Source: Phycisphaerales bacterium | GTDB taxonomy: Bacteria > Planctomycetota > Phycisphaerae > Phycisphaerales > UBA1924 | Assembly (NCBI GenBank): GCA_044223975.1 | Contig: JBGALI010000012.1 | Location: forward strand, 38,422-102,421 | Length of the DNA stretch: 64,000 nt | Reading direction: 5' to 3' | In this document: one piece after another, positions 1-64,000 of the stretch | Position numbering within the stretch: position 1 is the first letter of the stretch | Layout of the letters: every line of letters starts with the position of its first letter | Translations under genes and position numbers: made by a program | The notes under the pieces: model-generated | Told to the model about the DNA's origin: nothing | Database searches by the model: none | The model's input: only the letters and a program-made list of their open reading frames with translations

Positions 1-1538
1 AGGGCGGCGCCGCCGGAGGCGGGTACGCGCAGGTCGTCCCCATGGAGGACTTCAACCTCCACCTTACGGGGGACACGCACGCGGCAGCCTCGGCGAACAA
101 CCTGCTTGCCGCGGCGATCGATACGCGCCTGCTGTACGAAGAGACGCACGCGGATGATCAGGCCCTGGCGGCGGCGCAGTGCAAGAAGGACAGTTCGGGC
201 ACGATCCAATTCGCCCCCCACCACCTGCGTCGGATGGAGCGGCTGGGAATCCGCGCCGCGTCGCCGGCGGAATTGACCCCTGAGCAGGTGCGGGCGGTGT
301 TCCGTCTCGATATCGAGCCGACGTCGATCACGTGGAACCGCGTGCTCGACATCAACGACCGCATGCTGCGGCAGGTGCAGATCGGCCTGGGGAGTGAGGA
401 AAAACTGCCTCGCCAGACCGGGTTCGACATCGCCGTGGCGAGCGAGATCATGGCGGTGCTCGCGCTCAGCACGGGCCTCGAGGACATGCGCGACCGCCTG
501 CGGCGGATGGTGATCGGGATGAGCCGCGACGGTAAGCCGGTCACGGCGGACGACCTCGGGGTGGCGGGCGCACTCACCGTTCTGATGAAAGACGCGATCA
601 TGCCCAACCTCCTCCAGACGCTGGAGGGCACGCCGGTCTTCGTGCACGCGGGGCCGTTCGCGAACATCGCGCACGGCAATTCCTCCATCATCGCCGACCA
701 GATCGCGCTCAAGCTGGCGGACTACGTGGTGACCGAGGCCGGGTTCGGCTCGGACATCGGCTTTGAGAAGTTCGCCAACATCAAGTGCCGCGCGAGCGGG
801 CTGGCGCCGCAGTGCGTCGTGCTGGTGGCGACGATCCGTGCGCTCAAGATGCACGGCGGCGGCCCCAAGGTGGTGGCGGGCAAGCCGCTCGACGAGGTGT
901 ACAAGAAGGAGAACCTCGAGCTGCTCCGCGCGGGATTGCCCAACCTCGAGCGGCACATCCAGAACGCGGTGGCGTACGGCGTGCCGGTCGTGGTGGCGGT
1001 GAACTCGTTCGAGACCGACACGGATGCGGAGGTGAGGCTGGTGCAGAAGGCCTCGATGAGCGCCGGCGCCAAGGCGGCCGTGCGCTGCAGCGTGTGGGCC
1101 GACGGCGGGGCCGGCGCGGCAGACTTGGCCGAGGCCGTGGTCGAGGCCTGCCAGCAGCCCGGCGAGTTTGATTTCCTGTACCCCGGGGACGCGCCCATCA
1201 AGGACAAGATCCTGCGGATCGCCCAAACATACGGCGCTTCCGGCGTCGACTATTCGCCCGAGGCCAGCGCCAAGATTGACCTGTATACTCGCCTTGGGTA
1301 CACGCGGTTCCCCATCTGCATGGCGAAGACGCACCTGTCGTTCTCCGATCAGCCGGAGGCGAAGGGAGCGCCGACGGGGTTCCGCCTGACCATCCGGGAC
1401 GTGCGGGCGTCGGTGGGCGCGGGGTTCATCTACCCGCTGGTCGGCACCATGCGCACCATGCCCGGACTGCCGCCCCGCCCGGCGTTCATCGACGTCGACA
1501 TCGACGTGCAGACCGGACGCGTGCAGGGACTGTTCTGA
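1..1538 (+). CDS. fhs: Formate--tetrahydrofolate ligase (FTHFS), 5'-truncated at the window edge
   Basis: In-frame translation from nt 3 gives [24 protein letters not shown], the conserved FTHFS N-terminal core. The 498-aa ORF-track product is typical FTHFS along its whole length and stops at 1538. Confidence 0.9.
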
Positions 1539-1625
1539 GGACGATCATCGCTCCGGATCGTCATCGCTGCGTTCAGGCACCGCGCCCTGGCTCGCTTCAG
1601 CTATCCTTCGGACAAGGAGGCACCG

Positions 1626-1979
1626 ATGGCCTTGCCCCGACCGTACGAGGCGATGAAGAATACGCACCCGGCGCTGATGAAGGCGTACGAGGCGTTCGGC
1701 GCCGCGTGCGCGGCTTCGGGACCGCTCGACGCACGCTCCATCGCCATCATCAAGCTCGCCGTCTCCTTCGGGGCGGGGCTGGAGGGCGCGGCGCACTCGC
1801 ACGCCCGGAAGGCTCTGGCCGCGGGCTGGACGGCCGAGGAACTCATGCACGCGGCTCGCCTCTGCGCCCCCACCATCGGCTTCCCGGCCATGATGCGGGC
1901 CCGCCAGTGGGTAGGCGACGTGGTTGAATCTCCGGCGCCGAGATCGCGGAAGGCCCCGAGGAAGACCAAGGGTCGGTAG
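1626..1979 (+). CDS. Carboxymuconolactone decarboxylase (AhpD-like) family protein
   Basis: 117-aa ORF with an AAGGAGG RBS just upstream. The sequence pattern (IKLAVSFGAGLEGAAHSHARKA...EELMHAARLCA) is typical of the CMD/AhpD fold. Confidence 0.6.
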   Translation: MALPRPYEAMKNTHPALMKAYEAFGAACAASGPLDARSIAIIKLAVSFGAGLEGAAHSHARKALAAGWTAEELMHAARLCAPTIGFPAMMRARQWVGDVVESPAPRSRKAPRKTKGR

Positions 1980-2000
1980 CGAGCGTGGGCCGCGACAATC

Positions 2001-3209
2001 ATGGACGCCACCACAACCGCTGATGGGCCTCGTCCGATCGAATCGCCTGCCGGCGCGGTCGCCGCGCTGACGCATCACCTCACCGCGCTAGGCGGAGAAG
2101 ACATCCCCGCGGACCAGGCGGTGGGCAGGGTGCTGGCGAAATCACCCGTGACCGACCGGCCCAGCCCCGCGGCGGACGTGAGCGCGCTGGACGGCTACGC
2201 GGTCTGTGTTCACGATGCCGGCGCTGGTGTGCTGCCCGTAGTGGGCGAATCGCGTGCGGGCTCTCGACCCGACGCGTTCCAGGGCGGGACCGCGATGAAG
2301 ATCAGCACCGGTGCGATCGTGCCCCATGGGGCGGACGCGATCGTTCGGCGGGAGGACTGTGAGCACCGAGACGGGCGCATCTACTTCACGCAGGCGGTCC
2401 ATTCCGGCGCGGGCGTCCGCCGCCAAGGCGAGAACGCCGCGGCGGGGGCACCGCTGGGCAGGGCCGGTGATCTCGTCACGCCCGCACTGGCCGGGGCGTG
2501 CGCGATGTTCGGGGCTCGGCGTGTCGCCGTCCACCGGCGCGTTCGGATCGCGATTCTCGTCACCGGCGACGAGGTGATCGATGCAGCCGAGTCTCTCGCG
2601 CCGTGGCAGCTCCGCGACTCTAACGGCCCGGCGCTGCGGGCCATGCTGGGCAGCTCGCCCTGGGTCGAAGTCACATCGCACGAGCGAACCGGCGACGACT
2701 CTGACGCCACTCGCAGTTCGCTTCGGAAAGGGATTGAACGAGCGGACCTCCTGCTGGTCACGGGCGGCGTTTCGGTCGGCGAGCACGACGTTGTGCCCGC
2801 GGCGCTGAGCGAACTGGGAGCAAGGACAGTGTTCCATCGCCTGAAGCAGCGCCCGGGCAGGCCGGCGCTCGGCGCGGTCCTCCCGGGCGGGAAGGCCGTC
2901 CTGGCGCTGCCGGGGAACCCCGTCTCGGTACTGGTCACGGCGCGCCGGATGGCTCGCCCGGTCGCGGCCCACATGGCGGGGATTCGGGAGGGCGAACGCA
3001 CGCACGTCGTCCGCATTCGCGGGCACGATCGACCGCTCGATCTCTGGTGGCATCGGCTGGCCCGTCTGGTGGCTCCGGGCGTGGCGGAGGTCTGCGACGG
3101 CAAAGGCTCCGGCGACCTGATCGCGGCCGCGGCGAGCAACGGGTTCGTTGAGATCCCGCCCGGCGAGACTTCGGACGGCCCGTGGCCGTTCTACCCGTGG
3201 GCGTGGTGA
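2001..3209 (+). CDS. moeA: Molybdopterin molybdotransferase MoeA
   Basis: 402 aa with the MoeA hallmark LDGYAV and a C-terminal GGVSVGEHDVVP MoCF-biosynthesis domain. Confidence 0.85.
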   Translation: MDATTTADGPRPIESPAGAVAALTHHLTALGGEDIPADQAVGRVLAKSPVTDRPSPAADVSALDGYAVCVHDAGAGVLPVVGESRAGSRPDAFQGGTAMKISTGAIVPHGADAIVRREDCEHRDGRIYFTQAVHSGAGVRRQGENAAAGAPLGRAGDLVTPALAGACAMFGARRVAVHRRVRIAILVTGDEVIDAAESLAPWQLRDSNGPALRAMLGSSPWVEVTSHERTGDDSDATRSSLRKGIERADLLLVTGGVSVGEHDVVPAALSELGARTVFHRLKQRPGRPALGAVLPGGKAVLALPGNPVSVLVTARRMARPVAAHMAGIREGERTHVVRIRGHDRPLDLWWHRLARLVAPGVAEVCDGKGSGDLIAAAASNGFVEIPPGETSDGPWPFYPWAW

Positions 3210-3226
3210 ACCCCCAGGAGCGCGGC

Positions 3227-3826
3227 ATGGAACCTGTGCAGCCCATCGTGCTCGTCGGCGGCAGCAGCCGGCGCTTTGGGCGGGACAAGCTCCGGGAACC
3301 GCTTTCCGCCGCCAATGACGAATGGCTCGTCGATCGCTCGATCGCGGCGCTGCGGGCCGTGTTCGGACCCGTGGTAAAACTCGTGGGGCGGTGCGATCCG
3401 CTCGTGCTGGCGCGTGGTGACGGCGGGATCGAAGACACGTACGCGGATCGCGGCCCGATCGGAGGAATCGTGTCGGCGCTGGAACAGGGGCGTGCGGCCT
3501 TTGTGCTGGCGGGAGATCTGCCGAACATCACCGCCGACGTTGTGTTCAGGATCATGACAAGCGCGGCGCACGCCCCCACCGCCTGGGCGGTCCTCGCGCG
3601 ATCCGATCGACTTGAGCCATGCGTAGGTCTGTACCGCTCAGCAGCTCTGCCTGCGCTCACGTCCCGCCTCCATGACGCTGCGGGACGCCGGAGCCTGCAC
3701 GATGCGCTTCCCGCGGAGCATGTCGTGGGCGTCGAGTGCGGCTCGGAGCATCTCGTGAACGCCAACGTGCCGGAAGATCTCGCAACAACCGCCAACCACA
3801 GACCCACGCGGCAAGCACCCGGCTAG
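3227..3826 (+). CDS. mobA: Molybdenum cofactor guanylyltransferase MobA
   Basis: N-terminal LVGGSSRRFGRDKL matches the MobA nucleotide-binding motif LAGGxSxRMGxDK. The internal ATG at 3227 follows the moeA stop. Confidence 0.8.
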   Translation: MEPVQPIVLVGGSSRRFGRDKLREPLSAANDEWLVDRSIAALRAVFGPVVKLVGRCDPLVLARGDGGIEDTYADRGPIGGIVSALEQGRAAFVLAGDLPNITADVVFRIMTSAAHAPTAWAVLARSDRLEPCVGLYRSAALPALTSRLHDAAGRRSLHDALPAEHVVGVECGSEHLVNANVPEDLATTANHRPTRQAPG

Positions 3827-3836
3827 CCTTCCCTCA

Positions 3837-4682
3837 ATGACAGGCGAGAGCGAGCAATTCACGGTGCGGAGTTTCGAGCAGGGCCGGCTGGGCCCGGCTC
3901 GGAGCGATGACCTCGCCGTTGAAGAGCCGCTCGAAATCCGCGTGGCCGGCCGGCCTGTGAGCGTCACGATGCGCACGCCCGGGCACGATGACGAACTCGC
4001 CGCGGGCTTTCTGCTGGGCGAAGGGATCGTGCGACGGCGCGAGGACATCGGGCACATCCGTCGCTGCCCCGAAGCCGCGGACGGCGGTGTGATCGACGTG
4101 CTGGTCAGCCCCGGGGTCGCGGTGGACTTTGCCGCGCTGACGCGCCACGTGTTCGCGTCGTCGAGCTGCGGCGTGTGCGGGCTGGCCTCGATCGACGCGG
4201 TGCGGAAGCGCCTTCCCGGCGTGGAGTCTCGAGTGTCCATCCGCGCTCAGACCCTGCTGGCATTGCCGGGCCGCCTGCGACAGACGCAGCCCACATTCGA
4301 TGCCACGGGCGGACTCCACGCCGCGGGGCTCTTCGATGGCGCGGGCACCCTGCTGGTATCGCGCGAAGACGTCGGCCGGCACAACGCGGTGGACAAGGTG
4401 GTGGGCCACGCGCTACTTCACGCGATGGTCCCCCTTTCGTCGCACGTGCTGCTCGTGAGCGGCCGTGCCAGCTTCGAGATCGTTCAGAAAGCCCTCGCGG
4501 CAGGGATTTCGATCATCGCGGCGGTCTCCGCCCCCTCGTCCCTCGCGGTCGAACTCGCCGAGGAAGCGGGCATCACGCTCGCGGGCTTCCTCCGTCCGGG
4601 CCGGTTCAACGTGTACGCGCATGCGCACCGCATCGACACGGGCGATCAGGCGGGCGCGAGCGAGACCGCGATCACCTTGTAG
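3837..4682 (+). CDS. fdhD: Formate dehydrogenase accessory sulfurtransferase FdhD
   Basis: 281 aa with the GRHNAVDKVVGHALL motif characteristic of FdhD. It converges on the formate dehydrogenase genes. Confidence 0.85.
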   Translation: MTGESEQFTVRSFEQGRLGPARSDDLAVEEPLEIRVAGRPVSVTMRTPGHDDELAAGFLLGEGIVRRREDIGHIRRCPEAADGGVIDVLVSPGVAVDFAALTRHVFASSSCGVCGLASIDAVRKRLPGVESRVSIRAQTLLALPGRLRQTQPTFDATGGLHAAGLFDGAGTLLVSREDVGRHNAVDKVVGHALLHAMVPLSSHVLLVSGRASFEIVQKALAAGISIIAAVSAPSSLAVELAEEAGITLAGFLRPGRFNVYAHAHRIDTGDQAGASETAITL

Positions 4683-7315
4683 TCGGGGCACTTGCTGGTC
4701 GGGTCCACGTACGGGCCGACGACGCAGTTGGTACCCGTCTCGGGGAAGTGAAACGTCAGGAACACCACGCCCGGCGTGGACCGGCGCGTAACTCTCGCGG
4801 GCGCGACGGCCTCGCCCCAGCGGCTTCGCACACGTACCGGCTCGCCGTCGGCGATCGTGAGGCGTGCCGCGTCCTCGGGGTGTACTTCGAGGTAATCCGC
4901 CGGAATGATCTGGCTCGTGGGCGTGCGCCGCGTCATGGTTCCGACGTTGTAGTGCTCGAGCACGCGCCCGGTGATGAGCACGAAGGGATGGCCGGCATCG
5001 AGAGCGTCCTGTGGCGGGCTGAAATCGACGCTGGTGAGCAGCGCCTTGCCCCGCACAAAGCCGCTCTGGTGGACGGTGCGCGTGCCGGGGTGGTCGGGCG
5101 TGGGGCAGGGCCACTGCACGCCGTCGGTCTCGATCCGCGGGTACGACACGCCGCCGAACAAATGCGGCACCGCCCGGGCAACCTCGTCCCAGACCTCGGA
5201 CGGACGCGTGTAGTGCCACGGCGCGCCCATGGCGGCGCCGACATCGCGGATGACCTCCCAGTCGGGGCGAGCCAGGCCGGGCGGCGCCACCGCGGGGCGC
5301 ACGTGCTGAACCCGGCGCTCACCGTTGGTAAACGTGCCTTCCTGCTCGAGCACAGCGGCCGCGGGGAACACGACATGAGCCAGGCTCGCGGTCTCCGTCA
5401 TGAACAGTTCCTGCACGATCAGCAGGTCGAGGCTCTTGAGCGCGCGGATGACGTGGTCGTGGTTGGGGTCGCTCTGCGCGACATCCTCGCCCTGGATCCA
5501 CAGGGCGCGCAGCGAGCCCTGCGTCGCCGCGTCGTACATCTCTGGGATCGTCTTGCCGGGTTCGCGTGGCGGCGCGGTGCCCCAGAGCTTTTCCAGGCGC
5601 GACCGGGCGACTTCATCATCGAGCCGCAAATACCCGGTGAGCGAGTAGGGCTGCGAGCCCATGTCGGCGTTGCCCTGCACGTTGTTCTGGCCGCGGAGCG
5701 GGAGCATGCCCGATCCTCGTTTGCCGAGCGATCCCGTGAGCAGCCCCAAGTTGCAATACGCCATTACTCCCGCGACGCCCTGCGTCTGCTCCGAGAGCCC
5801 AAGGCCGCTCACGAAGAGGGCCGGACCCTGCGCGATGATGCGTGCCGCGGCCCGCACGCGGTCGAGGGGGACACGGGTGATCGCACCGAATTCCTCGTGC
5901 GTCTGGCGGGCGAGGAAGCTCTGCAATTCCGCGAGGCCTTCACACCGCTCGCCCACGTACGCGCGGTCGAGCAGGTCTTCCTCGAGGATGACCTTCGCGA
6001 TCGCGTTGAAGAGCGCGACGTTGGTGCCCGGCCACAGCTGGAGATGAACGGCCGCGAACTGGGCCAGTTCGATCCGGCGCGGGTCGATGACCACGAGAGG
6101 CGCGCCGAGCAGCGCCGCCTGCTTGATGCGGGCCCCAACGACCGGGTGCGCCTCGGTGGGATTGCTCCCTGCGACCACGATGCACCGGGCCTCGGGGATG
6201 TCGTCGTACGACGCGGTAGCCGCTCCCGTGCCGGTCACGGCGCTGAGCGCCACGGCCGTCGAAGAATGGCACACCCGCGCACAGCAGTCGGTGTTGTTGG
6301 TGCCGATCGTCGCGCGGAAGAGTTTCTGCAGCAGGTACGCGGCTTCGTTGGTGCTGCGCGACGAGGTCATGGTGCCCAGCGCGTCCGGGCCGTGCCTGTC
6401 CTTGATTTCCAGCAGTCGCCGGGCCGTGAACCGGATCGCTTCCTCCCAGCCGACGGGGCGCAACGGGCCGCCGCCGTCGCGGATCATCGGCGTGGTCAGT
6501 CGATCCGGCGAGTGGTGGTACGCGTGCGAGTACCGCCCTTTCACGCACAGGTGCCCGTGATTCACCGCGGCATCGTCGACGCCTCGGATCCGTAGCACCA
6601 CGCCGTGCGACGCTTCCGTGTGCGTGCGGCACCCCACGCCGCAGTACCCGCACACCGAGTCCACCGCCGTGTCGGCCGCCGCGCGTGAAATCCGATCGCG
6701 GTCGGTGATCGCGCCGGTTGGGCACACCGCGACGCAGGCCCCGCACGAGACGCAGTCGCTGTCGGAGAATTGCTCGGTCGCGCCGAAGATCAGCCGGGAC
6801 TTTCCGCCGCGTCCCTCGACGCCGTACACGAACTGTCCCTGCGTCTGCTCGCATGCGTTCAGGCACAGCCGGCACGTGATGCACTTGTCGCGATCGAAGC
6901 GCATGTAGGGATGGCTCGCGTCCAGCACGGCCGGCGCGGCGTGGTGCCCGAACGAACTGTGCTCAAGCCCGTGATCGGCCAGCAGCCGCTCCATCACGGT
7001 CCCGTCCGCGCGTGGGGATATCGCGCCAGGCGGCGTTGAGGACAGCGTGAGGTCGAGCAGGTCGCGCCGGACCTGACGCAGGTGCGGCGTGGCGGTGCGG
7101 ACGGTCATGCCCGGCCGCACCGGCGTGTGACAGGCCGCCTGGGCGCGCTGTCCCTCGATCTCGACAAGGCACATGCGGCAGCCGCCCTCGGCCTCCATCC
7201 CGGCGCCGTGGCAGAGCGCCGGGATTTCGATCTCATTCCGCTGCGCGGCCGCGAGAATGGTCTCTCCCGGCAGGATCTCGATCGAACGCCCGTCAATGGT
7301 GGCAACGCCTTTCAT
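4646..7315 (-). CDS. NAD-dependent formate dehydrogenase alpha subunit (molybdopterin oxidoreductase with N-terminal 2Fe-2S/4Fe-4S ferredoxin-like domains)
   Basis: The true start MKGVATIDGRSIEILPGE lies at ATG 7315..7313, inside the longer track ORF. Cys clusters of NuoG-like Fe-S domains are followed by a molybdopterin oxidoreductase and a C-terminal MopB-binding domain. The start overlaps the upstream stop (ATGA). Confidence 0.85.
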   Translation of the reverse strand: MKGVATIDGRSIEILPGETILAAAQRNEIEIPALCHGAGMEAEGGCRMCLVEIEGQRAQAACHTPVRPGMTVRTATPHLRQVRRDLLDLTLSSTPPGAISPRADGTVMERLLADHGLEHSSFGHHAAPAVLDASHPYMRFDRDKCITCRLCLNACEQTQGQFVYGVEGRGGKSRLIFGATEQFSDSDCVSCGACVAVCPTGAITDRDRISRAAADTAVDSVCGYCGVGCRTHTEASHGVVLRIRGVDDAAVNHGHLCVKGRYSHAYHHSPDRLTTPMIRDGGGPLRPVGWEEAIRFTARRLLEIKDRHGPDALGTMTSSRSTNEAAYLLQKLFRATIGTNNTDCCARVCHSSTAVALSAVTGTGAATASYDDIPEARCIVVAGSNPTEAHPVVGARIKQAALLGAPLVVIDPRRIELAQFAAVHLQLWPGTNVALFNAIAKVILEEDLLDRAYVGERCEGLAELQSFLARQTHEEFGAITRVPLDRVRAAARIIAQGPALFVSGLGLSEQTQGVAGVMAYCNLGLLTGSLGKRGSGMLPLRGQNNVQGNADMGSQPYSLTGYLRLDDEVARSRLEKLWGTAPPREPGKTIPEMYDAATQGSLRALWIQGEDVAQSDPNHDHVIRALKSLDLLIVQELFMTETASLAHVVFPAAAVLEQEGTFTNGERRVQHVRPAVAPPGLARPDWEVIRDVGAAMGAPWHYTRPSEVWDEVARAVPHLFGGVSYPRIETDGVQWPCPTPDHPGTRTVHQSGFVRGKALLTSVDFSPPQDALDAGHPFVLITGRVLEHYNVGTMTRRTPTSQIIPADYLEVHPEDAARLTIADGEPVRVRSRWGEAVAPARVTRRSTPGVVFLTFHFPETGTNCVVGPYVDPTSKCPDYKVIAVSLAPA

Positions 7316-8976
7316 GGGCGAGCCTCCGTCACGACGTGCGTGCCGAATTTCTCGAGGACGGTCTCCACGGGGCCGGGCGTCTCGCGGCCAAAAGCGCACA
7401 AGCTCGCTTCCTTCATGAGGGCGAGGATCCGCCGGAATGCCGGAAGGATTTCCGCGCTCAATCCGGCCTTGGCCATCTCGTGGGCCCGGCGCGTCCCGAG
7501 CCGGCACGGAACGCACTTGCCGCACGACTCCTCTTCCATGAACGTCAGCAGGTGCCGCAGCATCGCGGGCCAACTCGTACCCTTGGGTATCGCGACCAGC
7601 CCGCCGTGCCCGAGGTTGATCTTGCGTCGACCCATCGCGGTGAAGCACACCGGCGCATCCCACTGGTCCGGTGTCACGATGCTGCCCATCGGCCCGCCGA
7701 GCAGCACGGCTTCGAGTTCCTGCCCGTCCGCGCCGCCGCCCGCCGATCGCTCGATCAACTCTCGAAGCGTCACGCCGAACTCGACCTCGACAATCCCCGG
7801 CTTGGCAAAGCCGCGGTTGAGGCACACGGCCTTGGTACCCTTGCTGTCGGCGGTGCCCATCGCGGCGAACGCCTCAGCGCCGTTGGCGATGATCCACGAC
7901 ACGTTCACCAGCGTTTCGACGTTATCGACGACCGTCGGCTTGCCGTACAGACCGTGCTCGACCGGGTACGGCGGCCGCGGCCGCACCTCGCCTCGGAACC
8001 CCTCGATCGCGCTGAGCAGGGCGGTCTCCTCACCGCAGACGTAGCTTCCCATGCCGCGGACGACGCGCACGTGGAACGACCGGTTCGCCCCGAGGCAATG
8101 CTCTCCAAGCACCCCCGCGGCCGTCGCGTCCGCGATCGCCCGCTCCATGATCTCGGCGGCCTTGGGATACTCCGAGCGGATAAACACCACGCCGAACTCC
8201 GCGCCGACGGCGTGCCCGCAGATCGCCATGCCCTCGAGAATCCCGTGCGGGTCGCGCTCCATGAGCTCGCGGTCAATGAACGAGCCGGGATCGCCCTCAT
8301 CGCCGTTGGCCACGACGAACTTGGGGACCCCCCGCGCCTGCGCCGCCAATCGCCATTTCTGCCCTGTCGGGTATGCCGCGCCGCCGCGCCCGCGCACGCC
8401 GGAGGCGATGACGCTTTCAACGACCTCGCGCGGCTCCATGCCGAGAGCCGTTCGCAGGCCGGCGTACTCGGGAAAGGGCCGGTCAGCGGCGTTCGTAGCG
8501 AGCAGCCTCGCCGTGACGATCGCCGCGCGGGCCTCGCAGCGCACGCTCGGGGGCGCGGGGTGAACCACCGCGCGATCGTGAACGAGAACCTCCACGTCCG
8601 CCGCGGTGACCGGCGCAATCACGCACCCCGACGCGGTCATCGCGGCCGGAGAGCGGTCGCAGTAGCCCAGGCAATACACCGGCGTGCAGCCCGCACCCTT
8701 GGCGATCTCGCGCCCGATCGCGGGCCCGCCGGCCATCGCGCACGATGTTCCGGCGCACACGCGCACGGCCGCGGGATCGTGCTGAACATCCGTGTACGAC
8801 GAGAGCGACCCGCGCACGCTCGCGACCGGCAGGTGCACGGTCTTGGCGAGGGCCGCCAGCCCCTCAGGGCCGTGGATTGCACGGTGCGCCACCGCTTGGC
8901 GCATCTCCGGCAGGGCCGGCTCGAACTGCGACTCGGGCGAGTGCGTGGCGCGGTACGCTCTGCTTCGCGTGCTCAT
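7312..8976 (-). CDS. Formate dehydrogenase beta subunit, fused NuoE-like (2Fe-2S thioredoxin-like) + NuoF-like (FMN/NADH, 4Fe-4S) domains
   Basis: 554 aa. The N-terminus has a NuoE-type Cys pattern (CAGTSCAMAGG...CLGYCDRSPA). The body is NuoF-like with a C-terminal SCGKCVPCRLGT 4Fe-4S motif. It is translationally coupled to the alpha subunit. Confidence 0.8.
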   Translation of the reverse strand: MSTRSRAYRATHSPESQFEPALPEMRQAVAHRAIHGPEGLAALAKTVHLPVASVRGSLSSYTDVQHDPAAVRVCAGTSCAMAGGPAIGREIAKGAGCTPVYCLGYCDRSPAAMTASGCVIAPVTAADVEVLVHDRAVVHPAPPSVRCEARAAIVTARLLATNAADRPFPEYAGLRTALGMEPREVVESVIASGVRGRGGAAYPTGQKWRLAAQARGVPKFVVANGDEGDPGSFIDRELMERDPHGILEGMAICGHAVGAEFGVVFIRSEYPKAAEIMERAIADATAAGVLGEHCLGANRSFHVRVVRGMGSYVCGEETALLSAIEGFRGEVRPRPPYPVEHGLYGKPTVVDNVETLVNVSWIIANGAEAFAAMGTADSKGTKAVCLNRGFAKPGIVEVEFGVTLRELIERSAGGGADGQELEAVLLGGPMGSIVTPDQWDAPVCFTAMGRRKINLGHGGLVAIPKGTSWPAMLRHLLTFMEEESCGKCVPCRLGTRRAHEMAKAGLSAEILPAFRRILALMKEASLCAFGRETPGPVETVLEKFGTHVVTEARP

Positions 8977-9240
8977 CGGCCCTCTTCCTTTGCGGAATCA
9001 CCTGCCGCGTAGCCGGCCGCACAACAGTATCACGAATACAGGATTCGAGCATCCGCAAGTAACGCGGGACCAGATGGTGCTGCCTGGGCGCACGTGCGGA
9101 CCTCCGCGACCGCGCGGCCATGACACACCCGGCGCAGGCACCGTACACAAAGGCACACGGCACAGATGCCCCGGTCGGGGCTGCAAAACGCTGGATTTTC
9201 TGGATCGGCCGCTACTGCACCGGGGCGTATCAAAGCCGAA

Positions 9241-9313
9241 ATGGGCAGAGCCGGACTTGAACCGGCGACACCCGCATTTTCAATGCGGTGCTCTACCAAC
9301 TGAGCTACCTGCC
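9241..9313 (-). tRNA. tRNA-Phe (anticodon GAA)
   Basis: The reverse complement folds as a canonical cloverleaf: GGGCAGG/TA/GCTC-AGTTGGTA-GAGC/A/CCGCA-TTGAAAA-TGCGG/GTGTC/GCCGG-TTCAAGT-CCGGC/TCTGCCC/A. Confidence 0.85.
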
Positions 9314-9533
9314 CGACGCCCGGAAGCGTAACCCCAACAGGGAAGGGGTCAAGCCGTGCATCAATAGTCGGGCAGATGGCAGGGGGGCTGAAGCCGGGGG
9401 TTCGGGGCAATCCGATATGCTTGACGGCAACGCGATCGCCGGGTCATGGCGGCCGCGGCCGGGCGGTCGGTCGCGTGGTCGATACGCCTCAAATCCGTTC
9501 GCGGCGGACAGGAACGGCCGAAACACCACCCGC

Positions 9534-10370
9534 ATGACGGTCACCCCAGCACAGCACGGCAATAACCCCGGGGTCCTGCTGGCGGTCCGGGGACTGCGGG
9601 TCGGATTTCCGGGCCGCGCGGGCCTTCTCCAACGCGCGAAAGCTCACATGGCGGTGGACGACGTTTCATTCGAGCTTGGTGCGGGAGAAACGCTTGGTCT
9701 GGTCGGGGAGTCGGGGAGCGGCAAGACGACCGTGGGACGCGCCGTCCTGCGGCTTATCCCGCGGACGGGGGGCGAGATTGTGTTCGACGGGTCTGACGTC
9801 GGCACGCTGAAGGGCCCCTCGTTAAAGTCGTTCCGCAGGCGTGCCCAGATCATCTTTCAGGATCCGGGCGGCTCGCTCGACCCGCGGTTCCGCGTGTGGG
9901 AGACGGTCGCCGAGCCGCTGCTCGTGCACGGGCTGGCGCGCGGGCGCGACGAGCTGCGCTCCAAGGCGGCGGCCGCGCTCGAGCGGTGCGGCCTGGATTC
10001 CGGCGCGCTCGACCGTTACCCGCACCAGTTCTCCGGGGGGCAGCGCCAGCGCGTGGCGATCGCCCGGGCCCTCGTGCTCTCGCCGGCGCTGGTGGTATGC
10101 GACGAGCCGACATCGGCGCTGGACGTGTCGGTGCAGGCCCAGGTGCTCAACCTCCTGAGCGACCTCCAACGCGAGCTCGGGATGGCGTACCTGTTCATCA
10201 GCCACGACCTGGGAGTGGTCGGGCACATGTGTCACCGGATCGCCGTGATGCGTGCTGGACGCATCGTTGAGATCGGCGACCGCGACGAGGTTCTCGAAAG
10301 ACCGCGCGAGCCCTACACCCGATCCCTGCTCGGCGCCGCCTCGGCGGGCGCCGGGGCCGCCACCACGTGA
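9534..10370 (+). CDS. ABC transporter ATP-binding protein, DppF/OppF type with C-terminal oligopeptide-ABC extension
   Basis: Walker [10 protein letters not shown], signature LSGGQRQR, Walker [13 protein letters not shown] and a C-terminal [15 protein letters not shown] tail. There is no adjacent permease or solute-binding gene. Confidence 0.8.
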
Positions 10371-11668
10371 ACAAGCGGCGGTTCGGCACGGCCGCGCTCG
10401 TCGGTCGCGCGACCCGCTCCTCGCTCGCCGCGATAGAAGAGCTCGAACAACGGCGTGGCCATGAGCGTCGTGACGATGGCCATGATCACGAGGATGCTAA
10501 AGAGGGTGGTCGAAATGAGCCCGCGCTCAAGCCCGATGTTGATGATGATGAGCTCCATGAGGCCCCGCGAGTTCATGAGCGCCCCCACCGCCGCGGCGTC
10601 GCGGTGGCTCTCTCCGTGCAGGCGCGCCCCGATGTAGCAGGCGACTCCCTTGCCGATGCACGCGCAGGCCAGAACGACCGCCGCGGCGCCCGCCAGCGAC
10701 CATGTGTCGATGACCGAGAGCCTGGTGTTCAGCCCTGAATTCACGAAGAAGAACGGGAGAAGCAGGCTCACCGTCAGCGGTTCGATGCGCTTCCTCACCG
10801 ACAATGCGAACTCGCCGCGGGGCACGGCCATGCCGAGAATGAAAGCGCCGAACACGGCGTAGATCCCGACCCAATCCGTAAACCATGCGCCCAGCATGAG
10901 CAGGACCAGAACGATCGGGAACATGAACGATGCGCCGGCGGCGCTGGAGCGAGCCCGGCGCTCAAGCGCGGCCAGCGCGGGTCGCACCAGGGTCAGCACG
11001 CCGACCGCGTAGAGGACACCGCCGCCGACGGCCCACGCGGCGATCGTCACGTCGGCCTTGAAACTGGCGAGCACCACGGCGAGGATGCACCAGGCCAGCG
11101 CATCGTCCGTGGCGCCCGCGGCAAGGGCGAGGGTGCCGATCGCCGTGCCCGACATGCCGCGCTCGAAAATGATGCGGGCGAGCATCGGGAACGCGGTGAT
11201 CGACATGGCCGCGCCCAGGAAGAGCATGGTCTCGCCGCGCGAGGCCCCTTGGGTGAACAGCCCCAACGCGCCGTACCACACCCAGGCGAGCCCGGCGCCG
11301 AGCGCCATCGGGACCACGATCCCGAAGGCCGAGACGGTGACGGCGCTCCGCGCCTTCTGGCGCAGCAGCTTCACGTCGAACTCAACGCCCATCACGAACA
11401 TGTAGAGCACCAGGCCGAGCTGGGCCACGCAGTAGAGCACCGTCATGAGCGGGTGCGTGCCGCCGTTGAGCGTGCGCGGGAACAGCCACGCCGCGGCGTC
11501 GGGGAGGGCCCACCCAAGCAAGGAGGGGCCAAGCAGCACGCCGGCGATCATCTCCCCGACCACCTGGGGCTGGCCGAGCCGGCGCACGAGCAGGCCCACT
11601 ACGCGGCAGGTCGCCAGGATCGCCGCAACCTGCACGAAGAAGTGGATCGACAGCTGGAAGTTTGTCAC
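10313..11668 (-). CDS. Cation/H+ antiporter, CPA2 (Kef/NhaP-type) family
   Basis: Multi-pass membrane protein whose N-terminus (TNFQLSIHFFVQVAAILATCRVVGLLVRRLGQPQVVGEMIAGVLLGPS) matches the Na+/H+ exchanger family. The likely start is GTG ~11668 behind a GGAGGG RBS. Confidence 0.75.
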   Translation of the reverse strand: MTNFQLSIHFFVQVAAILATCRVVGLLVRRLGQPQVVGEMIAGVLLGPSLLGWALPDAAAWLFPRTLNGGTHPLMTVLYCVAQLGLVLYMFVMGVEFDVKLLRQKARSAVTVSAFGIVVPMALGAGLAWVWYGALGLFTQGASRGETMLFLGAAMSITAFPMLARIIFERGMSGTAIGTLALAAGATDDALAWCILAVVLASFKADVTIAAWAVGGGVLYAVGVLTLVRPALAALERRARSSAAGASFMFPIVLVLLMLGAWFTDWVGIYAVFGAFILGMAVPRGEFALSVRKRIEPLTVSLLLPFFFVNSGLNTRLSVIDTWSLAGAAAVVLACACIGKGVACYIGARLHGESHRDAAAVGALMNSRGLMELIIINIGLERGLISTTLFSILVIMAIVTTLMATPLFELFYRGERGAGRATDERGRAEPPLVHVVAAPAPAEAAPSRDRV

Positions 11669-11793
11669 GCCACCCTCCGGATTCGGAAGGGCAGTGTAAC
11701 GCCCGGCGCCTCGGACGAGTCTCACGATTCGACCCGGTGACAATCGTGACCCGCGTGGTTGCGGAGTCGCGACTCTTCGGCAACACTTGGCCC

Positions 11794-13347
11794 ATGAACT
11801 CGGCCTCACCATCCGGTCCGGCTCTGCTTCTCGACGGCCAGGCCCTGACGATCGCCGAGGTCGAAGAGGTCGCCCGTGCCGGTCGGCGCGTCGAGATCGG
11901 CGCCCGGGCGGGGCGACTCATCGCGGCGTCGCGCGCGGTCGTCGAGCGCGCGATGGGCGACGGGCTCGCGCATTACGGGATCAACACCGGCTTCGGCTCG
12001 CTGGCCCTCAAACGCATCGCGCCCGAAGACCTGCGCGATCTGCAGCGCAACCTCGTGCGTTCCCACGCCGCGGGGGTCGGTACGGCAATGCCGACGGACG
12101 TGGTCCGGGCGATGATGCTCCTGCTGGCCGCGTCGCTGGCGCGCGGCCTTTCGGGTGTCCGCCCCGCGGTCGTCGAACTGCTGGCGGCGATGCTCAACGC
12201 GGGAGTCACGCCGGAAGTGCCCGAGACGGGGTCGGTCGGGGCTTCGGGCGATCTGGCTCCGCTCGCTCACCTCGCGCTCGTGCTCATCGGCGAAGGTCGG
12301 GCCGCGGTCGGTACCAAGACCATGGACGGGGGCGCGGCGCTGCGCGGTGCCGGGCTGGCCCCTCTGACGCTTGAAGCCAAGGAGGGCCTGGCGCTCATCA
12401 ACGGCACCCACCTGATGGCCGCGCGCGGGGCTCTGGTCTGCAGCGACGCGCAGCGGCTGATCAACGCGGCCGTGGTGGCCGCGGCGATGTCGATCGACGC
12501 GTGCCGTGGAACCGACTCGTTCCTCGATGACCGCGTGCACATCGCACGTGGTCACGCGGGTCAGCGCGATGTCGCGGCGTGCCTCCGCGAGCTGCTCGAA
12601 GGAAGTCGGATCATTCCCTCGCACATCGACAATGATCCGCGCGTCCAGGACCCGTACTCCCTGCGCTGCGCACCGGCGGTGCTGGGCGCGGCGCTCGAGT
12701 CGGCGCGTCACGCCGCGGCCTGCGTGACCCGCGAGCTCGGCGCCGTGACCGACAACCCGCTCGTCTTTGCCGACAACGGCGACGTCGTGTCGGCGGGCAA
12801 TTTTCACGGCATGCCGCTGGCGATCCCCCTCGACCTCCTGGCGATCTGCATCGCGCACGTGGCCGGGATCTCCGAGCGGCGAACGTACTTCATGCTCGGC
12901 GCCAGCGACCCCGAGGCGCAGCTCACCGCGTACCTGAGCCCCAAGCCCGGACTGCACTCGGGCTTCATGATCGCGCAGTACACCGCCGCGGCGTGCTGCA
13001 ATGAGCTGATCGGGCTGGCCAACCCCGCGAGCGTGGCCAACCTGGCCACCAGCGCGGGGACCGAGGACTACAACTCCTTCGGGCCCCGGAGCGCCGCCAA
13101 GGCCGCGCGGGCGGTCGAGCTCGCCCGCTGGGTGGTGAGCGCCGAACTGCTCTGCGCCGCCCAAGGGGTCGAGGCGCATCGTCCGCTGACCTCGGGGAAC
13201 GGGGTCGAGCGGGCCATCCGGACCATCCGCGGGGTGGTGCCGACGCTCACGGCCGACCGGCCCCCGTCGCCCGACCTCGAGGCTATCGCCGAACTGATTC
13301 GGGACGGTTCAATCGGGCCGGAGCGCGGCCTAATATTGACCCCGTGA
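11794..13347 (+). CDS. MIO-dependent ammonia-lyase (histidine/aromatic amino acid ammonia-lyase family)
   Basis: ASG tripeptide in GASGDLAPLAHL (MIO precursor) and the conserved NTGFGS and Lyase_aromatic patterns. No hutU or hutI is adjacent, so the substrate is left open. Confidence 0.8.
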   Translation: MNSASPSGPALLLDGQALTIAEVEEVARAGRRVEIGARAGRLIAASRAVVERAMGDGLAHYGINTGFGSLALKRIAPEDLRDLQRNLVRSHAAGVGTAMPTDVVRAMMLLLAASLARGLSGVRPAVVELLAAMLNAGVTPEVPETGSVGASGDLAPLAHLALVLIGEGRAAVGTKTMDGGAALRGAGLAPLTLEAKEGLALINGTHLMAARGALVCSDAQRLINAAVVAAAMSIDACRGTDSFLDDRVHIARGHAGQRDVAACLRELLEGSRIIPSHIDNDPRVQDPYSLRCAPAVLGAALESARHAAACVTRELGAVTDNPLVFADNGDVVSAGNFHGMPLAIPLDLLAICIAHVAGISERRTYFMLGASDPEAQLTAYLSPKPGLHSGFMIAQYTAAACCNELIGLANPASVANLATSAGTEDYNSFGPRSAAKAARAVELARWVVSAELLCAAQGVEAHRPLTSGNGVERAIRTIRGVVPTLTADRPPSPDLEAIAELIRDGSIGPERGLILTP

Positions 13348-14183
13348 GTCGGATCGACGAAATCTTCCGATCCCTCCGGGAACGACGCGGGCGAGCGGTG
13401 ATGCCGTTCATCTGCGGCGGTTTTCCCCGCCCGGGGCTTACCACCGACACTCTGGTCGCGCTGGACGCCGCGGGCGCGTCGGTCATCGAAGTCGGCATCC
13501 CCTTCTCCGATCCGATCGCTGATGGCCCGGTGATCGCGGCCGCGATGCACCGCGCCCTCAAGGCCGGCTCGACGCCGGCGAGCGTGTTCGATGAAGTTCG
13601 CGCGGCGCGGTCCCGTGTCAACGCGGGTCTGGTTGCGATGGTGAGCGTGTCCATCGTGCAGCGCATGGGCGGGCCAGTTGGGTTCATTGCTCGGGCGGTG
13701 GACGCCGGGTTTGACGGCTTCATCTTCCCCGATGTGCCCTTGGAGGAAGCGGGAGCCCTGCTGGAGGCCGCGAAGGCCAAGGACGCGTCCGCAAGCCTGC
13801 TGATCGCCCCCTCAACCTCGTTCGCGCGAGCCACCGAGATCGCCAAGGCGTCGACTGGATTTGTATACTTGCTGGCGCGTGCGGGGATCACCGGAGAGCG
13901 GCAGACCATCCCCGACTTGGGGCCGCGCGTGCGGAAATTGAGGGAAATCACCCAGCTCCCGATCGCGGTCGGGTTCGGCGTGTCCACGGCCGAGCAGGTG
14001 CGGGCCATTAGCCGGGACGCGGACGCGGCGATCGTGGGCAGCGCGCTGGTTCGCCGCATGACCGACGCGTCAGACGGCGGACGTGACCCGGTCGCCGAGG
14101 CAGCGACGTTCTGCCGCGAGCTTGTCGCCGGGCTGGAAACCGAGTCTCCGGCGGCGACGACCGGTGAGCGACAATCGGCGTGA
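13344..14183 (+). CDS. trpA: Tryptophan synthase alpha subunit
   Basis: Hallmark EVGIPFSDPIADGPVI and the overall TIM-barrel TrpA pattern. The GTG start overlaps the upstream stop (GTGA). Confidence 0.85.
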   Translation: MSRIDEIFRSLRERRGRAVMPFICGGFPRPGLTTDTLVALDAAGASVIEVGIPFSDPIADGPVIAAAMHRALKAGSTPASVFDEVRAARSRVNAGLVAMVSVSIVQRMGGPVGFIARAVDAGFDGFIFPDVPLEEAGALLEAAKAKDASASLLIAPSTSFARATEIAKASTGFVYLLARAGITGERQTIPDLGPRVRKLREITQLPIAVGFGVSTAEQVRAISRDADAAIVGSALVRRMTDASDGGRDPVAEAATFCRELVAGLETESPAATTGERQSA

Positions 14184-14327
14184 TCGTTGTCAAGTGCGCC
14201 GCCGTCGATGGGCGGGCGCTATTATCGGCAACACTCGCCCCGGGGCCGCTCGCACCGTGCCCCGCCATTGGTTTGTGCATTTCAACGACCGACCGATCTG
14301 CCCGATAAAGGAATCCGGGAGACCGCC

Positions 14328-16535
14328 ATGAGCATTTCAGCAGCGAACCACCACGAAACCACCGTCCGGAACGGCACCATGAACCCCAAGCCCGATGCAC
14401 CCCGTCACGGCTCGGCCGTGCAGGACATGTTCGCTTCCGACGTCTTCACCGGGCGCGCCATGCAGCAGCGCCTGCCCAAGGACGTCTTCCGCCGCATGCA
14501 GAGGACGATCGAGCACGGCGAATCGCTCGACGGCGAGCTGGCCGACGTCGTTGCCGCGGCGATGAAGGACTGGGCGATGGAGCGTGGCGCCACGCACTAC
14601 ACGCACTGGTTCCAGCCGATGACCGGCCTGACCGCCGAGAAGCACGACGCGTTCCTGGTGCCCGACGGCCAGGGCGGGGCGATCAGCGAGTTCACCGGGT
14701 CGGCCCTGGTGCGCGGCGAGCCCGACGCGTCGAGCTTCCCCTCCGGCGGCATCCGCGCGACGTTCGAGGCGCGCGGCTACACGGCGTGGGACTGCACCAG
14801 CCCGGTGTTCATCAACCGCAACGGCGGCACGGCCACCCTCTGCATCCCCACCGCCTTCGTGTCGTGGACGGGCGAGGCGCTCGACAAGAAGACGCCGCTC
14901 CTGAGGTCGATGGACGCGCTGAGCGAGCAGGCGATGCGGATCCTGAAGATCTTCGGGACCGACGCCGGCGTGTCGCGCGTGATGACCACCGCGGGCGCCG
15001 AGCAGGAGTACTTCCTGATCGACCGCGACTTCTACTTTGCGCGCCCCGACCTGGTCACCTGCGACCGCACGCTCTTTGGCGCCAAGCCGCCCAAGGGCCA
15101 GCAGCTCGAGGATCACTACTTCGGCTCGATCCCGCCCCGGGTGCTGGCGTTCATGGCCGAGAGCGAGCGCGAGCTCTACCGGCTGGGCGTGCCCGTGAAG
15201 ACCCGGCACAACGAGGTGGCGCCCTGCCAGTTCGAACTGGCGCCTCTCTTTGAGACCGCCAACATCGCCTGCGACCACCAGATGCTCGTCATGGAGACGC
15301 TCAAGCGCGTGGCCCCGCGCCACGGCCTGCAGTGCATCCTGCACGAGAAGCCCTTCGCGGGGATCAACGGGTCGGGCAAGCACCTGAACTGGTCGATGGC
15401 GACCGACACGGGCGTGAACCTGCTGGACCCGCAGGACGACACGCACACCAACATGCAGTTCCTGGTGTGCCTGTGCGCCGTGATCCGCGCGGTCGACCTG
15501 CACGCCGACCTGCTGCGGTCGAGCGTGGCCAGCGCCAACAACGACCACCGTCTGGGCGCCAACGAGGCCCCCCCGGCGATCATGTCGGTGTTCCTGGGCG
15601 ACATGCTCAGCGACATCATCGACCAGCTCGAGGCGGGCGCCGCCAAGCGCACCATCCAGGGCGAGATCCTCGACCTGGGCTCGCGGACGCTGCCGCAGCT
15701 GCCGCGCCACACCGGCGACCGCAACCGCACCAGCCCGTTCGCGTTCACCGGCAACAAGTTCGAATTCCGTGCCGTGGGCAGCAGCCAGAGCGTGGCGTGG
15801 CCGGCGACCGTGCTCAACACGATCGTGGCCGAGAGCCTGGATTTCATGGCGACCGAGCTCGAGAAGGCTCTGGGCAAGAGCGAGGGCAAGGACCGCGGCA
15901 GCAAGCTGCAGGCCGCGGTGCGCACGCTCCTCCAGAAGGTCGTCAAGCAGCACAAGCGGGTCATCTTCAACGGCGACGGCTACGACAAGGCCTGGCACAC
16001 CGAGGCCGAGAAGAAGCGCGGCCTGCCCAACCTCCGCAACACGGTCGACGCGCTGCCCGTGCTGACGACCAAGAAGAACATCGGCGTCTTCAGCAAGTAC
16101 AAGGTGCTGAGCGAGGTCGAGGTGCAGAGCCGCGAGCACATCTTCATCGAGAAGTACATCAAGCAGGTGCTCATCGAGGCCGAGACCGCGATCCTCATGG
16201 CCCGCACGCAGGTGCTGCCGGCGGCGACGCGCCAGCAGGCCGAGCTCGCCGAGGTCGTCGCGGCCACCGAGGCCGCGGACGTGAAGGCCGACGATGCACG
16301 CCGCCAGCTCGAGGAGTTTGCGGGCCAGGTCGACCGCCTCCGCAAGGCGATCGCCACCCTCGACAAGTCGACCGAGATCGAGGCGTCCGACGAGCACAAG
16401 AAGGCGGTGCTCGTGCGCGACAAGGTTCTCGCGGCGATGCTCGCGCTGCGCGAGATCGTCGACTGGCTCGAGCCGCGCATTTCTTCTGACCTGTGGTCGC
16501 TGCCGACGTACCGCGAGATGCTCGTGATCCGCTGA
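14328..16535 (+). CDS. glnN: Glutamine synthetase type III
   Basis: ~735-aa product with a GSIII-typical N-terminus ([25 protein letters not shown]...[18 protein letters not shown]) and catalytic core (NGSGKH). The ATG is at 14328. Confidence 0.85.
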
Positions 16536-16571
16536 TCGCCGATCGGTCTGCAATCTCAGAAGGGCGGCGGG

Positions 16572-16600
16572 CTGACCCGTCGCCCTTTTTCATGCGCGCG
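16572..16600 (+). terminator. Rho-independent terminator downstream of glnN
   Basis: GGGCGGCGGG-CTGA-CCCGTCGCCC stem-loop followed by TTTTT. Confidence 0.7.
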
Positions 16601-16683
16601 GTCCCGCGGCGCGCCGCGTTTGACCGCGTCCGCGGGAACCCCTATTATTGTGACGTGAGAGTCATTTAATTCGAGAACGCCCG

Positions 16684-17349
16684 ATGCCCGCTGTCAGGAA
16701 AAAGCCAGCCGCCCGGGGACGCCCGCGCGACCGCACGCTCCCGGCCCGCCGAAGGGAAGAGATCCTCTGCGCCGCGACCCATCTCTTTGCGGGCAAGGGC
16801 TACGCGGCGGCGGACCTGCAGGGCGTCGCCGACCGGCTCGGGGTCGCCAAGGGAACGTTGTACCGGTACTTCAGGAGCAAGCGGGCGGTGTTCCTCGCGG
16901 CCGTCGACCGCGGCATGCGGATGCTGGGCGCCGCGATCGACGAATCGTCCGCGGACGAGCCGGACCCCCTGCGCCGGATCCGGCTGTCGATCGTGGCCTA
17001 CCTCCGGTTTTTCCGCGAGTACCCCGAGCTCTGCGAGCTGATCATCATCGAGCGGGCCGAGTTCCGCGACCGGCGCACGCCCACGTACTTCCGACACCGA
17101 GAGGCCAACCGCACCAAGTGGCGCGCGTTCTACGGCTCGCTGATGCGCGAGGGTCTGCTCCGGACGGTGCCGGTCGACGACCTCCTGGGCGTCATCGGGA
17201 ACGTCGTGTACGGGACCATGTTCACCGACTTCTTCACCGGCAGCGAACGCACGCCGGAGGAACAGGCCGCGGCCATCACCGAAGTGCTGTTCCGGGGAAT
17301 TCTGACGACCGAGGGCGAGCGCGGGTGGGCCGCCTCGGGCCATCCGTGA
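16684..17349 (+). CDS. TetR/AcrR family transcriptional regulator
   Basis: N-terminal HTH (GYAAADLQGVADRLGVAKGTLYRYFRSKRAVF). It sits upstream of the MFP/RND genes. Confidence 0.85.
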   Translation: MPAVRKKPAARGRPRDRTLPARRREEILCAATHLFAGKGYAAADLQGVADRLGVAKGTLYRYFRSKRAVFLAAVDRGMRMLGAAIDESSADEPDPLRRIRLSIVAYLRFFREYPELCELIIIERAEFRDRRTPTYFRHREANRTKWRAFYGSLMREGLLRTVPVDDLLGVIGNVVYGTMFTDFFTGSERTPEEQAAAITEVLFRGILTTEGERGWAASGHP

Positions 17350-17357
17350 GGTCAACC

Positions 17358-18482
17358 ATGCTCCGAACATTCGGCTCCAGGTGTTGGCTCCTGCCGCTCG
17401 CGTGCACAATCGCCGCGGGCGGTTGCGACAGGGGGGCCGAAAAGGCGGCGGGGCCGGGCGCGGGTCCGTTAGCGCCGGTGCGACTCGCCAGCGCCCAGCG
17501 CCGCGACCTGCCGCTGGAAATCCGCACCATCGGCGCCGTGGAATCGCTGGCGGTGGTCACCATCCGCCCCCAGATCGCCGGGAGAATCGTCGAGACTCCG
17601 TTCCAGGAGGGCGGCGATGTTTCCCGCGACGCCGTGCTCGTGCGCCTCGACGCCCGCCCGTTCGAAGCGGCGCTCCACGAGTCCGAGGCGCGCCTGGAGG
17701 CAAGCAAGGCCCGCGAGTTTGACGCCAACCTGGCCCTGGCGCAGATGGAATCGGCGATGCAGGGCCGCGCCGTGTCGGAGCGAGAGCGCGACAAGTCCAA
17801 GGCCGACGCGCTGGCGGCAGCGGCGGAGGTCCGGATGAACGAGGCGGCCGTCGAGACCGCGCGCCTGCAGCTGGAGTACTGCACCATCCGGGCGCCGATC
17901 GCCGGGCGCACCGGGATGGTCAAGGTCAAGTCGGGCAACGTGGTGAAGGAAAACGAGACCGAGATCGTGCAGGTAAGCCAGATCGACCCGATCGGCGTCT
18001 CGTTCGCGGTGCCCGAACAACATCTGGCGGAGATCCGTCGGCTGCAGAAGCTCGGCCCGCTGATCGTGGAGGCCACGCCCCCCGGCGACGACGGTCCGCC
18101 CGAACGGGGCGAGGTGAGCTTCAGCGACAGCCAGGTGGACCCCGCGACGGGCACGCTGCGGATGCGCGCCACGGTCGCGAACCCGGACCGACGCCTCTGG
18201 CCCGGCCAGTTCGTCCGCGTCACGCTCCGCATGACGGTCGAGAAGGACGTGATCGTGGTCCCCGCGCACGCCGTGCAGACCGGCCAGAAGGGGCAGTTCG
18301 TGTTCGTCGTGAAAGACGGCGTCGCCAGGATGGCGGACGTCCGCGTCTCGCGCACCTCCGACGGCCTGGCGGCGATCGCCTCGGGCCTTGAGGCCGGGGA
18401 CGAGGTGGTGACCGAGGGGCAACTGCGGCTGCTGCCGGGGACGAGAGTCCAGGCCAAGACCGACCCCAGCGCGGGAGCGTGA
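17358..18482 (+). CDS. RND efflux membrane fusion (periplasmic adaptor) lipoprotein
   Basis: Lipoprotein signal (LLPLACTIAAGGC), coiled-coil and barrel-sandwich hybrid (HlyD-like) pattern. It immediately precedes the RND pump. Confidence 0.85.
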   Translation: MLRTFGSRCWLLPLACTIAAGGCDRGAEKAAGPGAGPLAPVRLASAQRRDLPLEIRTIGAVESLAVVTIRPQIAGRIVETPFQEGGDVSRDAVLVRLDARPFEAALHESEARLEASKAREFDANLALAQMESAMQGRAVSERERDKSKADALAAAAEVRMNEAAVETARLQLEYCTIRAPIAGRTGMVKVKSGNVVKENETEIVQVSQIDPIGVSFAVPEQHLAEIRRLQKLGPLIVEATPPGDDGPPERGEVSFSDSQVDPATGTLRMRATVANPDRRLWPGQFVRVTLRMTVEKDVIVVPAHAVQTGQKGQFVFVVKDGVARMADVRVSRTSDGLAAIASGLEAGDEVVTEGQLRLLPGTRVQAKTDPSAGA

Positions 18483-18486
18483 CGAC

Positions 18487-21400
18487 ATGAACTTCTCCGA
18501 AACCTGGATCCGCCGCCCCGTCGCAACCACGCTGGTGATGCTGGCGCTGCTGGTGTTCGGATGGATGTCCTACCGAACGCTGCCGGTCAGCGACCTGCCC
18601 AACGTGGACTTTCCGACCATTCAGGTGACGGCCTCGCTGCCGGGAGCGTCCCCGTCCACGATGGCCTCAAGCGTGGCCACGCCGCTGGAGCGCGAATTCT
18701 CGACGATCGCGGGCATCGACTCGATGTCGTCGTCGAGCCTGCTGGGCTCGACGCAGATCACGCTCCAGTTCGCGCTCGACCGCAGCATCGACGCGGCCGC
18801 GCAGGACGTGCAGGCCGCGATCGCGCGGACCGCCAACCGCCTGCCGCCGGAGATGACCAGCCCGCCGTCGTACAAGAAGGTAAACCCCGCGGACCAGCCC
18901 GTGCTCTTCCTGGCGGTCACGAGCCCGACGCTGCCGCTCTATACGATCGACGAGTACGCCGAGACCATCATGAGCCAGCGCATCTCGACCGTGAGCGGCG
19001 TGGCTCAGGTCGTGGTGTACGGCTCGCAGAAATACGCCGTGCGCGTGCAGATGCGCCCCGAGGATCTGGCCAGCAAGGGCATCGGGATCGACGAGGTCGC
19101 CAAGGCGGTCGAGTCGATCAACACCAACCAGCCCACCGGCGTTCTGTACGGCGATCACCAGGCCCTGACGATCGATTCCAACGGGCAGCTCATGGACGCC
19201 AACGCGTACCGGCGCGCCATCGTGGCCTACCGCAACGGCAATCCCGTGCGGCTCGAGCAGCTTGGGCGCATCGTCGACAGCGTCGAGAACGACAAGACCG
19301 CAGCGTGGTACTCCGGGCAGCGCGGCGTGATCCTGGCGGTGCAGCGCCAGCCGGGGACGAACACCGTCGCGGTGGTGGACGCGATCCGCCAGCTTCTTCC
19401 CAGCTTCCGCGAGCAGCTCCCGGCGTCGGTCTCGATCGACACGCTCTACGACCGGTCTGTCTCCATCCGGGCGTCCGTCTCGGACGTGAAGTTCACGCTC
19501 GTGCTCACCCTCGGCCTGGTGGTGATGGTGATCTTCCTGTTCTTGCGTAACGTTCGTGCGACACTCATCCCCAGCCTGGCCATGCCGCTGGCGATCGTGG
19601 GCACCTTCGCCGTCATGAAGGTGCTGGGGTTCAGCCTCGACAATCTGTCGCTGATGGCCCTGACCCTCTGCGTCGGGTTCGTCGTCGACGACGCGATCGT
19701 CGTGCTTGAGAACATCGTGCGCCACATCGAGATGGGCAAGACGCCCATGCAGGCGGCCCTCGAGGGATCGCGCGAGATCGGCTTCACCGTCGTCTCGATG
19801 ACCATCTCCCTGGTGGCCGTGTTCATCCCGGTGCTGTTCATGGGCGGTCTGCTCGGGCGCCTGCTCAACGAATTCGCGGTGACGATCGCGGTGGCGATCC
19901 TGCTGTCGGGCGTGGTGTCGCTGACGCTCACGCCCACGATGGCCGCTCGCCTTCTCCGGCCCGGGCGCGAGGCCGACGCCAAGCACGGGTGGCTGTTCCG
20001 CGCCATCGAGTCGGTGTTCGATGCCACACTGCACGTCTACGACCGCACCCTGCGCTGGAACCTCCGCCACAAGTCCCTGATGGCCGTGTTCTCCCTCGCG
20101 GTGCTCGCGGGGACCGTCTACCTCTTCAACAAGGTGCCCAAGGGCTTCCTGCCTCTCGAGGACCAGGGCCGCATCTTCATCCAGACCGAGGCCGCCGAGG
20201 GAACCTCGTTCGATGGGATGGTCCGCTACCAGCAGGCCGTTGCCGACGTCGTGTCAAAGCACCCCGACGTCGAGGCCTTCATGTCCAGCATCGGCACGCG
20301 CGGCGGGCAGGCCACGGGCATCAACACCGGCACGCTTTTCCTCAAGCTCCGCGACAAGCCAGCGCGGACCAAGTCGGTCGACGAGCTCATCCAGGAGCTG
20401 CGCCCCAAGGTCGCCGAGGTCCCCGGCGTCCGCGCGTTCATGCAGAACCCCCCCACCATCCGCATCGGCGGCCAGCTCACCAAGAGCCAGTACCAGTACA
20501 CGCTCCAGAGCCCCGACACGGCCGAGCTGTACACGGCCACGCCCCTGCTGGTCGACCTGCTCCGCAAGGCCCCCGGATTCCAGGACGTCACCTCGGACGT
20601 GCAGCTCAACAACCCGCAGCTCACGGTCTCGATCGACCGCGACCGTGCCGCCACGCTCGGCGTCACGCCCCAGCAGGTCGAGCTCGCCCTGGCCAGCAGC
20701 TTCGGCTCGCGCCAGATCTCGACGATCTACGCGCCCAACAACGACTACCAGGTCATCCTCGAGCTCGAGCCGCAGTACCAGCGCGACCCGTCGTCGCTGT
20801 CCTTGCTCTACATCCGCTCGACGAGCGGACACCTGATCCCGCTCGACGCCGTCGCGACGTTCGGCAGGTCGGTCGGCCCCCTCACGGTCAACCACGCCGG
20901 GCAGTTGCCGGCCGTGACCGTCTCGTTCAACCTCGCTCCCGGCGTGTCGCTCGGCGAAGCGGTGGCGCAGGTCGAGCGTGCCGCGGCAGAAGTTCTGCCC
21001 GCGACGGTCATCAAGAGCTTCCAGGGCAGCGCCCAGGTGTTTCAGTCGAGCATCCAGGGGCTGGGGGTGCTGCTGCTGGTCGCGATCCTGGTGACCTACG
21101 GCGTGATGGGAGTGCTCTACGAGAGCTTCATCCACCCGCTGACCATCCTGTCCGCGCTCCCGTTCGCCGGGTTCGGCGCCCTCGCGACGCTCATGCTCTT
21201 CCACGTCGAGATGAGCATCTACGCGTTCGTGGGCGTCATCATGCTGGTCGGGCTGGTCAAGAAGAACGGTATCATGATGGTGGATTTCGCGATCGAGGTG
21301 CAGCGTCGCGAGTCCCTCGAACCGATTGAGGCGATTCACCGCGCGTGCGTCGTGCGGTTCCGCCCCATCATGATGACCACGATGGCCGCGCTCATGGGCA

Positions 21401-21639
21401 CGCTCCCCATCGCCCTTGGCGTCGGCGCGGGCGCCGAAAGCCGCCGCCCGCTCGGCCTGGCGGTGGTGGGCGGCCTGCTCTTCTCGCAGCTGGTCACGCT
21501 CTACGCCACACCGGTCTTCTACCTCTGGATGGAGCGTCTGCGAACGCTGGGGTCGCGGCGCCGCGCACCAACGGCCGTGGCCTTCCAGGACGCCGCAGCC
21601 GCAGGCGCACAACCGCGCACGGCGACCGCCGCGTCGTAA
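18487..21639 (+). CDS. RND efflux transporter, HAE1 (AcrB/MexB-like) family
   Basis: 1050 aa with 12-TM AcrB architecture and a typical N-terminus (NFSETWIRRPVATTLVMLALLVFG). No outer-membrane factor gene is adjacent. Confidence 0.9.
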   Translation: MNFSETWIRRPVATTLVMLALLVFGWMSYRTLPVSDLPNVDFPTIQVTASLPGASPSTMASSVATPLEREFSTIAGIDSMSSSSLLGSTQITLQFALDRSIDAAAQDVQAAIARTANRLPPEMTSPPSYKKVNPADQPVLFLAVTSPTLPLYTIDEYAETIMSQRISTVSGVAQVVVYGSQKYAVRVQMRPEDLASKGIGIDEVAKAVESINTNQPTGVLYGDHQALTIDSNGQLMDANAYRRAIVAYRNGNPVRLEQLGRIVDSVENDKTAAWYSGQRGVILAVQRQPGTNTVAVVDAIRQLLPSFREQLPASVSIDTLYDRSVSIRASVSDVKFTLVLTLGLVVMVIFLFLRNVRATLIPSLAMPLAIVGTFAVMKVLGFSLDNLSLMALTLCVGFVVDDAIVVLENIVRHIEMGKTPMQAALEGSREIGFTVVSMTISLVAVFIPVLFMGGLLGRLLNEFAVTIAVAILLSGVVSLTLTPTMAARLLRPGREADAKHGWLFRAIESVFDATLHVYDRTLRWNLRHKSLMAVFSLAVLAGTVYLFNKVPKGFLPLEDQGRIFIQTEAAEGTSFDGMVRYQQAVADVVSKHPDVEAFMSSIGTRGGQATGINTGTLFLKLRDKPARTKSVDELIQELRPKVAEVPGVRAFMQNPPTIRIGGQLTKSQYQYTLQSPDTAELYTATPLLVDLLRKAPGFQDVTSDVQLNNPQLTVSIDRDRAATLGVTPQQVELALASSFGSRQISTIYAPNNDYQVILELEPQYQRDPSSLSLLYIRSTSGHLIPLDAVATFGRSVGPLTVNHAGQLPAVTVSFNLAPGVSLGEAVAQVERAAAEVLPATVIKSFQGSAQVFQSSIQGLGVLLLVAILVTYGVMGVLYESFIHPLTILSALPFAGFGALATLMLFHVEMSIYAFVGVIMLVGLVKKNGIMMVDFAIEVQRRESLEPIEAIHRACVVRFRPIMMTTMAALMGTLPIALGVGAGAESRRPLGLAVVGGLLFSQLVTLYATPVFYLWMERLRTLGSRRRAPTAVAFQDAAAAGAQPRTATAAS

Positions 21640-22014
21640 TCAAGAGACCCGCGGCCCACGACTCGACCTCCCCGGACGCGCGGAAGGGGCGGCGCCATCG
21701 ACCACCGTGCCTTGAGATGTCGAACTGGCAAAGCCTGCGCTACAGAAGAAAAGGACCCGGGCCGCGCGCCCGCGCCGCGGGGGACGCGGCGCGGCAATTC
21801 TCCATTCAAAATCAACCTCGACGACGACCGGCCTTGGCCCTTCTGCCGTCGGGATTGACCACACCACTACTTGCGTACCTCTCCCACGTGCCGGCTGCAC
21901 GCGGTGCATTCTGCGGTAAACTCCCCCGTCCAAGTCTCCCAGGACGGGGGCCCCCCTTGGCGATCGTGCGATCACCGTTTCGCCGAGGAGTAGTGAGGAT
22001 GAACTCGCTCTGGG

Positions 22015-23763
22015 TCAGGGAGCGCTACAACGCGCCAATCCCCCACATGGAAGTGGCGCGTCGATCCTCAATCCATCTCCATGCCGCGGCATCCGCGGCC
22101 GGTTGAATTGACTCTGGAATCGCTTTCTTCCGGAACGTGCCCGGACACCGATCTCCTCCCCACTTTGGGGTTGATTCCTAGACGCATCGAAGCCTGTACC
22201 ACCCTCACAGGGCGGCCGCACAGGCCTTACGACGACATGCGACCCAGAGGCGCCGATACGACATGAAATGGAGACTTCATTTGGCCGCCCAGCCTCAAGG
22301 TCAGGCCAGGCCCGCGCACCATCGCCGTCACGCGCCGCCCCTTTTGTGCTGGAGAGCGGCGTGAGCCGCGGACAGCCCCCGGCTACCCTCCGACTGTCAC
22401 ATTTTCGGAGGGATGCAGACGGCACGGTGACACCCTGAACCAACGCCAAGAATCGGTCATAGAGGCCCTGTAGCTCAGCGGTTAGAGCAGGCGACTCATA
22501 AGCTCGTCCGGGCATTCGGACGAGAGAAGCAAGTTTCGGCGAGGACTCGCCAAGTGTTGAAGTGGCATCACCTTGCGGCGCGTTCGCTTCCGCTCCCTGC
22601 TTCTCCCTGTACCTAGATGTAGACGAGTGCTGATGCGCTTTCTGATGCGCTTCGCCCCCGGGAGCGGCGGCGGCAGCCGCGGAAAGCATTCCGCCCTTGT
22701 TCATCGCGTAGTGTTTCTGCTGGACCGTGATGCTGTGGCCGATCGCGTCTGCCGCCTCGTGCTGCGGGAACGTGTCGAGCCAATCGGTTTCGATGCTCTG
22801 CCGCAGCGATTGGAACGTCTTTGGCCATCGCTTCACGCCCGCGCGGGCCGCGGCTTCCTGGATGGTCCGGGCCATGTTGTTTGTGCTGTGCGGGATAAGG
22901 CGAGACTGTTTCTCGGGCGCGGCGTGGTAGGCGGCCTGGAGCAAAGCGAGCAGCTTTGGGAACACTGGCACTGTGCGCGTCTGTCCGGTCTTGGGCGCGT
23001 AGACGGTGATCGCGTTGGTCTTCCAGTTCATTTTGTCCCATGTCAGGATGTGGGTCTCGCTGGGCACGCGAAGCCCGGCATGTCGCGCCAACCCGAAGAG
23101 AAGCCGCCAGTCCGGACCTGGGAGTTCGTCAAGCACTTTGTCAGCATCGGCGAGGGACACGTAGTGCTTAGCCCCAGCGAGCGCCGCGGAGTCCAGCTTA
23201 CGGAACGGGTCGGCAGGGAGGATTTCAAGCTCTTTGGTGGCGACGGCAAGTAGGGCCTTCGCATTGCGGGCGTGGAGACGGATCGTCACTTCCTTCAAGC
23301 CTTCGGCCTGTAGGCTCCGGCGCCACGCTGCCGCATCGGCCGGGGTGAGCGCGTCGATGGGGGGATTGGCCGTGAAATGGTCGCGCAATCGTCTTGCCGT
23401 CTGCCGAAGCAGGCGGCGGCTTCCGGGCTTCAAGTCGGCACGCTTGTTTCGCAGCGCGATGGCGAGAAACGTAACGAGCCGGGGCGACCCTCCCTGCCAG
23501 TGCTTCGGCGCCTTGGCCTTGGCGAGTCCGGCCTTCACCATGCGGGCGTGGATCGTCTCGTCAACGCCTGCAAGCCACGCCGCTGTGGCTGGGCTCAACG
23601 CGTAGTTCGCGGCCCTGGAGCCGAGAATGTCGTCGATTCGACGCTGGTATTCCTCCGCTGTGCGATACGTGACCTTCCCAAGCCGAAGCCACTGGCGGAC
23701 TCCGGCCGGGGAGGGAAAGAAGGCAATGGCGTAGGACTTGCCGATCTTGACGATGCTGCTCAT
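22015..23763 (-). CDS. Tyrosine-type site-specific integrase. The listed ORF runs on without a stop across attL, so the real C-terminus is uncertain.
   Basis: Catalytic-domain residues in order (ARHAGLRVPSE; HSTNNMART; IGHSITVQQKHYAMN with the Tyr). The ORF continues 3' of the HY motif through the reverse complement of the tRNA fragment (YESPALTAELQG) into the chromosomal flank. Confidence 0.8.
   Translation of the reverse strand: MSSIVKIGKSYAIAFFPSPAGVRQWLRLGKVTYRTAEEYQRRIDDILGSRAANYALSPATAAWLAGVDETIHARMVKAGLAKAKAPKHWQGGSPRLVTFLAIALRNKRADLKPGSRRLLRQTARRLRDHFTANPPIDALTPADAAAWRRSLQAEGLKEVTIRLHARNAKALLAVATKELEILPADPFRKLDSAALAGAKHYVSLADADKVLDELPGPDWRLLFGLARHAGLRVPSETHILTWDKMNWKTNAITVYAPKTGQTRTVPVFPKLLALLQAAYHAAPEKQSRLIPHSTNNMARTIQEAAARAGVKRWPKTFQSLRQSIETDWLDTFPQHEAADAIGHSITVQQKHYAMNKGGMLSAAAAAAPGGEAHQKAHQHSSTSRYREKQGAEANAPQGDATSTLGESSPKLASLVRMPGRAYESPALTAELQGLYDRFLALVQGVTVPSASLRKCDSRRVAGGCPRLTPLSSTKGAARDGDGARAWPDLEAGRPNEVSISCRIGASGSHVVVRPVRPPCEGGTGFDASRNQPQSGEEIGVRARSGRKRFQSQFNRPRMPRHGDGLRIDAPLPCGGLARCSAP
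22464..22501 (+). repeat. attL: 38-nt copy of the 5' half of tRNA-Met (through the anticodon loop)
   Basis: GGCCCTGTAGCTCAGCGGTTAGAGCAGGCGACTCATAA is identical to 30386..30423. The sequence diverges immediately afterwards and no T-arm follows. Confidence 0.9.
22642..22661 (+). repeat. TGATGCGC-TTTC-TGATGCGC motif (left end of island)
   Basis: Exact 20-mer, repeated at 30333..30352 in the same orientation. Its reverse complement occurs at 26209..26228 with a CTTC spacer. Confidence 0.85.
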
Positions 23764-23978
23764 GACTTCCCCTTCCGCTTGGCGATGGCCGCGGGAAACG
23801 TGATCTTCGCCCCGAGTGCCGCGAGGATGGCGTCGGCGCTTGTGAGGCTCAAATCCCCATCCCCCCGAAGGAACCGGGCCACGCTCGTTTCAATTACTCC
23901 GCTTCGCTTGGCAACGGCGTAGCCCGTGAGCCCCTGCCGTTTCACTTCGGCGCGAATTCGGTCGGCGAGTGACTTCAT
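23760..23978 (-). CDS. XRE-family (Cro/CI-type) HTH transcriptional regulator
   Basis: 72 aa: MKSLADRIRAEVKRQGLTGYAVAKRSGVIETSVARFLRGDGDLSLTSADAILAALG. Its stop overlaps the int start (ATGA). It is divergent from alpA. Confidence 0.75.
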   Translation of the reverse strand: MKSLADRIRAEVKRQGLTGYAVAKRSGVIETSVARFLRGDGDLSLTSADAILAALGAKITFPAAIAKRKGKS

Positions 23979-24001
23979 GGCATCACGATACAAGCAACTT
24001 G

Positions 24002-24019
24002 GCACGCTGTCAAGCGTGC
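24002..24019. promoter_or_regulatory. 7-bp inverted repeat GCACGCT-GTCA-AGCGTGC in the xre/alpA divergent intergenic region (candidate operator)
   Basis: Perfect palindrome about 25 nt upstream of the xre start codon (23978) and about 125 nt upstream of alpA. Confidence 0.45.
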
Positions 24020-24142
24020 TAGTACGGACTTCCTTGCCAATCTTCCGAACTCGGCTTGGCTTTGAGTGGACAGAGCGCAAAAGGGGTCGATATTGGATGT
24101 GGACGCTGCCCTTTGCGGCTTCCTTCACTTGGAGACTGAAAC

Positions 24143-24403
24143 ATGCGAGAAGGACACGGCAGCGGCGCGGACTTGGATTCTGGCCTTTGGCTTCCCGGCG
24201 AAGCAGCGCGGTTCTTGAAGATCAGCACGCGGACGCTGTTCGCGTTAGAGAGCAAAGGAAAGGTCCGTTCGGTGCGGTTCGGCCGCAGCGTCCGCTACCA
24301 CCCGGCCGATGTGCGGGACTTTGTGTCCCAGCATCGTCGGCACGAGCCCCGCGAGCCTGTTGCTGTCCACAACTGTGGAAGCGTGGCCAGCAACAAGGGC
24401 TAA
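24143..24403 (+). CDS. AlpA/excisionase-family (MerR-like HTH_17) DNA-binding protein
   Basis: LPGEAARFLKISTRTLFALESKGKVRSVRFGRSVRYHPADVRDFV, with a GGAGA RBS 8 nt upstream of the ATG. Confidence 0.75.
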   Translation: MREGHGSGADLDSGLWLPGEAARFLKISTRTLFALESKGKVRSVRFGRSVRYHPADVRDFVSQHRRHEPREPVAVHNCGSVASNKG

Positions 24404-24415
24404 AGCGCCACGGCT

Positions 24416-25816
24416 GTGGCAAGGCGAGGGATTCAATTGAGCGAAGACAAGGCGATGGGCGCGGGAGCGGCTTCGGTTGATCGTGCGGAGCAAATCGGGC
24501 GGCTCGCTGCCGTGCTGTTTGAGCCGATGGACTGGGTAGAAGTTCGCACAGTGTGGCCAGACCGCTCGGCCGGTTCGTCGCGGTGGTGCCGAGCAAACGA
24601 GATGGCATCGGCCGAGATGGTCGACTGGATGGGGGCCCAGAACGCGCGGGGACTTGGCATCTTCTACGGCGTGAACCCTCGCAAGCGAAGTGGCGGCAGC
24701 ACGGGCGCCGATGTGGCCCTGGCACGGTGCGTGTTCGCGGACTTTGACAACGGCACCGACGTAGCGACCGCCCGCGCCAAGATTCAGGACGTGGGACTTC
24801 CCGCCGCGACGGCAATCGTCGGGAGCGGGCACGGAGTTCATGTGTACTGGCGGCTAGACGAGCCGCTTGCAGACTTGGAGCGCGCCAAGGCCATCCAGAA
24901 GGGCATCGCCGCACACGCGGGGTCGGACGCGAAAGTTTTCGACGCGCCGCGAATCCTCCGCGTCCCCGGATTCCTGAACACCAAGCTCCCACACGCTCCC
25001 GTTGTGCTCATCGAATCTGACGCGGGCAGGACCTATCCACTCGCGGAGTTTCCGGGGCATGACAAGCCCTTCTCAAAGGGCGCGAGTGCGCTTGTACCAT
25101 CAGTGCCATCGGTAGCATCGGGTGGGGATGGGACTGATGGGACTGATGGGACTGATGGGACTGATGGGACTGATGGTACAAGCCCACCCCGCTCCCTGAT
25201 GCACGATCCCCGAGTCGTGGACGCCATCGACGCATGGGCCCTCACGGCGTTCGGTCAACGGCGTGCACGACTCTGGGGCTTAGTGACTTCTCTCAAGAAC
25301 ATCCCGGGCATGGAATCTTCGACTGACATGGACCTTCAGCCTGTCGTCATGGCGTGGCTGGGCAAGAACATGGCTTTCGTCGAGTCCACAGACCCCCGCG
25401 TGACAATCGCGGACCTGGAGGAATGCGTGTCGAGATATGACCCCGCCAAGTTCAACCAGTGCATCGGGAACGCGTACGCGTGGGCCCTGACGCAACCGCC
25501 GCACCCGCTGCTGGTCGACAACATCGTTTCCGAGCGCGCGACGCTGGCAAGGATGTTCGAATTTCTCCATCGCTGGCACTCAAAGGACGGAGTGTTCTGG
25601 GCGGGACAGTCGCGACTCGCCGAGCCGTTCCGCGTATCCCAGCAACTCATGGCACTTTGGATCAAAGGGCTAATTAGGCTGGGCATTGTGAAGGTCGAAG
25701 AGAAGGGAACTCGGCGCCGCGTGGTTGATGGGAAGGTCGTGCCCGCGCGGGCCACGACGTACCGATACCTTTTGCCGATCGACAACACGGCCGCGCCCGC
25801 CGCCGCGGCGGCCTAA
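24416..25816 (+). CDS. Primase-polymerase (archaeo-eukaryotic primase superfamily) replication protein with C-terminal accessory domain
   Basis: AEP motifs in order: DFD (VFADFDNGTD), SGHGVHVYW, RVPGFLNTK. An internal (DGT)5 linker is encoded by a 9-bp tandem repeat. The start is GTG 24416 or ATG 24455. Confidence 0.75.
   Translation: MARRGIQLSEDKAMGAGAASVDRAEQIGRLAAVLFEPMDWVEVRTVWPDRSAGSSRWCRANEMASAEMVDWMGAQNARGLGIFYGVNPRKRSGGSTGADVALARCVFADFDNGTDVATARAKIQDVGLPAATAIVGSGHGVHVYWRLDEPLADLERAKAIQKGIAAHAGSDAKVFDAPRILRVPGFLNTKLPHAPVVLIESDAGRTYPLAEFPGHDKPFSKGASALVPSVPSVASGGDGTDGTDGTDGTDGTDGTSPPRSLMHDPRVVDAIDAWALTAFGQRRARLWGLVTSLKNIPGMESSTDMDLQPVVMAWLGKNMAFVESTDPRVTIADLEECVSRYDPAKFNQCIGNAYAWALTQPPHPLLVDNIVSERATLARMFEFLHRWHSKDGVFWAGQSRLAEPFRVSQQLMALWIKGLIRLGIVKVEEKGTRRRVVDGKVVPARATTYRYLLPIDNTAAPAAAAA
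25127..25180 (+). repeat. 9-bp tandem repeat (GATGGGACT x5, plus one degenerate copy) inside the primase-polymerase gene
   Basis: Perfect head-to-tail copies at 25127, 25136, 25145, 25154 and 25163, with a sixth copy GATGGTACA. It stays in frame and encodes GDGTDGTDGTDGTDGTDGT. Confidence 0.9.
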
Positions 25817-26082
25817 GTGCCCACGCCATCGCATCAGGTGTCCCGGCGGACGAATCCCGCCACGCCATGCCGTGTATTGCCCTAACGAAACCACAGGAAG
25901 TCGCAAGAAGAAGGGGAACGATTCCTGGCTTGCCACGGCCCGGGCCGGAGCGATGGCGATGGCCATTGCCTCTAGGGGTCTGGCACTTGCGAGCAAGTCA
26001 AGCGGTCAGCACCGGTCCAGACAGACGCGTCGGTTGCTATGCAGGGTCTCTTCACCTTGCCCGCGGCGTTGCCGGTGCCACG

Positions 26083-26720
26083 CGTCCACAGTTGTGGATG
26101 TTTCGACGGTCGAAACATTCACCCGACGACCCATAGTCTCCTGTCACGCTCCCAGAATGCGGCCGCACGACCCCGTCAACGCTGTTTCCTCTCGTCCCCG
26201 AGTCGGCGGCGCATCACTTCGCGCATCACTCGCGGGAGCTTCCACCCCCATCCCGTGCGCCATTCCATGCGCCATGCGAGCGTAAACCACTGTGAATCAA
26301 GGCCCGACACTCGGCTAGGCTGGCCGCGTGCGTGCGCGTGGCGTTGCTGGGCGTTGGTGGGCGTGGTGGTGGCCGTGGCCACGGCGCCCGCGTTGCGTGG
26401 TCCTGGCCGTGCTGGCCGTGGCCGTGGCGCCGCGAGCCCGGGACGATGGTGGTGGAACACGCGCGCCGTCGCGTGCGTCGGCGCGGGCGCGGGCGACCCC
26501 CACGGGGGGAAGCGGCTCGGCGACCATCTATCAACGAGCCCTCGCAATTTTCTGCAACAAAAGCACAAGGGGTCGACTTGAAATCGACTATCGACGGGTA
26601 CGCTGCTTCCGCGCCGCACTCTCCGCAGTTGTGGACGCAATGTTTCGACCGTCGAAACACTGCCGCCCCTTTGCAATCGTCATCGTCCGTCGGCAATGTT
26701 TCGGCGTCGAAACATTGCCC
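26083..26720. promoter_or_regulatory. Putative replication origin / protein-binding region: three copies of a 20-28-bp palindrome (ATGTTTCGAC-N-GTCGAAACAT) plus short direct repeats and a G-rich tract
   Basis: Palindromes at 26098..26118, 26638..26663 and 26693..26720. The first two share the leader CAGTTGTGGA. GCGCATCA-CTTC-GCGCATCA lies at 26209..26228. No convincing ORF covers about 1 kb downstream of the primase-polymerase gene. Confidence 0.6.
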
Positions 26721-26923
26721 CCCACCCGCTCCCCTTGCCTTGGCCGCCGGTCGTCGCTTCGCCTCGAAGATCGGCGGCCTTGCTCGTTCCTTTCCGCTGC
26801 GCGACTTGGCCCTAAGCGGGCGCCGCGTGGCGTCGTCTTCGTCGCTTCCGCGCCAGCGTGCTGCCCTTGCTGGCGCGGAAGTTTTTCCCCTTTCACGTCG
26901 GCATCGGCCGACACGGAGTCACA

Positions 26924-27112
26924 ATGTCCGAGACGAATACCGCAAAGCCGTTCACGTCCGCCGCGGAGCGCGATGCCGCGTTCAGAAGCCCAAAGTACGC
27001 GCCTGAGCGGCCCAACGGATCGGGTCCCAATCCGCAGCACGACGCTGCGTATCGGGCCGAAGTCCTGGCACGCATGGCCGCCACGGAAGCCACCGGGAGG
27101 AAGCTCTCTTGA
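26924..27112 (+). CDS. Hypothetical protein (62 aa)
   Basis: ATG behind a GGAG RBS. Its stop overlaps the TTG start of the next ORF (TTGA). Confidence 0.4.
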   Translation: MSETNTAKPFTSAAERDAAFRSPKYAPERPNGSGPNPQHDAAYRAEVLARMAATEATGRKLS

Positions 27113-27636
27113 ACGAACCCACCACCACCACCACCACCTCCCCCGTTTCCCCTGGAGACCTTGCAATCGCTCTCCGGGATCGCCATCGCTCGGGCCTGGT
27201 CGAAGCACTCAAGACCTACAGGGCCGCTGCCGCCGCGGGCGACGTTACTGCGATGGCCAAGTCCGCGGACCAACTCGGACTGACTGACGATGAGATCGTG
27301 AGCGACGCCACGGCGTTGGCGACGGTGTCTGAACTTGACGCATCCATTGCGGGCTTTGCCACCGACTTGGCAAATCTGCGCGACGCTGCCGACATGGACC
27401 GTGAAGACGCTGCTTTGGCGGAGCAGATGGCCATCGCCACCCGCCCGATGGCAGAGAAGCGCGCGGCGATTGCGACGGAGCGGGCCAAGATCGCCAAGTT
27501 GAAGGAAGAGACGAACGGGCTTGAAGAGGCCCTGCGGAGCGCCCGCCGCGGTTCACCCCGACTCTTCGAACCCGACATCACACTCGCCGCGGCCCGCAGC
27601 ACGCCCCTCGGTGCGGCCTACTTCGAACGGAGCTGA
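27109..27636 (+). CDS. Hypothetical protein (175 aa, poly-Thr N-terminus, predicted helical/coiled-coil)
   Basis: TTG start behind a GGGAGGAAG RBS, with coherent non-repetitive sequence after TTTTTT. It is translationally coupled to the upstream ORF. Confidence 0.5.
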   Translation: MNEPTTTTTTSPVSPGDLAIALRDRHRSGLVEALKTYRAAAAAGDVTAMAKSADQLGLTDDEIVSDATALATVSELDASIAGFATDLANLRDAADMDREDAALAEQMAIATRPMAEKRAAIATERAKIAKLKEETNGLEEALRSARRGSPRLFEPDITLAAARSTPLGAAYFERS

Positions 27637-27643
27637 AATCTAC

Positions 27644-28000
27644 ATGACCAAGAACACCAAGCCCCCGCCCACCCAACGCGCGCGGATGCTCGAACTTTTC
27701 AACCGTCTGGTTGACCTACTCCTGACGCTGCTTCGCCGCGGCCGTCCGATGGTCGGCCCCGACGGCGCGATCATGGTCGACGCCAACGGTAAGGCGATTT
27801 ACAAGGACATCGGCGCGGCTGATATGGCCGTGTGCGTGTCGCTGCTTCGCCTGGCTGGCCTTCGGGCCACGCTCAATGCGCCGCAGACAGAGCTTGCCGC
27901 GATGATGGAACGCGCCAGAGCGGCCGGGTGGCGCTCGCCCGAGTCGGTGCCCCCGGCCGCGGCGGACGGCGCCGGGGAGGACGACGATGCCGAGGACTGA
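27644..28000 (+). CDS. Hypothetical protein (118 aa)
   Basis: ATG at 27644. The stop overlaps the start of the next gene. Confidence 0.45.
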   Translation: MTKNTKPPPTQRARMLELFNRLVDLLLTLLRRGRPMVGPDGAIMVDANGKAIYKDIGAADMAVCVSLLRLAGLRATLNAPQTELAAMMERARAAGWRSPESVPPAAADGAGEDDDAED

Positions 28001-28385
28001 CCTTCCGCGCGATCATCGCAAGCCGATCCCTCCCGAAAATCGGCTCCTGCTCGATGCCGACCACGTCGCACGCTTGCTCTCTGTCAGTCGCTACACCATC
28101 TTGGCGTGGCGGAAGCAAGGACTCATGCCCCAGCCCGTCGAGTTCTCCGCTGGCACCGTTTTGTGGAGAGTCCGCGAGATCGAGGCTTGGGTGGTGGCCT
28201 CGTGCCCCGCCATGGCCGATTGGACCTGGCGTCCCACGGTTTCGGCGCGACTTGACGCCTACATCCGTTGTCAGTCCCGGGAGATCAAGGACATGCAAGA
28301 ATCCCTGGACGCGGCACTCCGCGCGAAGGCCGCAGGCGCGACGACGATCCCGGTCTCGCTCGCTCCCGACTCGCCCACTCTGTAA
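27987..28385 (+). CDS. Second AlpA/excisionase-family HTH protein
   Basis: DADHVARLLSVSRYTILAWRKQGLMPQPVEFSAGTVLWRVREIEAWV matches the AlpA-type winged-helix pattern. Confidence 0.65.
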   Translation: MPRTDLPRDHRKPIPPENRLLLDADHVARLLSVSRYTILAWRKQGLMPQPVEFSAGTVLWRVREIEAWVVASCPAMADWTWRPTVSARLDAYIRCQSREIKDMQESLDAALRAKAAGATTIPVSLAPDSPTL

Positions 28386-28437
28386 TTGCCGCGGCGGCCT
28401 GTTCGCCTACTGGCCTTCTACATCGCCGCGTTCGCAT

Positions 28438-28475
28438 TTGCCCCGCCCTGGCGAAAGCCGGGGGCGGGGTTTTTC
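28438..28475 (+). terminator. Rho-independent terminator
   Basis: GCCCCGCCC - loop - GGGGCGGGG followed by TTTTT, immediately after the second alpA-like gene. Confidence 0.7.
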
Positions 28476-28560
28476 GGTTGTGTCCCTTGGTGTCCGCATA
28501 TTGCTGGTTGTTCGGACTTGTGATCCGTGGTAGCCTGCGCCCTTTGGGGGGGCACGCAAA

Positions 28561-28794
28561 ATGAACGCGAAGAACGTCGGAGCCTACTTGGCCGTGGGTG
28601 GCGGCGCGCTCTTGTACCTTGCTTTCGTCGGCTCGCTCGTGACGGGCTGTGGCTGGGTGCTGTTCTACTCCGAATGGCACTGGTTCGCCAAGGTGATGGC
28701 CGCGATCATCCTGTTGCCGTTCCTGCCCCACGCGATTGGCTTGCTGGTGACCCTCGTTACGCTGGCAGGCAGCATCGGAAAGCGACCGGGCTAG
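28561..28794 (+). CDS. Small membrane protein (77 aa, two predicted TM helices)
   Basis: Hydrophobic segments LAVGGGALLYLAFVGSLV and VMAAIILLPFLPHAIGLLVTLVTLA. Confidence 0.45.
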   Translation: MNAKNVGAYLAVGGGALLYLAFVGSLVTGCGWVLFYSEWHWFAKVMAAIILLPFLPHAIGLLVTLVTLAGSIGKRPG

Positions 28795-29348
28795 TGCGGG
28801 CCCGCGTGGTCATTGGGCGCCGCCGTCAACCGTTCCACCAAAGATTTCGGCTCGGGCGCTGGATCGCAATACTCCACACCCCAAGTAGCGATGGTCAAAT
28901 CTTTGCCGCGGTAGACCAGAATCTCGCGCTTCCGGCTGAAAACCCACAGGCTCACGGCGCCGCCCTGGCGAAGCAGCTGACTCATGAACGCCGATCCCTG
29001 AGCGCTAAGCACAAACTCGGCGCAATCGTTCGTCTCAATGGCGTCCGCGCGCCCGTGGATGTGCATCCCATACTGTTGAACGACGCCATTCGTTGACACC
29101 CCGCGCATCACGGCACGAGGTTCTGGAATCGGGTTGTTGCCCGTGTTGGTGGCAATCGCGCGAATTGTCCGTTCGCCACCTTCTTCGTGCATGGCAATTT
29201 GAACGCTGACGCGGAGCCGCTTCGCCTCTTGTTCGCGTTGTTTGTCCCGCCGCTCAATGCCAAATTCGATGGCCCGCAACACGGCGAGACTTCCAGAAAT
29301 GACCGTACCCGTCAAGCCGAGATAGAAGGCGGCATCATCCATGGGCAA
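28791..29348 (-). CDS. Hypothetical protein with an N-terminal TM helix (185 aa); candidate island cargo
   Basis: N-terminus AAFYLGLTGTVISGSLAVLRAI. The remainder is soluble and I recognise no family. Confidence 0.45.
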   Translation of the reverse strand: MPMDDAAFYLGLTGTVISGSLAVLRAIEFGIERRDKQREQEAKRLRVSVQIAMHEEGGERTIRAIATNTGNNPIPEPRAVMRGVSTNGVVQQYGMHIHGRADAIETNDCAEFVLSAQGSAFMSQLLRQGGAVSLWVFSRKREILVYRGKDLTIATWGVEYCDPAPEPKSLVERLTAAPNDHAGPH

Positions 29349-29387
29349 TGCTAGTTGCTCTGGAATCGCTGCGGCAGAGCGTTCGGT

Positions 29388-29960
29388 TCACTCCTGCCGC
29401 ACTCGTGCCCCACCCTGCCGCCCCCATGCCACCCTAAGCACTTGCACCGCCTGAACCACCTGCCGTGCCGTGCAACCGAGCGAAGCCGCTGCGTGGGCTG
29501 TACCGCCTGTGCGTACCACCATCGCCACACGCTCGGCCGTGGTCTCGCTGGCAATGCCCAGCACACTCGCCACGCTCGCGCTCGTGTCCCTTGCCCGCTC
29601 GTGCGGCTCGCGCTGGCCCAGTTGCTCGGGCGGTTCGCGGTGCTGGCTCCGGCGCCGACTCGCGCCACGCTCGCGGTGCCAGTTGTCCAGCACGCGGCGC
29701 CGCGCGTTGCGAGCCACGCACCTGGCGAAGTCGTCCCCGTCGAATCGGTCGGCGATGGCATTGCACACGAGCCACGCCTCGCCGAAGTGCTCGGCCGCGG
29801 CCGTGCCCGTGGCCTTGCCGACTTGCCGCGCTATCGACTCGGCCAGCGCGAGCACTTCGGCCCGCGTGACTTGGCCCGTGGCCATGGTCTCTCCCCTTGC
29901 CCCTGAATGGCCCGTGGCACGCTCTCGCACGCCCGGGCCGTTGGATGGTCGGTCAATCAC
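29388..29960 (-). CDS. Sigma-70 family (ECF-like) sigma factor
   Basis: Region-2-like DFARCVARNARRRVLDNWHRE (compare F..W...IARN...D..RR) and region-4-like AERVAMVVRTGGTAHAAASLGCTARQVVQAV. The start is probably ATG near 29884; the frame is ambiguous by 1 nt in my reading. Confidence 0.5.
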   Translation of the reverse strand: MIDRPSNGPGVRERATGHSGARGETMATGQVTRAEVLALAESIARQVGKATGTAAAEHFGEAWLVCNAIADRFDGDDFARCVARNARRRVLDNWHRERGASRRRSQHREPPEQLGQREPHERARDTSASVASVLGIASETTAERVAMVVRTGGTAHAAASLGCTARQVVQAVQVLRVAWGRQGGARVRQE

Positions 29961-30163
29961 GCGAAGGCAAGGCGGCCCCCTGGCGTGACACGGGCGCGGT
30001 ACGTCGCTACGACGGCGTCGCGCTCGCGGAGCGTGACGGTCCGGCCGTCGATGTTGACGACGAAGAACCCCCCTTGCCCGTGATGAGCGACGGCAGCGTT
30101 AGCGATGGTGGAATCGCGGAACGATGCGAGGGCGCGGCGCGTGGTGGACTTGGACATGTTCAA
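29957..30163 (-). CDS. Hypothetical small protein (68 aa), first gene of the minus-strand cargo operon
   Basis: ATG start. Its stop overlaps the sigma-factor start. Confidence 0.35.
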   Translation of the reverse strand: MNMSKSTTRRALASFRDSTIANAAVAHHGQGGFFVVNIDGRTVTLRERDAVVATYRARVTPGGRLAFA

Positions 30164-30332
30164 AGCCTTTCTGGTCCGGCGAGTGTGAGTGATGCCGAGC
30201 CCGTGCCGGTGCCGGGTCGGCGGACGGTCATTGAGCAGCGATGGCGAGTATCCGGGCGCGGGTCTCCGGGGGGAGGCTCGGCCATGCCTCGGCTACCCTT
30301 CGGAGTTCAGGGTCTTGGAGTGCCGTGAGAAG

Positions 30333-30352
30333 TGATGCGCTTTCTGATGCGC
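30333..30352 (+). repeat. TGATGCGC-TTTC-TGATGCGC motif (right end of island, 33 nt from the tRNA junction)
   Basis: Identical to 22642..22661. Confidence 0.85.
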
Positions 30353-30385
30353 CTTCCCGCGACAATCCGAGAAACTGGGCAAAAA

Positions 30386-30458
30386 GGCCCTGTAGCTCAG
30401 CGGTTAGAGCAGGCGACTCATAATCGCTTGGTCCCGGGTTCGAATCCCGGCGGGGCCA
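30386..30458 (+). tRNA. tRNA-Met (anticodon CAT; elongator-type or tRNA-Ile2/lysidine not distinguishable)
   Basis: GGCCCTG/TA/GCTC-AGCGGTTA-GAGC/A/GGCGA-CTCATAA-TCGCT/TGGTC/CCGGG-TTCGAAT-CCCGG/CGGGGCC/A. Confidence 0.9.
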
Positions 30459-30985
30459 TTCGGCACAGAAGCGCACCGACGCGCAAGCCCTAGCACGGGC
30501 GACGGTTGCGGGATCGGGCCAAATCCGACCGAATGCGCCCGACCAAGCGATTGCAGCGCCGTGCGCTATCGTGCGCGGCGGTGCTGCAGCGCAATTTGCA
30601 GCGTGCTGCTGTCGCAGCGTTTGCGACAGCAGTCAAGTCCGCACGGCGCGTGGTGACGGCAGGCGTTCGGCAACGCACGCCTGTTGAACTCATTCCGAAC
30701 GGCTCGCACGTATACAATGTCGCGTTCGCACAGTTCGGGAGAAGAGCGATGCTCAATATCCTGACTCTTGAACTCCCTTGTCCGGTCGGCTCGTCCTTGC
30801 CCAAGCACAAGGCCGAGGGGCAGCCGCTCCCGCCGCCCTAGCGGAACCTCCCGCAACTGCAGACCTGACGCGGCCAGAATCCACATTCTGAGTACCCAAC
30901 GGTGACCTCGCAGGAGTTCACGCGCGCGGACTGTCCCCACGGAGATGCCGCGCGCTCGCATACCCACCGTGCGCCGAGACATTCC

Positions 30986-33016
30986 ATGATGTTCATTCTC
31001 CAGAATCTTCTTCTTTCCACCCTGGCCGCGATCGGCCTCTTCTTCGCGATTGTCCTGCTCGTCGGCTTCCGGCGCGTGCCCAACAACGGCGCCGGCATTG
31101 TCGAGAAGCGATTCACCTTCAAGGGCTCGATCCCCGGCGGCTTCATGGCGCTCAACGGAGAAGCCGGCTTCCAGCCCGAACTCCTCCGCGGCGGTCTCCA
31201 CTGGCTCATGCCCGTGCAGTACCGCGTCCACATCGTGCCGCTGGTGACGATCCCGCAGAACAAGGTCGGCTATGTCTTCGCCCGCGACGGCCGGCCCCTT
31301 GAGCCGACCCAAGCCCTTGCCTCCAACATCGAGGCCCGCTCCTACGAAGACGTCCGCGCCTTCCTCGCCGCCGACGGCCAGCGCGGCCCGCAGCGTCAGA
31401 TCCTGCGCGAAGGCACCTACGCCATCAACCTCGCCCAGTTCGTCGTCATCACCGAGGGCAAGACCTACTACCTCCCGCTCTCGCGCGACGAGCGCACCGT
31501 GTTCGACGAAATGGCCGGGCTCATCGAGGACCGCGCGGGCTTTGATCCCATCGTCATCCGCGGCGAGAACGATCTGGTCGGCGTCGTCACCGTCCACGAC
31601 GGACCCGCGCTCGCCCAAGGGGAAATCATCGCGCCGATCGTCGGCGACCCCGCGCGCCCCGACGCCTCCCACAACAACTTCCAGGACGCCGAGAAATTCC
31701 TCGCCGCCGGCGGGCGCCGCGGCCGCCAGCTCCAGGTCCTCGTCGACGGCACCTACTACGTCAACCGCCTCTTCGCCACCGTCGAGTTCATCCCCAAGAC
31801 CGTCGTCGAGGTCGGCTACGTCGGCGTCGTCGTCTCCTACACCGGCGAAAAGGGCGCGGACCTCTCCGGCTCCGAGTACTCCCACGGCGAACTGGTCAAG
31901 CAGGGCCAGCGCGGCGTGTGGAGCGAGGCCCTCCTCCCCGGCAAGTACGCTTTCAACACCTACGCGGGGAAGGTCATCCAGGTGCCCACCACCAACTTCC
32001 TCCTCAAGTGGGTCGGCGGCGAGGTCGGCGAGCACCGCTTCGACGAGCACCTCGCCGAGGTCTCCCTCATCACCAAGGACGCCTTCGAGCCCAGCCTGCC
32101 GCTGAGCGTGGTCGTGCACATCGACTACCGCAAGGCCCCGCTGGTGATCCAGCGCTTCGGCGACATCCAGCGTCTGGTCGAGCAGACCCTCGACCCCATG
32201 GTTTCGGCCTACTTCAAGAACGTCGCCCAGACCCGCACGCTCATCCAGCTCCTCCAGGACCGCAGCGCCATCCAGGACCAGGCCCGCACCGAGATGCGCG
32301 AACGCTTCGCACGCTACAACCTCGAGCTCGAGGAGGTCCTCATCGGCACGCCCAAGAGCGGCGCCTCCGCCAAGGGCGGCGACCAGCGCCTCGAGCAGAT
32401 CCTCGAACAGCTCCGCGCCCGGCAGGTTGCCGAGGAGCGCATCATGACCTACGCCCAGCAGGAGAAGGCCGCCAAGCAGGAGCGCGAGCTGCGCCAGGCC
32501 GAGGCCGTCGCGGCCCAGCAGTCCAAGCTCACCGAATCAGAGGTCTCGATCGCGATCCAGACCAACCAGGGCCGCGCCGAATACCAGCGCTCGCTTCAGG
32601 AGGCCGCGCGCGTCAAGGCCATGGCCGAGGCCGAGGCCAGCAAGGTCCGAATGCTCGCGGAGGCCGAGGCCGAGAAGGCCGCGCGCGTCGGTATTGGACA
32701 GGCGATGGCGGTCGAAGAGCAGGTCCGCGCCTACGGCGGCCCCGTGTATCAGCTCACGCAGCAGGTACTGAACCGCTTCGCGCAGGCCATCGAGCAGTCG
32801 GGCGCCGACGTGGTTCCCAAGATCGTGATGGGCGGTGGCCCCGGCGGTGGCGGCAACATGATGGAGTCGCTGCTTGCCATGCTGCTCTCCGAGCGCATGC
32901 TCCAGATGACAGCGAGTTCGTCGCCCCCGGGTGCCGAGGTCGCGGCGATCAAGGGGCAACTTCTCGAGGGAATACGAGCGACTCCGAAGGCGAACGGTTC
33001 GCCGGTACCTACCTGA
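30986..33016 (+). CDS. SPFH/band-7 (flotillin-like) membrane protein with long C-terminal coiled-coil
   Basis: N-terminal TM (MMFILQNLLLSTLAAIGLFFAIVLLVGF) followed by an SPFH-like region. The C-terminal Ala/Glu/Gln-rich repeats (EAVAAQQSKLTESEVSIAIQ...KAMAEAEASKVRMLAEAEAEKAAR) are typical of flotillins. Confidence 0.7.
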   Translation: MMFILQNLLLSTLAAIGLFFAIVLLVGFRRVPNNGAGIVEKRFTFKGSIPGGFMALNGEAGFQPELLRGGLHWLMPVQYRVHIVPLVTIPQNKVGYVFARDGRPLEPTQALASNIEARSYEDVRAFLAADGQRGPQRQILREGTYAINLAQFVVITEGKTYYLPLSRDERTVFDEMAGLIEDRAGFDPIVIRGENDLVGVVTVHDGPALAQGEIIAPIVGDPARPDASHNNFQDAEKFLAAGGRRGRQLQVLVDGTYYVNRLFATVEFIPKTVVEVGYVGVVVSYTGEKGADLSGSEYSHGELVKQGQRGVWSEALLPGKYAFNTYAGKVIQVPTTNFLLKWVGGEVGEHRFDEHLAEVSLITKDAFEPSLPLSVVVHIDYRKAPLVIQRFGDIQRLVEQTLDPMVSAYFKNVAQTRTLIQLLQDRSAIQDQARTEMRERFARYNLELEEVLIGTPKSGASAKGGDQRLEQILEQLRARQVAEERIMTYAQQEKAAKQERELRQAEAVAAQQSKLTESEVSIAIQTNQGRAEYQRSLQEAARVKAMAEAEASKVRMLAEAEAEKAARVGIGQAMAVEEQVRAYGGPVYQLTQQVLNRFAQAIEQSGADVVPKIVMGGGPGGGGNMMESLLAMLLSERMLQMTASSSPPGAEVAAIKGQLLEGIRATPKANGSPVPT

Positions 33017-33559
33017 CCGGATCGCTACGGGGTCGAGAGGCCCCGTGGCGATTTGACAACGCGGGCGCGCATGGCCCCTCAACCACCCTTCGCCCCCGAG
33101 GGGTGGATGCAACGGTTCATCTCCCACGACCGGCGCTACGCCGACCTGTACGGCGAGACTTTCCGCCGCGCCGGGCGCCTGGCGCGGGGCACCCTGCCCC
33201 GGCGGGGTGGCCGATGACGCCCATCGTCTGTGTCGCCGGTCTGTACCACCAGACGTCCGAGCTTGGCCCTTGCTCTTGGAAGCTGGCGCCCGAGCCCACG
33301 CCCGACTCGACACGTGCGGTGAAGCTGCTGGGCCAGCTGCTGACGTACACGAGGGAGTACCAGCGCACGACCGGCGATCTGTACCCCGAGAAGAACAGCG
33401 AGTTCCGCCTCGCGACGAACGAAACGTCAGCGCGTGACCGTCGGGGCTCGCTGAGGCGCAATCCCTGCCCGCCTCGTCTCCCTCTGCCCCACCGCCTTCC
33501 TCGGTGCCCGCTGTGCCTCTGTGGTGAAATCCCTCTTCCTTTCTTAGGTCCCCTTCCCC

Positions 33560-34120
33560 CGCGCCGATCGAACTCTCAGTGCCCCCCGCCCGCCGATCGA
33601 CGGCTCGGGCAGCAGCGCTCATCGTCGTGGGCGCCAGCCACACCCGCCCCCACATCGCCTCCACCACCGCCACGGGCTCGATGTCGTCCAAGTACCGAAT
33701 CGTCGTCAGGATCGACCGGTGCCCCAGCTGCTTACTGATGATCCCGACATCTATGCCCTCGGCCCGGAGCCGGGCGGCGTGGGTGTGCCGCAGCCCGTGC
33801 GCATACACGCGCTTGGCGATCCCAGCCCGGCCACTCAGCCTGCGTAGCAGCCGCCGTACGTACCCGGTGCAGACCGCCTCGCCCGACGCCGTACAAAGGG
33901 GCGGCCCCGCTTGGCCCACGTTGGCCCGGGTTCGCTCCTCCAGCCACCGGCCCACCACGCACGCCCCGACGTCCTGGCCCACGGTGCGGCTGACGTCGCC
34001 CTTGCCGTGTAACACCCGCACGACGCCCGTCGCCAAATCCAAATCTCTGGGTGACAGGGCGAGCGCCTCGCTGACCCGGACCCCGGCCCGTGCATGGGCC
34101 GTCCTCCGAGGGGGCAGCAT
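33560..34120 (-). pseudogene. Tyrosine recombinase remnant (catalytic domain only; N-terminal core-binding domain absent)
   Basis: RVSEALALSPRDL (box I Arg), YAHGLRHTHAARL (H-x-x-R) and HRSILTTIRYL (Tyr), with no upstream N-terminal domain in any frame. The listed ORF runs far past the domain. Confidence 0.6.
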
Positions 34121-34232
34121 CGCCCGGGCTCGTTCCGCGAACCAATTCGCTACCCATCCGTTTTGTTACCTCCGGGGGCGGTCAAGGATCAAGGGCGGTT
34201 GTGCCGGCGCCGCGGGCTGCTAGGCTGCGGTC

Positions 34233-35459
34233 ATGCACGCGAGCGCCGCATCCTGGATCGGTGTGAATCGGAAGTCCCGCCATGTCACGGAGGAGAGGAG
34301 GCTGGACGCGTGGGCGCGAGCGGCCGCAGTCGCGGTTGCCGTGACCGTGCTCGCAAGCTCGGGGCTTTCCCAGACCATTGCCGACATCGCACCCAACTAC
34401 CCGGGAGTCGAGGTCCGGTTCCCCCACGTCAGCCGCGACGGCTCCACGGTCGTGGGCCAGTGGTTCCCGGCCGGACCGCCAGCGGCCGGCGGCTTTCGAT
34501 GGACCGCCTCCACCGGCATCGTCTCCCTCTCGCAGTTCTCGATCGCCAACGCGACCAACGAGGATGGCTCGGTCGTGGTGGGACAGTCCATCAGTTCGCC
34601 GGCCGCGGCCATGTACTGGTCGAGTTCGACCGGCTCGGAAGTTCTGCCGCTGGTCTGGCCCGATGCAGCCCAAACCGCGCTGGCGGTTTCCGCAGACGGG
34701 AACACCGTGGTCGGGCAGGCGTCGCACGCCTTTGAGGTTCGCGGCGTGATCTGGCGCAAAGGGCCATCGGGCTGGACCGTCGGGCTGACGGGCTACTTCA
34801 CTTTCCAAGGATTCAGCGCCTTCATCGCAACCGCTGTCAGCGACGACGGCGCCACCGTCGCCGGCACCGCCAACGTCATCGGGCTCCCGTTGAACGTGGG
34901 CGTCGCGGCTTTGTGGTCCGACCCCGGCGGACCGTTCTCGATTGCCTCCCAGGGCAACGCCAAAGCGATCAGCGGCGACGGATTGACCTTGGTTGGCATC
35001 TACGGGACGAGCACGGAGCGGGCGTTTCGGTGGAGCGCGGCCGACGGCTTCCTCGACCTCGGGGCCGGCGAGGGCTTGGGGGTTTCAGGGGACGGCAACG
35101 TCGTTGTCGGCAACGCCGTCGTGTGGGTGCGCGGATTGGGCGCTGCCGCGCCCGGTGCCTTCGCCCAATCGCAAGGAGTGGACGTCAGCGGCTGGAGCGG
35201 CATCTACCCCTGGGACGTCTCGCGCGACGGACGCGTGATCGTGGGCGACGGGGTTCACCGGGTCTGGCGGATGGAGCTCCCTTTTCCGCCCGGCTGCGCT
35301 TCGGACTACAACCACGACACGTTTGTGAGCGGAGACGACTTCGACGCGTTCGTCTACGACTTTGAGTTCGGCCTCCCCTCCGCCGACGTTGACCACAACG
35401 CGTTCGTGAACGGCGACGACTTTGACTACTTCATGGACCGCTTTGTCGCGGGGTGCTGA
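34233..35459 (+). CDS. Secreted repeat protein with HAF-family-like repeats and C-terminal paired dockerin-like Ca-binding motifs
   Basis: Signal-like AAVAVAVTVLASSG. The repeats are VSRDGSTVVGQ, NEDGSVVVGQS, VSADGNTVVGQASHAFEVRGVIW and VSDDGATVAG. The C-terminus carries DYNHDTFVSGDDFDAF and DVDHNAFVNGDDFDYF. Confidence 0.55.
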   Translation: MHASAASWIGVNRKSRHVTEERRLDAWARAAAVAVAVTVLASSGLSQTIADIAPNYPGVEVRFPHVSRDGSTVVGQWFPAGPPAAGGFRWTASTGIVSLSQFSIANATNEDGSVVVGQSISSPAAAMYWSSSTGSEVLPLVWPDAAQTALAVSADGNTVVGQASHAFEVRGVIWRKGPSGWTVGLTGYFTFQGFSAFIATAVSDDGATVAGTANVIGLPLNVGVAALWSDPGGPFSIASQGNAKAISGDGLTLVGIYGTSTERAFRWSAADGFLDLGAGEGLGVSGDGNVVVGNAVVWVRGLGAAAPGAFAQSQGVDVSGWSGIYPWDVSRDGRVIVGDGVHRVWRMELPFPPGCASDYNHDTFVSGDDFDAFVYDFEFGLPSADVDHNAFVNGDDFDYFMDRFVAGC

Positions 35460-35839
35460 AGCGGCATCACCGTGCCGGTCGCTGCATCAACCAAGTGGCC
35501 CAACACCTCGCTGATCCGGAGACTTGCCCAGCACGTCAGCGCAAACGGCGCCCAATGGGAACGCCGATGGGGTGGAGAGGTTCGCGAGAGAGGCCGACGA
35601 GCGCCCACACCGGGGGTCCGACGGCATCTCAGAAGAGAGCCGGGGCGCGGATGCCTTGGCGCGCTGGTGACACGATCTGCTGTAACAGCGGGCCGCCTGC
35701 GCGCTCCCCTCGCAAAAGCTGGGTCTCGCTCCGCGGATCACGGCGCTACCTGGGGCTATCGCTCTGGGGGGTGTGCAGAGAGCCATGCTCGCGCACGCCG
35801 ATTTCGGGGATAAACGGTACAACTATTTGAATATTCATC

Positions 35840-37669
35840 TCAGGCCGCCACCCGAGCGGAGCTTTCGCCAACCAGTTCGTGGATGGCGGCGACGAAGTGT
35901 CCAATCGTGAAGGGCACCGACAGGTGTCGCCACTTTCGCCCTTCCATCACCCCAGAATCAAGTGCAGTGGGGTGCTGCGGTGGGCTCAGTAGGAGGATGG
36001 GCAACTGCTTGACCCCTCGAGCCTCCTCGGCGGCCTTCACACGTGCATAGGTGCTTATGAGTGTCGCGGCTCGGAGTGCATGCATGACCACGACTGTGGG
36101 CACTTCGTTACTCACCGGCTCGGAGACGGTCGCGCAGAATCGCCCGATCGCATCAACATCCTCGTCTTCACTCACGAAGAGAGGGCAGAACCTGCCGCCC
36201 AGTTCCGCCCGCACACGCTCCGCAACTCGCGGCCACGCGCGCCCGTTGGTCCAGGCGAGCATGGCGAACTTCAGATCGTCCGTCTGCTGCTGTGCCGCGC
36301 CCGTGATCCGAGCGAACACGTCAGCATTTATTTCGAGCTCGCGGCACAGTTCGACCGTCGAGTAGACGGTGTCGTTGCCGCTGCTGCCGAGCATGAGCGC
36401 GTGTGCGAGGCGATCGGCGAGCGCCAAACGCAAGGTCTCGGTGACCTGCCGTCCCGCCGTGGCCTTGATCTGGCCGCACGAGGCTTGGTGGAGAAGGATC
36501 GGGGTTACGAGGTCGGCGGGGAAGTGCCAGGCTCGCAGCAAGTCTTCCATGACATCTGCGTGCGTCGCCGAGAGCAGGCGCCTTTCGGCTTGTTCCAGAG
36601 GCACGCCGAGCTCTCTGGCGTTGCTGATGACCTGCGTGTAATGCGAGCCGAGCTGCTCAGCAAGCACGACGCGCCCGACATCGTGCATAAGTCCCGCGGC
36701 GAACGCTGCCTCCGGGTCGTTGGTCCGCATCGCATGAGCAATCTCCGCGCCGATGATGGCACACGCGATCGAATGCTCCCAGAAGTGTGCGGTGTCGAGA
36801 TACCCGTCGAACGCCGTGCCGCTGAATCGATCGACGACGCTGATGCCCATGACTGTTTGGCGGATGCACCCCATGCCGATTCGCACGACCGCCTTCTGCA
36901 ACGAATCGACCGGTTTGCCTCGGGTGTACGCCGAGCTGTTGGCGACCTTGAGGATCTTGATGGCCATGGCCTGGTCTTGAGCAATCACCTTGGCCACTTC
37001 GTCACTCTGACAGTTCGGGTTGCTCGTGAGCTTCACGACTTGCGACACCGCCGGCGACAACCCGTGCAGCTCACTGCATGCACGCACTCGCCTCATCAAT
37101 TCGGCCTTGCCGATCGTAACGCGTGCGGTCTGACTCCCTTCCGCAGCGAGCTTGATACCGCTGGGCACCAGAGGCGGGTCCGGCCTTGCGGTGCTTGCTT
37201 CTGCCCCCGCATGCTTGGGGGTCGGCATCGCAGCAGCGCCCGCGTGAATTGCCGCGATCTTGGCCAGGGCCGGTGGCGGGGTTCCCCGTTCGCGCGCGGT
37301 ACCCGCGGCGGTGATGGCTTTAATGCGCGCGAGCAGATCGCGAAGCGAGAACGCGGACTTGAGCACATAGCCACTGATACCGAGCTTCCCCGCATCGACG
37401 ATGCGACCGCGATCTGCCTCGGCCGACAGAATCAAGACGGGCACCCTGTACAGCGAGGCGGTGGACCGAATATGCGCAAGCACTTCCATACCGTCCACCT
37501 CAGGCATGCCCAGGTCAAGCAGGACCAGGTCAGGCACACGCCCTGAGAGCATGGCGATGGCCTGCCTGCCGTTGCAGGCGGCCAGCGTCTCGAAATTATT
37601 CTGGCGCAGTACCTCTTCGATCGGCTCTCGAAATACCGGCGCATCGTCTACGACCAGTATGGTCTTCAT
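35840..37669 (-). CDS. Response regulator with REC + HDOD domains (and a degenerate C-terminal REC-like domain)
   Basis: MKTILVVDDAPVFRE...LVLLDLGMPEVDGMEVL is the REC domain, with the phospho-acceptor Asp in LLDLGMP. The central region is HDOD-like (ILKVANSSAYTRGKPVDSLQKAVVRIG). Confidence 0.7.
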   Translation of the reverse strand: MKTILVVDDAPVFREPIEEVLRQNNFETLAACNGRQAIAMLSGRVPDLVLLDLGMPEVDGMEVLAHIRSTASLYRVPVLILSAEADRGRIVDAGKLGISGYVLKSAFSLRDLLARIKAITAAGTARERGTPPPALAKIAAIHAGAAAMPTPKHAGAEASTARPDPPLVPSGIKLAAEGSQTARVTIGKAELMRRVRACSELHGLSPAVSQVVKLTSNPNCQSDEVAKVIAQDQAMAIKILKVANSSAYTRGKPVDSLQKAVVRIGMGCIRQTVMGISVVDRFSGTAFDGYLDTAHFWEHSIACAIIGAEIAHAMRTNDPEAAFAAGLMHDVGRVVLAEQLGSHYTQVISNARELGVPLEQAERRLLSATHADVMEDLLRAWHFPADLVTPILLHQASCGQIKATAGRQVTETLRLALADRLAHALMLGSSGNDTVYSTVELCRELEINADVFARITGAAQQQTDDLKFAMLAWTNGRAWPRVAERVRAELGGRFCPLFVSEDEDVDAIGRFCATVSEPVSNEVPTVVVMHALRAATLISTYARVKAAEEARGVKQLPILLLSPPQHPTALDSGVMEGRKWRHLSVPFTIGHFVAAIHELVGESSARVAA

Positions 37670-38162
37670 TGTTGTTACATCCTCGGGCTCGTCGGAGGCC
37701 CCCCTTCCACGCCGGGACGTTCTCGTGCGCCTGCACGATCTCGCGGACTCGTATCGACACGGTCGGCGAGTACGCTGAGGTGTACGCGGCAATTGCTCTG
37801 GCCCCCTCGTTTCCCGCGGTCTGCATTCGCGGTTCCCGCAGTGGGCGTGCTGGGCGCGCGGGGCAGCGAGGACTTATGGGACACGGTCGCTCCTCAAGGG
37901 GCCGCCGGTGAGGTGCGGGAGAGGCTCGAACGAGCCAGAGCAAGTCATCCGCTCCCATGCACTGAACCGAGTGTCCGGACGTGGCGATGAGTCTCAGAAG
38001 TGTCTCCCCGCCCCCGCTGGAGCAACGCAGCCCGTTACCTTCAAGTACTTGATGCGCCCGGGAGCGCTTCACGGCAATCGGGGGGGCAGGCTCAGGGTGG
38101 CATCGCGGGCGTGGGGCGATCTGTCGGCACGAGCGGGCGCGCTTGCCCGCCAAGGTGGGGCT

Positions 38163-40484
<2,322 letters not shown>

Positions 40485-40492
40485 GAGATTCC

Positions 40493-40897
40493 ATGATCAG
40501 CACACCGCGGTCCGATTGCCCCCCACCGTTCGCGCTGCCCGAATTGCTCGAGCGCTGCATGGGTAGCACCGACGTCGCCGCGCTCGTGCTGGACAAATTT
40601 GAAATCCAGCTTCGAGAAGACGTTGGAGCGATCGCATCCCTGATTACCGCTCACGATGCGGTCCAGATCGCTCGCAAAGCCCACGCCCTGAAGGGCGCGG
40701 CCGGCTCTGTGGCGGCGCAGACGCTGCGCGTTCTGGCGGCGCAAGTGGAGTCATCGGCCAAACAGGATCGGCTCGACGCTATAGCCGGAGACTTTGCCGC
40801 GCTCCGCTCGGAGATCGAGCGCTGCCTGACGCATCTTCCAGGAGCCCGGCACGCGCTGCTCTCCGGCATTGCCCCGTCACGCGAGGTCTCGCCATGA
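40493..40897 (+). CDS. Hpt (histidine phosphotransfer) domain protein
   Basis: IARKAHALKGAAGSVAA is the Hpt HxxKG motif, behind an AGGAG RBS. Its stop overlaps the next start (ATGA). Confidence 0.8.
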   Translation: MISTPRSDCPPPFALPELLERCMGSTDVAALVLDKFEIQLREDVGAIASLITAHDAVQIARKAHALKGAAGSVAAQTLRVLAAQVESSAKQDRLDAIAGDFAALRSEIERCLTHLPGARHALLSGIAPSREVSP

Positions 40898-41910
40898 AGG
40901 TCCTGGTCGTCGATGACAACGAAGTATCACTTTCATTGCTGCGGGCCACGCTGCAGAGCGCCGGGTATGAAGTGGAGACCGCGCACGACGGGGCGGCGGC
41001 GCTTGAGCGGATCCGACGCGCTGGCCTCCGACTTGTCGTTACTGACTGGGAAATGCCGGGGATGAGCGGCCTTGAGCTGTGCCGCGCCATCCGGGCCGAT
41101 GACATCTCGGGCTATGTGTACTTCGTTCTGGTGACGTCCCATGACACGCCACAGGATGCCGTCGAGGGCCTCTCCGCGGGCGCCGACGACTTTGTCGCAA
41201 AGCCTTTCAATCCTCCGGAGCTAATCGCGCGGGTGCGCGTCGGCGAGCGCATTCTGGCTCTTGAAACGCGTGACGTGGCGATCTTTGCAATGGCGAAGCT
41301 CGCCGAGTCGCGCGACCCGGAAACGGGCGCGCACCTCGAGCGGGTCCGCAGCTATTGCCGCGTCCTGGCGAAGGATCTGGGATCTCTCCCGAAGTTCCGC
41401 GATCAGATCGATGCCGAGTTCATTCGCCTCATCTACCTGACCAGCCCGTTGCACGACATTGGCAAGGTGGGGATCCCGGACAACGTGCTGCTCAAAGCCG
41501 GTCGGTTGAACGACCGGGAGTTCGAGATCATGCAGATGCACGCGATGCTGGGAGCGCAGACGCTCGACGCCGCGCTGCGCGCGTTCCCGGGCGTGAAGTT
41601 CCTTGAGATGGCTCGGGACATCGCCGCGACTCACCACGAGCGTTGGGATGGCTCGGGCTACCCCGCGGGACTTGCGGGGACCGCGATACCGCTGAGCGGA
41701 CGCATCACGGCGCTCGCGGATGTTTACGATGCGCTCACGTCCAAGCGGGTATACAAGGCCGCGTTCTGCCATGAAATGGCCGCGTCCATGATCAGAAAGG
41801 ACGCCGGCTCGCACTTTGATCCAGACATCGTGGATGCGTTCCTGCGCACCGAGAAGCAGTTCATCGAAATCCGGGCTCACTTTGCCGAGACGTACGCCGC
41901 AGCCGCGTAG
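40894..41910 (+). CDS. Response regulator with HD-GYP (c-di-GMP phosphodiesterase-type) output domain
   Basis: REC (MKVLVVDDNEV...VVTDWEMPGMSG) followed by HD-GYP motifs (HDIGKVGIP, HHERWDGSGYP). Confidence 0.85.
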   Translation: MKVLVVDDNEVSLSLLRATLQSAGYEVETAHDGAAALERIRRAGLRLVVTDWEMPGMSGLELCRAIRADDISGYVYFVLVTSHDTPQDAVEGLSAGADDFVAKPFNPPELIARVRVGERILALETRDVAIFAMAKLAESRDPETGAHLERVRSYCRVLAKDLGSLPKFRDQIDAEFIRLIYLTSPLHDIGKVGIPDNVLLKAGRLNDREFEIMQMHAMLGAQTLDAALRAFPGVKFLEMARDIAATHHERWDGSGYPAGLAGTAIPLSGRITALADVYDALTSKRVYKAAFCHEMAASMIRKDAGSHFDPDIVDAFLRTEKQFIEIRAHFAETYAAAA

Positions 41911-41952
41911 TTCGTCGCGGCAGGGCAATCCGGCGCCCGAGGACGGAGGAGC

Positions 41953-44922
41953 TCAGTTGGCAGCGGGTCCGGGAGGACTCCCGCCGGGGGTGCGTTCAAC
42001 GCTCGGAGAAGCGGGGCCTTGCTCGCTCCCTTCAATCAAGGAAAGGAGAGTGTTGGCCAGAGTCTTGGGATTGATGGGTTTACTGATATGCGAGTCCATT
42101 CCAGCGGCCAGGCACCGGTCACGGTCATCCTGCATCGCGTTCGCGGTTAATGCGACGATGGGAACCCGGCGAGCCCCGCTTGCACGCTCCGTGCGTCGTA
42201 TCGCTTGTGTGGCTTCGAAGCCGTCCATGACGGGCATTTGACAATCCATCAGGATCAGGTCGTACTTCCCGCTTTCCGCCGCGGCGACCGCTTCCTTGCC
42301 GTCGGGGACGATGTCGCAATGGAATCCCAGCTTCGCGAGCAGTTCGGACGCGACGATCTGGTTGATCTCGTTGTCCTCGGCGAGCAGTATTCTGGCGCCG
42401 CGCGACGCGATCGGTGCGGGCTCCGATTTCGATTCAGAACGTGGACTGTCCGCAGGTGGTCTTTCTGCCCGCGCGAGCACGCCCATGATGGTGTCGAATA
42501 GCTCCGACTGCCGGACCGGCTTGGCGATTGCTCCCGCGAAGCCGAGCGCGCGCAGCGACTCATGCTCAATCCGGTCGTCCATCGTCAGCAGGACCATGAG
42601 CGCGGTTCCCGCGATATCCGCACGAGACCTGACCGCGTTGCTCAGCTCGAACGCGTCCATATCGGGAAGGTCTCGGTCGATCAGCGCAACCTGAAAGGGC
42701 CGCTTGGCGGCCGCAGCAGCCGTCAGCGCGTTGAGCGCGGCCTGTCCGTCGCGCACGGCCGACTCGTCCAGCCCCCAACTGGCAATCTGCTCCCGGAGCA
42801 CTCCCAGGTGGGCCTCGTCATCATCCACCAGCAGCACGCGAATCCCTCGCGGATCGACGTCGTGGCGCTGGGGGAGCGGCTGGTCAGCCACGCGGCCCAA
42901 TTTGACCGTGAACCAGAACACCGAGCCCTTCTCCGGTTCGCTCTCGACCCCCACCTGACCGCCCATCAGCTCGGCAAGTCGCTTGGCGATAGCCAAGCCC
43001 AATCCCGTGCCGCCGTACGCCCGGGTCGTCTGAGCGTCCGCCTGCGAGAAAGCCTTGAAAAGGCGGTCGAGCCGATCCGCGGGAATCCCGATGCCGGTAT
43101 CGGTGACGCTGATTCTGACCGTCACCGATTCGGTGTCCTCGGCTTCGAGCACCACTCGCAGCACAACGCTTCCCTTGCGTGTAAACTTGATCGCGTTGCT
43201 GATTAGATTGACGACCACCTGCCGCAGTCGGTCGGCATCGCCCATGACCATCCGCGGGACCCCCGGATGTACGCTGCTCGCCAGCTCCAACCCTTTCTGC
43301 TGGGCACCGGGTGCGAGCATCTGCACAAACTCCTCGAGGGCTGCGTGCAGATTGAATTGGAACGAGGCTAGTTCCAGCTTCCCCGCCTCGATCTTCGAGA
43401 AATCCAAAATATCGTTCACAATGGCCGTGAGTGACTCGGCAGACGACTTGGTGATCGCCGCGTACCGGCGCTGCTGGGGGGTCATCGGGGTGTCAAGAAG
43501 CAACTCGATCATCCCGACCACGCCGTTGAGAGGTGTGCGTATTTCGTGACTCATGTGGGCCAGGAACTCGCTCTTGGCGCGGCTGGCCGCTTCGGCCACC
43601 GCTCTCTCATGTTCCAGCTTCAGGCCGCGGACCAACTCCGCCTCCTTACGGTCCGTGATGTCCAGCACCACGCCCTGGATGAACAATGGGCGGCCGGCCG
43701 CGTCCTCATACACGCGTCCCCGCACCGCGACCCAGCCGAGCGACTTGTCAGCCCGGACGACCCGATACTCCTCGTCATACTCGCAGCGCGTCCGGATCGC
43801 GCGCTCGATCGCCGCCACGACACGGTCGCGGTCCTCGGGCAAGATCGCATTTCGGTACGGCGCGGCGTCATCGGGTCGTTCGGAGGATCCCCCCAGGAGC
43901 GATCTGGCCCGGTCGGACATCTCTACGCGATCTTCTGTCAGGCTCCAACGCCACACGCCGATCTCGCCCGCGGCAAGCGCCATCCGCAGGCGATGTTCGC
44001 TTTCCTGAAGAGATGCTTCTGCGCGCTTGCGCTGCGTGATATCGCGCACGATCTTCGCCACTTCCACGGGCTTGCCCGTGGGGTCTTTGATCGTGGACAG
44101 CGTCACCGCGACGTCCACTCGCTCGCCGCCCTTCTTTACACGTTCGGTCTCAAGCCGAATGACCTCTCCCGCACGCAGGCGCACCAAGAGGTCAGTCCAT
44201 TCCGCTGTTCGTTCCGGCGGCACCAGCACCGATAGGGGCTTGCCGATGACCTCGGGTGCTTCGTACCCGAAGAGGCGTACCGCCGCAGCATTCCATGTGG
44301 TGATCGTTCCCGTGAGATCTTCCGTAATTATGGCGTCGTCGGAATGCTCGACGATCGAAGCCAGCTTTGCGTCGGTGACTTCAAAGCGGCGCACACGGCT
44401 TTTCAGTTCGTCAGCGTGCGCGGCGTTTTGCGCCTGGGCGGCTTTCATGCGACTAAGAGTGGTAACGTCCTCAACTCGGTGGATGATGTACTCGACCGCT
44501 CCGTCGGGACCCATGACAGGAATGTTCTGCGGGCTCCAGGATCGCTCCTCAAAGCCTCCCCCCTCCGCTTCAGGACGGCGGATGTCGTACTTTTGAATAG
44601 GCATGATGTCAACGGTTCGTGTTGACAGCACGCGGTCCAGGGACGCGTGGAGGTTGCGCACCCCGTTAGCTCCCGGGTCATCGGGGTTGTCCGGGAAGAC
44701 TTCAAACAGCGGTTGTCCCACGATCTTTGCGCGCGTGGTCATCGTGGCGCGGAGATACGCATCGGATACCGCGACAATCCTCAAGGATGGGCTGAGAACG
44801 AGATAAAGGTCTGGCACCGACGCGAAGAGCGCGCCATAGTCGGGGCTGCCCTGGTCAATGGACGCCGTGTCTTCAGTTCTATTGCTCATCGAGTCCAGCC
44901 CACGGGCGTAGGGCTCCTTCAA
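41953..44922 (-). CDS. PAS-domain hybrid sensor histidine kinase with two C-terminal REC domains
   Basis: Several PAS segments; H-box [18 protein letters not shown]; HATPase (GGTGLGLAI); two REC domains (VLLVDDD..., ILLAEDNEINQ...[13 protein letters not shown]). Confidence 0.85.
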   Translation of the reverse strand: MKEPYARGLDSMSNRTEDTASIDQGSPDYGALFASVPDLYLVLSPSLRIVAVSDAYLRATMTTRAKIVGQPLFEVFPDNPDDPGANGVRNLHASLDRVLSTRTVDIMPIQKYDIRRPEAEGGGFEERSWSPQNIPVMGPDGAVEYIIHRVEDVTTLSRMKAAQAQNAAHADELKSRVRRFEVTDAKLASIVEHSDDAIITEDLTGTITTWNAAAVRLFGYEAPEVIGKPLSVLVPPERTAEWTDLLVRLRAGEVIRLETERVKKGGERVDVAVTLSTIKDPTGKPVEVAKIVRDITQRKRAEASLQESEHRLRMALAAGEIGVWRWSLTEDRVEMSDRARSLLGGSSERPDDAAPYRNAILPEDRDRVVAAIERAIRTRCEYDEEYRVVRADKSLGWVAVRGRVYEDAAGRPLFIQGVVLDITDRKEAELVRGLKLEHERAVAEAASRAKSEFLAHMSHEIRTPLNGVVGMIELLLDTPMTPQQRRYAAITKSSAESLTAIVNDILDFSKIEAGKLELASFQFNLHAALEEFVQMLAPGAQQKGLELASSVHPGVPRMVMGDADRLRQVVVNLISNAIKFTRKGSVVLRVVLEAEDTESVTVRISVTDTGIGIPADRLDRLFKAFSQADAQTTRAYGGTGLGLAIAKRLAELMGGQVGVESEPEKGSVFWFTVKLGRVADQPLPQRHDVDPRGIRVLLVDDDEAHLGVLREQIASWGLDESAVRDGQAALNALTAAAAAKRPFQVALIDRDLPDMDAFELSNAVRSRADIAGTALMVLLTMDDRIEHESLRALGFAGAIAKPVRQSELFDTIMGVLARAERPPADSPRSESKSEPAPIASRGARILLAEDNEINQIVASELLAKLGFHCDIVPDGKEAVAAAESGKYDLILMDCQMPVMDGFEATQAIRRTERASGARRVPIVALTANAMQDDRDRCLAAGMDSHISKPINPKTLANTLLSLIEGSEQGPASPSVERTPGGSPPGPAAN

Positions 44923-45478
44923 ATCCCTGTCTGAGAAACTCCGAGCGCGGCCAGCTCATCGCCATACTCCATCGCACGTGAACAGGTCGAGCAAGGGCGC
45001 CCAGGCTGATCGAGTGCCACACTACCGCGCCGACGTGGAGTCGGCGTCGATTCGCGCATGAATTCGCGCGTGAAAATTTACTTATGTTGCTTTCCCATGT
45101 TTCGCCGTCGCACCGCGCAGGTTATTAGCACTCGGCCGGTGCCGGAGTCGCGATCCCCAAAGCCTCGCGCTTTGGGTTGACCACGCCGGGCGTCTCCTGC
45201 GCCGCGGCACCCCGCCGCTCGGTCCCTTCGCGTCTTCAACTCGTAGGTAAGAAGAAATTCATTCTTGTGTCAGGATCGCGCCATACGCGATTGCGAAACT
45301 CAGACCCGGAGAGAAGGAACAACCGGGCCGCAGGCCGCGCGCCCGATGTCGAGACCGCCGGGTCCCCCACGCGGCGGTCTTCTTTGATGCTTAGCGGATT
45401 GGTGCATCAGTTCGCACCCGCCAAGCCCGATGGCACCTCACTCAGTTCAACGAGGCAGGGCGGCAGGCGACCTCCCGC

Positions 45479-45802
45479 ATGGGGCTTCTTCATTCCATCA
45501 AACTCCTCTGGTCGGGCCGCGGAAGCCGCCGGGCTCCCCGTACAGGGGGCGTGGGGATTACCTGCGAACTCGGAGATGTGGTGGATTACAGCACCACCGG
45601 CATGCGTGTGATGACCGAGATCAAGCCCGCGGTGGGGCTGGGTGATGTCCTGCACCTGGAGGTGACAGGTCCAGGTTGGACTCGCCGACTCTCTGTTCGC
45701 GTGGCGCGGGTCACTCGGGCCTCGCTGAGCCTCTGGGAGGTTGGCCTTGAGTTTCTGGGTGAGCCAGGACCATCCATCCCTACGACGGCCTCGCATCGAT
45801 GA
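45479..45802 (+). CDS. PilZ domain protein (c-di-GMP receptor-type)
   Basis: RRAPR (RxxxR) followed by DYSTTG (DxSxxG) at canonical spacing. Confidence 0.75.
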   Translation: MGLLHSIKLLWSGRGSRRAPRTGGVGITCELGDVVDYSTTGMRVMTEIKPAVGLGDVLHLEVTGPGWTRRLSVRVARVTRASLSLWEVGLEFLGEPGPSIPTTASHR

Positions 45803-45936
45803 CCTTGAATTCGGAGGAGGACCTCCCCACTGGACATCGTGCGGACAGCCGCCCCCGTGCCGTGGCGTGGTGGGCGCCAGCCGCTCGTCGTTCGGGTTCA
45901 CTAGAGTTGGTGGCGGACGCGCGTCCGACACTCCGA

Positions 45937-46890
45937 TCATCCCCCGCTGGTCTTTCCTCCCATCACCCGAAGGATCTGTCCTGCGATGTAGCTCGAATCC
46001 GCGCTAGACGCGAGGAAGACGTACGCGGGCGCTAGTTCCTCGGGCTGGGCCGGGCGATCGATGGGTGGTCCGGTCTTGCCGCGACCGAAGTTGGCGATTC
46101 GTTGGCGAGAAGCGCCGCGGTCGCTCGGGTTCAGCGGCGTCCAAACGGGACCGGGGGCCACCGCGTTTACGCGGATTCCTTGGGCGATCAGCTGGCGCGC
46201 CAGGCTCTTGGTGAGGGTGTTGATCGCGCCCTTGGTCGCGCTGTAGTCGGGCAGCTCGGGTGGCCCGTCGAACGCCGTCTCGGAGCTCGTCACAATGATC
46301 GATGCACCTCGCTTCAGTCGCGGCAGGGCAGCCTTCACGAGCCAGAAGTACGCGTACACGTTTGTCTTGAACGTACGGTCAAACTCCGCGTCGGTGACGT
46401 CAAGAATCGATTTCTTGCGGTTCTGCCAGGCGGCGTTGCTCACCAGCACATCGAGCCTCCCGAAGGCACGCCATGTTCTCTCCACGATCGATCTGCACGT
46501 CTTTGGGTCGCGCAGATCGCCCGGCAAACGCAGACACCGCTTCCCCAAACTCTCGACCGCCGCTGCGGTTTCTTTCGCATCCGATTCCTCGGCGCGCAGA
46601 TAGTTGATGGCGACGTCCGCGCCCTCGCGTGCGTACATGACCGCCACGGCACGCCCGATCCCCGAATCCCCGCCCGTGATGAGCGCCGCCTGGCCGGCCA
46701 GTTTGCCCGCGGGAGCAAAGTCGGGGGCTTCGTAGCGCGGTCGCGGTCGGAGCTTCGATTCAATGCCCGGCTTGCTCTGGTGCTGCCGCGGGAACGGAGG
46801 GCGGGGCTGCTCCGCGGGCCTCCTGCGGGACGTGGGCTTGCGCATCGCGGGCTGCCTCCGATTGGTGTTAACGCTGTCCACCCCGCGCAT
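45937..46890 (-). CDS. SDR-family NAD(P)-dependent oxidoreductase
   Basis: TGGDSGIGRA (TGxxxGIG), NAAW, and the catalytic YSATKGA (YxxxK). The exact start is uncertain. Confidence 0.8.
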   Translation of the reverse strand: MRGVDSVNTNRRQPAMRKPTSRRRPAEQPRPPFPRQHQSKPGIESKLRPRPRYEAPDFAPAGKLAGQAALITGGDSGIGRAVAVMYAREGADVAINYLRAEESDAKETAAAVESLGKRCLRLPGDLRDPKTCRSIVERTWRAFGRLDVLVSNAAWQNRKKSILDVTDAEFDRTFKTNVYAYFWLVKAALPRLKRGASIIVTSSETAFDGPPELPDYSATKGAINTLTKSLARQLIAQGIRVNAVAPGPVWTPLNPSDRGASRQRIANFGRGKTGPPIDRPAQPEELAPAYVFLASSADSSYIAGQILRVMGGKTSGG

Positions 46891-47229
46891 CCGAAGGTGC
46901 GCGGCGGGACCACGTGACGGTCTAGTAAAACGGGGTTCATCGTGGGCGGGCCCTTCCTGACTCTGCTCGGACCGCCGCGATCGCCTCAGACATCGCGAAT
47001 CCGCCGGGCCGGAAGTGACGCAGGGTGATCTGGCTCAAGGGCGCTCGCCAACCTGCACGCGAGGGGCAGTGCGCTTCCGGCGACCGAGACATGCTTCGTG
47101 CGTACGCCCATTCCGGTGCCGGACGCGTTGACCCCGCTGCTCGCCCAGCGTCCTTTCAAGAGAGTTTCACGATCGATTCAGTCGCCATGGCGGGGACCAT
47201 CCGAAGTGGTAGTAGAGGAGAACCACGCC

Positions 47230-47529
47230 ATGTCTAGCAAGATCAATGCAGCCCGTGGTGAACGGCGCCGGGCACCCGTCAAAGCCAAGTTCACGGCGCG
47301 GCATGATGTGGCGATGGACATCGTAATCCAGACGCTTATCGCTCACCGCGGGGCCATCACTCTCCGGGAACTGGTGCGAGAGGTCGTGGACGAGCGCAAC
47401 GATGCGTCACCCGCGCGTTTGACGCGGCGCGAACTGACTGCGGCGCTGCACCATCTTGAGCCGCTGGGACTACGCGACTCGGCGAAGAGTCATCCTCGGA
47501 CGGAGCGGGGGCTGCGGTCGGCGGCTTGA
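47230..47529 (+). CDS. Hypothetical protein (99 aa)
   Basis: ATG behind a GAGGAGAA RBS. No recognisable family. Confidence 0.35.
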   Translation: MSSKINAARGERRRAPVKAKFTARHDVAMDIVIQTLIAHRGAITLRELVREVVDERNDASPARLTRRELTAALHHLEPLGLRDSAKSHPRTERGLRSAA

Positions 47530-47574
47530 ACGTTCCTTCCGCGGCGCGCAGCCGCGATCGCGGGGCGGTTTGTA

Positions 47575-48312
47575 TTGACCCACACCGCAATATCCCCCAT
47601 GCCTCGCCTTTCGGCACGTCCGCCTGCGAAATGGCGAGTTCGTGTTCTAGCGTGGGGGAGAGCGGCCCTTACCGAGCCCATGCTCTTGGGCGCGGCCCTT
47701 GGACTGAACTGCTCCGTCTGGGCGTTTCTTACGCTCGCGGACAAGGTGCGCAAGTCGGGCACGCTCTCATGGGACGATCGGCTGCTCCTTCTTTTCCGCC
47801 GACAGGACGCACCGTCGGACCCAGTGGGACCGCCCTGGCTGTCACTGGCGATGCGCGACCTCTCGGCGTTGGGCGGGCCGGTGGCGATGACGATCGTGGT
47901 GGGCAGCGTCGTTGGGTATCTGCTTATCTTGGGCTACCGGCGCGCTGCGTGGAGGCTCGTGCTGGCCGCGGGGGGTGGCGGAGTGCTTGCCGTCGCGCTG
48001 AAGAGCGTCTATGGACGACCAAGACCGGCCGTCGTCGGGCACCTGATGGAGGCTACCAGCCCGTCGTTCCCGAGCGGCCATTCGATGGTGTCCGCGGTGG
48101 TGTACGCGACCCTGGGCGTCATGATCGCGCGGCTGACGCCCGGCAGGCTGGGGAAAGTTTACGTAGTCGCCGTCTTCCTGCTGGTGCCCGCGTTGATCGG
48201 GCTGAGCCGCGTGTACTTGGGCGTTCACTACCCCAGCGACGTGGTCGCGGGCTGGGCCGCAGGGCTGGTGTGGAGCCTGGCATGCTCGATCGTGCTGCGG
48301 CGGTGGCGCTGA
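47575..48312 (+). CDS. PAP2-family (type 2 phosphatidic acid/undecaprenyl-PP) phosphatase, membrane
   Basis: Three PAP2 motifs: KSVYGRPRP, PSGHS, SRVYLGVHYPSDV. Confidence 0.85.
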   Translation: MTHTAISPMPRLSARPPAKWRVRVLAWGRAALTEPMLLGAALGLNCSVWAFLTLADKVRKSGTLSWDDRLLLLFRRQDAPSDPVGPPWLSLAMRDLSALGGPVAMTIVVGSVVGYLLILGYRRAAWRLVLAAGGGGVLAVALKSVYGRPRPAVVGHLMEATSPSFPSGHSMVSAVVYATLGVMIARLTPGRLGKVYVVAVFLLVPALIGLSRVYLGVHYPSDVVAGWAAGLVWSLACSIVLRRWR

Positions 48313-48434
48313 CAGCGTCGAGCCTCGCCTTCTGCCACGGAAGGGGGGGCTGTGCTGGGCGGTGACGCTGCAGACGTTGAGCCAAGCCGTGCCCGCCACG
48401 GCACTCCTAAACTCTCAAACCTTGCCTTTCCTCT

Positions 48435-48776
48435 TTGAACGGAGGGCTCTCGATGCCCGACACCTCGAACGTGTGGATGTACGGCGTGGGTGCCCTTATC
48501 GGCGCCGTGCTGGCGGCCGCTGTGGCGTACTTTGGGTCTTCGCGCGGGCACTCGTTCTGGCTCTGCTTCGTGCTGGCCGTGGCGACCACGCCCCTCGTGG
48601 CCTGGATCATTCTCGCGCTCATCCCCGAGCGCGTGCGGCCGTACAGGCCGCCCCCGGACCTTCTACTCGCCATCACGTTGGAAAAGGAGCGGATGAAGGC
48701 TCAAGCAGAAGTCGCTGCATCACCCGCCCCGCACTCCGGACACACCGCGCCCGCCGCAAGCGCGGCCCGGTCGTAG
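48435..48776 (+). CDS. Hypothetical small membrane protein
   Basis: Two hydrophobic helices (VGALIGAVLAAAVAYF; FWLCFVLAVATTPLVAWIILALI). Confidence 0.35.
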   Translation: MNGGLSMPDTSNVWMYGVGALIGAVLAAAVAYFGSSRGHSFWLCFVLAVATTPLVAWIILALIPERVRPYRPPPDLLLAITLEKERMKAQAEVAASPAPHSGHTAPAASAARS

Positions 48777-49582
48777 CCGCAGGCGAGGCACGCGCCCTCG
48801 CGGGCGCGGCGGAGGTATTTCGCGTCCGCCCTCCATGCCGCGGCGGTGGCGAGGAGAGAGAGAAGGGGTAGCGGCCAGAGGGGGATTATGACGAATCGTT
48901 GCCCGCTGATCGCGCCACCATCGAACCACCAACCAGACAAAGCGGTGCTGCGCTTAAACTCAAACTCGCCGATCCCAAACCACGGCGCGGGACCGGGAGG
49001 CTCGATGACCATGAGCCGGGATGCCTCGCAAACTAGGGCGTAATGCCAAGGGGCATACCAGGTCACTCCCCACCACCCGCTCCCGATCCACACCACCAGC
49101 AGTAGCACGGTGAGCACCGCGCCGCCCCACTTCACCGTCTCGCGGACCGCCCGCTTCACCTTGTCGCGCGTGCTTCCCACCTGCGCAGTCTTCCGCGCCT
49201 CGGTGTGGGCGACCGTCTTCCCACACGCGGACTCGGGGCGTCGAGACCACGACATCATCGACCGCGCCATCGTGGACGCGGCGTTCTCATCGTAGGGGAT
49301 GATTGAGCCGGCCGAAGGCAGTTCGATGTCCGTGGCGTCGTCCTTGAGCCGCGGAATCAGCCGCCCAATAGCGCGACGATCAGCGAATTGACCGGACCCC
49401 GCGTGTCCTACGCACCGCTCGCCCGCGAGTCTCGCTCGCGCGCCTCCCGCCCGCGACGACTCCCCCACCGCCGCTCGCGCACCGTTGCGCACGGCGCGGC
49501 ATTCACGCGCAGGAGCGGACAGCGGGCGCGCGAGAGAGAACATGCGTGAAGCGCGCGGGAAACACATGGGGTTTTTCTTCAA
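48701..49582 (-). CDS. Hypothetical membrane protein with C-terminal CxxC...CxxC
   Basis: TM segments (AVLTVLLLVVWIG; FVIIPLWPLPLLSLLATAAAW) and a C-terminal CLACG...CPECG. The start is uncertain; it may be the internal Met near 49270. Confidence 0.35.
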   Translation of the reverse strand: MKKNPMCFPRASRMFSLARPLSAPARECRAVRNGARAAVGESSRAGGARARLAGERCVGHAGSGQFADRRAIGRLIPRLKDDATDIELPSAGSIIPYDENAASTMARSMMSWSRRPESACGKTVAHTEARKTAQVGSTRDKVKRAVRETVKWGGAVLTVLLLVVWIGSGWWGVTWYAPWHYALVCEASRLMVIEPPGPAPWFGIGEFEFKRSTALSGWWFDGGAISGQRFVIIPLWPLPLLSLLATAAAWRADAKYLRRAREGACLACGYDRAALAAGAVCPECGAGDAATSA

Positions 49583-49612
49583 AACATGCCGGGTATTCTT
49601 CCCGACTCAGCG

Positions 49613-49647
49613 TCGCTCGGTCCCGGGTTCGAATCCCGGCGGGGCCA
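49613..49647 (+). repeat. 35-nt copy of the tRNA-Met 3' end (T-arm + acceptor), 1 mismatch: right-hand att remnant of a second island
   Basis: TCGCTCGGTCCCGGGTTCGAATCCCGGCGGGGCCA versus tRNA 30424..30458 TCGCTTGGTCCCGGGTTCGAATCCCGGCGGGGCCA. Confidence 0.8.
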
Positions 49648-49704
49648 TCGGCCAGGAGACGGCGCCGTTCAGCACGGGCGGCCGTGCGACGCCAGCGCCC
49701 TGCG

Positions 49705-50163
49705 CTAGCGGACGACGTCGCCGTCCCGAGCCAGCATCTCAAGCACACGGCGGAGTTCGGTGACCTGAGGCCGCGACAGCTCCGACATCCCGGGCACATC
49801 GGCGAAGAGTTCGGAGACGAACGATTCGCGGGCCCGCCGCCCCGCCGCGGTCGTGTTCACCATCTTGACGCGGCGGTCACCGGCGTCTTCCGTTCGCGAA
49901 AGCATGCCGTGCTCGACAAGACGATCAACAACTCCCGTGATGTTCGACGGATCGCAGCAGAGTTCGTCGGCCAGCGAGCGCATCGGCACGGGTTCGCTGA
50001 GCGTGAGAAGAACCTTTGCCTGCACGGACGTGAGCCCCCGGGCCTTCGCCACTCCCTCGAAATGGGCGCGCAGCCGGTCGACGTACGCGAACAGCAATCC
50101 GACCACTTCGGCGCGGGCGGCGGCGTCGGGGTCCCGCGGCTTTGGAATCTTGCACTGACCCAT
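49705..50163 (-). CDS. MarR-family transcriptional regulator
   Basis: Winged-helix pattern (LTSVQAKVLLTLSE...VDRLVEHGMLSRTEDAGDRRVKMVNTTAAG). It is divergent from the efflux operon. Confidence 0.8.
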   Translation of the reverse strand: MGQCKIPKPRDPDAAARAEVVGLLFAYVDRLRAHFEGVAKARGLTSVQAKVLLTLSEPVPMRSLADELCCDPSNITGVVDRLVEHGMLSRTEDAGDRRVKMVNTTAAGRRARESFVSELFADVPGMSELSRPQVTELRRVLEMLARDGDVVR

Positions 50164-50332
50164 CGTGCGATTCTAGCCCATTGCTTGATAACATCAACTA
50201 TTGAAGATAGCATCTTTGTGCCCCCGGGCCGGAACGCCCGAAGAGGGACGCCCGCGAGCGCGACGCGGGGAGAGCCAGTCAACCCCGACAAGCCGCCCGT
50301 CCCGGGGGCGCCCGCGGTGCGAAGGATTCCGG

Positions 50333-51607
50333 ATGAAGAAGAAGCCGTTGATCGCGGGAATCTCGCTGCTCGCCGGTCTGCTTGCCCTGGGCGGCGGGGT
50401 GGCGTTCGTGAAGTACCGGAGCATGCGGGCGGCGGCCAACCAGCCGGCGTTCCAGCCGCCGGACTTCGTTGACGTGGTGGAGGCAACCCCGGTGTCCTGG
50501 CAGCCCACGGCACGCCTGGTGGGCACCGTGATCGCCAAGCGCTCCGTGACCCTCGCGAACGAGATCGCCGGCACCGTGACCGAGGTCGGGTTCGACTCCG
50601 GCGAGCAGACGACGGCCGGTCAGGTGCTCGTGCAGATGGATGTCTCGACCGAGACGGCGGACATGCACACGGCAGAAGCCGCGGCGAGAGTCGCTCGCGC
50701 GGCGGTCGAGGTCGCCCAGGCCAACATCCAGTCCTCGCAGGCCAGCGTCCAGCTGGCCGAGAGCAATCAGCGACGCTTCAGGGACGCCGGCAAGTCGGTC
50801 TCCGCCTCCGACCTCGACCGCATGAACACCGAGCTCGACAAGGCCCGGGCGGACCTTCAGCGCCAGCAGTCCGACCTCGTCAAGGCCCGGGCCGAGGTGG
50901 AGCAGGCCGAGGCGCGGGTGCGGCAGATCCAGACCCTCATCGCCAAGAAGACCCTCAGAGCCCCGTTCCTGGCCCGGGCGAGCATGCGCACCGTGGACCC
51001 GGGGCAGTACCTCAAGGAAGGCACGTCCATCGTCAGCCTGACCGAGGTCACCGACGACATTTACCTCGACTTCGCCGTGCCCCAGGACTACGCCGCGCGG
51101 GTCGCCCCGGGCGCGGTCGTCGTTGCCAAGTCGCAGATGCTCGGGAGCGAGTCCGTCAGGATCACCGTGGTGTCGATCGACTCGACCGTGAACCCGACGA
51201 CCCGCAACGTGAGGGTCAGGTCCAGCGTGCCCAACCCCGACCAGAGGCTCAAGCCCGGCATGTTCATCGACATCGAGGTCCCCGTCGAGGCCGCCCGGCA
51301 GTTTGTCGCCGTCCCCACGACGGCGGTTCGCCGCGCCGCCTTCGGCGATCACGTGTTCGTGCTCGAGCCGGGCGATCCCGCCGGCGACCCGCCGGGGTCC
51401 TTTCGCGCCCGCCAGCGCATGGTCAAGCTCGGCCCCGACATCGCGGGCAAGGTCATCATCAGCGAGGGCCTGAAGATGGGCGAGCAGCTCGCCACCAGCG
51501 GATCGTTCAAGCTCCACGAGGGCTCGCTGGTCATGAAGGCTCCGCCCGTTGCGGAGAAGTCCGGCGCGGCGCCGGCGGCACCCGGGGTCGCCGCGGCGGG
51601 CCAGTGA
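50333..51607 (+). CDS. HlyD-family membrane fusion protein (efflux adaptor)
   Basis: N-terminal anchor (MKKKPLIAGISLLAGLLALGGGVAF), coiled-coil and beta-barrel pattern. It is adjacent to the RND pump. Confidence 0.8.
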   Translation: MKKKPLIAGISLLAGLLALGGGVAFVKYRSMRAAANQPAFQPPDFVDVVEATPVSWQPTARLVGTVIAKRSVTLANEIAGTVTEVGFDSGEQTTAGQVLVQMDVSTETADMHTAEAAARVARAAVEVAQANIQSSQASVQLAESNQRRFRDAGKSVSASDLDRMNTELDKARADLQRQQSDLVKARAEVEQAEARVRQIQTLIAKKTLRAPFLARASMRTVDPGQYLKEGTSIVSLTEVTDDIYLDFAVPQDYAARVAPGAVVVAKSQMLGSESVRITVVSIDSTVNPTTRNVRVRSSVPNPDQRLKPGMFIDIEVPVEAARQFVAVPTTAVRRAAFGDHVFVLEPGDPAGDPPGSFRARQRMVKLGPDIAGKVIISEGLKMGEQLATSGSFKLHEGSLVMKAPPVAEKSGAAPAAPGVAAAGQ

Positions 51608-51660
51608 CCTGGCGGATGGAACGTGGCGTGAGCACCCCAGGCTGACGGGCCGAGGACCGC

Positions 51661-54600
51661 ATGAAGTCATTCACCGACATCTTCATCCGCAAGCCCGTGC
51701 TTGCCATCGTCATCAACGTGATGATCCTGGCCGTGGGCTGGCAGGCGATCTCCAAGCTGCCGGTGCGCCAGTATCCCCGCCTTGAATCCAGCGCGATCGT
51801 CATCACGACCGCGTACATCGGCGCCAGCGCCGAAACCGTGCGAGGCTTCATCACCACGCCCATGGAAAAGGCCGTTTCCGCGATCGACGGCATCGACTAC
51901 ATCGACTCCACCAGCACCGCCGGCGTAAGCATCGTCACGGTGCACCTGCGGCTGAATCACTCGAGCAACGCCGCGCTTGCCGAAATTTCGGCGCGGCTCA
52001 ACCAGGTGCGCAGCGAACTGCCCCAGGAATCCGAGTCGCCGGTGATCGAAATCCAGCGGACGGACAAGCCGTACGCGACCTTCTACATAAGCCTCACCAC
52101 CACGTCGCTGACGCTGCCCCAGCTCAACGACTTCATGGCCCGCGAGCTGCAGCCCGAGCTGCAGTCGCTCCCGGGCGTGCAGCGCGTGGGCATCGAGGGG
52201 CCCCGCCCGCTGGCGATGCGGATCTGGCTGGACTCCAACAAGCTCGACGCGTTCGACGTCACGCCCGCCGAGGTGAGCGACGCGCTGATCCGCAACAACT
52301 TTCTTGCCTCCGTCGGCCGCACCAAGGGCACGGACGTGCAGATCGACCTGATGACCGATACCGACCTTCGCAGCCCGGAGGAATTCCGAAAGCTCATCGT
52401 GAGACAGCGCGACGGGAGCATCGTCCGCCTCTCCGACGTCGCGCGCGTGGACCTGGAGAGCGAGGAGGCGACCGGGCAGGCGGGGTTCAACGGCACCCCC
52501 GCGATCTGGTTCTCGGTCTGGCCGCTGCCCAGCGCCAACGAGCTGGACGTCGCGAAGGTGCTCAAGGCCAAGCTCGCGGCGATGCAGCCGATGCTCCCGG
52601 GCGGGGTGCAGATGAAGCTCGCCTACGACGGCACCTACTACATGGAGAACGCGATCAAGGAGATCATCCACACGCTGGGTGAGACCGTCCTGATCGTCGG
52701 CATCGTGGTGTTCCTGTTCATGGCGTCGGTCCGCACGGTGCTTGTGCCGATGATCGCGATGCCGATCTCGCTCGTGGGCGCGTGCACCGCGATGCTCCTC
52801 ATGGGCTTCTCGCTCAACCTGCTCACGATTCTGGCGATCGTGCTCGCGGTGGGGCTGGTGGTCGACGACGCCATCGTGGTCGTTGAGAACGTCGAGCGTC
52901 ACATGCGCGAGGGCAAGAAGCCGATCCCCGCGGCGATCCTCGGGGCCCGGGAGCTCGTGGGACCCATCATCGCGATGACGATCACGCTGGCCGTGGTGTA
53001 CGCGCCGATAGGCTTCCAGGGCGGGCTGACGGGGATGCTCTTCCGCGAGTTCGCCTTCACGCTCGCGTCGGCCGTGATCATCTCCGGCATCGTCGCCGTC
53101 ACTCTCTCGCCGGTCATGAGCGCGGCGCTGGTGCCCAGCGGCGCTCACGAGGGCCGCTTTCACCGCATGGTGAACCGCCATTTCGACGCGCTCAGACGCG
53201 CCTACGCCCGAACGCTCGCGTTCGTCTTGGAGATGCGGTGGGCGGTGGCAGTCTCCGCGGTGCTGATCACGGCCGCGGCGTGGCCGCTCTATTCGATGTC
53301 GAAGTCCGAGCTCGCCCCGACCGAAGACGAGGGCGTGGTCTTCACGGTCATCCAGTCCGCGCCGGACGCCTCGCTCGCGTACACGCTGAAGTCGTTCGAC
53401 CAAGTCGCCGACGCCTTTCTCAGCACCCCGGAACGCAAGTTCTTCTTCCAGGTGTCGCAGACCACGGGCGGCTTCGGCGGCATCCAGACGATCGACTGGA
53501 ACAAGCGGTCGCGCAGCACCGCCGAGATCCGCAACGAACTGTTCCCGAAGCTGATGGCCGTCGCCGGCATCCGCGCGTTCCCCGCGCTCCCCCCGCCGCT
53601 GCCCGGCGCGGGCCAGTTCGACATCGAGTTCATGGTCACGAGCACCGAGGAGGCCGAGCAGATGGCGCCCGTCGCGGGCCAGCTCGTCGCCGCGGCGTTC
53701 GGCAGCGGGAAGTTCCTCTACGCCGACTCGGACCTGAAGGTCGACCTCCCCCAGACCCGGATCATCATCGACCGGGAGCGCGTCGCGGACCTTGGCCTGA
53801 ACCTCGCCTCGGTCGGACGTGACCTCGCCCTGCTCCTCTCGGGCGGGTACACCAACCGATTCAATTACGACGGACGCAGCTACAAGGTCATCCCGCAGGT
53901 GGAGGACGCGGCCCGGAGCAGCGCCGACAAGATCATGGACCTGAAGGTCCGTGCCGCCAACGGCGGCCTGGTATCGATCTCTTCCTTCGTCACGCTCAAG
54001 ACGACCGCCGCGCCCCGCTCCCTGACCCGATTCCAGCAGCGCAACAGCTTCAAGATCTACGGCGGCGTGGCCCCCGGAGTGACCAAGGAAGAGGCGCTCC
54101 GCGCCCTTGAGACCGCGGCCAAGGGCATCCTCCCCGCCGGCTACTCCTTCGACTACGCCGGCGAGAGCCGCCAGATGCGGTCGGAATCGTCGTCCCTTGT
54201 CTCCACGCTCGGGCTCGCCCTCGGGCTGATCTATCTCGTCCTCGCGGCACAGTTCAGCAGCTTCCGCGACCCCTTGATCGTCCTTCTCGGCTCCGTGCCC
54301 CTGGCCATCACCGGCGCACTCCTGTTCACGTTCCTGGGCCTCACCACGCTCAACATCTACTCGCAGGTGGGGCTGATCACGCTGGTCGGGCTGGTCGCCA
54401 AGAACGGCATCCTGATCGTCGAATTCGCCAACCACCTGCAGGCGACGGGGCTCTCCAAGTCGGAGGCCGCGCAGCAGGCGGCGGCCACCCGCCTTCGCCC
54501 GATCCTGATGACCTCCGCCGCGACCGTGTTCGGCCACTTCCCGCTGGTGCTCGTTTCCGGCGCGGGAGCCGAAGCCCGGAACAGCATCGGCACGGTCCTG

Positions 54601-54804
54601 GTGACGGGCATGATCATCAGCACGTTCTTCACGCTCTACTTCGTGCCGTGCATCTACAGCCTCCTGGCCGCGGAGCACAAGCGCGACACGGCCGTTGACG
54701 AGCATGACGAGGCAGGGTCGCCCGCGAGTGCCAACGACGCCTCTTCGGGTTACGGCGGCCCCGAAACACGCACGGGCGATCTGAGGGCCGTGCCCTCGCT
54801 GTAA
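51661..54804 (+). CDS. RND efflux transporter (HAE1/MdtB-like)
   Basis: 1047 aa with a typical N-terminus (MKSFTDIFIRKPVLAIVINVMILAVGW) and AcrB topology. Confidence 0.9.
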   Translation: MKSFTDIFIRKPVLAIVINVMILAVGWQAISKLPVRQYPRLESSAIVITTAYIGASAETVRGFITTPMEKAVSAIDGIDYIDSTSTAGVSIVTVHLRLNHSSNAALAEISARLNQVRSELPQESESPVIEIQRTDKPYATFYISLTTTSLTLPQLNDFMARELQPELQSLPGVQRVGIEGPRPLAMRIWLDSNKLDAFDVTPAEVSDALIRNNFLASVGRTKGTDVQIDLMTDTDLRSPEEFRKLIVRQRDGSIVRLSDVARVDLESEEATGQAGFNGTPAIWFSVWPLPSANELDVAKVLKAKLAAMQPMLPGGVQMKLAYDGTYYMENAIKEIIHTLGETVLIVGIVVFLFMASVRTVLVPMIAMPISLVGACTAMLLMGFSLNLLTILAIVLAVGLVVDDAIVVVENVERHMREGKKPIPAAILGARELVGPIIAMTITLAVVYAPIGFQGGLTGMLFREFAFTLASAVIISGIVAVTLSPVMSAALVPSGAHEGRFHRMVNRHFDALRRAYARTLAFVLEMRWAVAVSAVLITAAAWPLYSMSKSELAPTEDEGVVFTVIQSAPDASLAYTLKSFDQVADAFLSTPERKFFFQVSQTTGGFGGIQTIDWNKRSRSTAEIRNELFPKLMAVAGIRAFPALPPPLPGAGQFDIEFMVTSTEEAEQMAPVAGQLVAAAFGSGKFLYADSDLKVDLPQTRIIIDRERVADLGLNLASVGRDLALLLSGGYTNRFNYDGRSYKVIPQVEDAARSSADKIMDLKVRAANGGLVSISSFVTLKTTAAPRSLTRFQQRNSFKIYGGVAPGVTKEEALRALETAAKGILPAGYSFDYAGESRQMRSESSSLVSTLGLALGLIYLVLAAQFSSFRDPLIVLLGSVPLAITGALLFTFLGLTTLNIYSQVGLITLVGLVAKNGILIVEFANHLQATGLSKSEAAQQAAATRLRPILMTSAATVFGHFPLVLVSGAGAEARNSIGTVLVTGMIISTFFTLYFVPCIYSLLAAEHKRDTAVDEHDEAGSPASANDASSGYGGPETRTGDLRAVPSL

Positions 54805-55352
54805 ACTCGCCGACACGGACCGCCCCCGGAGGTGCGTCCTGTCGCAGCCATTACAGCCGGGCGCGCCCCTCAACGCCCGGCGAGCTGGCCCGCCGCCCAC
54901 CCGCGCCACTGGGGCGTATCGCCTCGGAATGCGGTCTCGCGGAGATACTCGTGCGTTGTGTCATTCATTTTTGCCCATCCGCACCTGCATGCGGGCGATC
55001 GCCTGCATCGACTGGATGTGTCCCAGGTAGATCTCAAGCACCGTGCAGTAGGTTTCAAGAGCCTCATTCGAACGCCCCGCCCGTTCCAGGGCGATCGCCA
55101 GATTGAGACGAGGATCGGGGGCACCGGGCATGCGTTTTCGTGTAAAGATCGTACAGAGCAAGGTGGAGCAGCCCTTGAACCGGCTGCTGATCGAGGAGAC
55201 CGAACACCGGTACAGTCGGCGCTGGTAACACATAGGCAGCGGTCAAGCTGACAGAATCGCAGCTGTGGAGGCTGCCGTTCACAACGGGGATCCTTGACTT
55301 GGGTCAGAAACTTGAGGCGTCGTCGTCGCCACAGCAATAGACCGTCGCTTGG

Positions 55353-56189
55353 TTGCCGCAACCTTCCCCCTCCCCCACCGGTACCCCGAGGAGCCCCCCA
55401 CTCCTCGATGCCCCCTGCGAACGCCGCTGCGGCATCGATCGCCTGAAGGGCGAAGCCGCTCCTTGCGGGCTTGGCGACCAGACCTGGTGCTTCAAGCGGC
55501 ACACCAGCTACTCGGAAGAGGTTGACCTGCTCCCCAGCTACATGGTGTACCTGGGAGGGTGCAATTTTCGGTGTCGGTTCTGTGTGCAGGCCCCCTCGTG
55601 CTTTTCGCCGCGCGGGGGGGTGAAGGTTGAGCCGGGCGAGGCCGCGGCTGATTTTCTGCATGTGGTCGGGAGGGGGGCCCGGACCATCAACCTGCTGGGG
55701 GGCGAGCCCAGCCTGCACCTGCACACGATCCTTGAGATCGCTGCCGCGGCTGGGGAGCCGCTCCCGCTGCTGCTGAACTCGAACATGTACATGACCCCCG
55801 AGGTCATCGAACTGCTCGACGGGGTGGTCTCGATGTACATCGCGGATTTCAAATTTGGAAATGATCTCTGCGCCCGCAACCTGGCCGGGATCGACCGGTA
55901 CGTGGAGGTCGTGACGAGGAACCTGTTATTGGCGCAGGAACGCGCCGGGCTGATCGTGCGGCACCTGGTGATGCCGGGGCATGTCGACTGCTGCCTTGAG
56001 CCGGTAGCGCGGTGGCTCGCGGCAAACATGCCCGGGGCCCGCACCACGCTCATGACGGGGTACGTGCCGGGGTGGCGTGCCGCGGCTGATCGCGGCCCGA
56101 TGGGGCGGTGCCTGGATGAAGACGAAGTGAAACGAGCCGAGGCGCGGTGGCGTGCGTATGGGCTCGCGGTTGAAGGGGATTCGCCATGA
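55353..56189 (+). CDS. Radical SAM enzyme, PflX/COG1313-like (PFL-activase-related)
   Basis: CNFRCRFC (Cx3Cx2C) inside YLGGCNFRCRFCVQ. An upstream Cys-rich CERRCG...APCG segment and LLGGEP are also present. The track start is TTG 55353; no in-frame ATG precedes the Cys motifs. Confidence 0.7.
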   Translation: MPQPSPSPTGTPRSPPLLDAPCERRCGIDRLKGEAAPCGLGDQTWCFKRHTSYSEEVDLLPSYMVYLGGCNFRCRFCVQAPSCFSPRGGVKVEPGEAAADFLHVVGRGARTINLLGGEPSLHLHTILEIAAAAGEPLPLLLNSNMYMTPEVIELLDGVVSMYIADFKFGNDLCARNLAGIDRYVEVVTRNLLLAQERAGLIVRHLVMPGHVDCCLEPVARWLAANMPGARTTLMTGYVPGWRAAADRGPMGRCLDEDEVKRAEARWRAYGLAVEGDSP

Positions 56190-56401
56190 ATCCGGCGACC
56201 GGATCACACGCCCCCGACGGCAGCGACGGCGACGGCAGAGCGCTGCCGGTGACGATCCGCATCGGGCCCGACGGGCGGGTGTACTTCCACGACATCACGT
56301 GCGACCTTCTGCCGGTGGCGAGTGCGCTTGACCCGCAGAACCGGGAATTGAAGCGGCGGGCCGATGCCGCGGCAGCCTTTGCACAGAAAAGAGAGCCATG
56401 A
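56186..56401 (+). CDS. Hypothetical 71-aa protein, translationally coupled on both sides
   Basis: ATGA overlap with the radical SAM stop and with the AAA ATPase start. Sequence begins MNPATGSHAPDGSDGDGRALPVTIRIGPDGRVYFHDITCDLL. Confidence 0.45.
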   Translation: MNPATGSHAPDGSDGDGRALPVTIRIGPDGRVYFHDITCDLLPVASALDPQNRELKRRADAAAAFAQKREP

Positions 56402-58032
56402 CCCAGGTTGCGCCCAAGCTCAACGGTTCCCTGCCGCACGCCGACCCCGCGCCGCCGGACGAGCTTGATGTGCTCATCCGCGCCCGCTACCCGGTGATCT
56501 ACATCGTGAGCTGGGAAGAGGCCCGCGTTGAGCAGCACCTGCTGCGGATCGCCAACCGGCGCGGCAAGCAGCTCCACTGCTGGTCGGTCACGACGGGCAT
56601 GCGGCGGACGGGCGCGGGCCCGACGCCGGCGCGCCAGCGGACGCTCGCGGACCCGATCGAGGCGCTCGACACCGTGATCGAGCACAAGGAACCGGCGATC
56701 TATCTGTTCCAGGACTTTCACGCATTCCTGCGGCCGCAGATCCCGTGCAACGCGCCCAATATCCGCAAGCTCCGCGAGGTGGCGCGGGCGCTCAGCGACA
56801 GCTACAAGACGCTGGTGATCTGTGCGCCGCGGCTGGAGATCGCGCCAGAGCTTGAGAAGGACGTCACGGTCTTTGATTTCCCGCTTCCCACCTCGCCGGA
56901 TATCGAGGGTCTGCTCAAGCGGATCTGCGCCGACGTGGCGGGCAACGCGGCGTTCTCGGTCAACATCGACGACAGGGGGCGCGAGTCGCTTGTGCGCGCG
57001 GCCAGCGGGCTGACGCTGCAGGAGGCCGAGAACGTCTTCGCCAAGACCCTGGTCAACGACGGCGTGCTGACGGGCGAGGACGTCTCGACGGTCTTTGCCG
57101 AGAAGCAGCAGATCGTCCGCAAGAGCGGGTTGCTCGAGTACTACGACTCGAGCGCCGACCTTGGCGCCGTGGGCGGGCTCGACGAACTGAAAGACTGGCT
57201 GCAGCGGCGGTCGGTCGCGTTCACCGAGAAAGCTCGCGCGTTCGGACTGCCTGAGCCCAAGGGCGTGCTGCTGGTCGGCGTGCAGGGGTGCGGCAAGAGC
57301 CTGTGCGCCAAGGCGGTGGCGCGCGAGTGGAAGATGCCGCTGCTGCGCTTCGACATGGGCCGCATGTTCTCGAGCCTGGTGGGATCGTCGGAGGAGAACA
57401 TACGTCGCGCCATCGCGGTGGCCGAGAGCGTCGCCCCGGCGGTGCTGTGGGTGGACGAGATCGACAAGGCGTTCTCGGGCAGCCAGAGCTCAGGCGGCAC
57501 CGACGGCGGCACGACGGCGCGGGTCATGAGCACGTTCCTGACGTGGCTGAGCGAGAAGCAGCGGCCGGTGTTCGTCCTGGCGACCGCCAACGACATCTCC
57601 CAGTTGCCGCCCGAACTGCTCCGCAAGGGCCGGCTCGACGAGATCTTCTTCGTGGACCTTCCGATCATGGCCGAGCGCCGCGAAATCACGAGGATCCACC
57701 TCAAGGCGCGGAAACGCGACCCGGGCGCGTTCGATCTCGACGCGATCGCGAGCGCGGCGGACGGGTTCAGCGGCGCGGAGATCGAACAGGCGATCGTCAG
57801 CGCCCTGTACGACGCGTTCTACCTGGGGCGTGAGCTCAGCACGGCCGACATCCTGGGCAGTGTGCGGGAGACGGTGCCGCTGTCGCGCACCATGAGCGAA
57901 CGCATCTCCGGGCTGCGGTCGTGGGCCGAGGGACGGGCACGCTTCGCCTCCAAGCCCGACGCCACGCTGGTGCCACTCACGCGGCGGAAGCTCGAAGCAG
58001 AATCGCACGATCACCGAGGAGCATCGGCATGA
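56398..58032 (+). CDS. AAA+ ATPase (single C-terminal AAA module, CDC48/FtsH-like) with ~300-aa N-terminal domain
   Basis: Walker A GVQGCGKS, Walker [11 protein letters not shown] and second-region-of-homology pattern. Confidence 0.8.
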
Positions 58033-58487
58033 GCACGGTCTGCGTCCTGACACCGATCGTCATCGGATCCTGGCCCATGATCGCTGGCGCGATCGCCGGC
58101 GCGGCAAGCTCGCTGGGATTCACGCTCGCCACCGCGGACGTGCCCCTCACGCTCCGCCCCACGGACTCGTCCGTCGAGACCGAGGTTCCCAACAGCGAGG
58201 TGATGGCCGACGTGCTGGCCCGCGGCGAGAAGATCCGCGTGACCAGGGACGGAGTGGCGGTGGACTTCGGCGTGGACGACCGCGGCAAGGTCACGGTGTG
58301 CGCGAGCGGGAGAGGCAAGACCAACGGCGAGCTCAAGAAGATCGGCCAGGAGATCGCGGGCCGGGTGGTGCAGCAGTTCGCGTACCACAAGCTGGTCAAC
58401 GAACTCAAGAGCCGCGGCTACCAGATCTCGCAGGAACGCGTCGAGCGCGACCAGTCGATCCAGATCACCATCCGCTCGGGGCATTGA
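58029..58487 (+). CDS. DUF1257 (Ycf35)-like protein with N-terminal hydrophobic extension
   Basis: C-terminal QQFAYHKLVNELKSRGYQISQERVERDQSIQITIRS resembles the Ycf35/DUF1257 C-terminal pattern as I recall it. ATGA overlap with the AAA ATPase stop. Confidence 0.5.
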   Translation: MSTVCVLTPIVIGSWPMIAGAIAGAASSLGFTLATADVPLTLRPTDSSVETEVPNSEVMADVLARGEKIRVTRDGVAVDFGVDDRGKVTVCASGRGKTNGELKKIGQEIAGRVVQQFAYHKLVNELKSRGYQISQERVERDQSIQITIRSGH

Positions 58488-58514
58488 GAACTCGTCCGTT
58501 CGAAAGGAAACTCC

Positions 58515-58727
58515 ATGTCCGCCCCTGAGTTCGATGTTTCGATCGGCGCCGATGGCAAGGTCAAGGTCAAGGTGAAGGGGGTTTCCGGCGAGGAGTGCGT
58601 CCGATTGACGGACATGATCCGCGACATCGTGGGCAAGGAAGACAGCCGCGAGAAGACGGCGGAGTACTACGGCCCGGGCGGGAGCGTCCGGATCGATTCG
58701 CACGTCAAGGGGAGGACCGGGGGCTGA
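58515..58727 (+). CDS. DUF2997-like small protein
   Basis: 70 aa: MSAPEFDVSIGADGKVKVKVKGVSGEECVRLTDMIRDIVG. It lies immediately after the DUF1257-like gene, the usual partner position. Confidence 0.5.
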   Translation: MSAPEFDVSIGADGKVKVKVKGVSGEECVRLTDMIRDIVGKEDSREKTAEYYGPGGSVRIDSHVKGRTGG

Positions 58728-58750
58728 GTATGGCCGCGCGGACCTGAACC

Positions 58751-59779
58751 ATGGAATGTCCGAACTGCTCATTCCAGAACACGCCCGGCCTGCGGTCGTG
58801 CGTGCGCTGCCAGAGCGTGCTGGACCTCGGCGAGGTCGGCTTTACGCCGCCGCGGGCATCGCGGAGCGCGGTGGTCAGGCTTGCGCGGGGAGCTTCGTAT
58901 TCGACCCGGTCGCGCCTGAACGAACTGGCCGAGGGCTTGGGGGCGGCGCTCGCTCGGCGCGTGCCGCGCGAGGTGCCCGCGAGCGAGGTTCTGGCGTCCG
59001 TCATCCCCGGGCTGGGCCAGTTGCTCGCCGGACGCCGCGTGCTGGGGTGGTCGATTCTCGGCGTTTGGGCGCTGCTGCTGCTACTGGCGTTTCTGAACTT
59101 CGGTTCTCCCGGCGGGTACGTGCTGGTGTTCACCGCCGTGGGCGTCCACTGCACGGCGGTATCTCTGGTCCTGGCCCCCATCCAGGCCGGGATGACCACT
59201 GTGGCACGCGCCGCCGCGGGGCTGCTCACGTGGGCGGTCCTGGTTGGCGGGCTGTATTGGCCGGCGTCGGTGCTAGCGGGGCAGTTTTTCAGGACGGTGT
59301 TCATCACCGGGATCGTGCGTTCACCCGTGCTGCTCGACGGTGACGTTCTTCTCACGACCGGCGCGTGGACCGCACCAAAGTCCTTGGCGCCGGGGGACCT
59401 GATCGCGTACAACATCCCGTGGATCTCCGGCGGCAGCATCGTCGTGGCCGAGGGGCTTGGCGTGGACCGCATCGTCGGCGCTCCGGGCGATACGGTGCAG
59501 ATTGACCACGGCGTGCTCACGGTCAACGGACAACCTGTGCCCGCGGGGCACGTGCCGCTGGGGGACACCGCCAAAATGACGGACGTGACCGTCACGGCGG
59601 GCCGGGGCGAGTACGTGGTCCTTCCGTCGCTGCTCCCGATGTCGGCGCACGGCTACGCGCCGGTTGCGTCGATGATCGCGCGGGTGTCCCGTGTCAACGA
59701 GTCGCAGATCGTCGGTCGCGTCGTCTGCCGCGTGCGGCCTTGGAACCGATTCACCCGGGCGATCGGAGTTCAGCCATGA
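58751..59779 (+). CDS. Zinc-ribbon membrane protein with C-terminal signal-peptidase-I (S26)-like but apparently non-catalytic domain
   Basis: N-terminal CPNC...CVRC; three to four TM helices; a C-terminal GDLIAYN...VDRIVGAPGDTVQIDHGVLTVNGQPV segment resembling SPase box C/D, but with Asp where the catalytic Lys (VKRVIGLPGD) would be. No SxxPTL Ser box was seen. Confidence 0.5.
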   Translation: MECPNCSFQNTPGLRSCVRCQSVLDLGEVGFTPPRASRSAVVRLARGASYSTRSRLNELAEGLGAALARRVPREVPASEVLASVIPGLGQLLAGRRVLGWSILGVWALLLLLAFLNFGSPGGYVLVFTAVGVHCTAVSLVLAPIQAGMTTVARAAAGLLTWAVLVGGLYWPASVLAGQFFRTVFITGIVRSPVLLDGDVLLTTGAWTAPKSLAPGDLIAYNIPWISGGSIVVAEGLGVDRIVGAPGDTVQIDHGVLTVNGQPVPAGHVPLGDTAKMTDVTVTAGRGEYVVLPSLLPMSAHGYAPVASMIARVSRVNESQIVGRVVCRVRPWNRFTRAIGVQP

Positions 59780-60567
59780 CGGGTCGGTTTAACAGGCTGG
59801 AATCCGAGTTGCTCATCCGCGAGTCGTCGGCAACGGGCGTTTCGGTCGCGGGAAACTCGGTGCGCACGGCCGCCGACGAGGTGCGGACGGCAGTCGATCA
59901 CGTCCACTTCGGCCGGTTCGAGGATGCGCTCCGCCATTACACGCGGGCACTGGGGTACGACCGCGCGGTCATCCCCGCGTGGGTCGGCCAGGTGCAGATG
60001 CTGGTGGAACTGGGCGAGAACACCGAAGGGCGGATGTGGTCGGACAAGGCTCTGGAACTATTCAAGAACAACGGGGAACTGCTGGCGGCCAAGAGCCGCG
60101 CGTGCATCCGGGTCGGTGACCGCGGCGCGGCGTTCGCGTGCAGCGACGCATCGCTCAAGAGCGCGGGGAGCTCTTCGGCGCGGTGGCAGGCCCGCGGCGA
60201 GGTGCTGCTCGGCTCGGACCGTGCCGTTGCACGGAATTGCTTCGAGAGGTCGCTCGTCGAAGCCGACGCGGACTGGTTCGACCGGATCACGATCGCGAGG
60301 ATCTACCTTTTTCACGGGATGGCAGCCGCGGCGCTCGAGCACGCCCAGTCCGGGTCCGACATGCAACCGTCGCACGCCTACGGGTGGTACGTGCTGGGCC
60401 AGTGTCAGGAGGGCTTGGGCCTCATGGACCGAGCCATGGCGAGCTACGCGCGGTCGCTCGAGCTTTCTCCGACGAACAACCCGGCGCGCAAGGCGGTCGA
60501 CCGCGTGCTGGAGCACTCGACCGGCACCCGCGTCTGGCGCCGCCTGAAAGGAATCTTCGGACCATGA
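59776..60567 (+). CDS. TPR-repeat protein
   Basis: Degenerate 34-residue helical repeats with AxxxY/W..G patterns. ATGA overlaps on both sides. Confidence 0.6.
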   Translation: MTGRFNRLESELLIRESSATGVSVAGNSVRTAADEVRTAVDHVHFGRFEDALRHYTRALGYDRAVIPAWVGQVQMLVELGENTEGRMWSDKALELFKNNGELLAAKSRACIRVGDRGAAFACSDASLKSAGSSSARWQARGEVLLGSDRAVARNCFERSLVEADADWFDRITIARIYLFHGMAAAALEHAQSGSDMQPSHAYGWYVLGQCQEGLGLMDRAMASYARSLELSPTNNPARKAVDRVLEHSTGTRVWRRLKGIFGP

Positions 60568-61616
60568 ACCTGCGATCCGTACTCGTCAGCGCCCGCGAGC
60601 ACCGCGCCAGCGACGCCCACCTGCTGGTCGGCCTTCCCCCGATGTTCCGGCTCGGCGGCGAGATCGTCGCCAGCCGCGGGAGGCCCATGTCGAGTGAGGA
60701 CATCACCACGATGCTCAGCGATTGCCTGAACGCCGAGCAGCGCGAGCGTCTGGATCGCGAGTGGCAGTTGTGTGTCTCGGTGGTCTACCCCGACGTCGGG
60801 CGGGCGCGGGTCACCGTCTACCGACGCAACGGCCTGTGCGAGGTCAGCGTCCGCATGAGCGAGCCGGCCATCCGCACGCGGGCCGAACTGCGCCTGCCGT
60901 CGATCGTCGATGATCTGGCGCGGAGGCTCGACGGACTGGTCATCCTCACCGGCCCGACGGGCGTCGGCAAGACCACCACGCTGCACTACATGATCGACCT
61001 GATCAACGCGGAGCGCGCCTGCAAGGTCGTGACGATCGAGGACCCCATCGAATACGTTCACGCGTTCAAGCGGTCCATCATCGTGCAGCAGGAGGTGCTG
61101 ACCGACGTCCGCGACTTCACATCCGCGCTCCGACACGTGCTGCGGCAGGACCCGGACGTGGTGGCCATCGGGGAGATGCGCGACCGTGAGACCATTTACA
61201 CAGCGCTCCAAGCCGCGGAGACGGGGCACCTGGTGATCGCGACACTGCACACGCCCGGCGCGGTGGATGTGGTGCAGCGCCTGGTCTCGGCCTTTCCCGA
61301 GGGCCAGCAGGCCGAGATCCGGTTCATGCTTGCCAACAGTCTGCAAGGGGTGATCGCGCAGTCGCTGCTCCCCCGCGCGGCCTCCAAGGGCCTGGCCCTG
61401 TGCACCGAGGCGCTCATCGGCACGCAGGCCGTGCGCAACCACATCCGCGAGAACACGGCGCACCAGCTGTACAGCGAGATGCAGTCCGGCCGCCGGCACG
61501 GCATGTTCACGATGGACGCGTCGCTGCTCGAGCTGTACCAGCAGGGCGAGATCACGTACGACACCGCGCTGGCGTCGTCCAAGCACCCGGACAACCTGCG
61601 CAAGCGTGCGTCATAG
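60564..61616 (+). CDS. pilT: PilT-family (type IV pilus retraction-type) hexameric ATPase
   Basis: Walker A GPTGVGKTT, Asp box VTIEDPIEY, Walker B and His box (VIATLHT) in PilT order. ~350 aa, typical of PilT/PilU rather than PilB. Confidence 0.8.
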   Translation: MNLRSVLVSAREHRASDAHLLVGLPPMFRLGGEIVASRGRPMSSEDITTMLSDCLNAEQRERLDREWQLCVSVVYPDVGRARVTVYRRNGLCEVSVRMSEPAIRTRAELRLPSIVDDLARRLDGLVILTGPTGVGKTTTLHYMIDLINAERACKVVTIEDPIEYVHAFKRSIIVQQEVLTDVRDFTSALRHVLRQDPDVVAIGEMRDRETIYTALQAAETGHLVIATLHTPGAVDVVQRLVSAFPEGQQAEIRFMLANSLQGVIAQSLLPRAASKGLALCTEALIGTQAVRNHIRENTAHQLYSEMQSGRRHGMFTMDASLLELYQQGEITYDTALASSKHPDNLRKRAS

Positions 61617-61783
61617 CGGCCGCCAGGAACATCAGAACCGCGGGGCGTGCCCGCGTCCGCACGTGAAGCCGGGGGCACTCGGCGCACACCGACAGCGCGG
61701 TGCGCCGCGACACTTTCTTGCTCGCAGCGCACCGCGCCGGGTGCGATCGTCCGGATCACGCGCGATCCCGAACCGCGCCGTCT

Positions 61784-62380
61784 TCAGTTCGCGGCGCCGA
61801 CGAAATCCACCTCGTCTCCGGCGGCGTCAACCACCACCCCGGCCCACTCGGTCACGGTGCCCGACGCGTTGAACTTGCAGCCGTACAGCCCGGCCGCGGC
61901 GGCGTTGCACTCGGAGGCGTCGAAATACGCCGCGTAGAAGCCCGAGCCCGCGGCCCTGCCGCGCGAATTGCCCGCGCCGTTGACGCCCGCGAGGAGTTGA
62001 ACGACCGCGACGCCGCCGTTGGCGCACGGGGCGTCGGTCTCGCTGTACGCGAAGAGGACCTTGTCCTCGTCGTCCCACAGCATCTCGGTCCGTTCCAGCG
62101 TGCCGTCCCCGTCGATGTCGATCTCTTCAACCCAGTAACTGTCCGTATCGGTGGGCGAGTTGCCGGTGTTGATCGCGGCGCTGCCCTTGCCGATCGACGT
62201 CGCCTTGGTCGCGCTGGGCGGCGGCGGCGCCTTGGCCCGAGCCTGGAGCGCCGTGGGGGACACGTTCAGGGCGGGGGCAGCGCCCGCGGATGTCTTTGAA
62301 CTTGAGTTGCACGCCGCGAGCGAACCGGCGAGCAGCACGGACAGGGCGACGCGGGTGTACACGATCGAACGAGACTGCAT
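61784..62380 (-). CDS. Hypothetical lipoprotein
   Basis: Signal peptide with lipobox (VALSVLLAGSLAAC). Ser/Thr/Ala-rich linker, Asp-rich segment (EEIDIDGDGTLE). Confidence 0.45.
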   Translation of the reverse strand: MQSRSIVYTRVALSVLLAGSLAACNSSSKTSAGAAPALNVSPTALQARAKAPPPPSATKATSIGKGSAAINTGNSPTDTDSYWVEEIDIDGDGTLERTEMLWDDEDKVLFAYSETDAPCANGGVAVVQLLAGVNGAGNSRGRAAGSGFYAAYFDASECNAAAAGLYGCKFNASGTVTEWAGVVVDAAGDEVDFVGAAN

Positions 62381-62976
62381 GATGTGAACTCCATTGGGAC
62401 TACGACGCAAATGAATCGGTAACAGCGGCAACTCGAAGGATGGTCCGGCGAGCTACTCGCACCGCCGAACACCCTTCGTTCACCGCACCTTCCTCCCGGC
62501 GCCGCCATGTGAACGCAAAGACCGGGCGATGTCAAACGAGCACAATCGCGAGCGCAACCACGTCGGGGGTTGCGCCCGGGCGTTGTGGAAAGCATGACGG
62601 GCAGAACCGCCCGACCGTTCCACCGCGCAAAATCGGCCCGAACACTTTGGGTGCGATCCTCCATCCTCTGACGCTTCGGTCGAGCCACGGATCCGCTGCA
62701 ACTCGTGTTCGCCATGGCACTTGCCCGTCAACGCCGCGGTATGACGCGTTCGTGGGCAGGGGCAGGAAGCGGAACGCAGGATTCCGGGGGCTCGGTGCAA
62801 GGTCCGTGTGGTCTACGGCAAATCTTGATACGTGCCATCGTCGGCATCCGGCGACCGAGGCAATCGGGCTGATCAATGAGTGCGGGTGTCCAGCGTGCGT
62901 CGCCCGCACCAATAGGTTAACGGGGGTCACTCACCCCGCCGCGGACCAATCTCCACGGCGGGGCTTTGGAAAAAGG

Positions 62977-64000
62977 TCACGGCAATCCGGGGTGCACCGC
63001 GCCCTGCCTGATCTCGGTGCGGTAACCGGCCGCCGCGGCCGCGTCTCCCTGCCGCTCGCACGCGTCCGCCAGGTCCGCCGCGCACACGCGCCACCAGGGG
63101 AACGCGGATCCCATGTACTTGAACTGGTCCCGCCACGCCGTTTCCAGCAACGGCCTCGCCTCCTCGTACCGACCCCGAGAAAGCAGGACGTGGCCGCGCA
63201 TGAATCGATTGTGAGCGAGCTGATCCAAGGGGGTCGCGGGAAGGGTCTCGGCCAGGTCAAGAGCGTGGGCCGAGGCCTTCTCCGCGGCATCGAGTTCCCC
63301 AATGTCGGCGAGGCAGAACGCCAGCGTATTTTCGGCCAGCGCGAACGAGCGGTGCTCCGCGCCGACCGACCCGGCGATCTCGTCCATGGCCCGGCGAAGC
63401 ACGGGGATTCCTTCCACGGGGCGCCCCCCCATCGCGTAGTACCAGCCAAGACGGCGGCGGCTGTTGGCGGCCAGGAGCATGTCGCGTGCGCCGTCGGGCA
63501 CCGCGTCCCAGATCTCGCACGCACGGGCACCGAGTTGCACCGCGCGGTCCATGCTTCCCGCGTATGCCAGCACCGTCGCCGCCTGCTCGATGTAGAGCAG
63601 GACCGAGAGATCGTTCTTGCCAAAGCGGAGCTCGAGAATCTCCGCCGCGCGTAGAGCCGCCTCGATCCTCAGGGTCAGGAGTCCCTCGCACTCGGCAGAC
63701 CGGAGCTGCGCCGTGAGCACCCCGACCTGGGCCGGGTCGTTGGGAGGAAGCAGGATCTCCTGGAGGCGCAGGAGCCGGCCGAGCGCATCGGAGCGGCCGG
63801 TGGTGTAGAAGTGTCGCCCGTCACTGCGGTCCGGCTCGGTAAGGAGCACCGCGTCGCGACGCACCGCCGCCGCAAGCTCAGGACCCGCGGAACGCCAGGC
63901 GTTCGACAGGCATTGTGCAAAGGCTCCCGTCGGGAGTCGCTCGGCAAGGTCCGCCCCGTCGTTCAGCGAGGCCACCAACTCCGGGTCCTCGGGGGGGAGG
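62977..64000 (-). CDS. TPR-like repeat protein, N-terminus beyond the window end
   Basis: Coherent helical-repeat sequence on the minus strand running to the window edge. The overlapping plus-strand ORF is low-complexity. Confidence 0.5.
   Translation of the reverse strand, partial: LPPEDPELVASLNDGADLAERLPTGAFAQCLSNAWRSAGPELAAAVRRDAVLLTEPDRSDGRHFYTTGRSDALGRLLRLQEILLPPNDPAQVGVLTAQLRSAECEGLLTLRIEAALRAAEILELRFGKNDLSVLLYIEQAATVLAYAGSMDRAVQLGARACEIWDAVPDGARDMLLAANSRRRLGWYYAMGGRPVEGIPVLRRAMDEIAGSVGAEHRSFALAENTLAFCLADIGELDAAEKASAHALDLAETLPATPLDQLAHNRFMRGHVLLSRGRYEEARPLLETAWRDQFKYMGSAFPWWRVCAADLADACERQGDAAAAAGYRTEIRQGAVHPGLP

Follow-up and report, generated by a model that had tools for sequence, protein, structure and literature searches.

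A conserved eight-gene operon of Planctomycetota and Verrucomicrobiota joins a Ycf46-type AAA+ core to a radical SAM protein, a pseudo-signal-peptidase and a PilT-family ATPase

In the window, that is the whole stretch of 64,000 nucleotides analyzed here, which derives from a Phycisphaerales (Planctomycetota) MAG, eight plus-strand genes occupy positions 55353-61616:

54805..55352, plus strand: 5' intergenic region of the operon, presumed promoter/leader
55353-56189, plus strand: g1, radical SAM protein, 278 aa, TTG start
56186-56401, plus strand: g2, protein without known family, 71 aa
56398-58032, plus strand: g3, Ycf46-type AAA+ ATPase, 544 aa
58029-58487, plus strand: g4, DUF1257-like protein, 152 aa
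58515-58727, plus strand: g5, DUF2997 protein, 70 aa
58751-59779, plus strand: g6, membrane pseudo-S26 protein, 342 aa
59776-60567, plus strand: g7, TPR protein, 263 aa
60564-61616, plus strand: g8, PilT/PilU-family ATPase, 350 aa
61696..61719, plus strand: weak terminator-like hairpin, 80 nt 3' of the g8 stop

The positions of the open reading frames with their starts and stops identify one tightly coupled unit, as the original prediction had claimed, with ATGA start/stop overlaps at five of the seven junctions (g1/g2, g2/g3, g3/g4, g6/g7 and g7/g8) and spacings of 27 nt between g4 and g5 and 23 nt between g5 and g6. The 5' intergenic region contains a small TPR-like open reading frame on the minus strand (54961-55233) and a local GC dip (0.60 at 54900-55199); neither a scan for the sigma-70 consensus nor an Rfam search of 54805..55352 gave a match. 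At the other end the hairpin possibly marks the end of the operon, the count of terminator-like sites not being above the shuffled expectation, and the gene that follows (61784-62431) is convergent. The GC content of the operon equals that of the surrounding genome, an RND efflux pair lies directly 5', and no pilus or defence genes were found within about 10 kb, in line with the original prediction. HMM searches recovered the radical SAM, AAA+, DUF1257, DUF2997, S26, TPR and PilT assignments that had been made from the sequence, but not TIGR04337.

How widespread is this arrangement? Eighty species-representative loci were chosen by AAA+ similarity alone, and gene presence was counted over 83 loci, comprising these 80 and three earlier duplicates. 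The full eight-gene set was found in 59 of the 80, and in this sample the order 1-8 is kept in every sufficiently long locus with the exception of about six variants; rare variant loci retain 1-2-3 or 3-7-8. The eight genes co-occur well beyond the source lineage, in Planctomycetota and Verrucomicrobiota, with differing flanks, as in GCA_044226385.1 and GCA_020639075.1, where the gene order is identical, and an additional lineage with an AAA+ identity of 57% also has the complete set. Such a shared gene order in dozens of species whose flanks are unrelated goes far beyond what chance would give; the eight genes are one conserved unit. Moreover, AAA+ identity tracks taxonomy (67-81% in Phycisphaerales, 59-63% in Verrucomicrobiota), for each of the eight proteins the pairwise distances follow those of g3 (r=0.66-0.92 between matrices), and each sampled locus holds a single cluster of the eight-gene version. 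The best explanation is a single, vertically inherited operon in Phycisphaerae, other Planctomycetota and Verrucomicrobiota. Across species 4-nt overlaps predominate at g1/g2, g2/g3, g6/g7 and g7/g8 and short gaps at g3/g4, g4/g5 and g5/g6, and the operon consists of three sub-modules: radical SAM, 71-aa protein and AAA+; DUF1257 and DUF2997; and pseudo-signal-peptidase, TPR and PilT. A description of the eight-gene operon or its function was not found in the searchable literature, and the earlier impression that no known system corresponds to it held among described systems. The operon is a variant of the ycf46-type system that is undescribed in that literature.

The central ATPase g3 (Pfam AAA, 107.6 bits) starts with an alpha/beta N-domain (residues about 20-250) that is predicted to be confidently folded (pLDDT about 90) and whose beta-alpha-beta order in the predicted structure resembles an AAA core plus lid. 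It continues with a single classic-clade, Cdc48 D2-like AAA module with Walker A/B motifs and arginine fingers and ends with a conserved C-terminal helix. The pore-loop-1 position, which in classic threading AAA+ proteins is taken by an aromatic residue, is a leucine within an invariant S-L-V-G, and this loop may serve remodelling rather than processive unfolding. In g4 only the C-terminal part matches Pfam DUF1257 (25.5 bits, cutoff 22.2). Its hydrophobic N-terminal segment 1-33, with a predicted TM segment, is conserved (P9, W15, P16 and G30 invariant) and replaces the MSHFT... start of canonical DUF1257 proteins, the cyanobacterial ones included; a g4-like start is also present in a B. cereus plasmid homologue. 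AF2 confidence is low at this segment, and instead of anchoring the protein in the membrane it could serve as a recognition peptide. The small g5 (Pfam DUF2997, 50.4 bits; present in 73/83 loci) has one conserved cysteine, in G-x-x-G-x-x-C, and an unconserved C-terminus without a GG tail.

An AAA+ protein with an extra N-domain is likewise encoded together with DUF1257 and DUF2997 in the cyanobacterial ycf46 operon (slr0373/0374/0376, Synpcc7942_0416-0418), which is induced by many stresses (see also bioRxiv 10.1101/2025.07.21.665879), in agreement with the stress-responsive cyanobacterial operon named in the original prediction. Cyanobacterial plasmids encode full-length AAA+ relatives that share 40-44% identity with g3, and on a Geminocystis plasmid the genes for DUF1257, DUF2997 and AAA+ lie within 3.4 kb. 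An Fe-S partner recurs as well: cyanobacterial DUF2997-DUF1257 has been linked to the [4Fe-4S] ferredoxin Fed7 (PMC4284462), encoded in a DUF2997-ycf35(DUF1257)-fed7 cluster, and in the PVC operon this partner is the radical SAM protein. In contrast to the ycf46 operon, the PVC operon contains five extra co-inherited genes, for the radical SAM protein, g2, the pseudo-S26 protein, the TPR protein and PilT; in a probably cyanobacterial locus a membrane-anchored GYF-like 170-aa gene stands upstream of the trio instead. It could be imagined that the operon acts as a cytosolic stress or growth-arrest checkpoint, as proposed for ycf46, to which g6-g8 contribute membrane signal input only. The cyanobacterial trio behaves as a module that depends on stress, (p)ppGpp and RpaB and whose expression anticorrelates with that of ribosomal genes (bioRxiv 10.1101/2025.07.21.665879), and the trio occurs without g6-g8 in many lineages. 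However, such a checkpoint would leave unexplained the strict co-inheritance and translational coupling, in the PVC clade, of a force-generating PilT motor and a fold for binding periplasmic substrates, as well as the PVC-specific hydrophobic N-terminus of g4, and the odds are against it, though it keeps some plausibility.

The core is indeed the widely conserved neighbourhood named in the original prediction, being found far outside the PVC clade in cyanobacteria, on IncC plasmids, in phages and in eCIS loci. Could the operon then be an anti-phage or conflict system, in which the core senses infection and the accessory genes are the effectors? The core AAA+ family is present in 680 plasmid records, 574 of them conjugative (IncC) plasmids, and in 57 phage records, it adjoins eCIS genes in two loci, and the trio changes its partners (FHA, or Hsp70/GrpE/FGE-sulfatase/kinase-AAA) in a way typical of conflict systems; PADLOC adds a generic IetA match for g3 and a weak pVip match for g1. 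The eight-gene version, however, is syntenic over two phyla, with one cluster in each sampled locus, co-varying protein distances, taxonomy-following AAA+ identity, genome-like GC and no adjoining defence genes found; none of its products has a domain of a nuclease, toxin or pore-forming effector, and PADLOC gave no match for the other six proteins. The anti-phage role originally listed as a candidate is thus unlikely for the vertically inherited PVC version.

The membrane arm starts with g6, which has a C-terminal S26 signal-peptidase fold (Pfam Peptidase_S26, 33.9 bits) and whose family profile matches SpsB (5e-10) and the Streptococcus pyogenes proteins SipA (4n31, 2e-8) and LepA (4k8w, 3e-7) in the PDB. 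Like SipA and LepA, g6 lacks the Ser/Lys dyad, the serine aligning to a non-conserved hydrophobic column and the lysine to an aspartate, so that the domain is predicted to be catalytically dead. The zinc ribbon and degenerate signal-peptidase-like domain seen in the original prediction are both present, the N-terminal CxxC...CxxC in Planctomycetota but not in Verrucomicrobiota, and a (Y)YPPRA motif follows of which PPRA is kept in both phyla. With about three TM helices, the third weakly hydrophobic, the zinc ribbon and PPRA would be cytoplasmic and the S26 domain periplasmic. SipA and LepA differ from the polytopic g6 in lacking the cytoplasmic zinc ribbon and PPRA tail; g6 has a diderm host and is encoded with ATPases, whereas they are encoded with a sortase and pilins. 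The TPR protein g7 (Pfam TPR_16, 45.5 bits, and further TPR families), in which no hydrophobic segment was found, is cytoplasmic, and its translation is coupled to that of both neighbours, g6 and g8, by 4-nt overlaps in most species. The solo PilT proposed originally, g8, is present in 68/83 loci, invariably last in the cluster, and matches Pfam T2SSE (153 bits), NCBIfam TIGR01420 (PilT/PilU; 386 bits, cutoff 319) and PilT in the PDB (E=2e-81, residues 2-347). It shares the full-length architecture and all catalytic motifs of the type IVa retraction ATPases PilT/PilU, with intact Walker A/B, Asp box and His box and AVRNHIRE as the AIRNLIRE-like motif, and is predicted to be a full-length hexameric PilT/PilU-family ATPase; it differs from PilT/PilU in being encoded without other pilus components, as the terminal gene of the operon and coupled to a TPR gene. 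These end-to-end similarities, the resemblance of g6 to streptococcal pilus-assembly factors and a weak PilW/Tgl-like TPR similarity of g7 (NCBIfam) would fit a type IV pilus accessory or regulatory module, in which g8 is the retraction ATPase and the other proteins service the pilus under stress. Yet no pilin, PilB, PilC, PilM-Q or prepilin peptidase is encoded within or beside this cluster or those of about 60 other species, at least one genome has a separate PilT paralogue, and SipA and LepA act on sortase pili, another system. A pilus module is accordingly improbable.

At the other end of the operon, no in-frame start other than the TTG of g1 precedes the conserved Cys22. Judged by its sequence (Pfam Radical_SAM 52.9 bits, Fer4_12 24.7 bits; closest PDB match PFL-AE, E=9e-5), g1 is related to the glycyl-radical-enzyme activases such as PFL-AE and NrdG and putatively to the uncharacterised PflX group, which are likewise small with a CxxxCxxC (C70/C74/C77 in g1) near the N-terminus. 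These activases are its top NCBIfam matches, but all fall far below the curated cutoffs, and no glycyl-radical enzyme gene lies nearby. TIGR04337 gave no match at E<=0.01 in NCBIfam, and "PflX-type" is a putative label taken from motifs. Unlike the activases, g1 has additional conserved cysteines (22, 26, 38, 172 and an adjacent pair at about 213-214 in a profile of 80 sequences), suggesting a second metal or cluster site. A glycyl-radical-activase-like radical SAM protein partners the core in four phyla, the neighbours of the core AAA+ in Elusimicrobiota and on Treponema and B. cereus plasmids being activase-like Fe-S proteins of NrdG type (105-119 bits), whereas the 71-aa protein, pseudo-peptidase, TPR and PilT are seen with the core only in the PVC clade. 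Both g1 and g2 are present in 78/83 loci, for which reason g2 is a real gene, and g2 is translationally coupled to g1 and g3 by 4-nt overlaps in most species. It has no match in Pfam, NCBIfam or PADLOC; its conserved core is I-x-I-x-x-DG-R-x-Y-x-H-D-L-T-P...L-x-P-x-D with D29 and G30 invariant, and a hairpin of 16 residues is similar to the beginning of DUF2997 (77% probability in hhalign). A RiPP-like system, in which g2 would be a precursor modified by g1 and exported by the ATPases and the membrane protein, was another original candidate and draws on the coupling of a radical SAM gene to a directly following short reading frame and on weak NCBIfam similarity of g1 to sactipeptide and ranthipeptide maturases (18-24 bits), but it is the most doubtful reading, as the conserved part of g2 is central with variable ends in two phyla, a structured hairpin-helix and not a leader/core layout, as SPASM and RRE domains, an ABC exporter and an active protease are lacking, and as g1 is of the protein-activase type, which other phyla pair with the AAA+ without g2.

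How could the eight proteins act together? We favor, tentatively and with a probability of about 0.35, a membrane-tethered two-motor machine for polypeptide handling that extends the Ycf46-type core; the steps beyond gene composition are inferred. In such a machine the AAA modules of g3 would form an active ring resembling Cdc48 D2, topped by an N-terminal alpha/beta ring that is probably inactive, and g3 would remodel or thread a client polypeptide picked by the DUF1257/DUF2997 pair, while the hydrophobic N-terminal segment gained by PVC DUF1257 could bring g3 to the inner membrane. On the periplasmic side the dead S26 groove of g6 might hold a signal-peptide-like or extended segment, as the pseudo-peptidases SipA and LepA do for streptococcal pilins. 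Through g7, the g8 hexamer could dock on the conserved YYPPRA tail of g6 on the cytoplasmic side, whether or not the zinc ribbon is present, and supply mechanical force. The PFL-activase-like g1 may, with g2, modify a protein component, in which case the machine would need reducing, low-oxygen, SAM-replete conditions. If this is true, the operon as a whole would handle a membrane or envelope protein, by extraction, loading or assembly, in connection with stress. Against this reading, the core trio has entirely different partners and settings elsewhere (FHA, Hsp70/FGE-sulfatase, eCIS, plasmids and phages), and its generic job may therefore be regulatory and not directed at the envelope.

A ring plan like that proposed for g3 is known from the eCIS loader Pvc15/Afp15, a classic-clade AAA+ protein in which only the last module is active, under a degenerate ring (PMC11495950), and relatives of g3 are encoded within eCIS loci or next to them. 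The PVC operon differs from eCIS in having no sheath, tube or baseplate genes. With 26% identity over 144 AAA-core residues only, orthology of g3 and Afp15 was rejected, and a Treponema relative of g3 that is embedded in an eCIS locus is as far from Afp15 as g3 itself.

The eight co-directional forward-strand genes at 55353-61616 (g1 to g8) encode a radical SAM enzyme, a 71-residue protein, a Ycf46-type AAA+ ATPase, a DUF1257-like protein, a DUF2997 protein, a membrane protein with a signal-peptidase-like S26 domain, a TPR protein and a PilT/PilU ATPase. On solid grounds they are one functional unit, conserved and inherited vertically, with a Ycf46-type core as its basis. The ORF list and direct inspection reproduced exactly the spacing claimed in the original prediction, with ATGA start/stop overlaps at g1/g2, g2/g3, g3/g4, g6/g7 and g7/g8 and gaps of 27 nt at g4/g5 and 23 nt at g5/g6. 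The start of g1 was placed at the TTG at 55353, since there is no alternative start codon upstream of the conserved Cys22. In GC content the operon does not differ from the DNA around it.

How widely is this arrangement kept? Named homologues of the AAA+ protein come from Phycisphaerales and Phycisphaerae MAGs. Two further genomes (AAA+ identity 81% and 70%) contain the identical eight-gene set in the same order among different neighbours, and an additional lineage with an AAA+ identity of only 57% has the complete set too. An AAA+ alignment scan with one genome per GTDB species yielded 80 loci from Phycisphaerae, Tepidisphaeraceae, other Planctomycetota and many Verrucomicrobiota; together with three earlier duplicates, the six-frame ORFs of these 83 loci were searched with iterated HMMs made from the eight proteins of the window. 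The genes g1 and g2 were each detected in 78/83 loci, g4 in 75/83, g5 in 73/83, g6 and g7 each in 71/83 and g8 in 68/83; all eight are present in 59 of the 80 species-level loci. With about six exceptions the order 1-2-3-4-5-6-7-8 is found in every locus on a long enough contig, and across the 59 complete loci the pairwise distances of the proteins follow those of g3 (matrix correlation r=0.66-0.92). The set thus occurs in at least two phyla, Planctomycetota and Verrucomicrobiota, and the key test of the original prediction, co-occurrence beyond this lineage, was therefore passed. Two loci labelled Haliangiales (L060) and Bifidobacteriaceae (L063) carry a Verrucomicrobia-type eight-gene cluster (AAA+ identity 62-63%) with a Verrucomicrobia-like DUF2997 sequence; the labels probably reflect mis-binning rather than transfer.

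Four-nucleotide overlaps recur across species at g1/g2 (36/74), g2/g3 (45/75), g6/g7 (38/67) and g7/g8 (47/65), and short gaps prevail elsewhere, with medians of 28 nt at g3/g4, 13 nt at g4/g5 and 27 nt at g5/g6. The overlaps in the window and across species suggest co-translation. The approximately six variant loci, which are not explained by masked sequence, contain 1-2-3 only, 3-7-8, 3 alone, 3 followed by 1, or lack 1-2 and have an extra TPR-PilT pair. An example of the last kind is a Planctomycetota MAG (L048 2580-14871) without g1 and g2, in which an extra large TPR gene and a PilT paralogue precede the AAA+ gene and a 1.6-kb insertion separates g7 and g8. Because of the overlap and gap pattern and these variant loci, the operon would appear to consist of three sub-modules: radical SAM-g2-AAA+, DUF1257 and DUF2997, and g6-TPR-PilT.

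What could such a set of proteins do? Judged from domain functions and gene coupling, the most likely reading is a two-motor machine with a membrane tether, which would act on a polypeptide client at the inner membrane. In this reading g3, the AAA+ protein, would work with DUF1257 and DUF2997 as adaptors, the dead S26 domain of g6 could hold an extended segment on the periplasmic side, PilT (g8) would supply force via the TPR adaptor g7, and the radical SAM enzyme g1 might modify a protein component.

All domain calls of the original prediction (radical SAM, AAA, DUF1257, DUF2997, S26, TPR and PilT) are backed by Pfam, PilT as T2SSE. The window has the trio in full, an AAA+ protein with N-terminal domain and adjacent DUF1257 and DUF2997 genes. 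The classic-clade AAA+ protein g3 (Pfam AAA, 107.6 bits) has an extra N-terminal domain of about 230 residues and 5515 representative relatives at E<1e-30, and among the best 150 of these most align over the full length with 40-57% identity. Identity to homologues on cyanobacterial plasmids is 40-44%, with 91-95% of the protein aligned, and several homologues are labelled 'SpoVK/Ycf46/Vps4 family' by JGI. The DUF1257 match of g4 (25.5 bits, cutoff 22.2) is limited to the C-terminal part of the profile, positions 63-102, the N-terminal part having diverged; many g4 orthologues have a precomputed PF06868 match or are named 'DUF1257 domain-containing protein' at source. The predicted fold, a long helix with a beta-sheet packed against it, had no informative neighbour in the structure comparison. 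A hydrophobic N-terminal segment is conserved in g4, with P9, W15, P16 and G30 invariant, and canonical DUF1257 proteins of other lineages are without it. A DUF1257-like protein encoded beside an NrdG-like gene on a Bacillus cereus plasmid (L090 4697-5152) starts with MSIEIVLIPLAIAL, and since this hydrophobic start is reminiscent of that of g4, the segment may be a recognition peptide and not a simple membrane anchor. The invariant Arg-Gly hairpin tip of g4 was considered as a glycyl-radical site, which is speculative; the Arg is not conserved in one cyanobacterial DUF1257 protein. The protein g5 is a typical DUF2997 protein (50.4 bits, cutoff 24.1). Its last two residues are GG, but this end of the protein is not conserved among 73 homologues, and the idea of a ubiquitin- or Pup-like tag was dropped. 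An apparent natural DUF1257-DUF2997 fusion (locus L075) was traced to a masked run of N and is not genuine, and the 224-residue protein P0205 was set aside as a mis-called start.

In cyanobacteria the trio is a stress-responsive ycf46 operon (bioRxiv 10.1101/2025.07.21.665879), and there is a separate DUF2997-DUF1257-fed7 cluster (PMC4284462). In Elusimicrobiota one genome combines NrdG-like radical SAM, AAA+, DUF1257 and DUF2997 genes with nothing further, and the B. cereus plasmid has the order NrdG-like, DUF1257-like, HhH, AAA+, DUF2997. Ycf46-type AAA+ genes also lie in or next to loci for extracellular contractile injection systems (eCIS; L086 and L087); in the latter, on Treponema succinifaciens pTRESU01 (55569-71062), the gene for an NrdG-like Fe-S protein is directly upstream of the AAA+ gene inside the eCIS locus, and the other of the two loci, in a MAG, has AAA+, DUF1257 and DUF2997 beside eCIS genes. 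A glycyl-radical-activase-like Fe-S protein or a [4Fe-4S] ferredoxin is thus a recurrent partner of the core in distant phyla. In another context the AAA+ protein has an FHA protein as neighbour, and several phage groups carry it. More than 600 enterobacterial plasmid records, mostly of conjugative plasmids, contain a full-length g3 relative of 32% identity in a module of AAA+, two small hypothetical genes and DUF2997; in a typed example, the IncC plasmid pEC8-NDM-1 of E. coli (L089, 13384-26736), it is close to type IV secretion genes. No described function was found for this module of the enterobacterial (IncC-type) plasmid backbone. Among the contexts sampled, g2, g6, g7 and g8 occur only in the PVC-type cluster.

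Is the operon a conflict system? A Verrucomicrobiota locus (L092 1-17617, GCA_035390025.1) has a paralogous AAA+ gene (50% identical) in a large cluster with GrpE, Hsp70, five FGE-sulfatase, two small Fer4_12, AAA_14/DUF4143, DUF1257 and DUF2997 genes and two more AAA+ genes, one of them fused to a protein kinase, and this cluster seems to build on the same core in another way, in the style of a conflict system. For the operon itself, no component models of one defence system in PADLOC-DB 2.0 were matched; there were generic IetA (AAA) matches, weak pVip and mad8 matches and none for g2, g4, g5, g6 and g7. A role in conflict was scored lower than the two-motor machine. The window has no eCIS genes, and g3 is not an orthologue of Pvc15/Afp15, as BLASTP against pADAP Afp15 gave 26% identity over 144 residues of the AAA core only; the eCIS-associated AAA+ proteins were likewise rejected as Afp15 orthologues. 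Pvc15 has an inactive D1 above an active D2 (PMC11495950), a layout that makes it a useful functional analogue of g3, though not an orthologous one.

A radical SAM enzyme encoded next to a 71-residue protein could also belong to a RiPP pathway. The CxxxCxxC motif of g1 (C70, C74, C77) is invariant and Pfam Radical_SAM matches. In NCBIfam the best matches are glycyl-radical-enzyme activases (33.7 bits at most, against cutoffs of 131-425), no curated equivalog cutoff was reached (PFLA, NrdG, TIGR04337) and no SPASM family scored above 24 bits. The TIGR04337 assignment proposed originally did not hold, there being no match at E<=0.01. The motifs RHLV(M/L)PGH and DFK(F/Y) resemble those we take to be typical of PflX, and nothing relevant was found in the literature on PflX/COG1313. 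The small protein g2 has a conserved hairpin-helix core with variable ends, a pattern that is not that of leader and core, and the S26 domain of g6 is inactive; the elements of a RiPP radical SAM maturase cassette (SPASM/RRE, leader/core precursor, protease/exporter) are lacking, and the pathway is rated below the two-motor machine. As a DUF2997 paralogue g2 was rejected, as only a 16-residue hairpin matches (77% probability) and no g2 member matches Pfam DUF2997; the likeness of the hairpins may be kept as a weak lead.

The membrane arm invites comparison with pili. Pfam Peptidase_S26 matches g6 with 33.9 bits (cutoff 22.9), the score against NCBIfam TIGR02227 is below cutoff (33 against 47), and the family profile matches S. 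aureus SpsB (E=5e-10) and also the streptococcal pilus pseudo-peptidases SipA and LepA. In the alignment with SpsB, Ser36 falls on a variable hydrophobic column and Lys77 on a conserved Asp, and no Ser or Lys is conserved among 72 sequences. The Ser/Lys dyad is absent, and the predicted catalytic degeneration of g6 was borne out. A word-indexed search returned only 5 g6 homologues because g6 diverges fast; HMMs based on the loci recovered them. The zinc ribbon of g6 is found in Planctomycetota and missing from Verrucomicrobiota, and the (Y)YPPRA motif is kept in both. The protein g7 has a Pfam TPR match, and g8 belongs to the PilT/PilU family (NCBIfam TIGR01420, 386 bits, cutoff 319, residues 3-343; Pfam T2SSE). 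The alignment with solved PilT structures spans the protein from one end to the other, and comparison with 5zfq shows Walker A, Walker B, His box and an AIRNLIRE-like motif. Type IV pilus genes are found neither in the operon flanks within the window nor in those of the other loci, and a pilus accessory module was also scored lower than the two-motor machine. Hydropathy and homology to the signal-peptidase anchor argue for three helices in g6, with the S26 domain outside and the (Y)YPPRA motif cytoplasmic. A purely cytosolic checkpoint, for which g6-g8 would only provide a membrane signal, again scored lower.

The two-motor machine could be drawn more boldly, as a hitherto unrecognised protein-handling nanomachine that spans the envelope of Planctomycetota and Verrucomicrobiota. 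The radical SAM activase would put a protein radical or a radical-dependent modification on g2, DUF1257 or DUF2997 and so license the Ycf46-type AAA+ unfoldase, which together with PilT docked on the dead signal peptidase would extract, load or assemble an envelope protein. This version is unlikely, with a chance of roughly one in five; if true, it would at last show what the Ycf46/Ycf35/DUF2997 module of cyanobacteria and plastids does biochemically. That module is conserved among cyanobacteria, algal plastids, plasmids and phages, and its cyanobacterial genes are among those most strongly induced by several stresses. In the PVC version the module is set among translationally coupled genes of fixed order, and these suggest candidate partners for it, namely a radical SAM enzyme of the protein-activase type, a pseudo-peptidase in the membrane and PilT as motor. 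Concrete, testable hypotheses on how and where the core acts can therefore be framed. The operon is of interest chiefly because it opens the Ycf46 question to experiment; it also represents a conserved system with more than one ATPase in two phyla that have been little studied and whose cell envelopes are unusual. None of the literature found on DUF1257/DUF2997 concerns PVC bacteria or the eight-gene set and searches for Ycf46 with PVC taxa or PilT gave nothing relevant, for which reason the operon is rated a previously undescribed version of a known, functionally unexplained module. The recurrent link of the AAA+ family to glycyl-radical-activase-like enzymes is unmentioned in the literature found.

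Neighbouring features of the window are the following.
41953-44922, reverse strand: large hybrid histidine kinase with several PAS, HisKA, HATPase and two receiver domains
50201-54804, forward strand: RND efflux pair (HlyD-type membrane-fusion protein, AcrB-family RND transporter), the operon's immediate upstream neighbours
54961-55233, reverse strand: 90-residue TPR-like ORF in the intergenic stretch that precedes the operon (weak Pfam TPR_12 match, E=9e-4)

Downstream of the operon come genes for a lipoprotein-like and a TPR protein. Inspection of the operon flanks within the window found no pilus or defence genes, in agreement with the original prediction. A search upstream of the operon for a riboswitch, leader or sigma-70 promoter found nothing. 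In the closest relative (L001) the upstream end of the locus also has an ACR_tran gene, some 7.8 kb away from the cluster. The TPR-like ORF sits within a local GC dip (0.60) and may be either a small gene or what remains of one. At 22000-30000 and 36000-46000 the GC content is 0.62-0.65, as against 0.67-0.70 in the remaining window, and these stretches may be regions of different origin.
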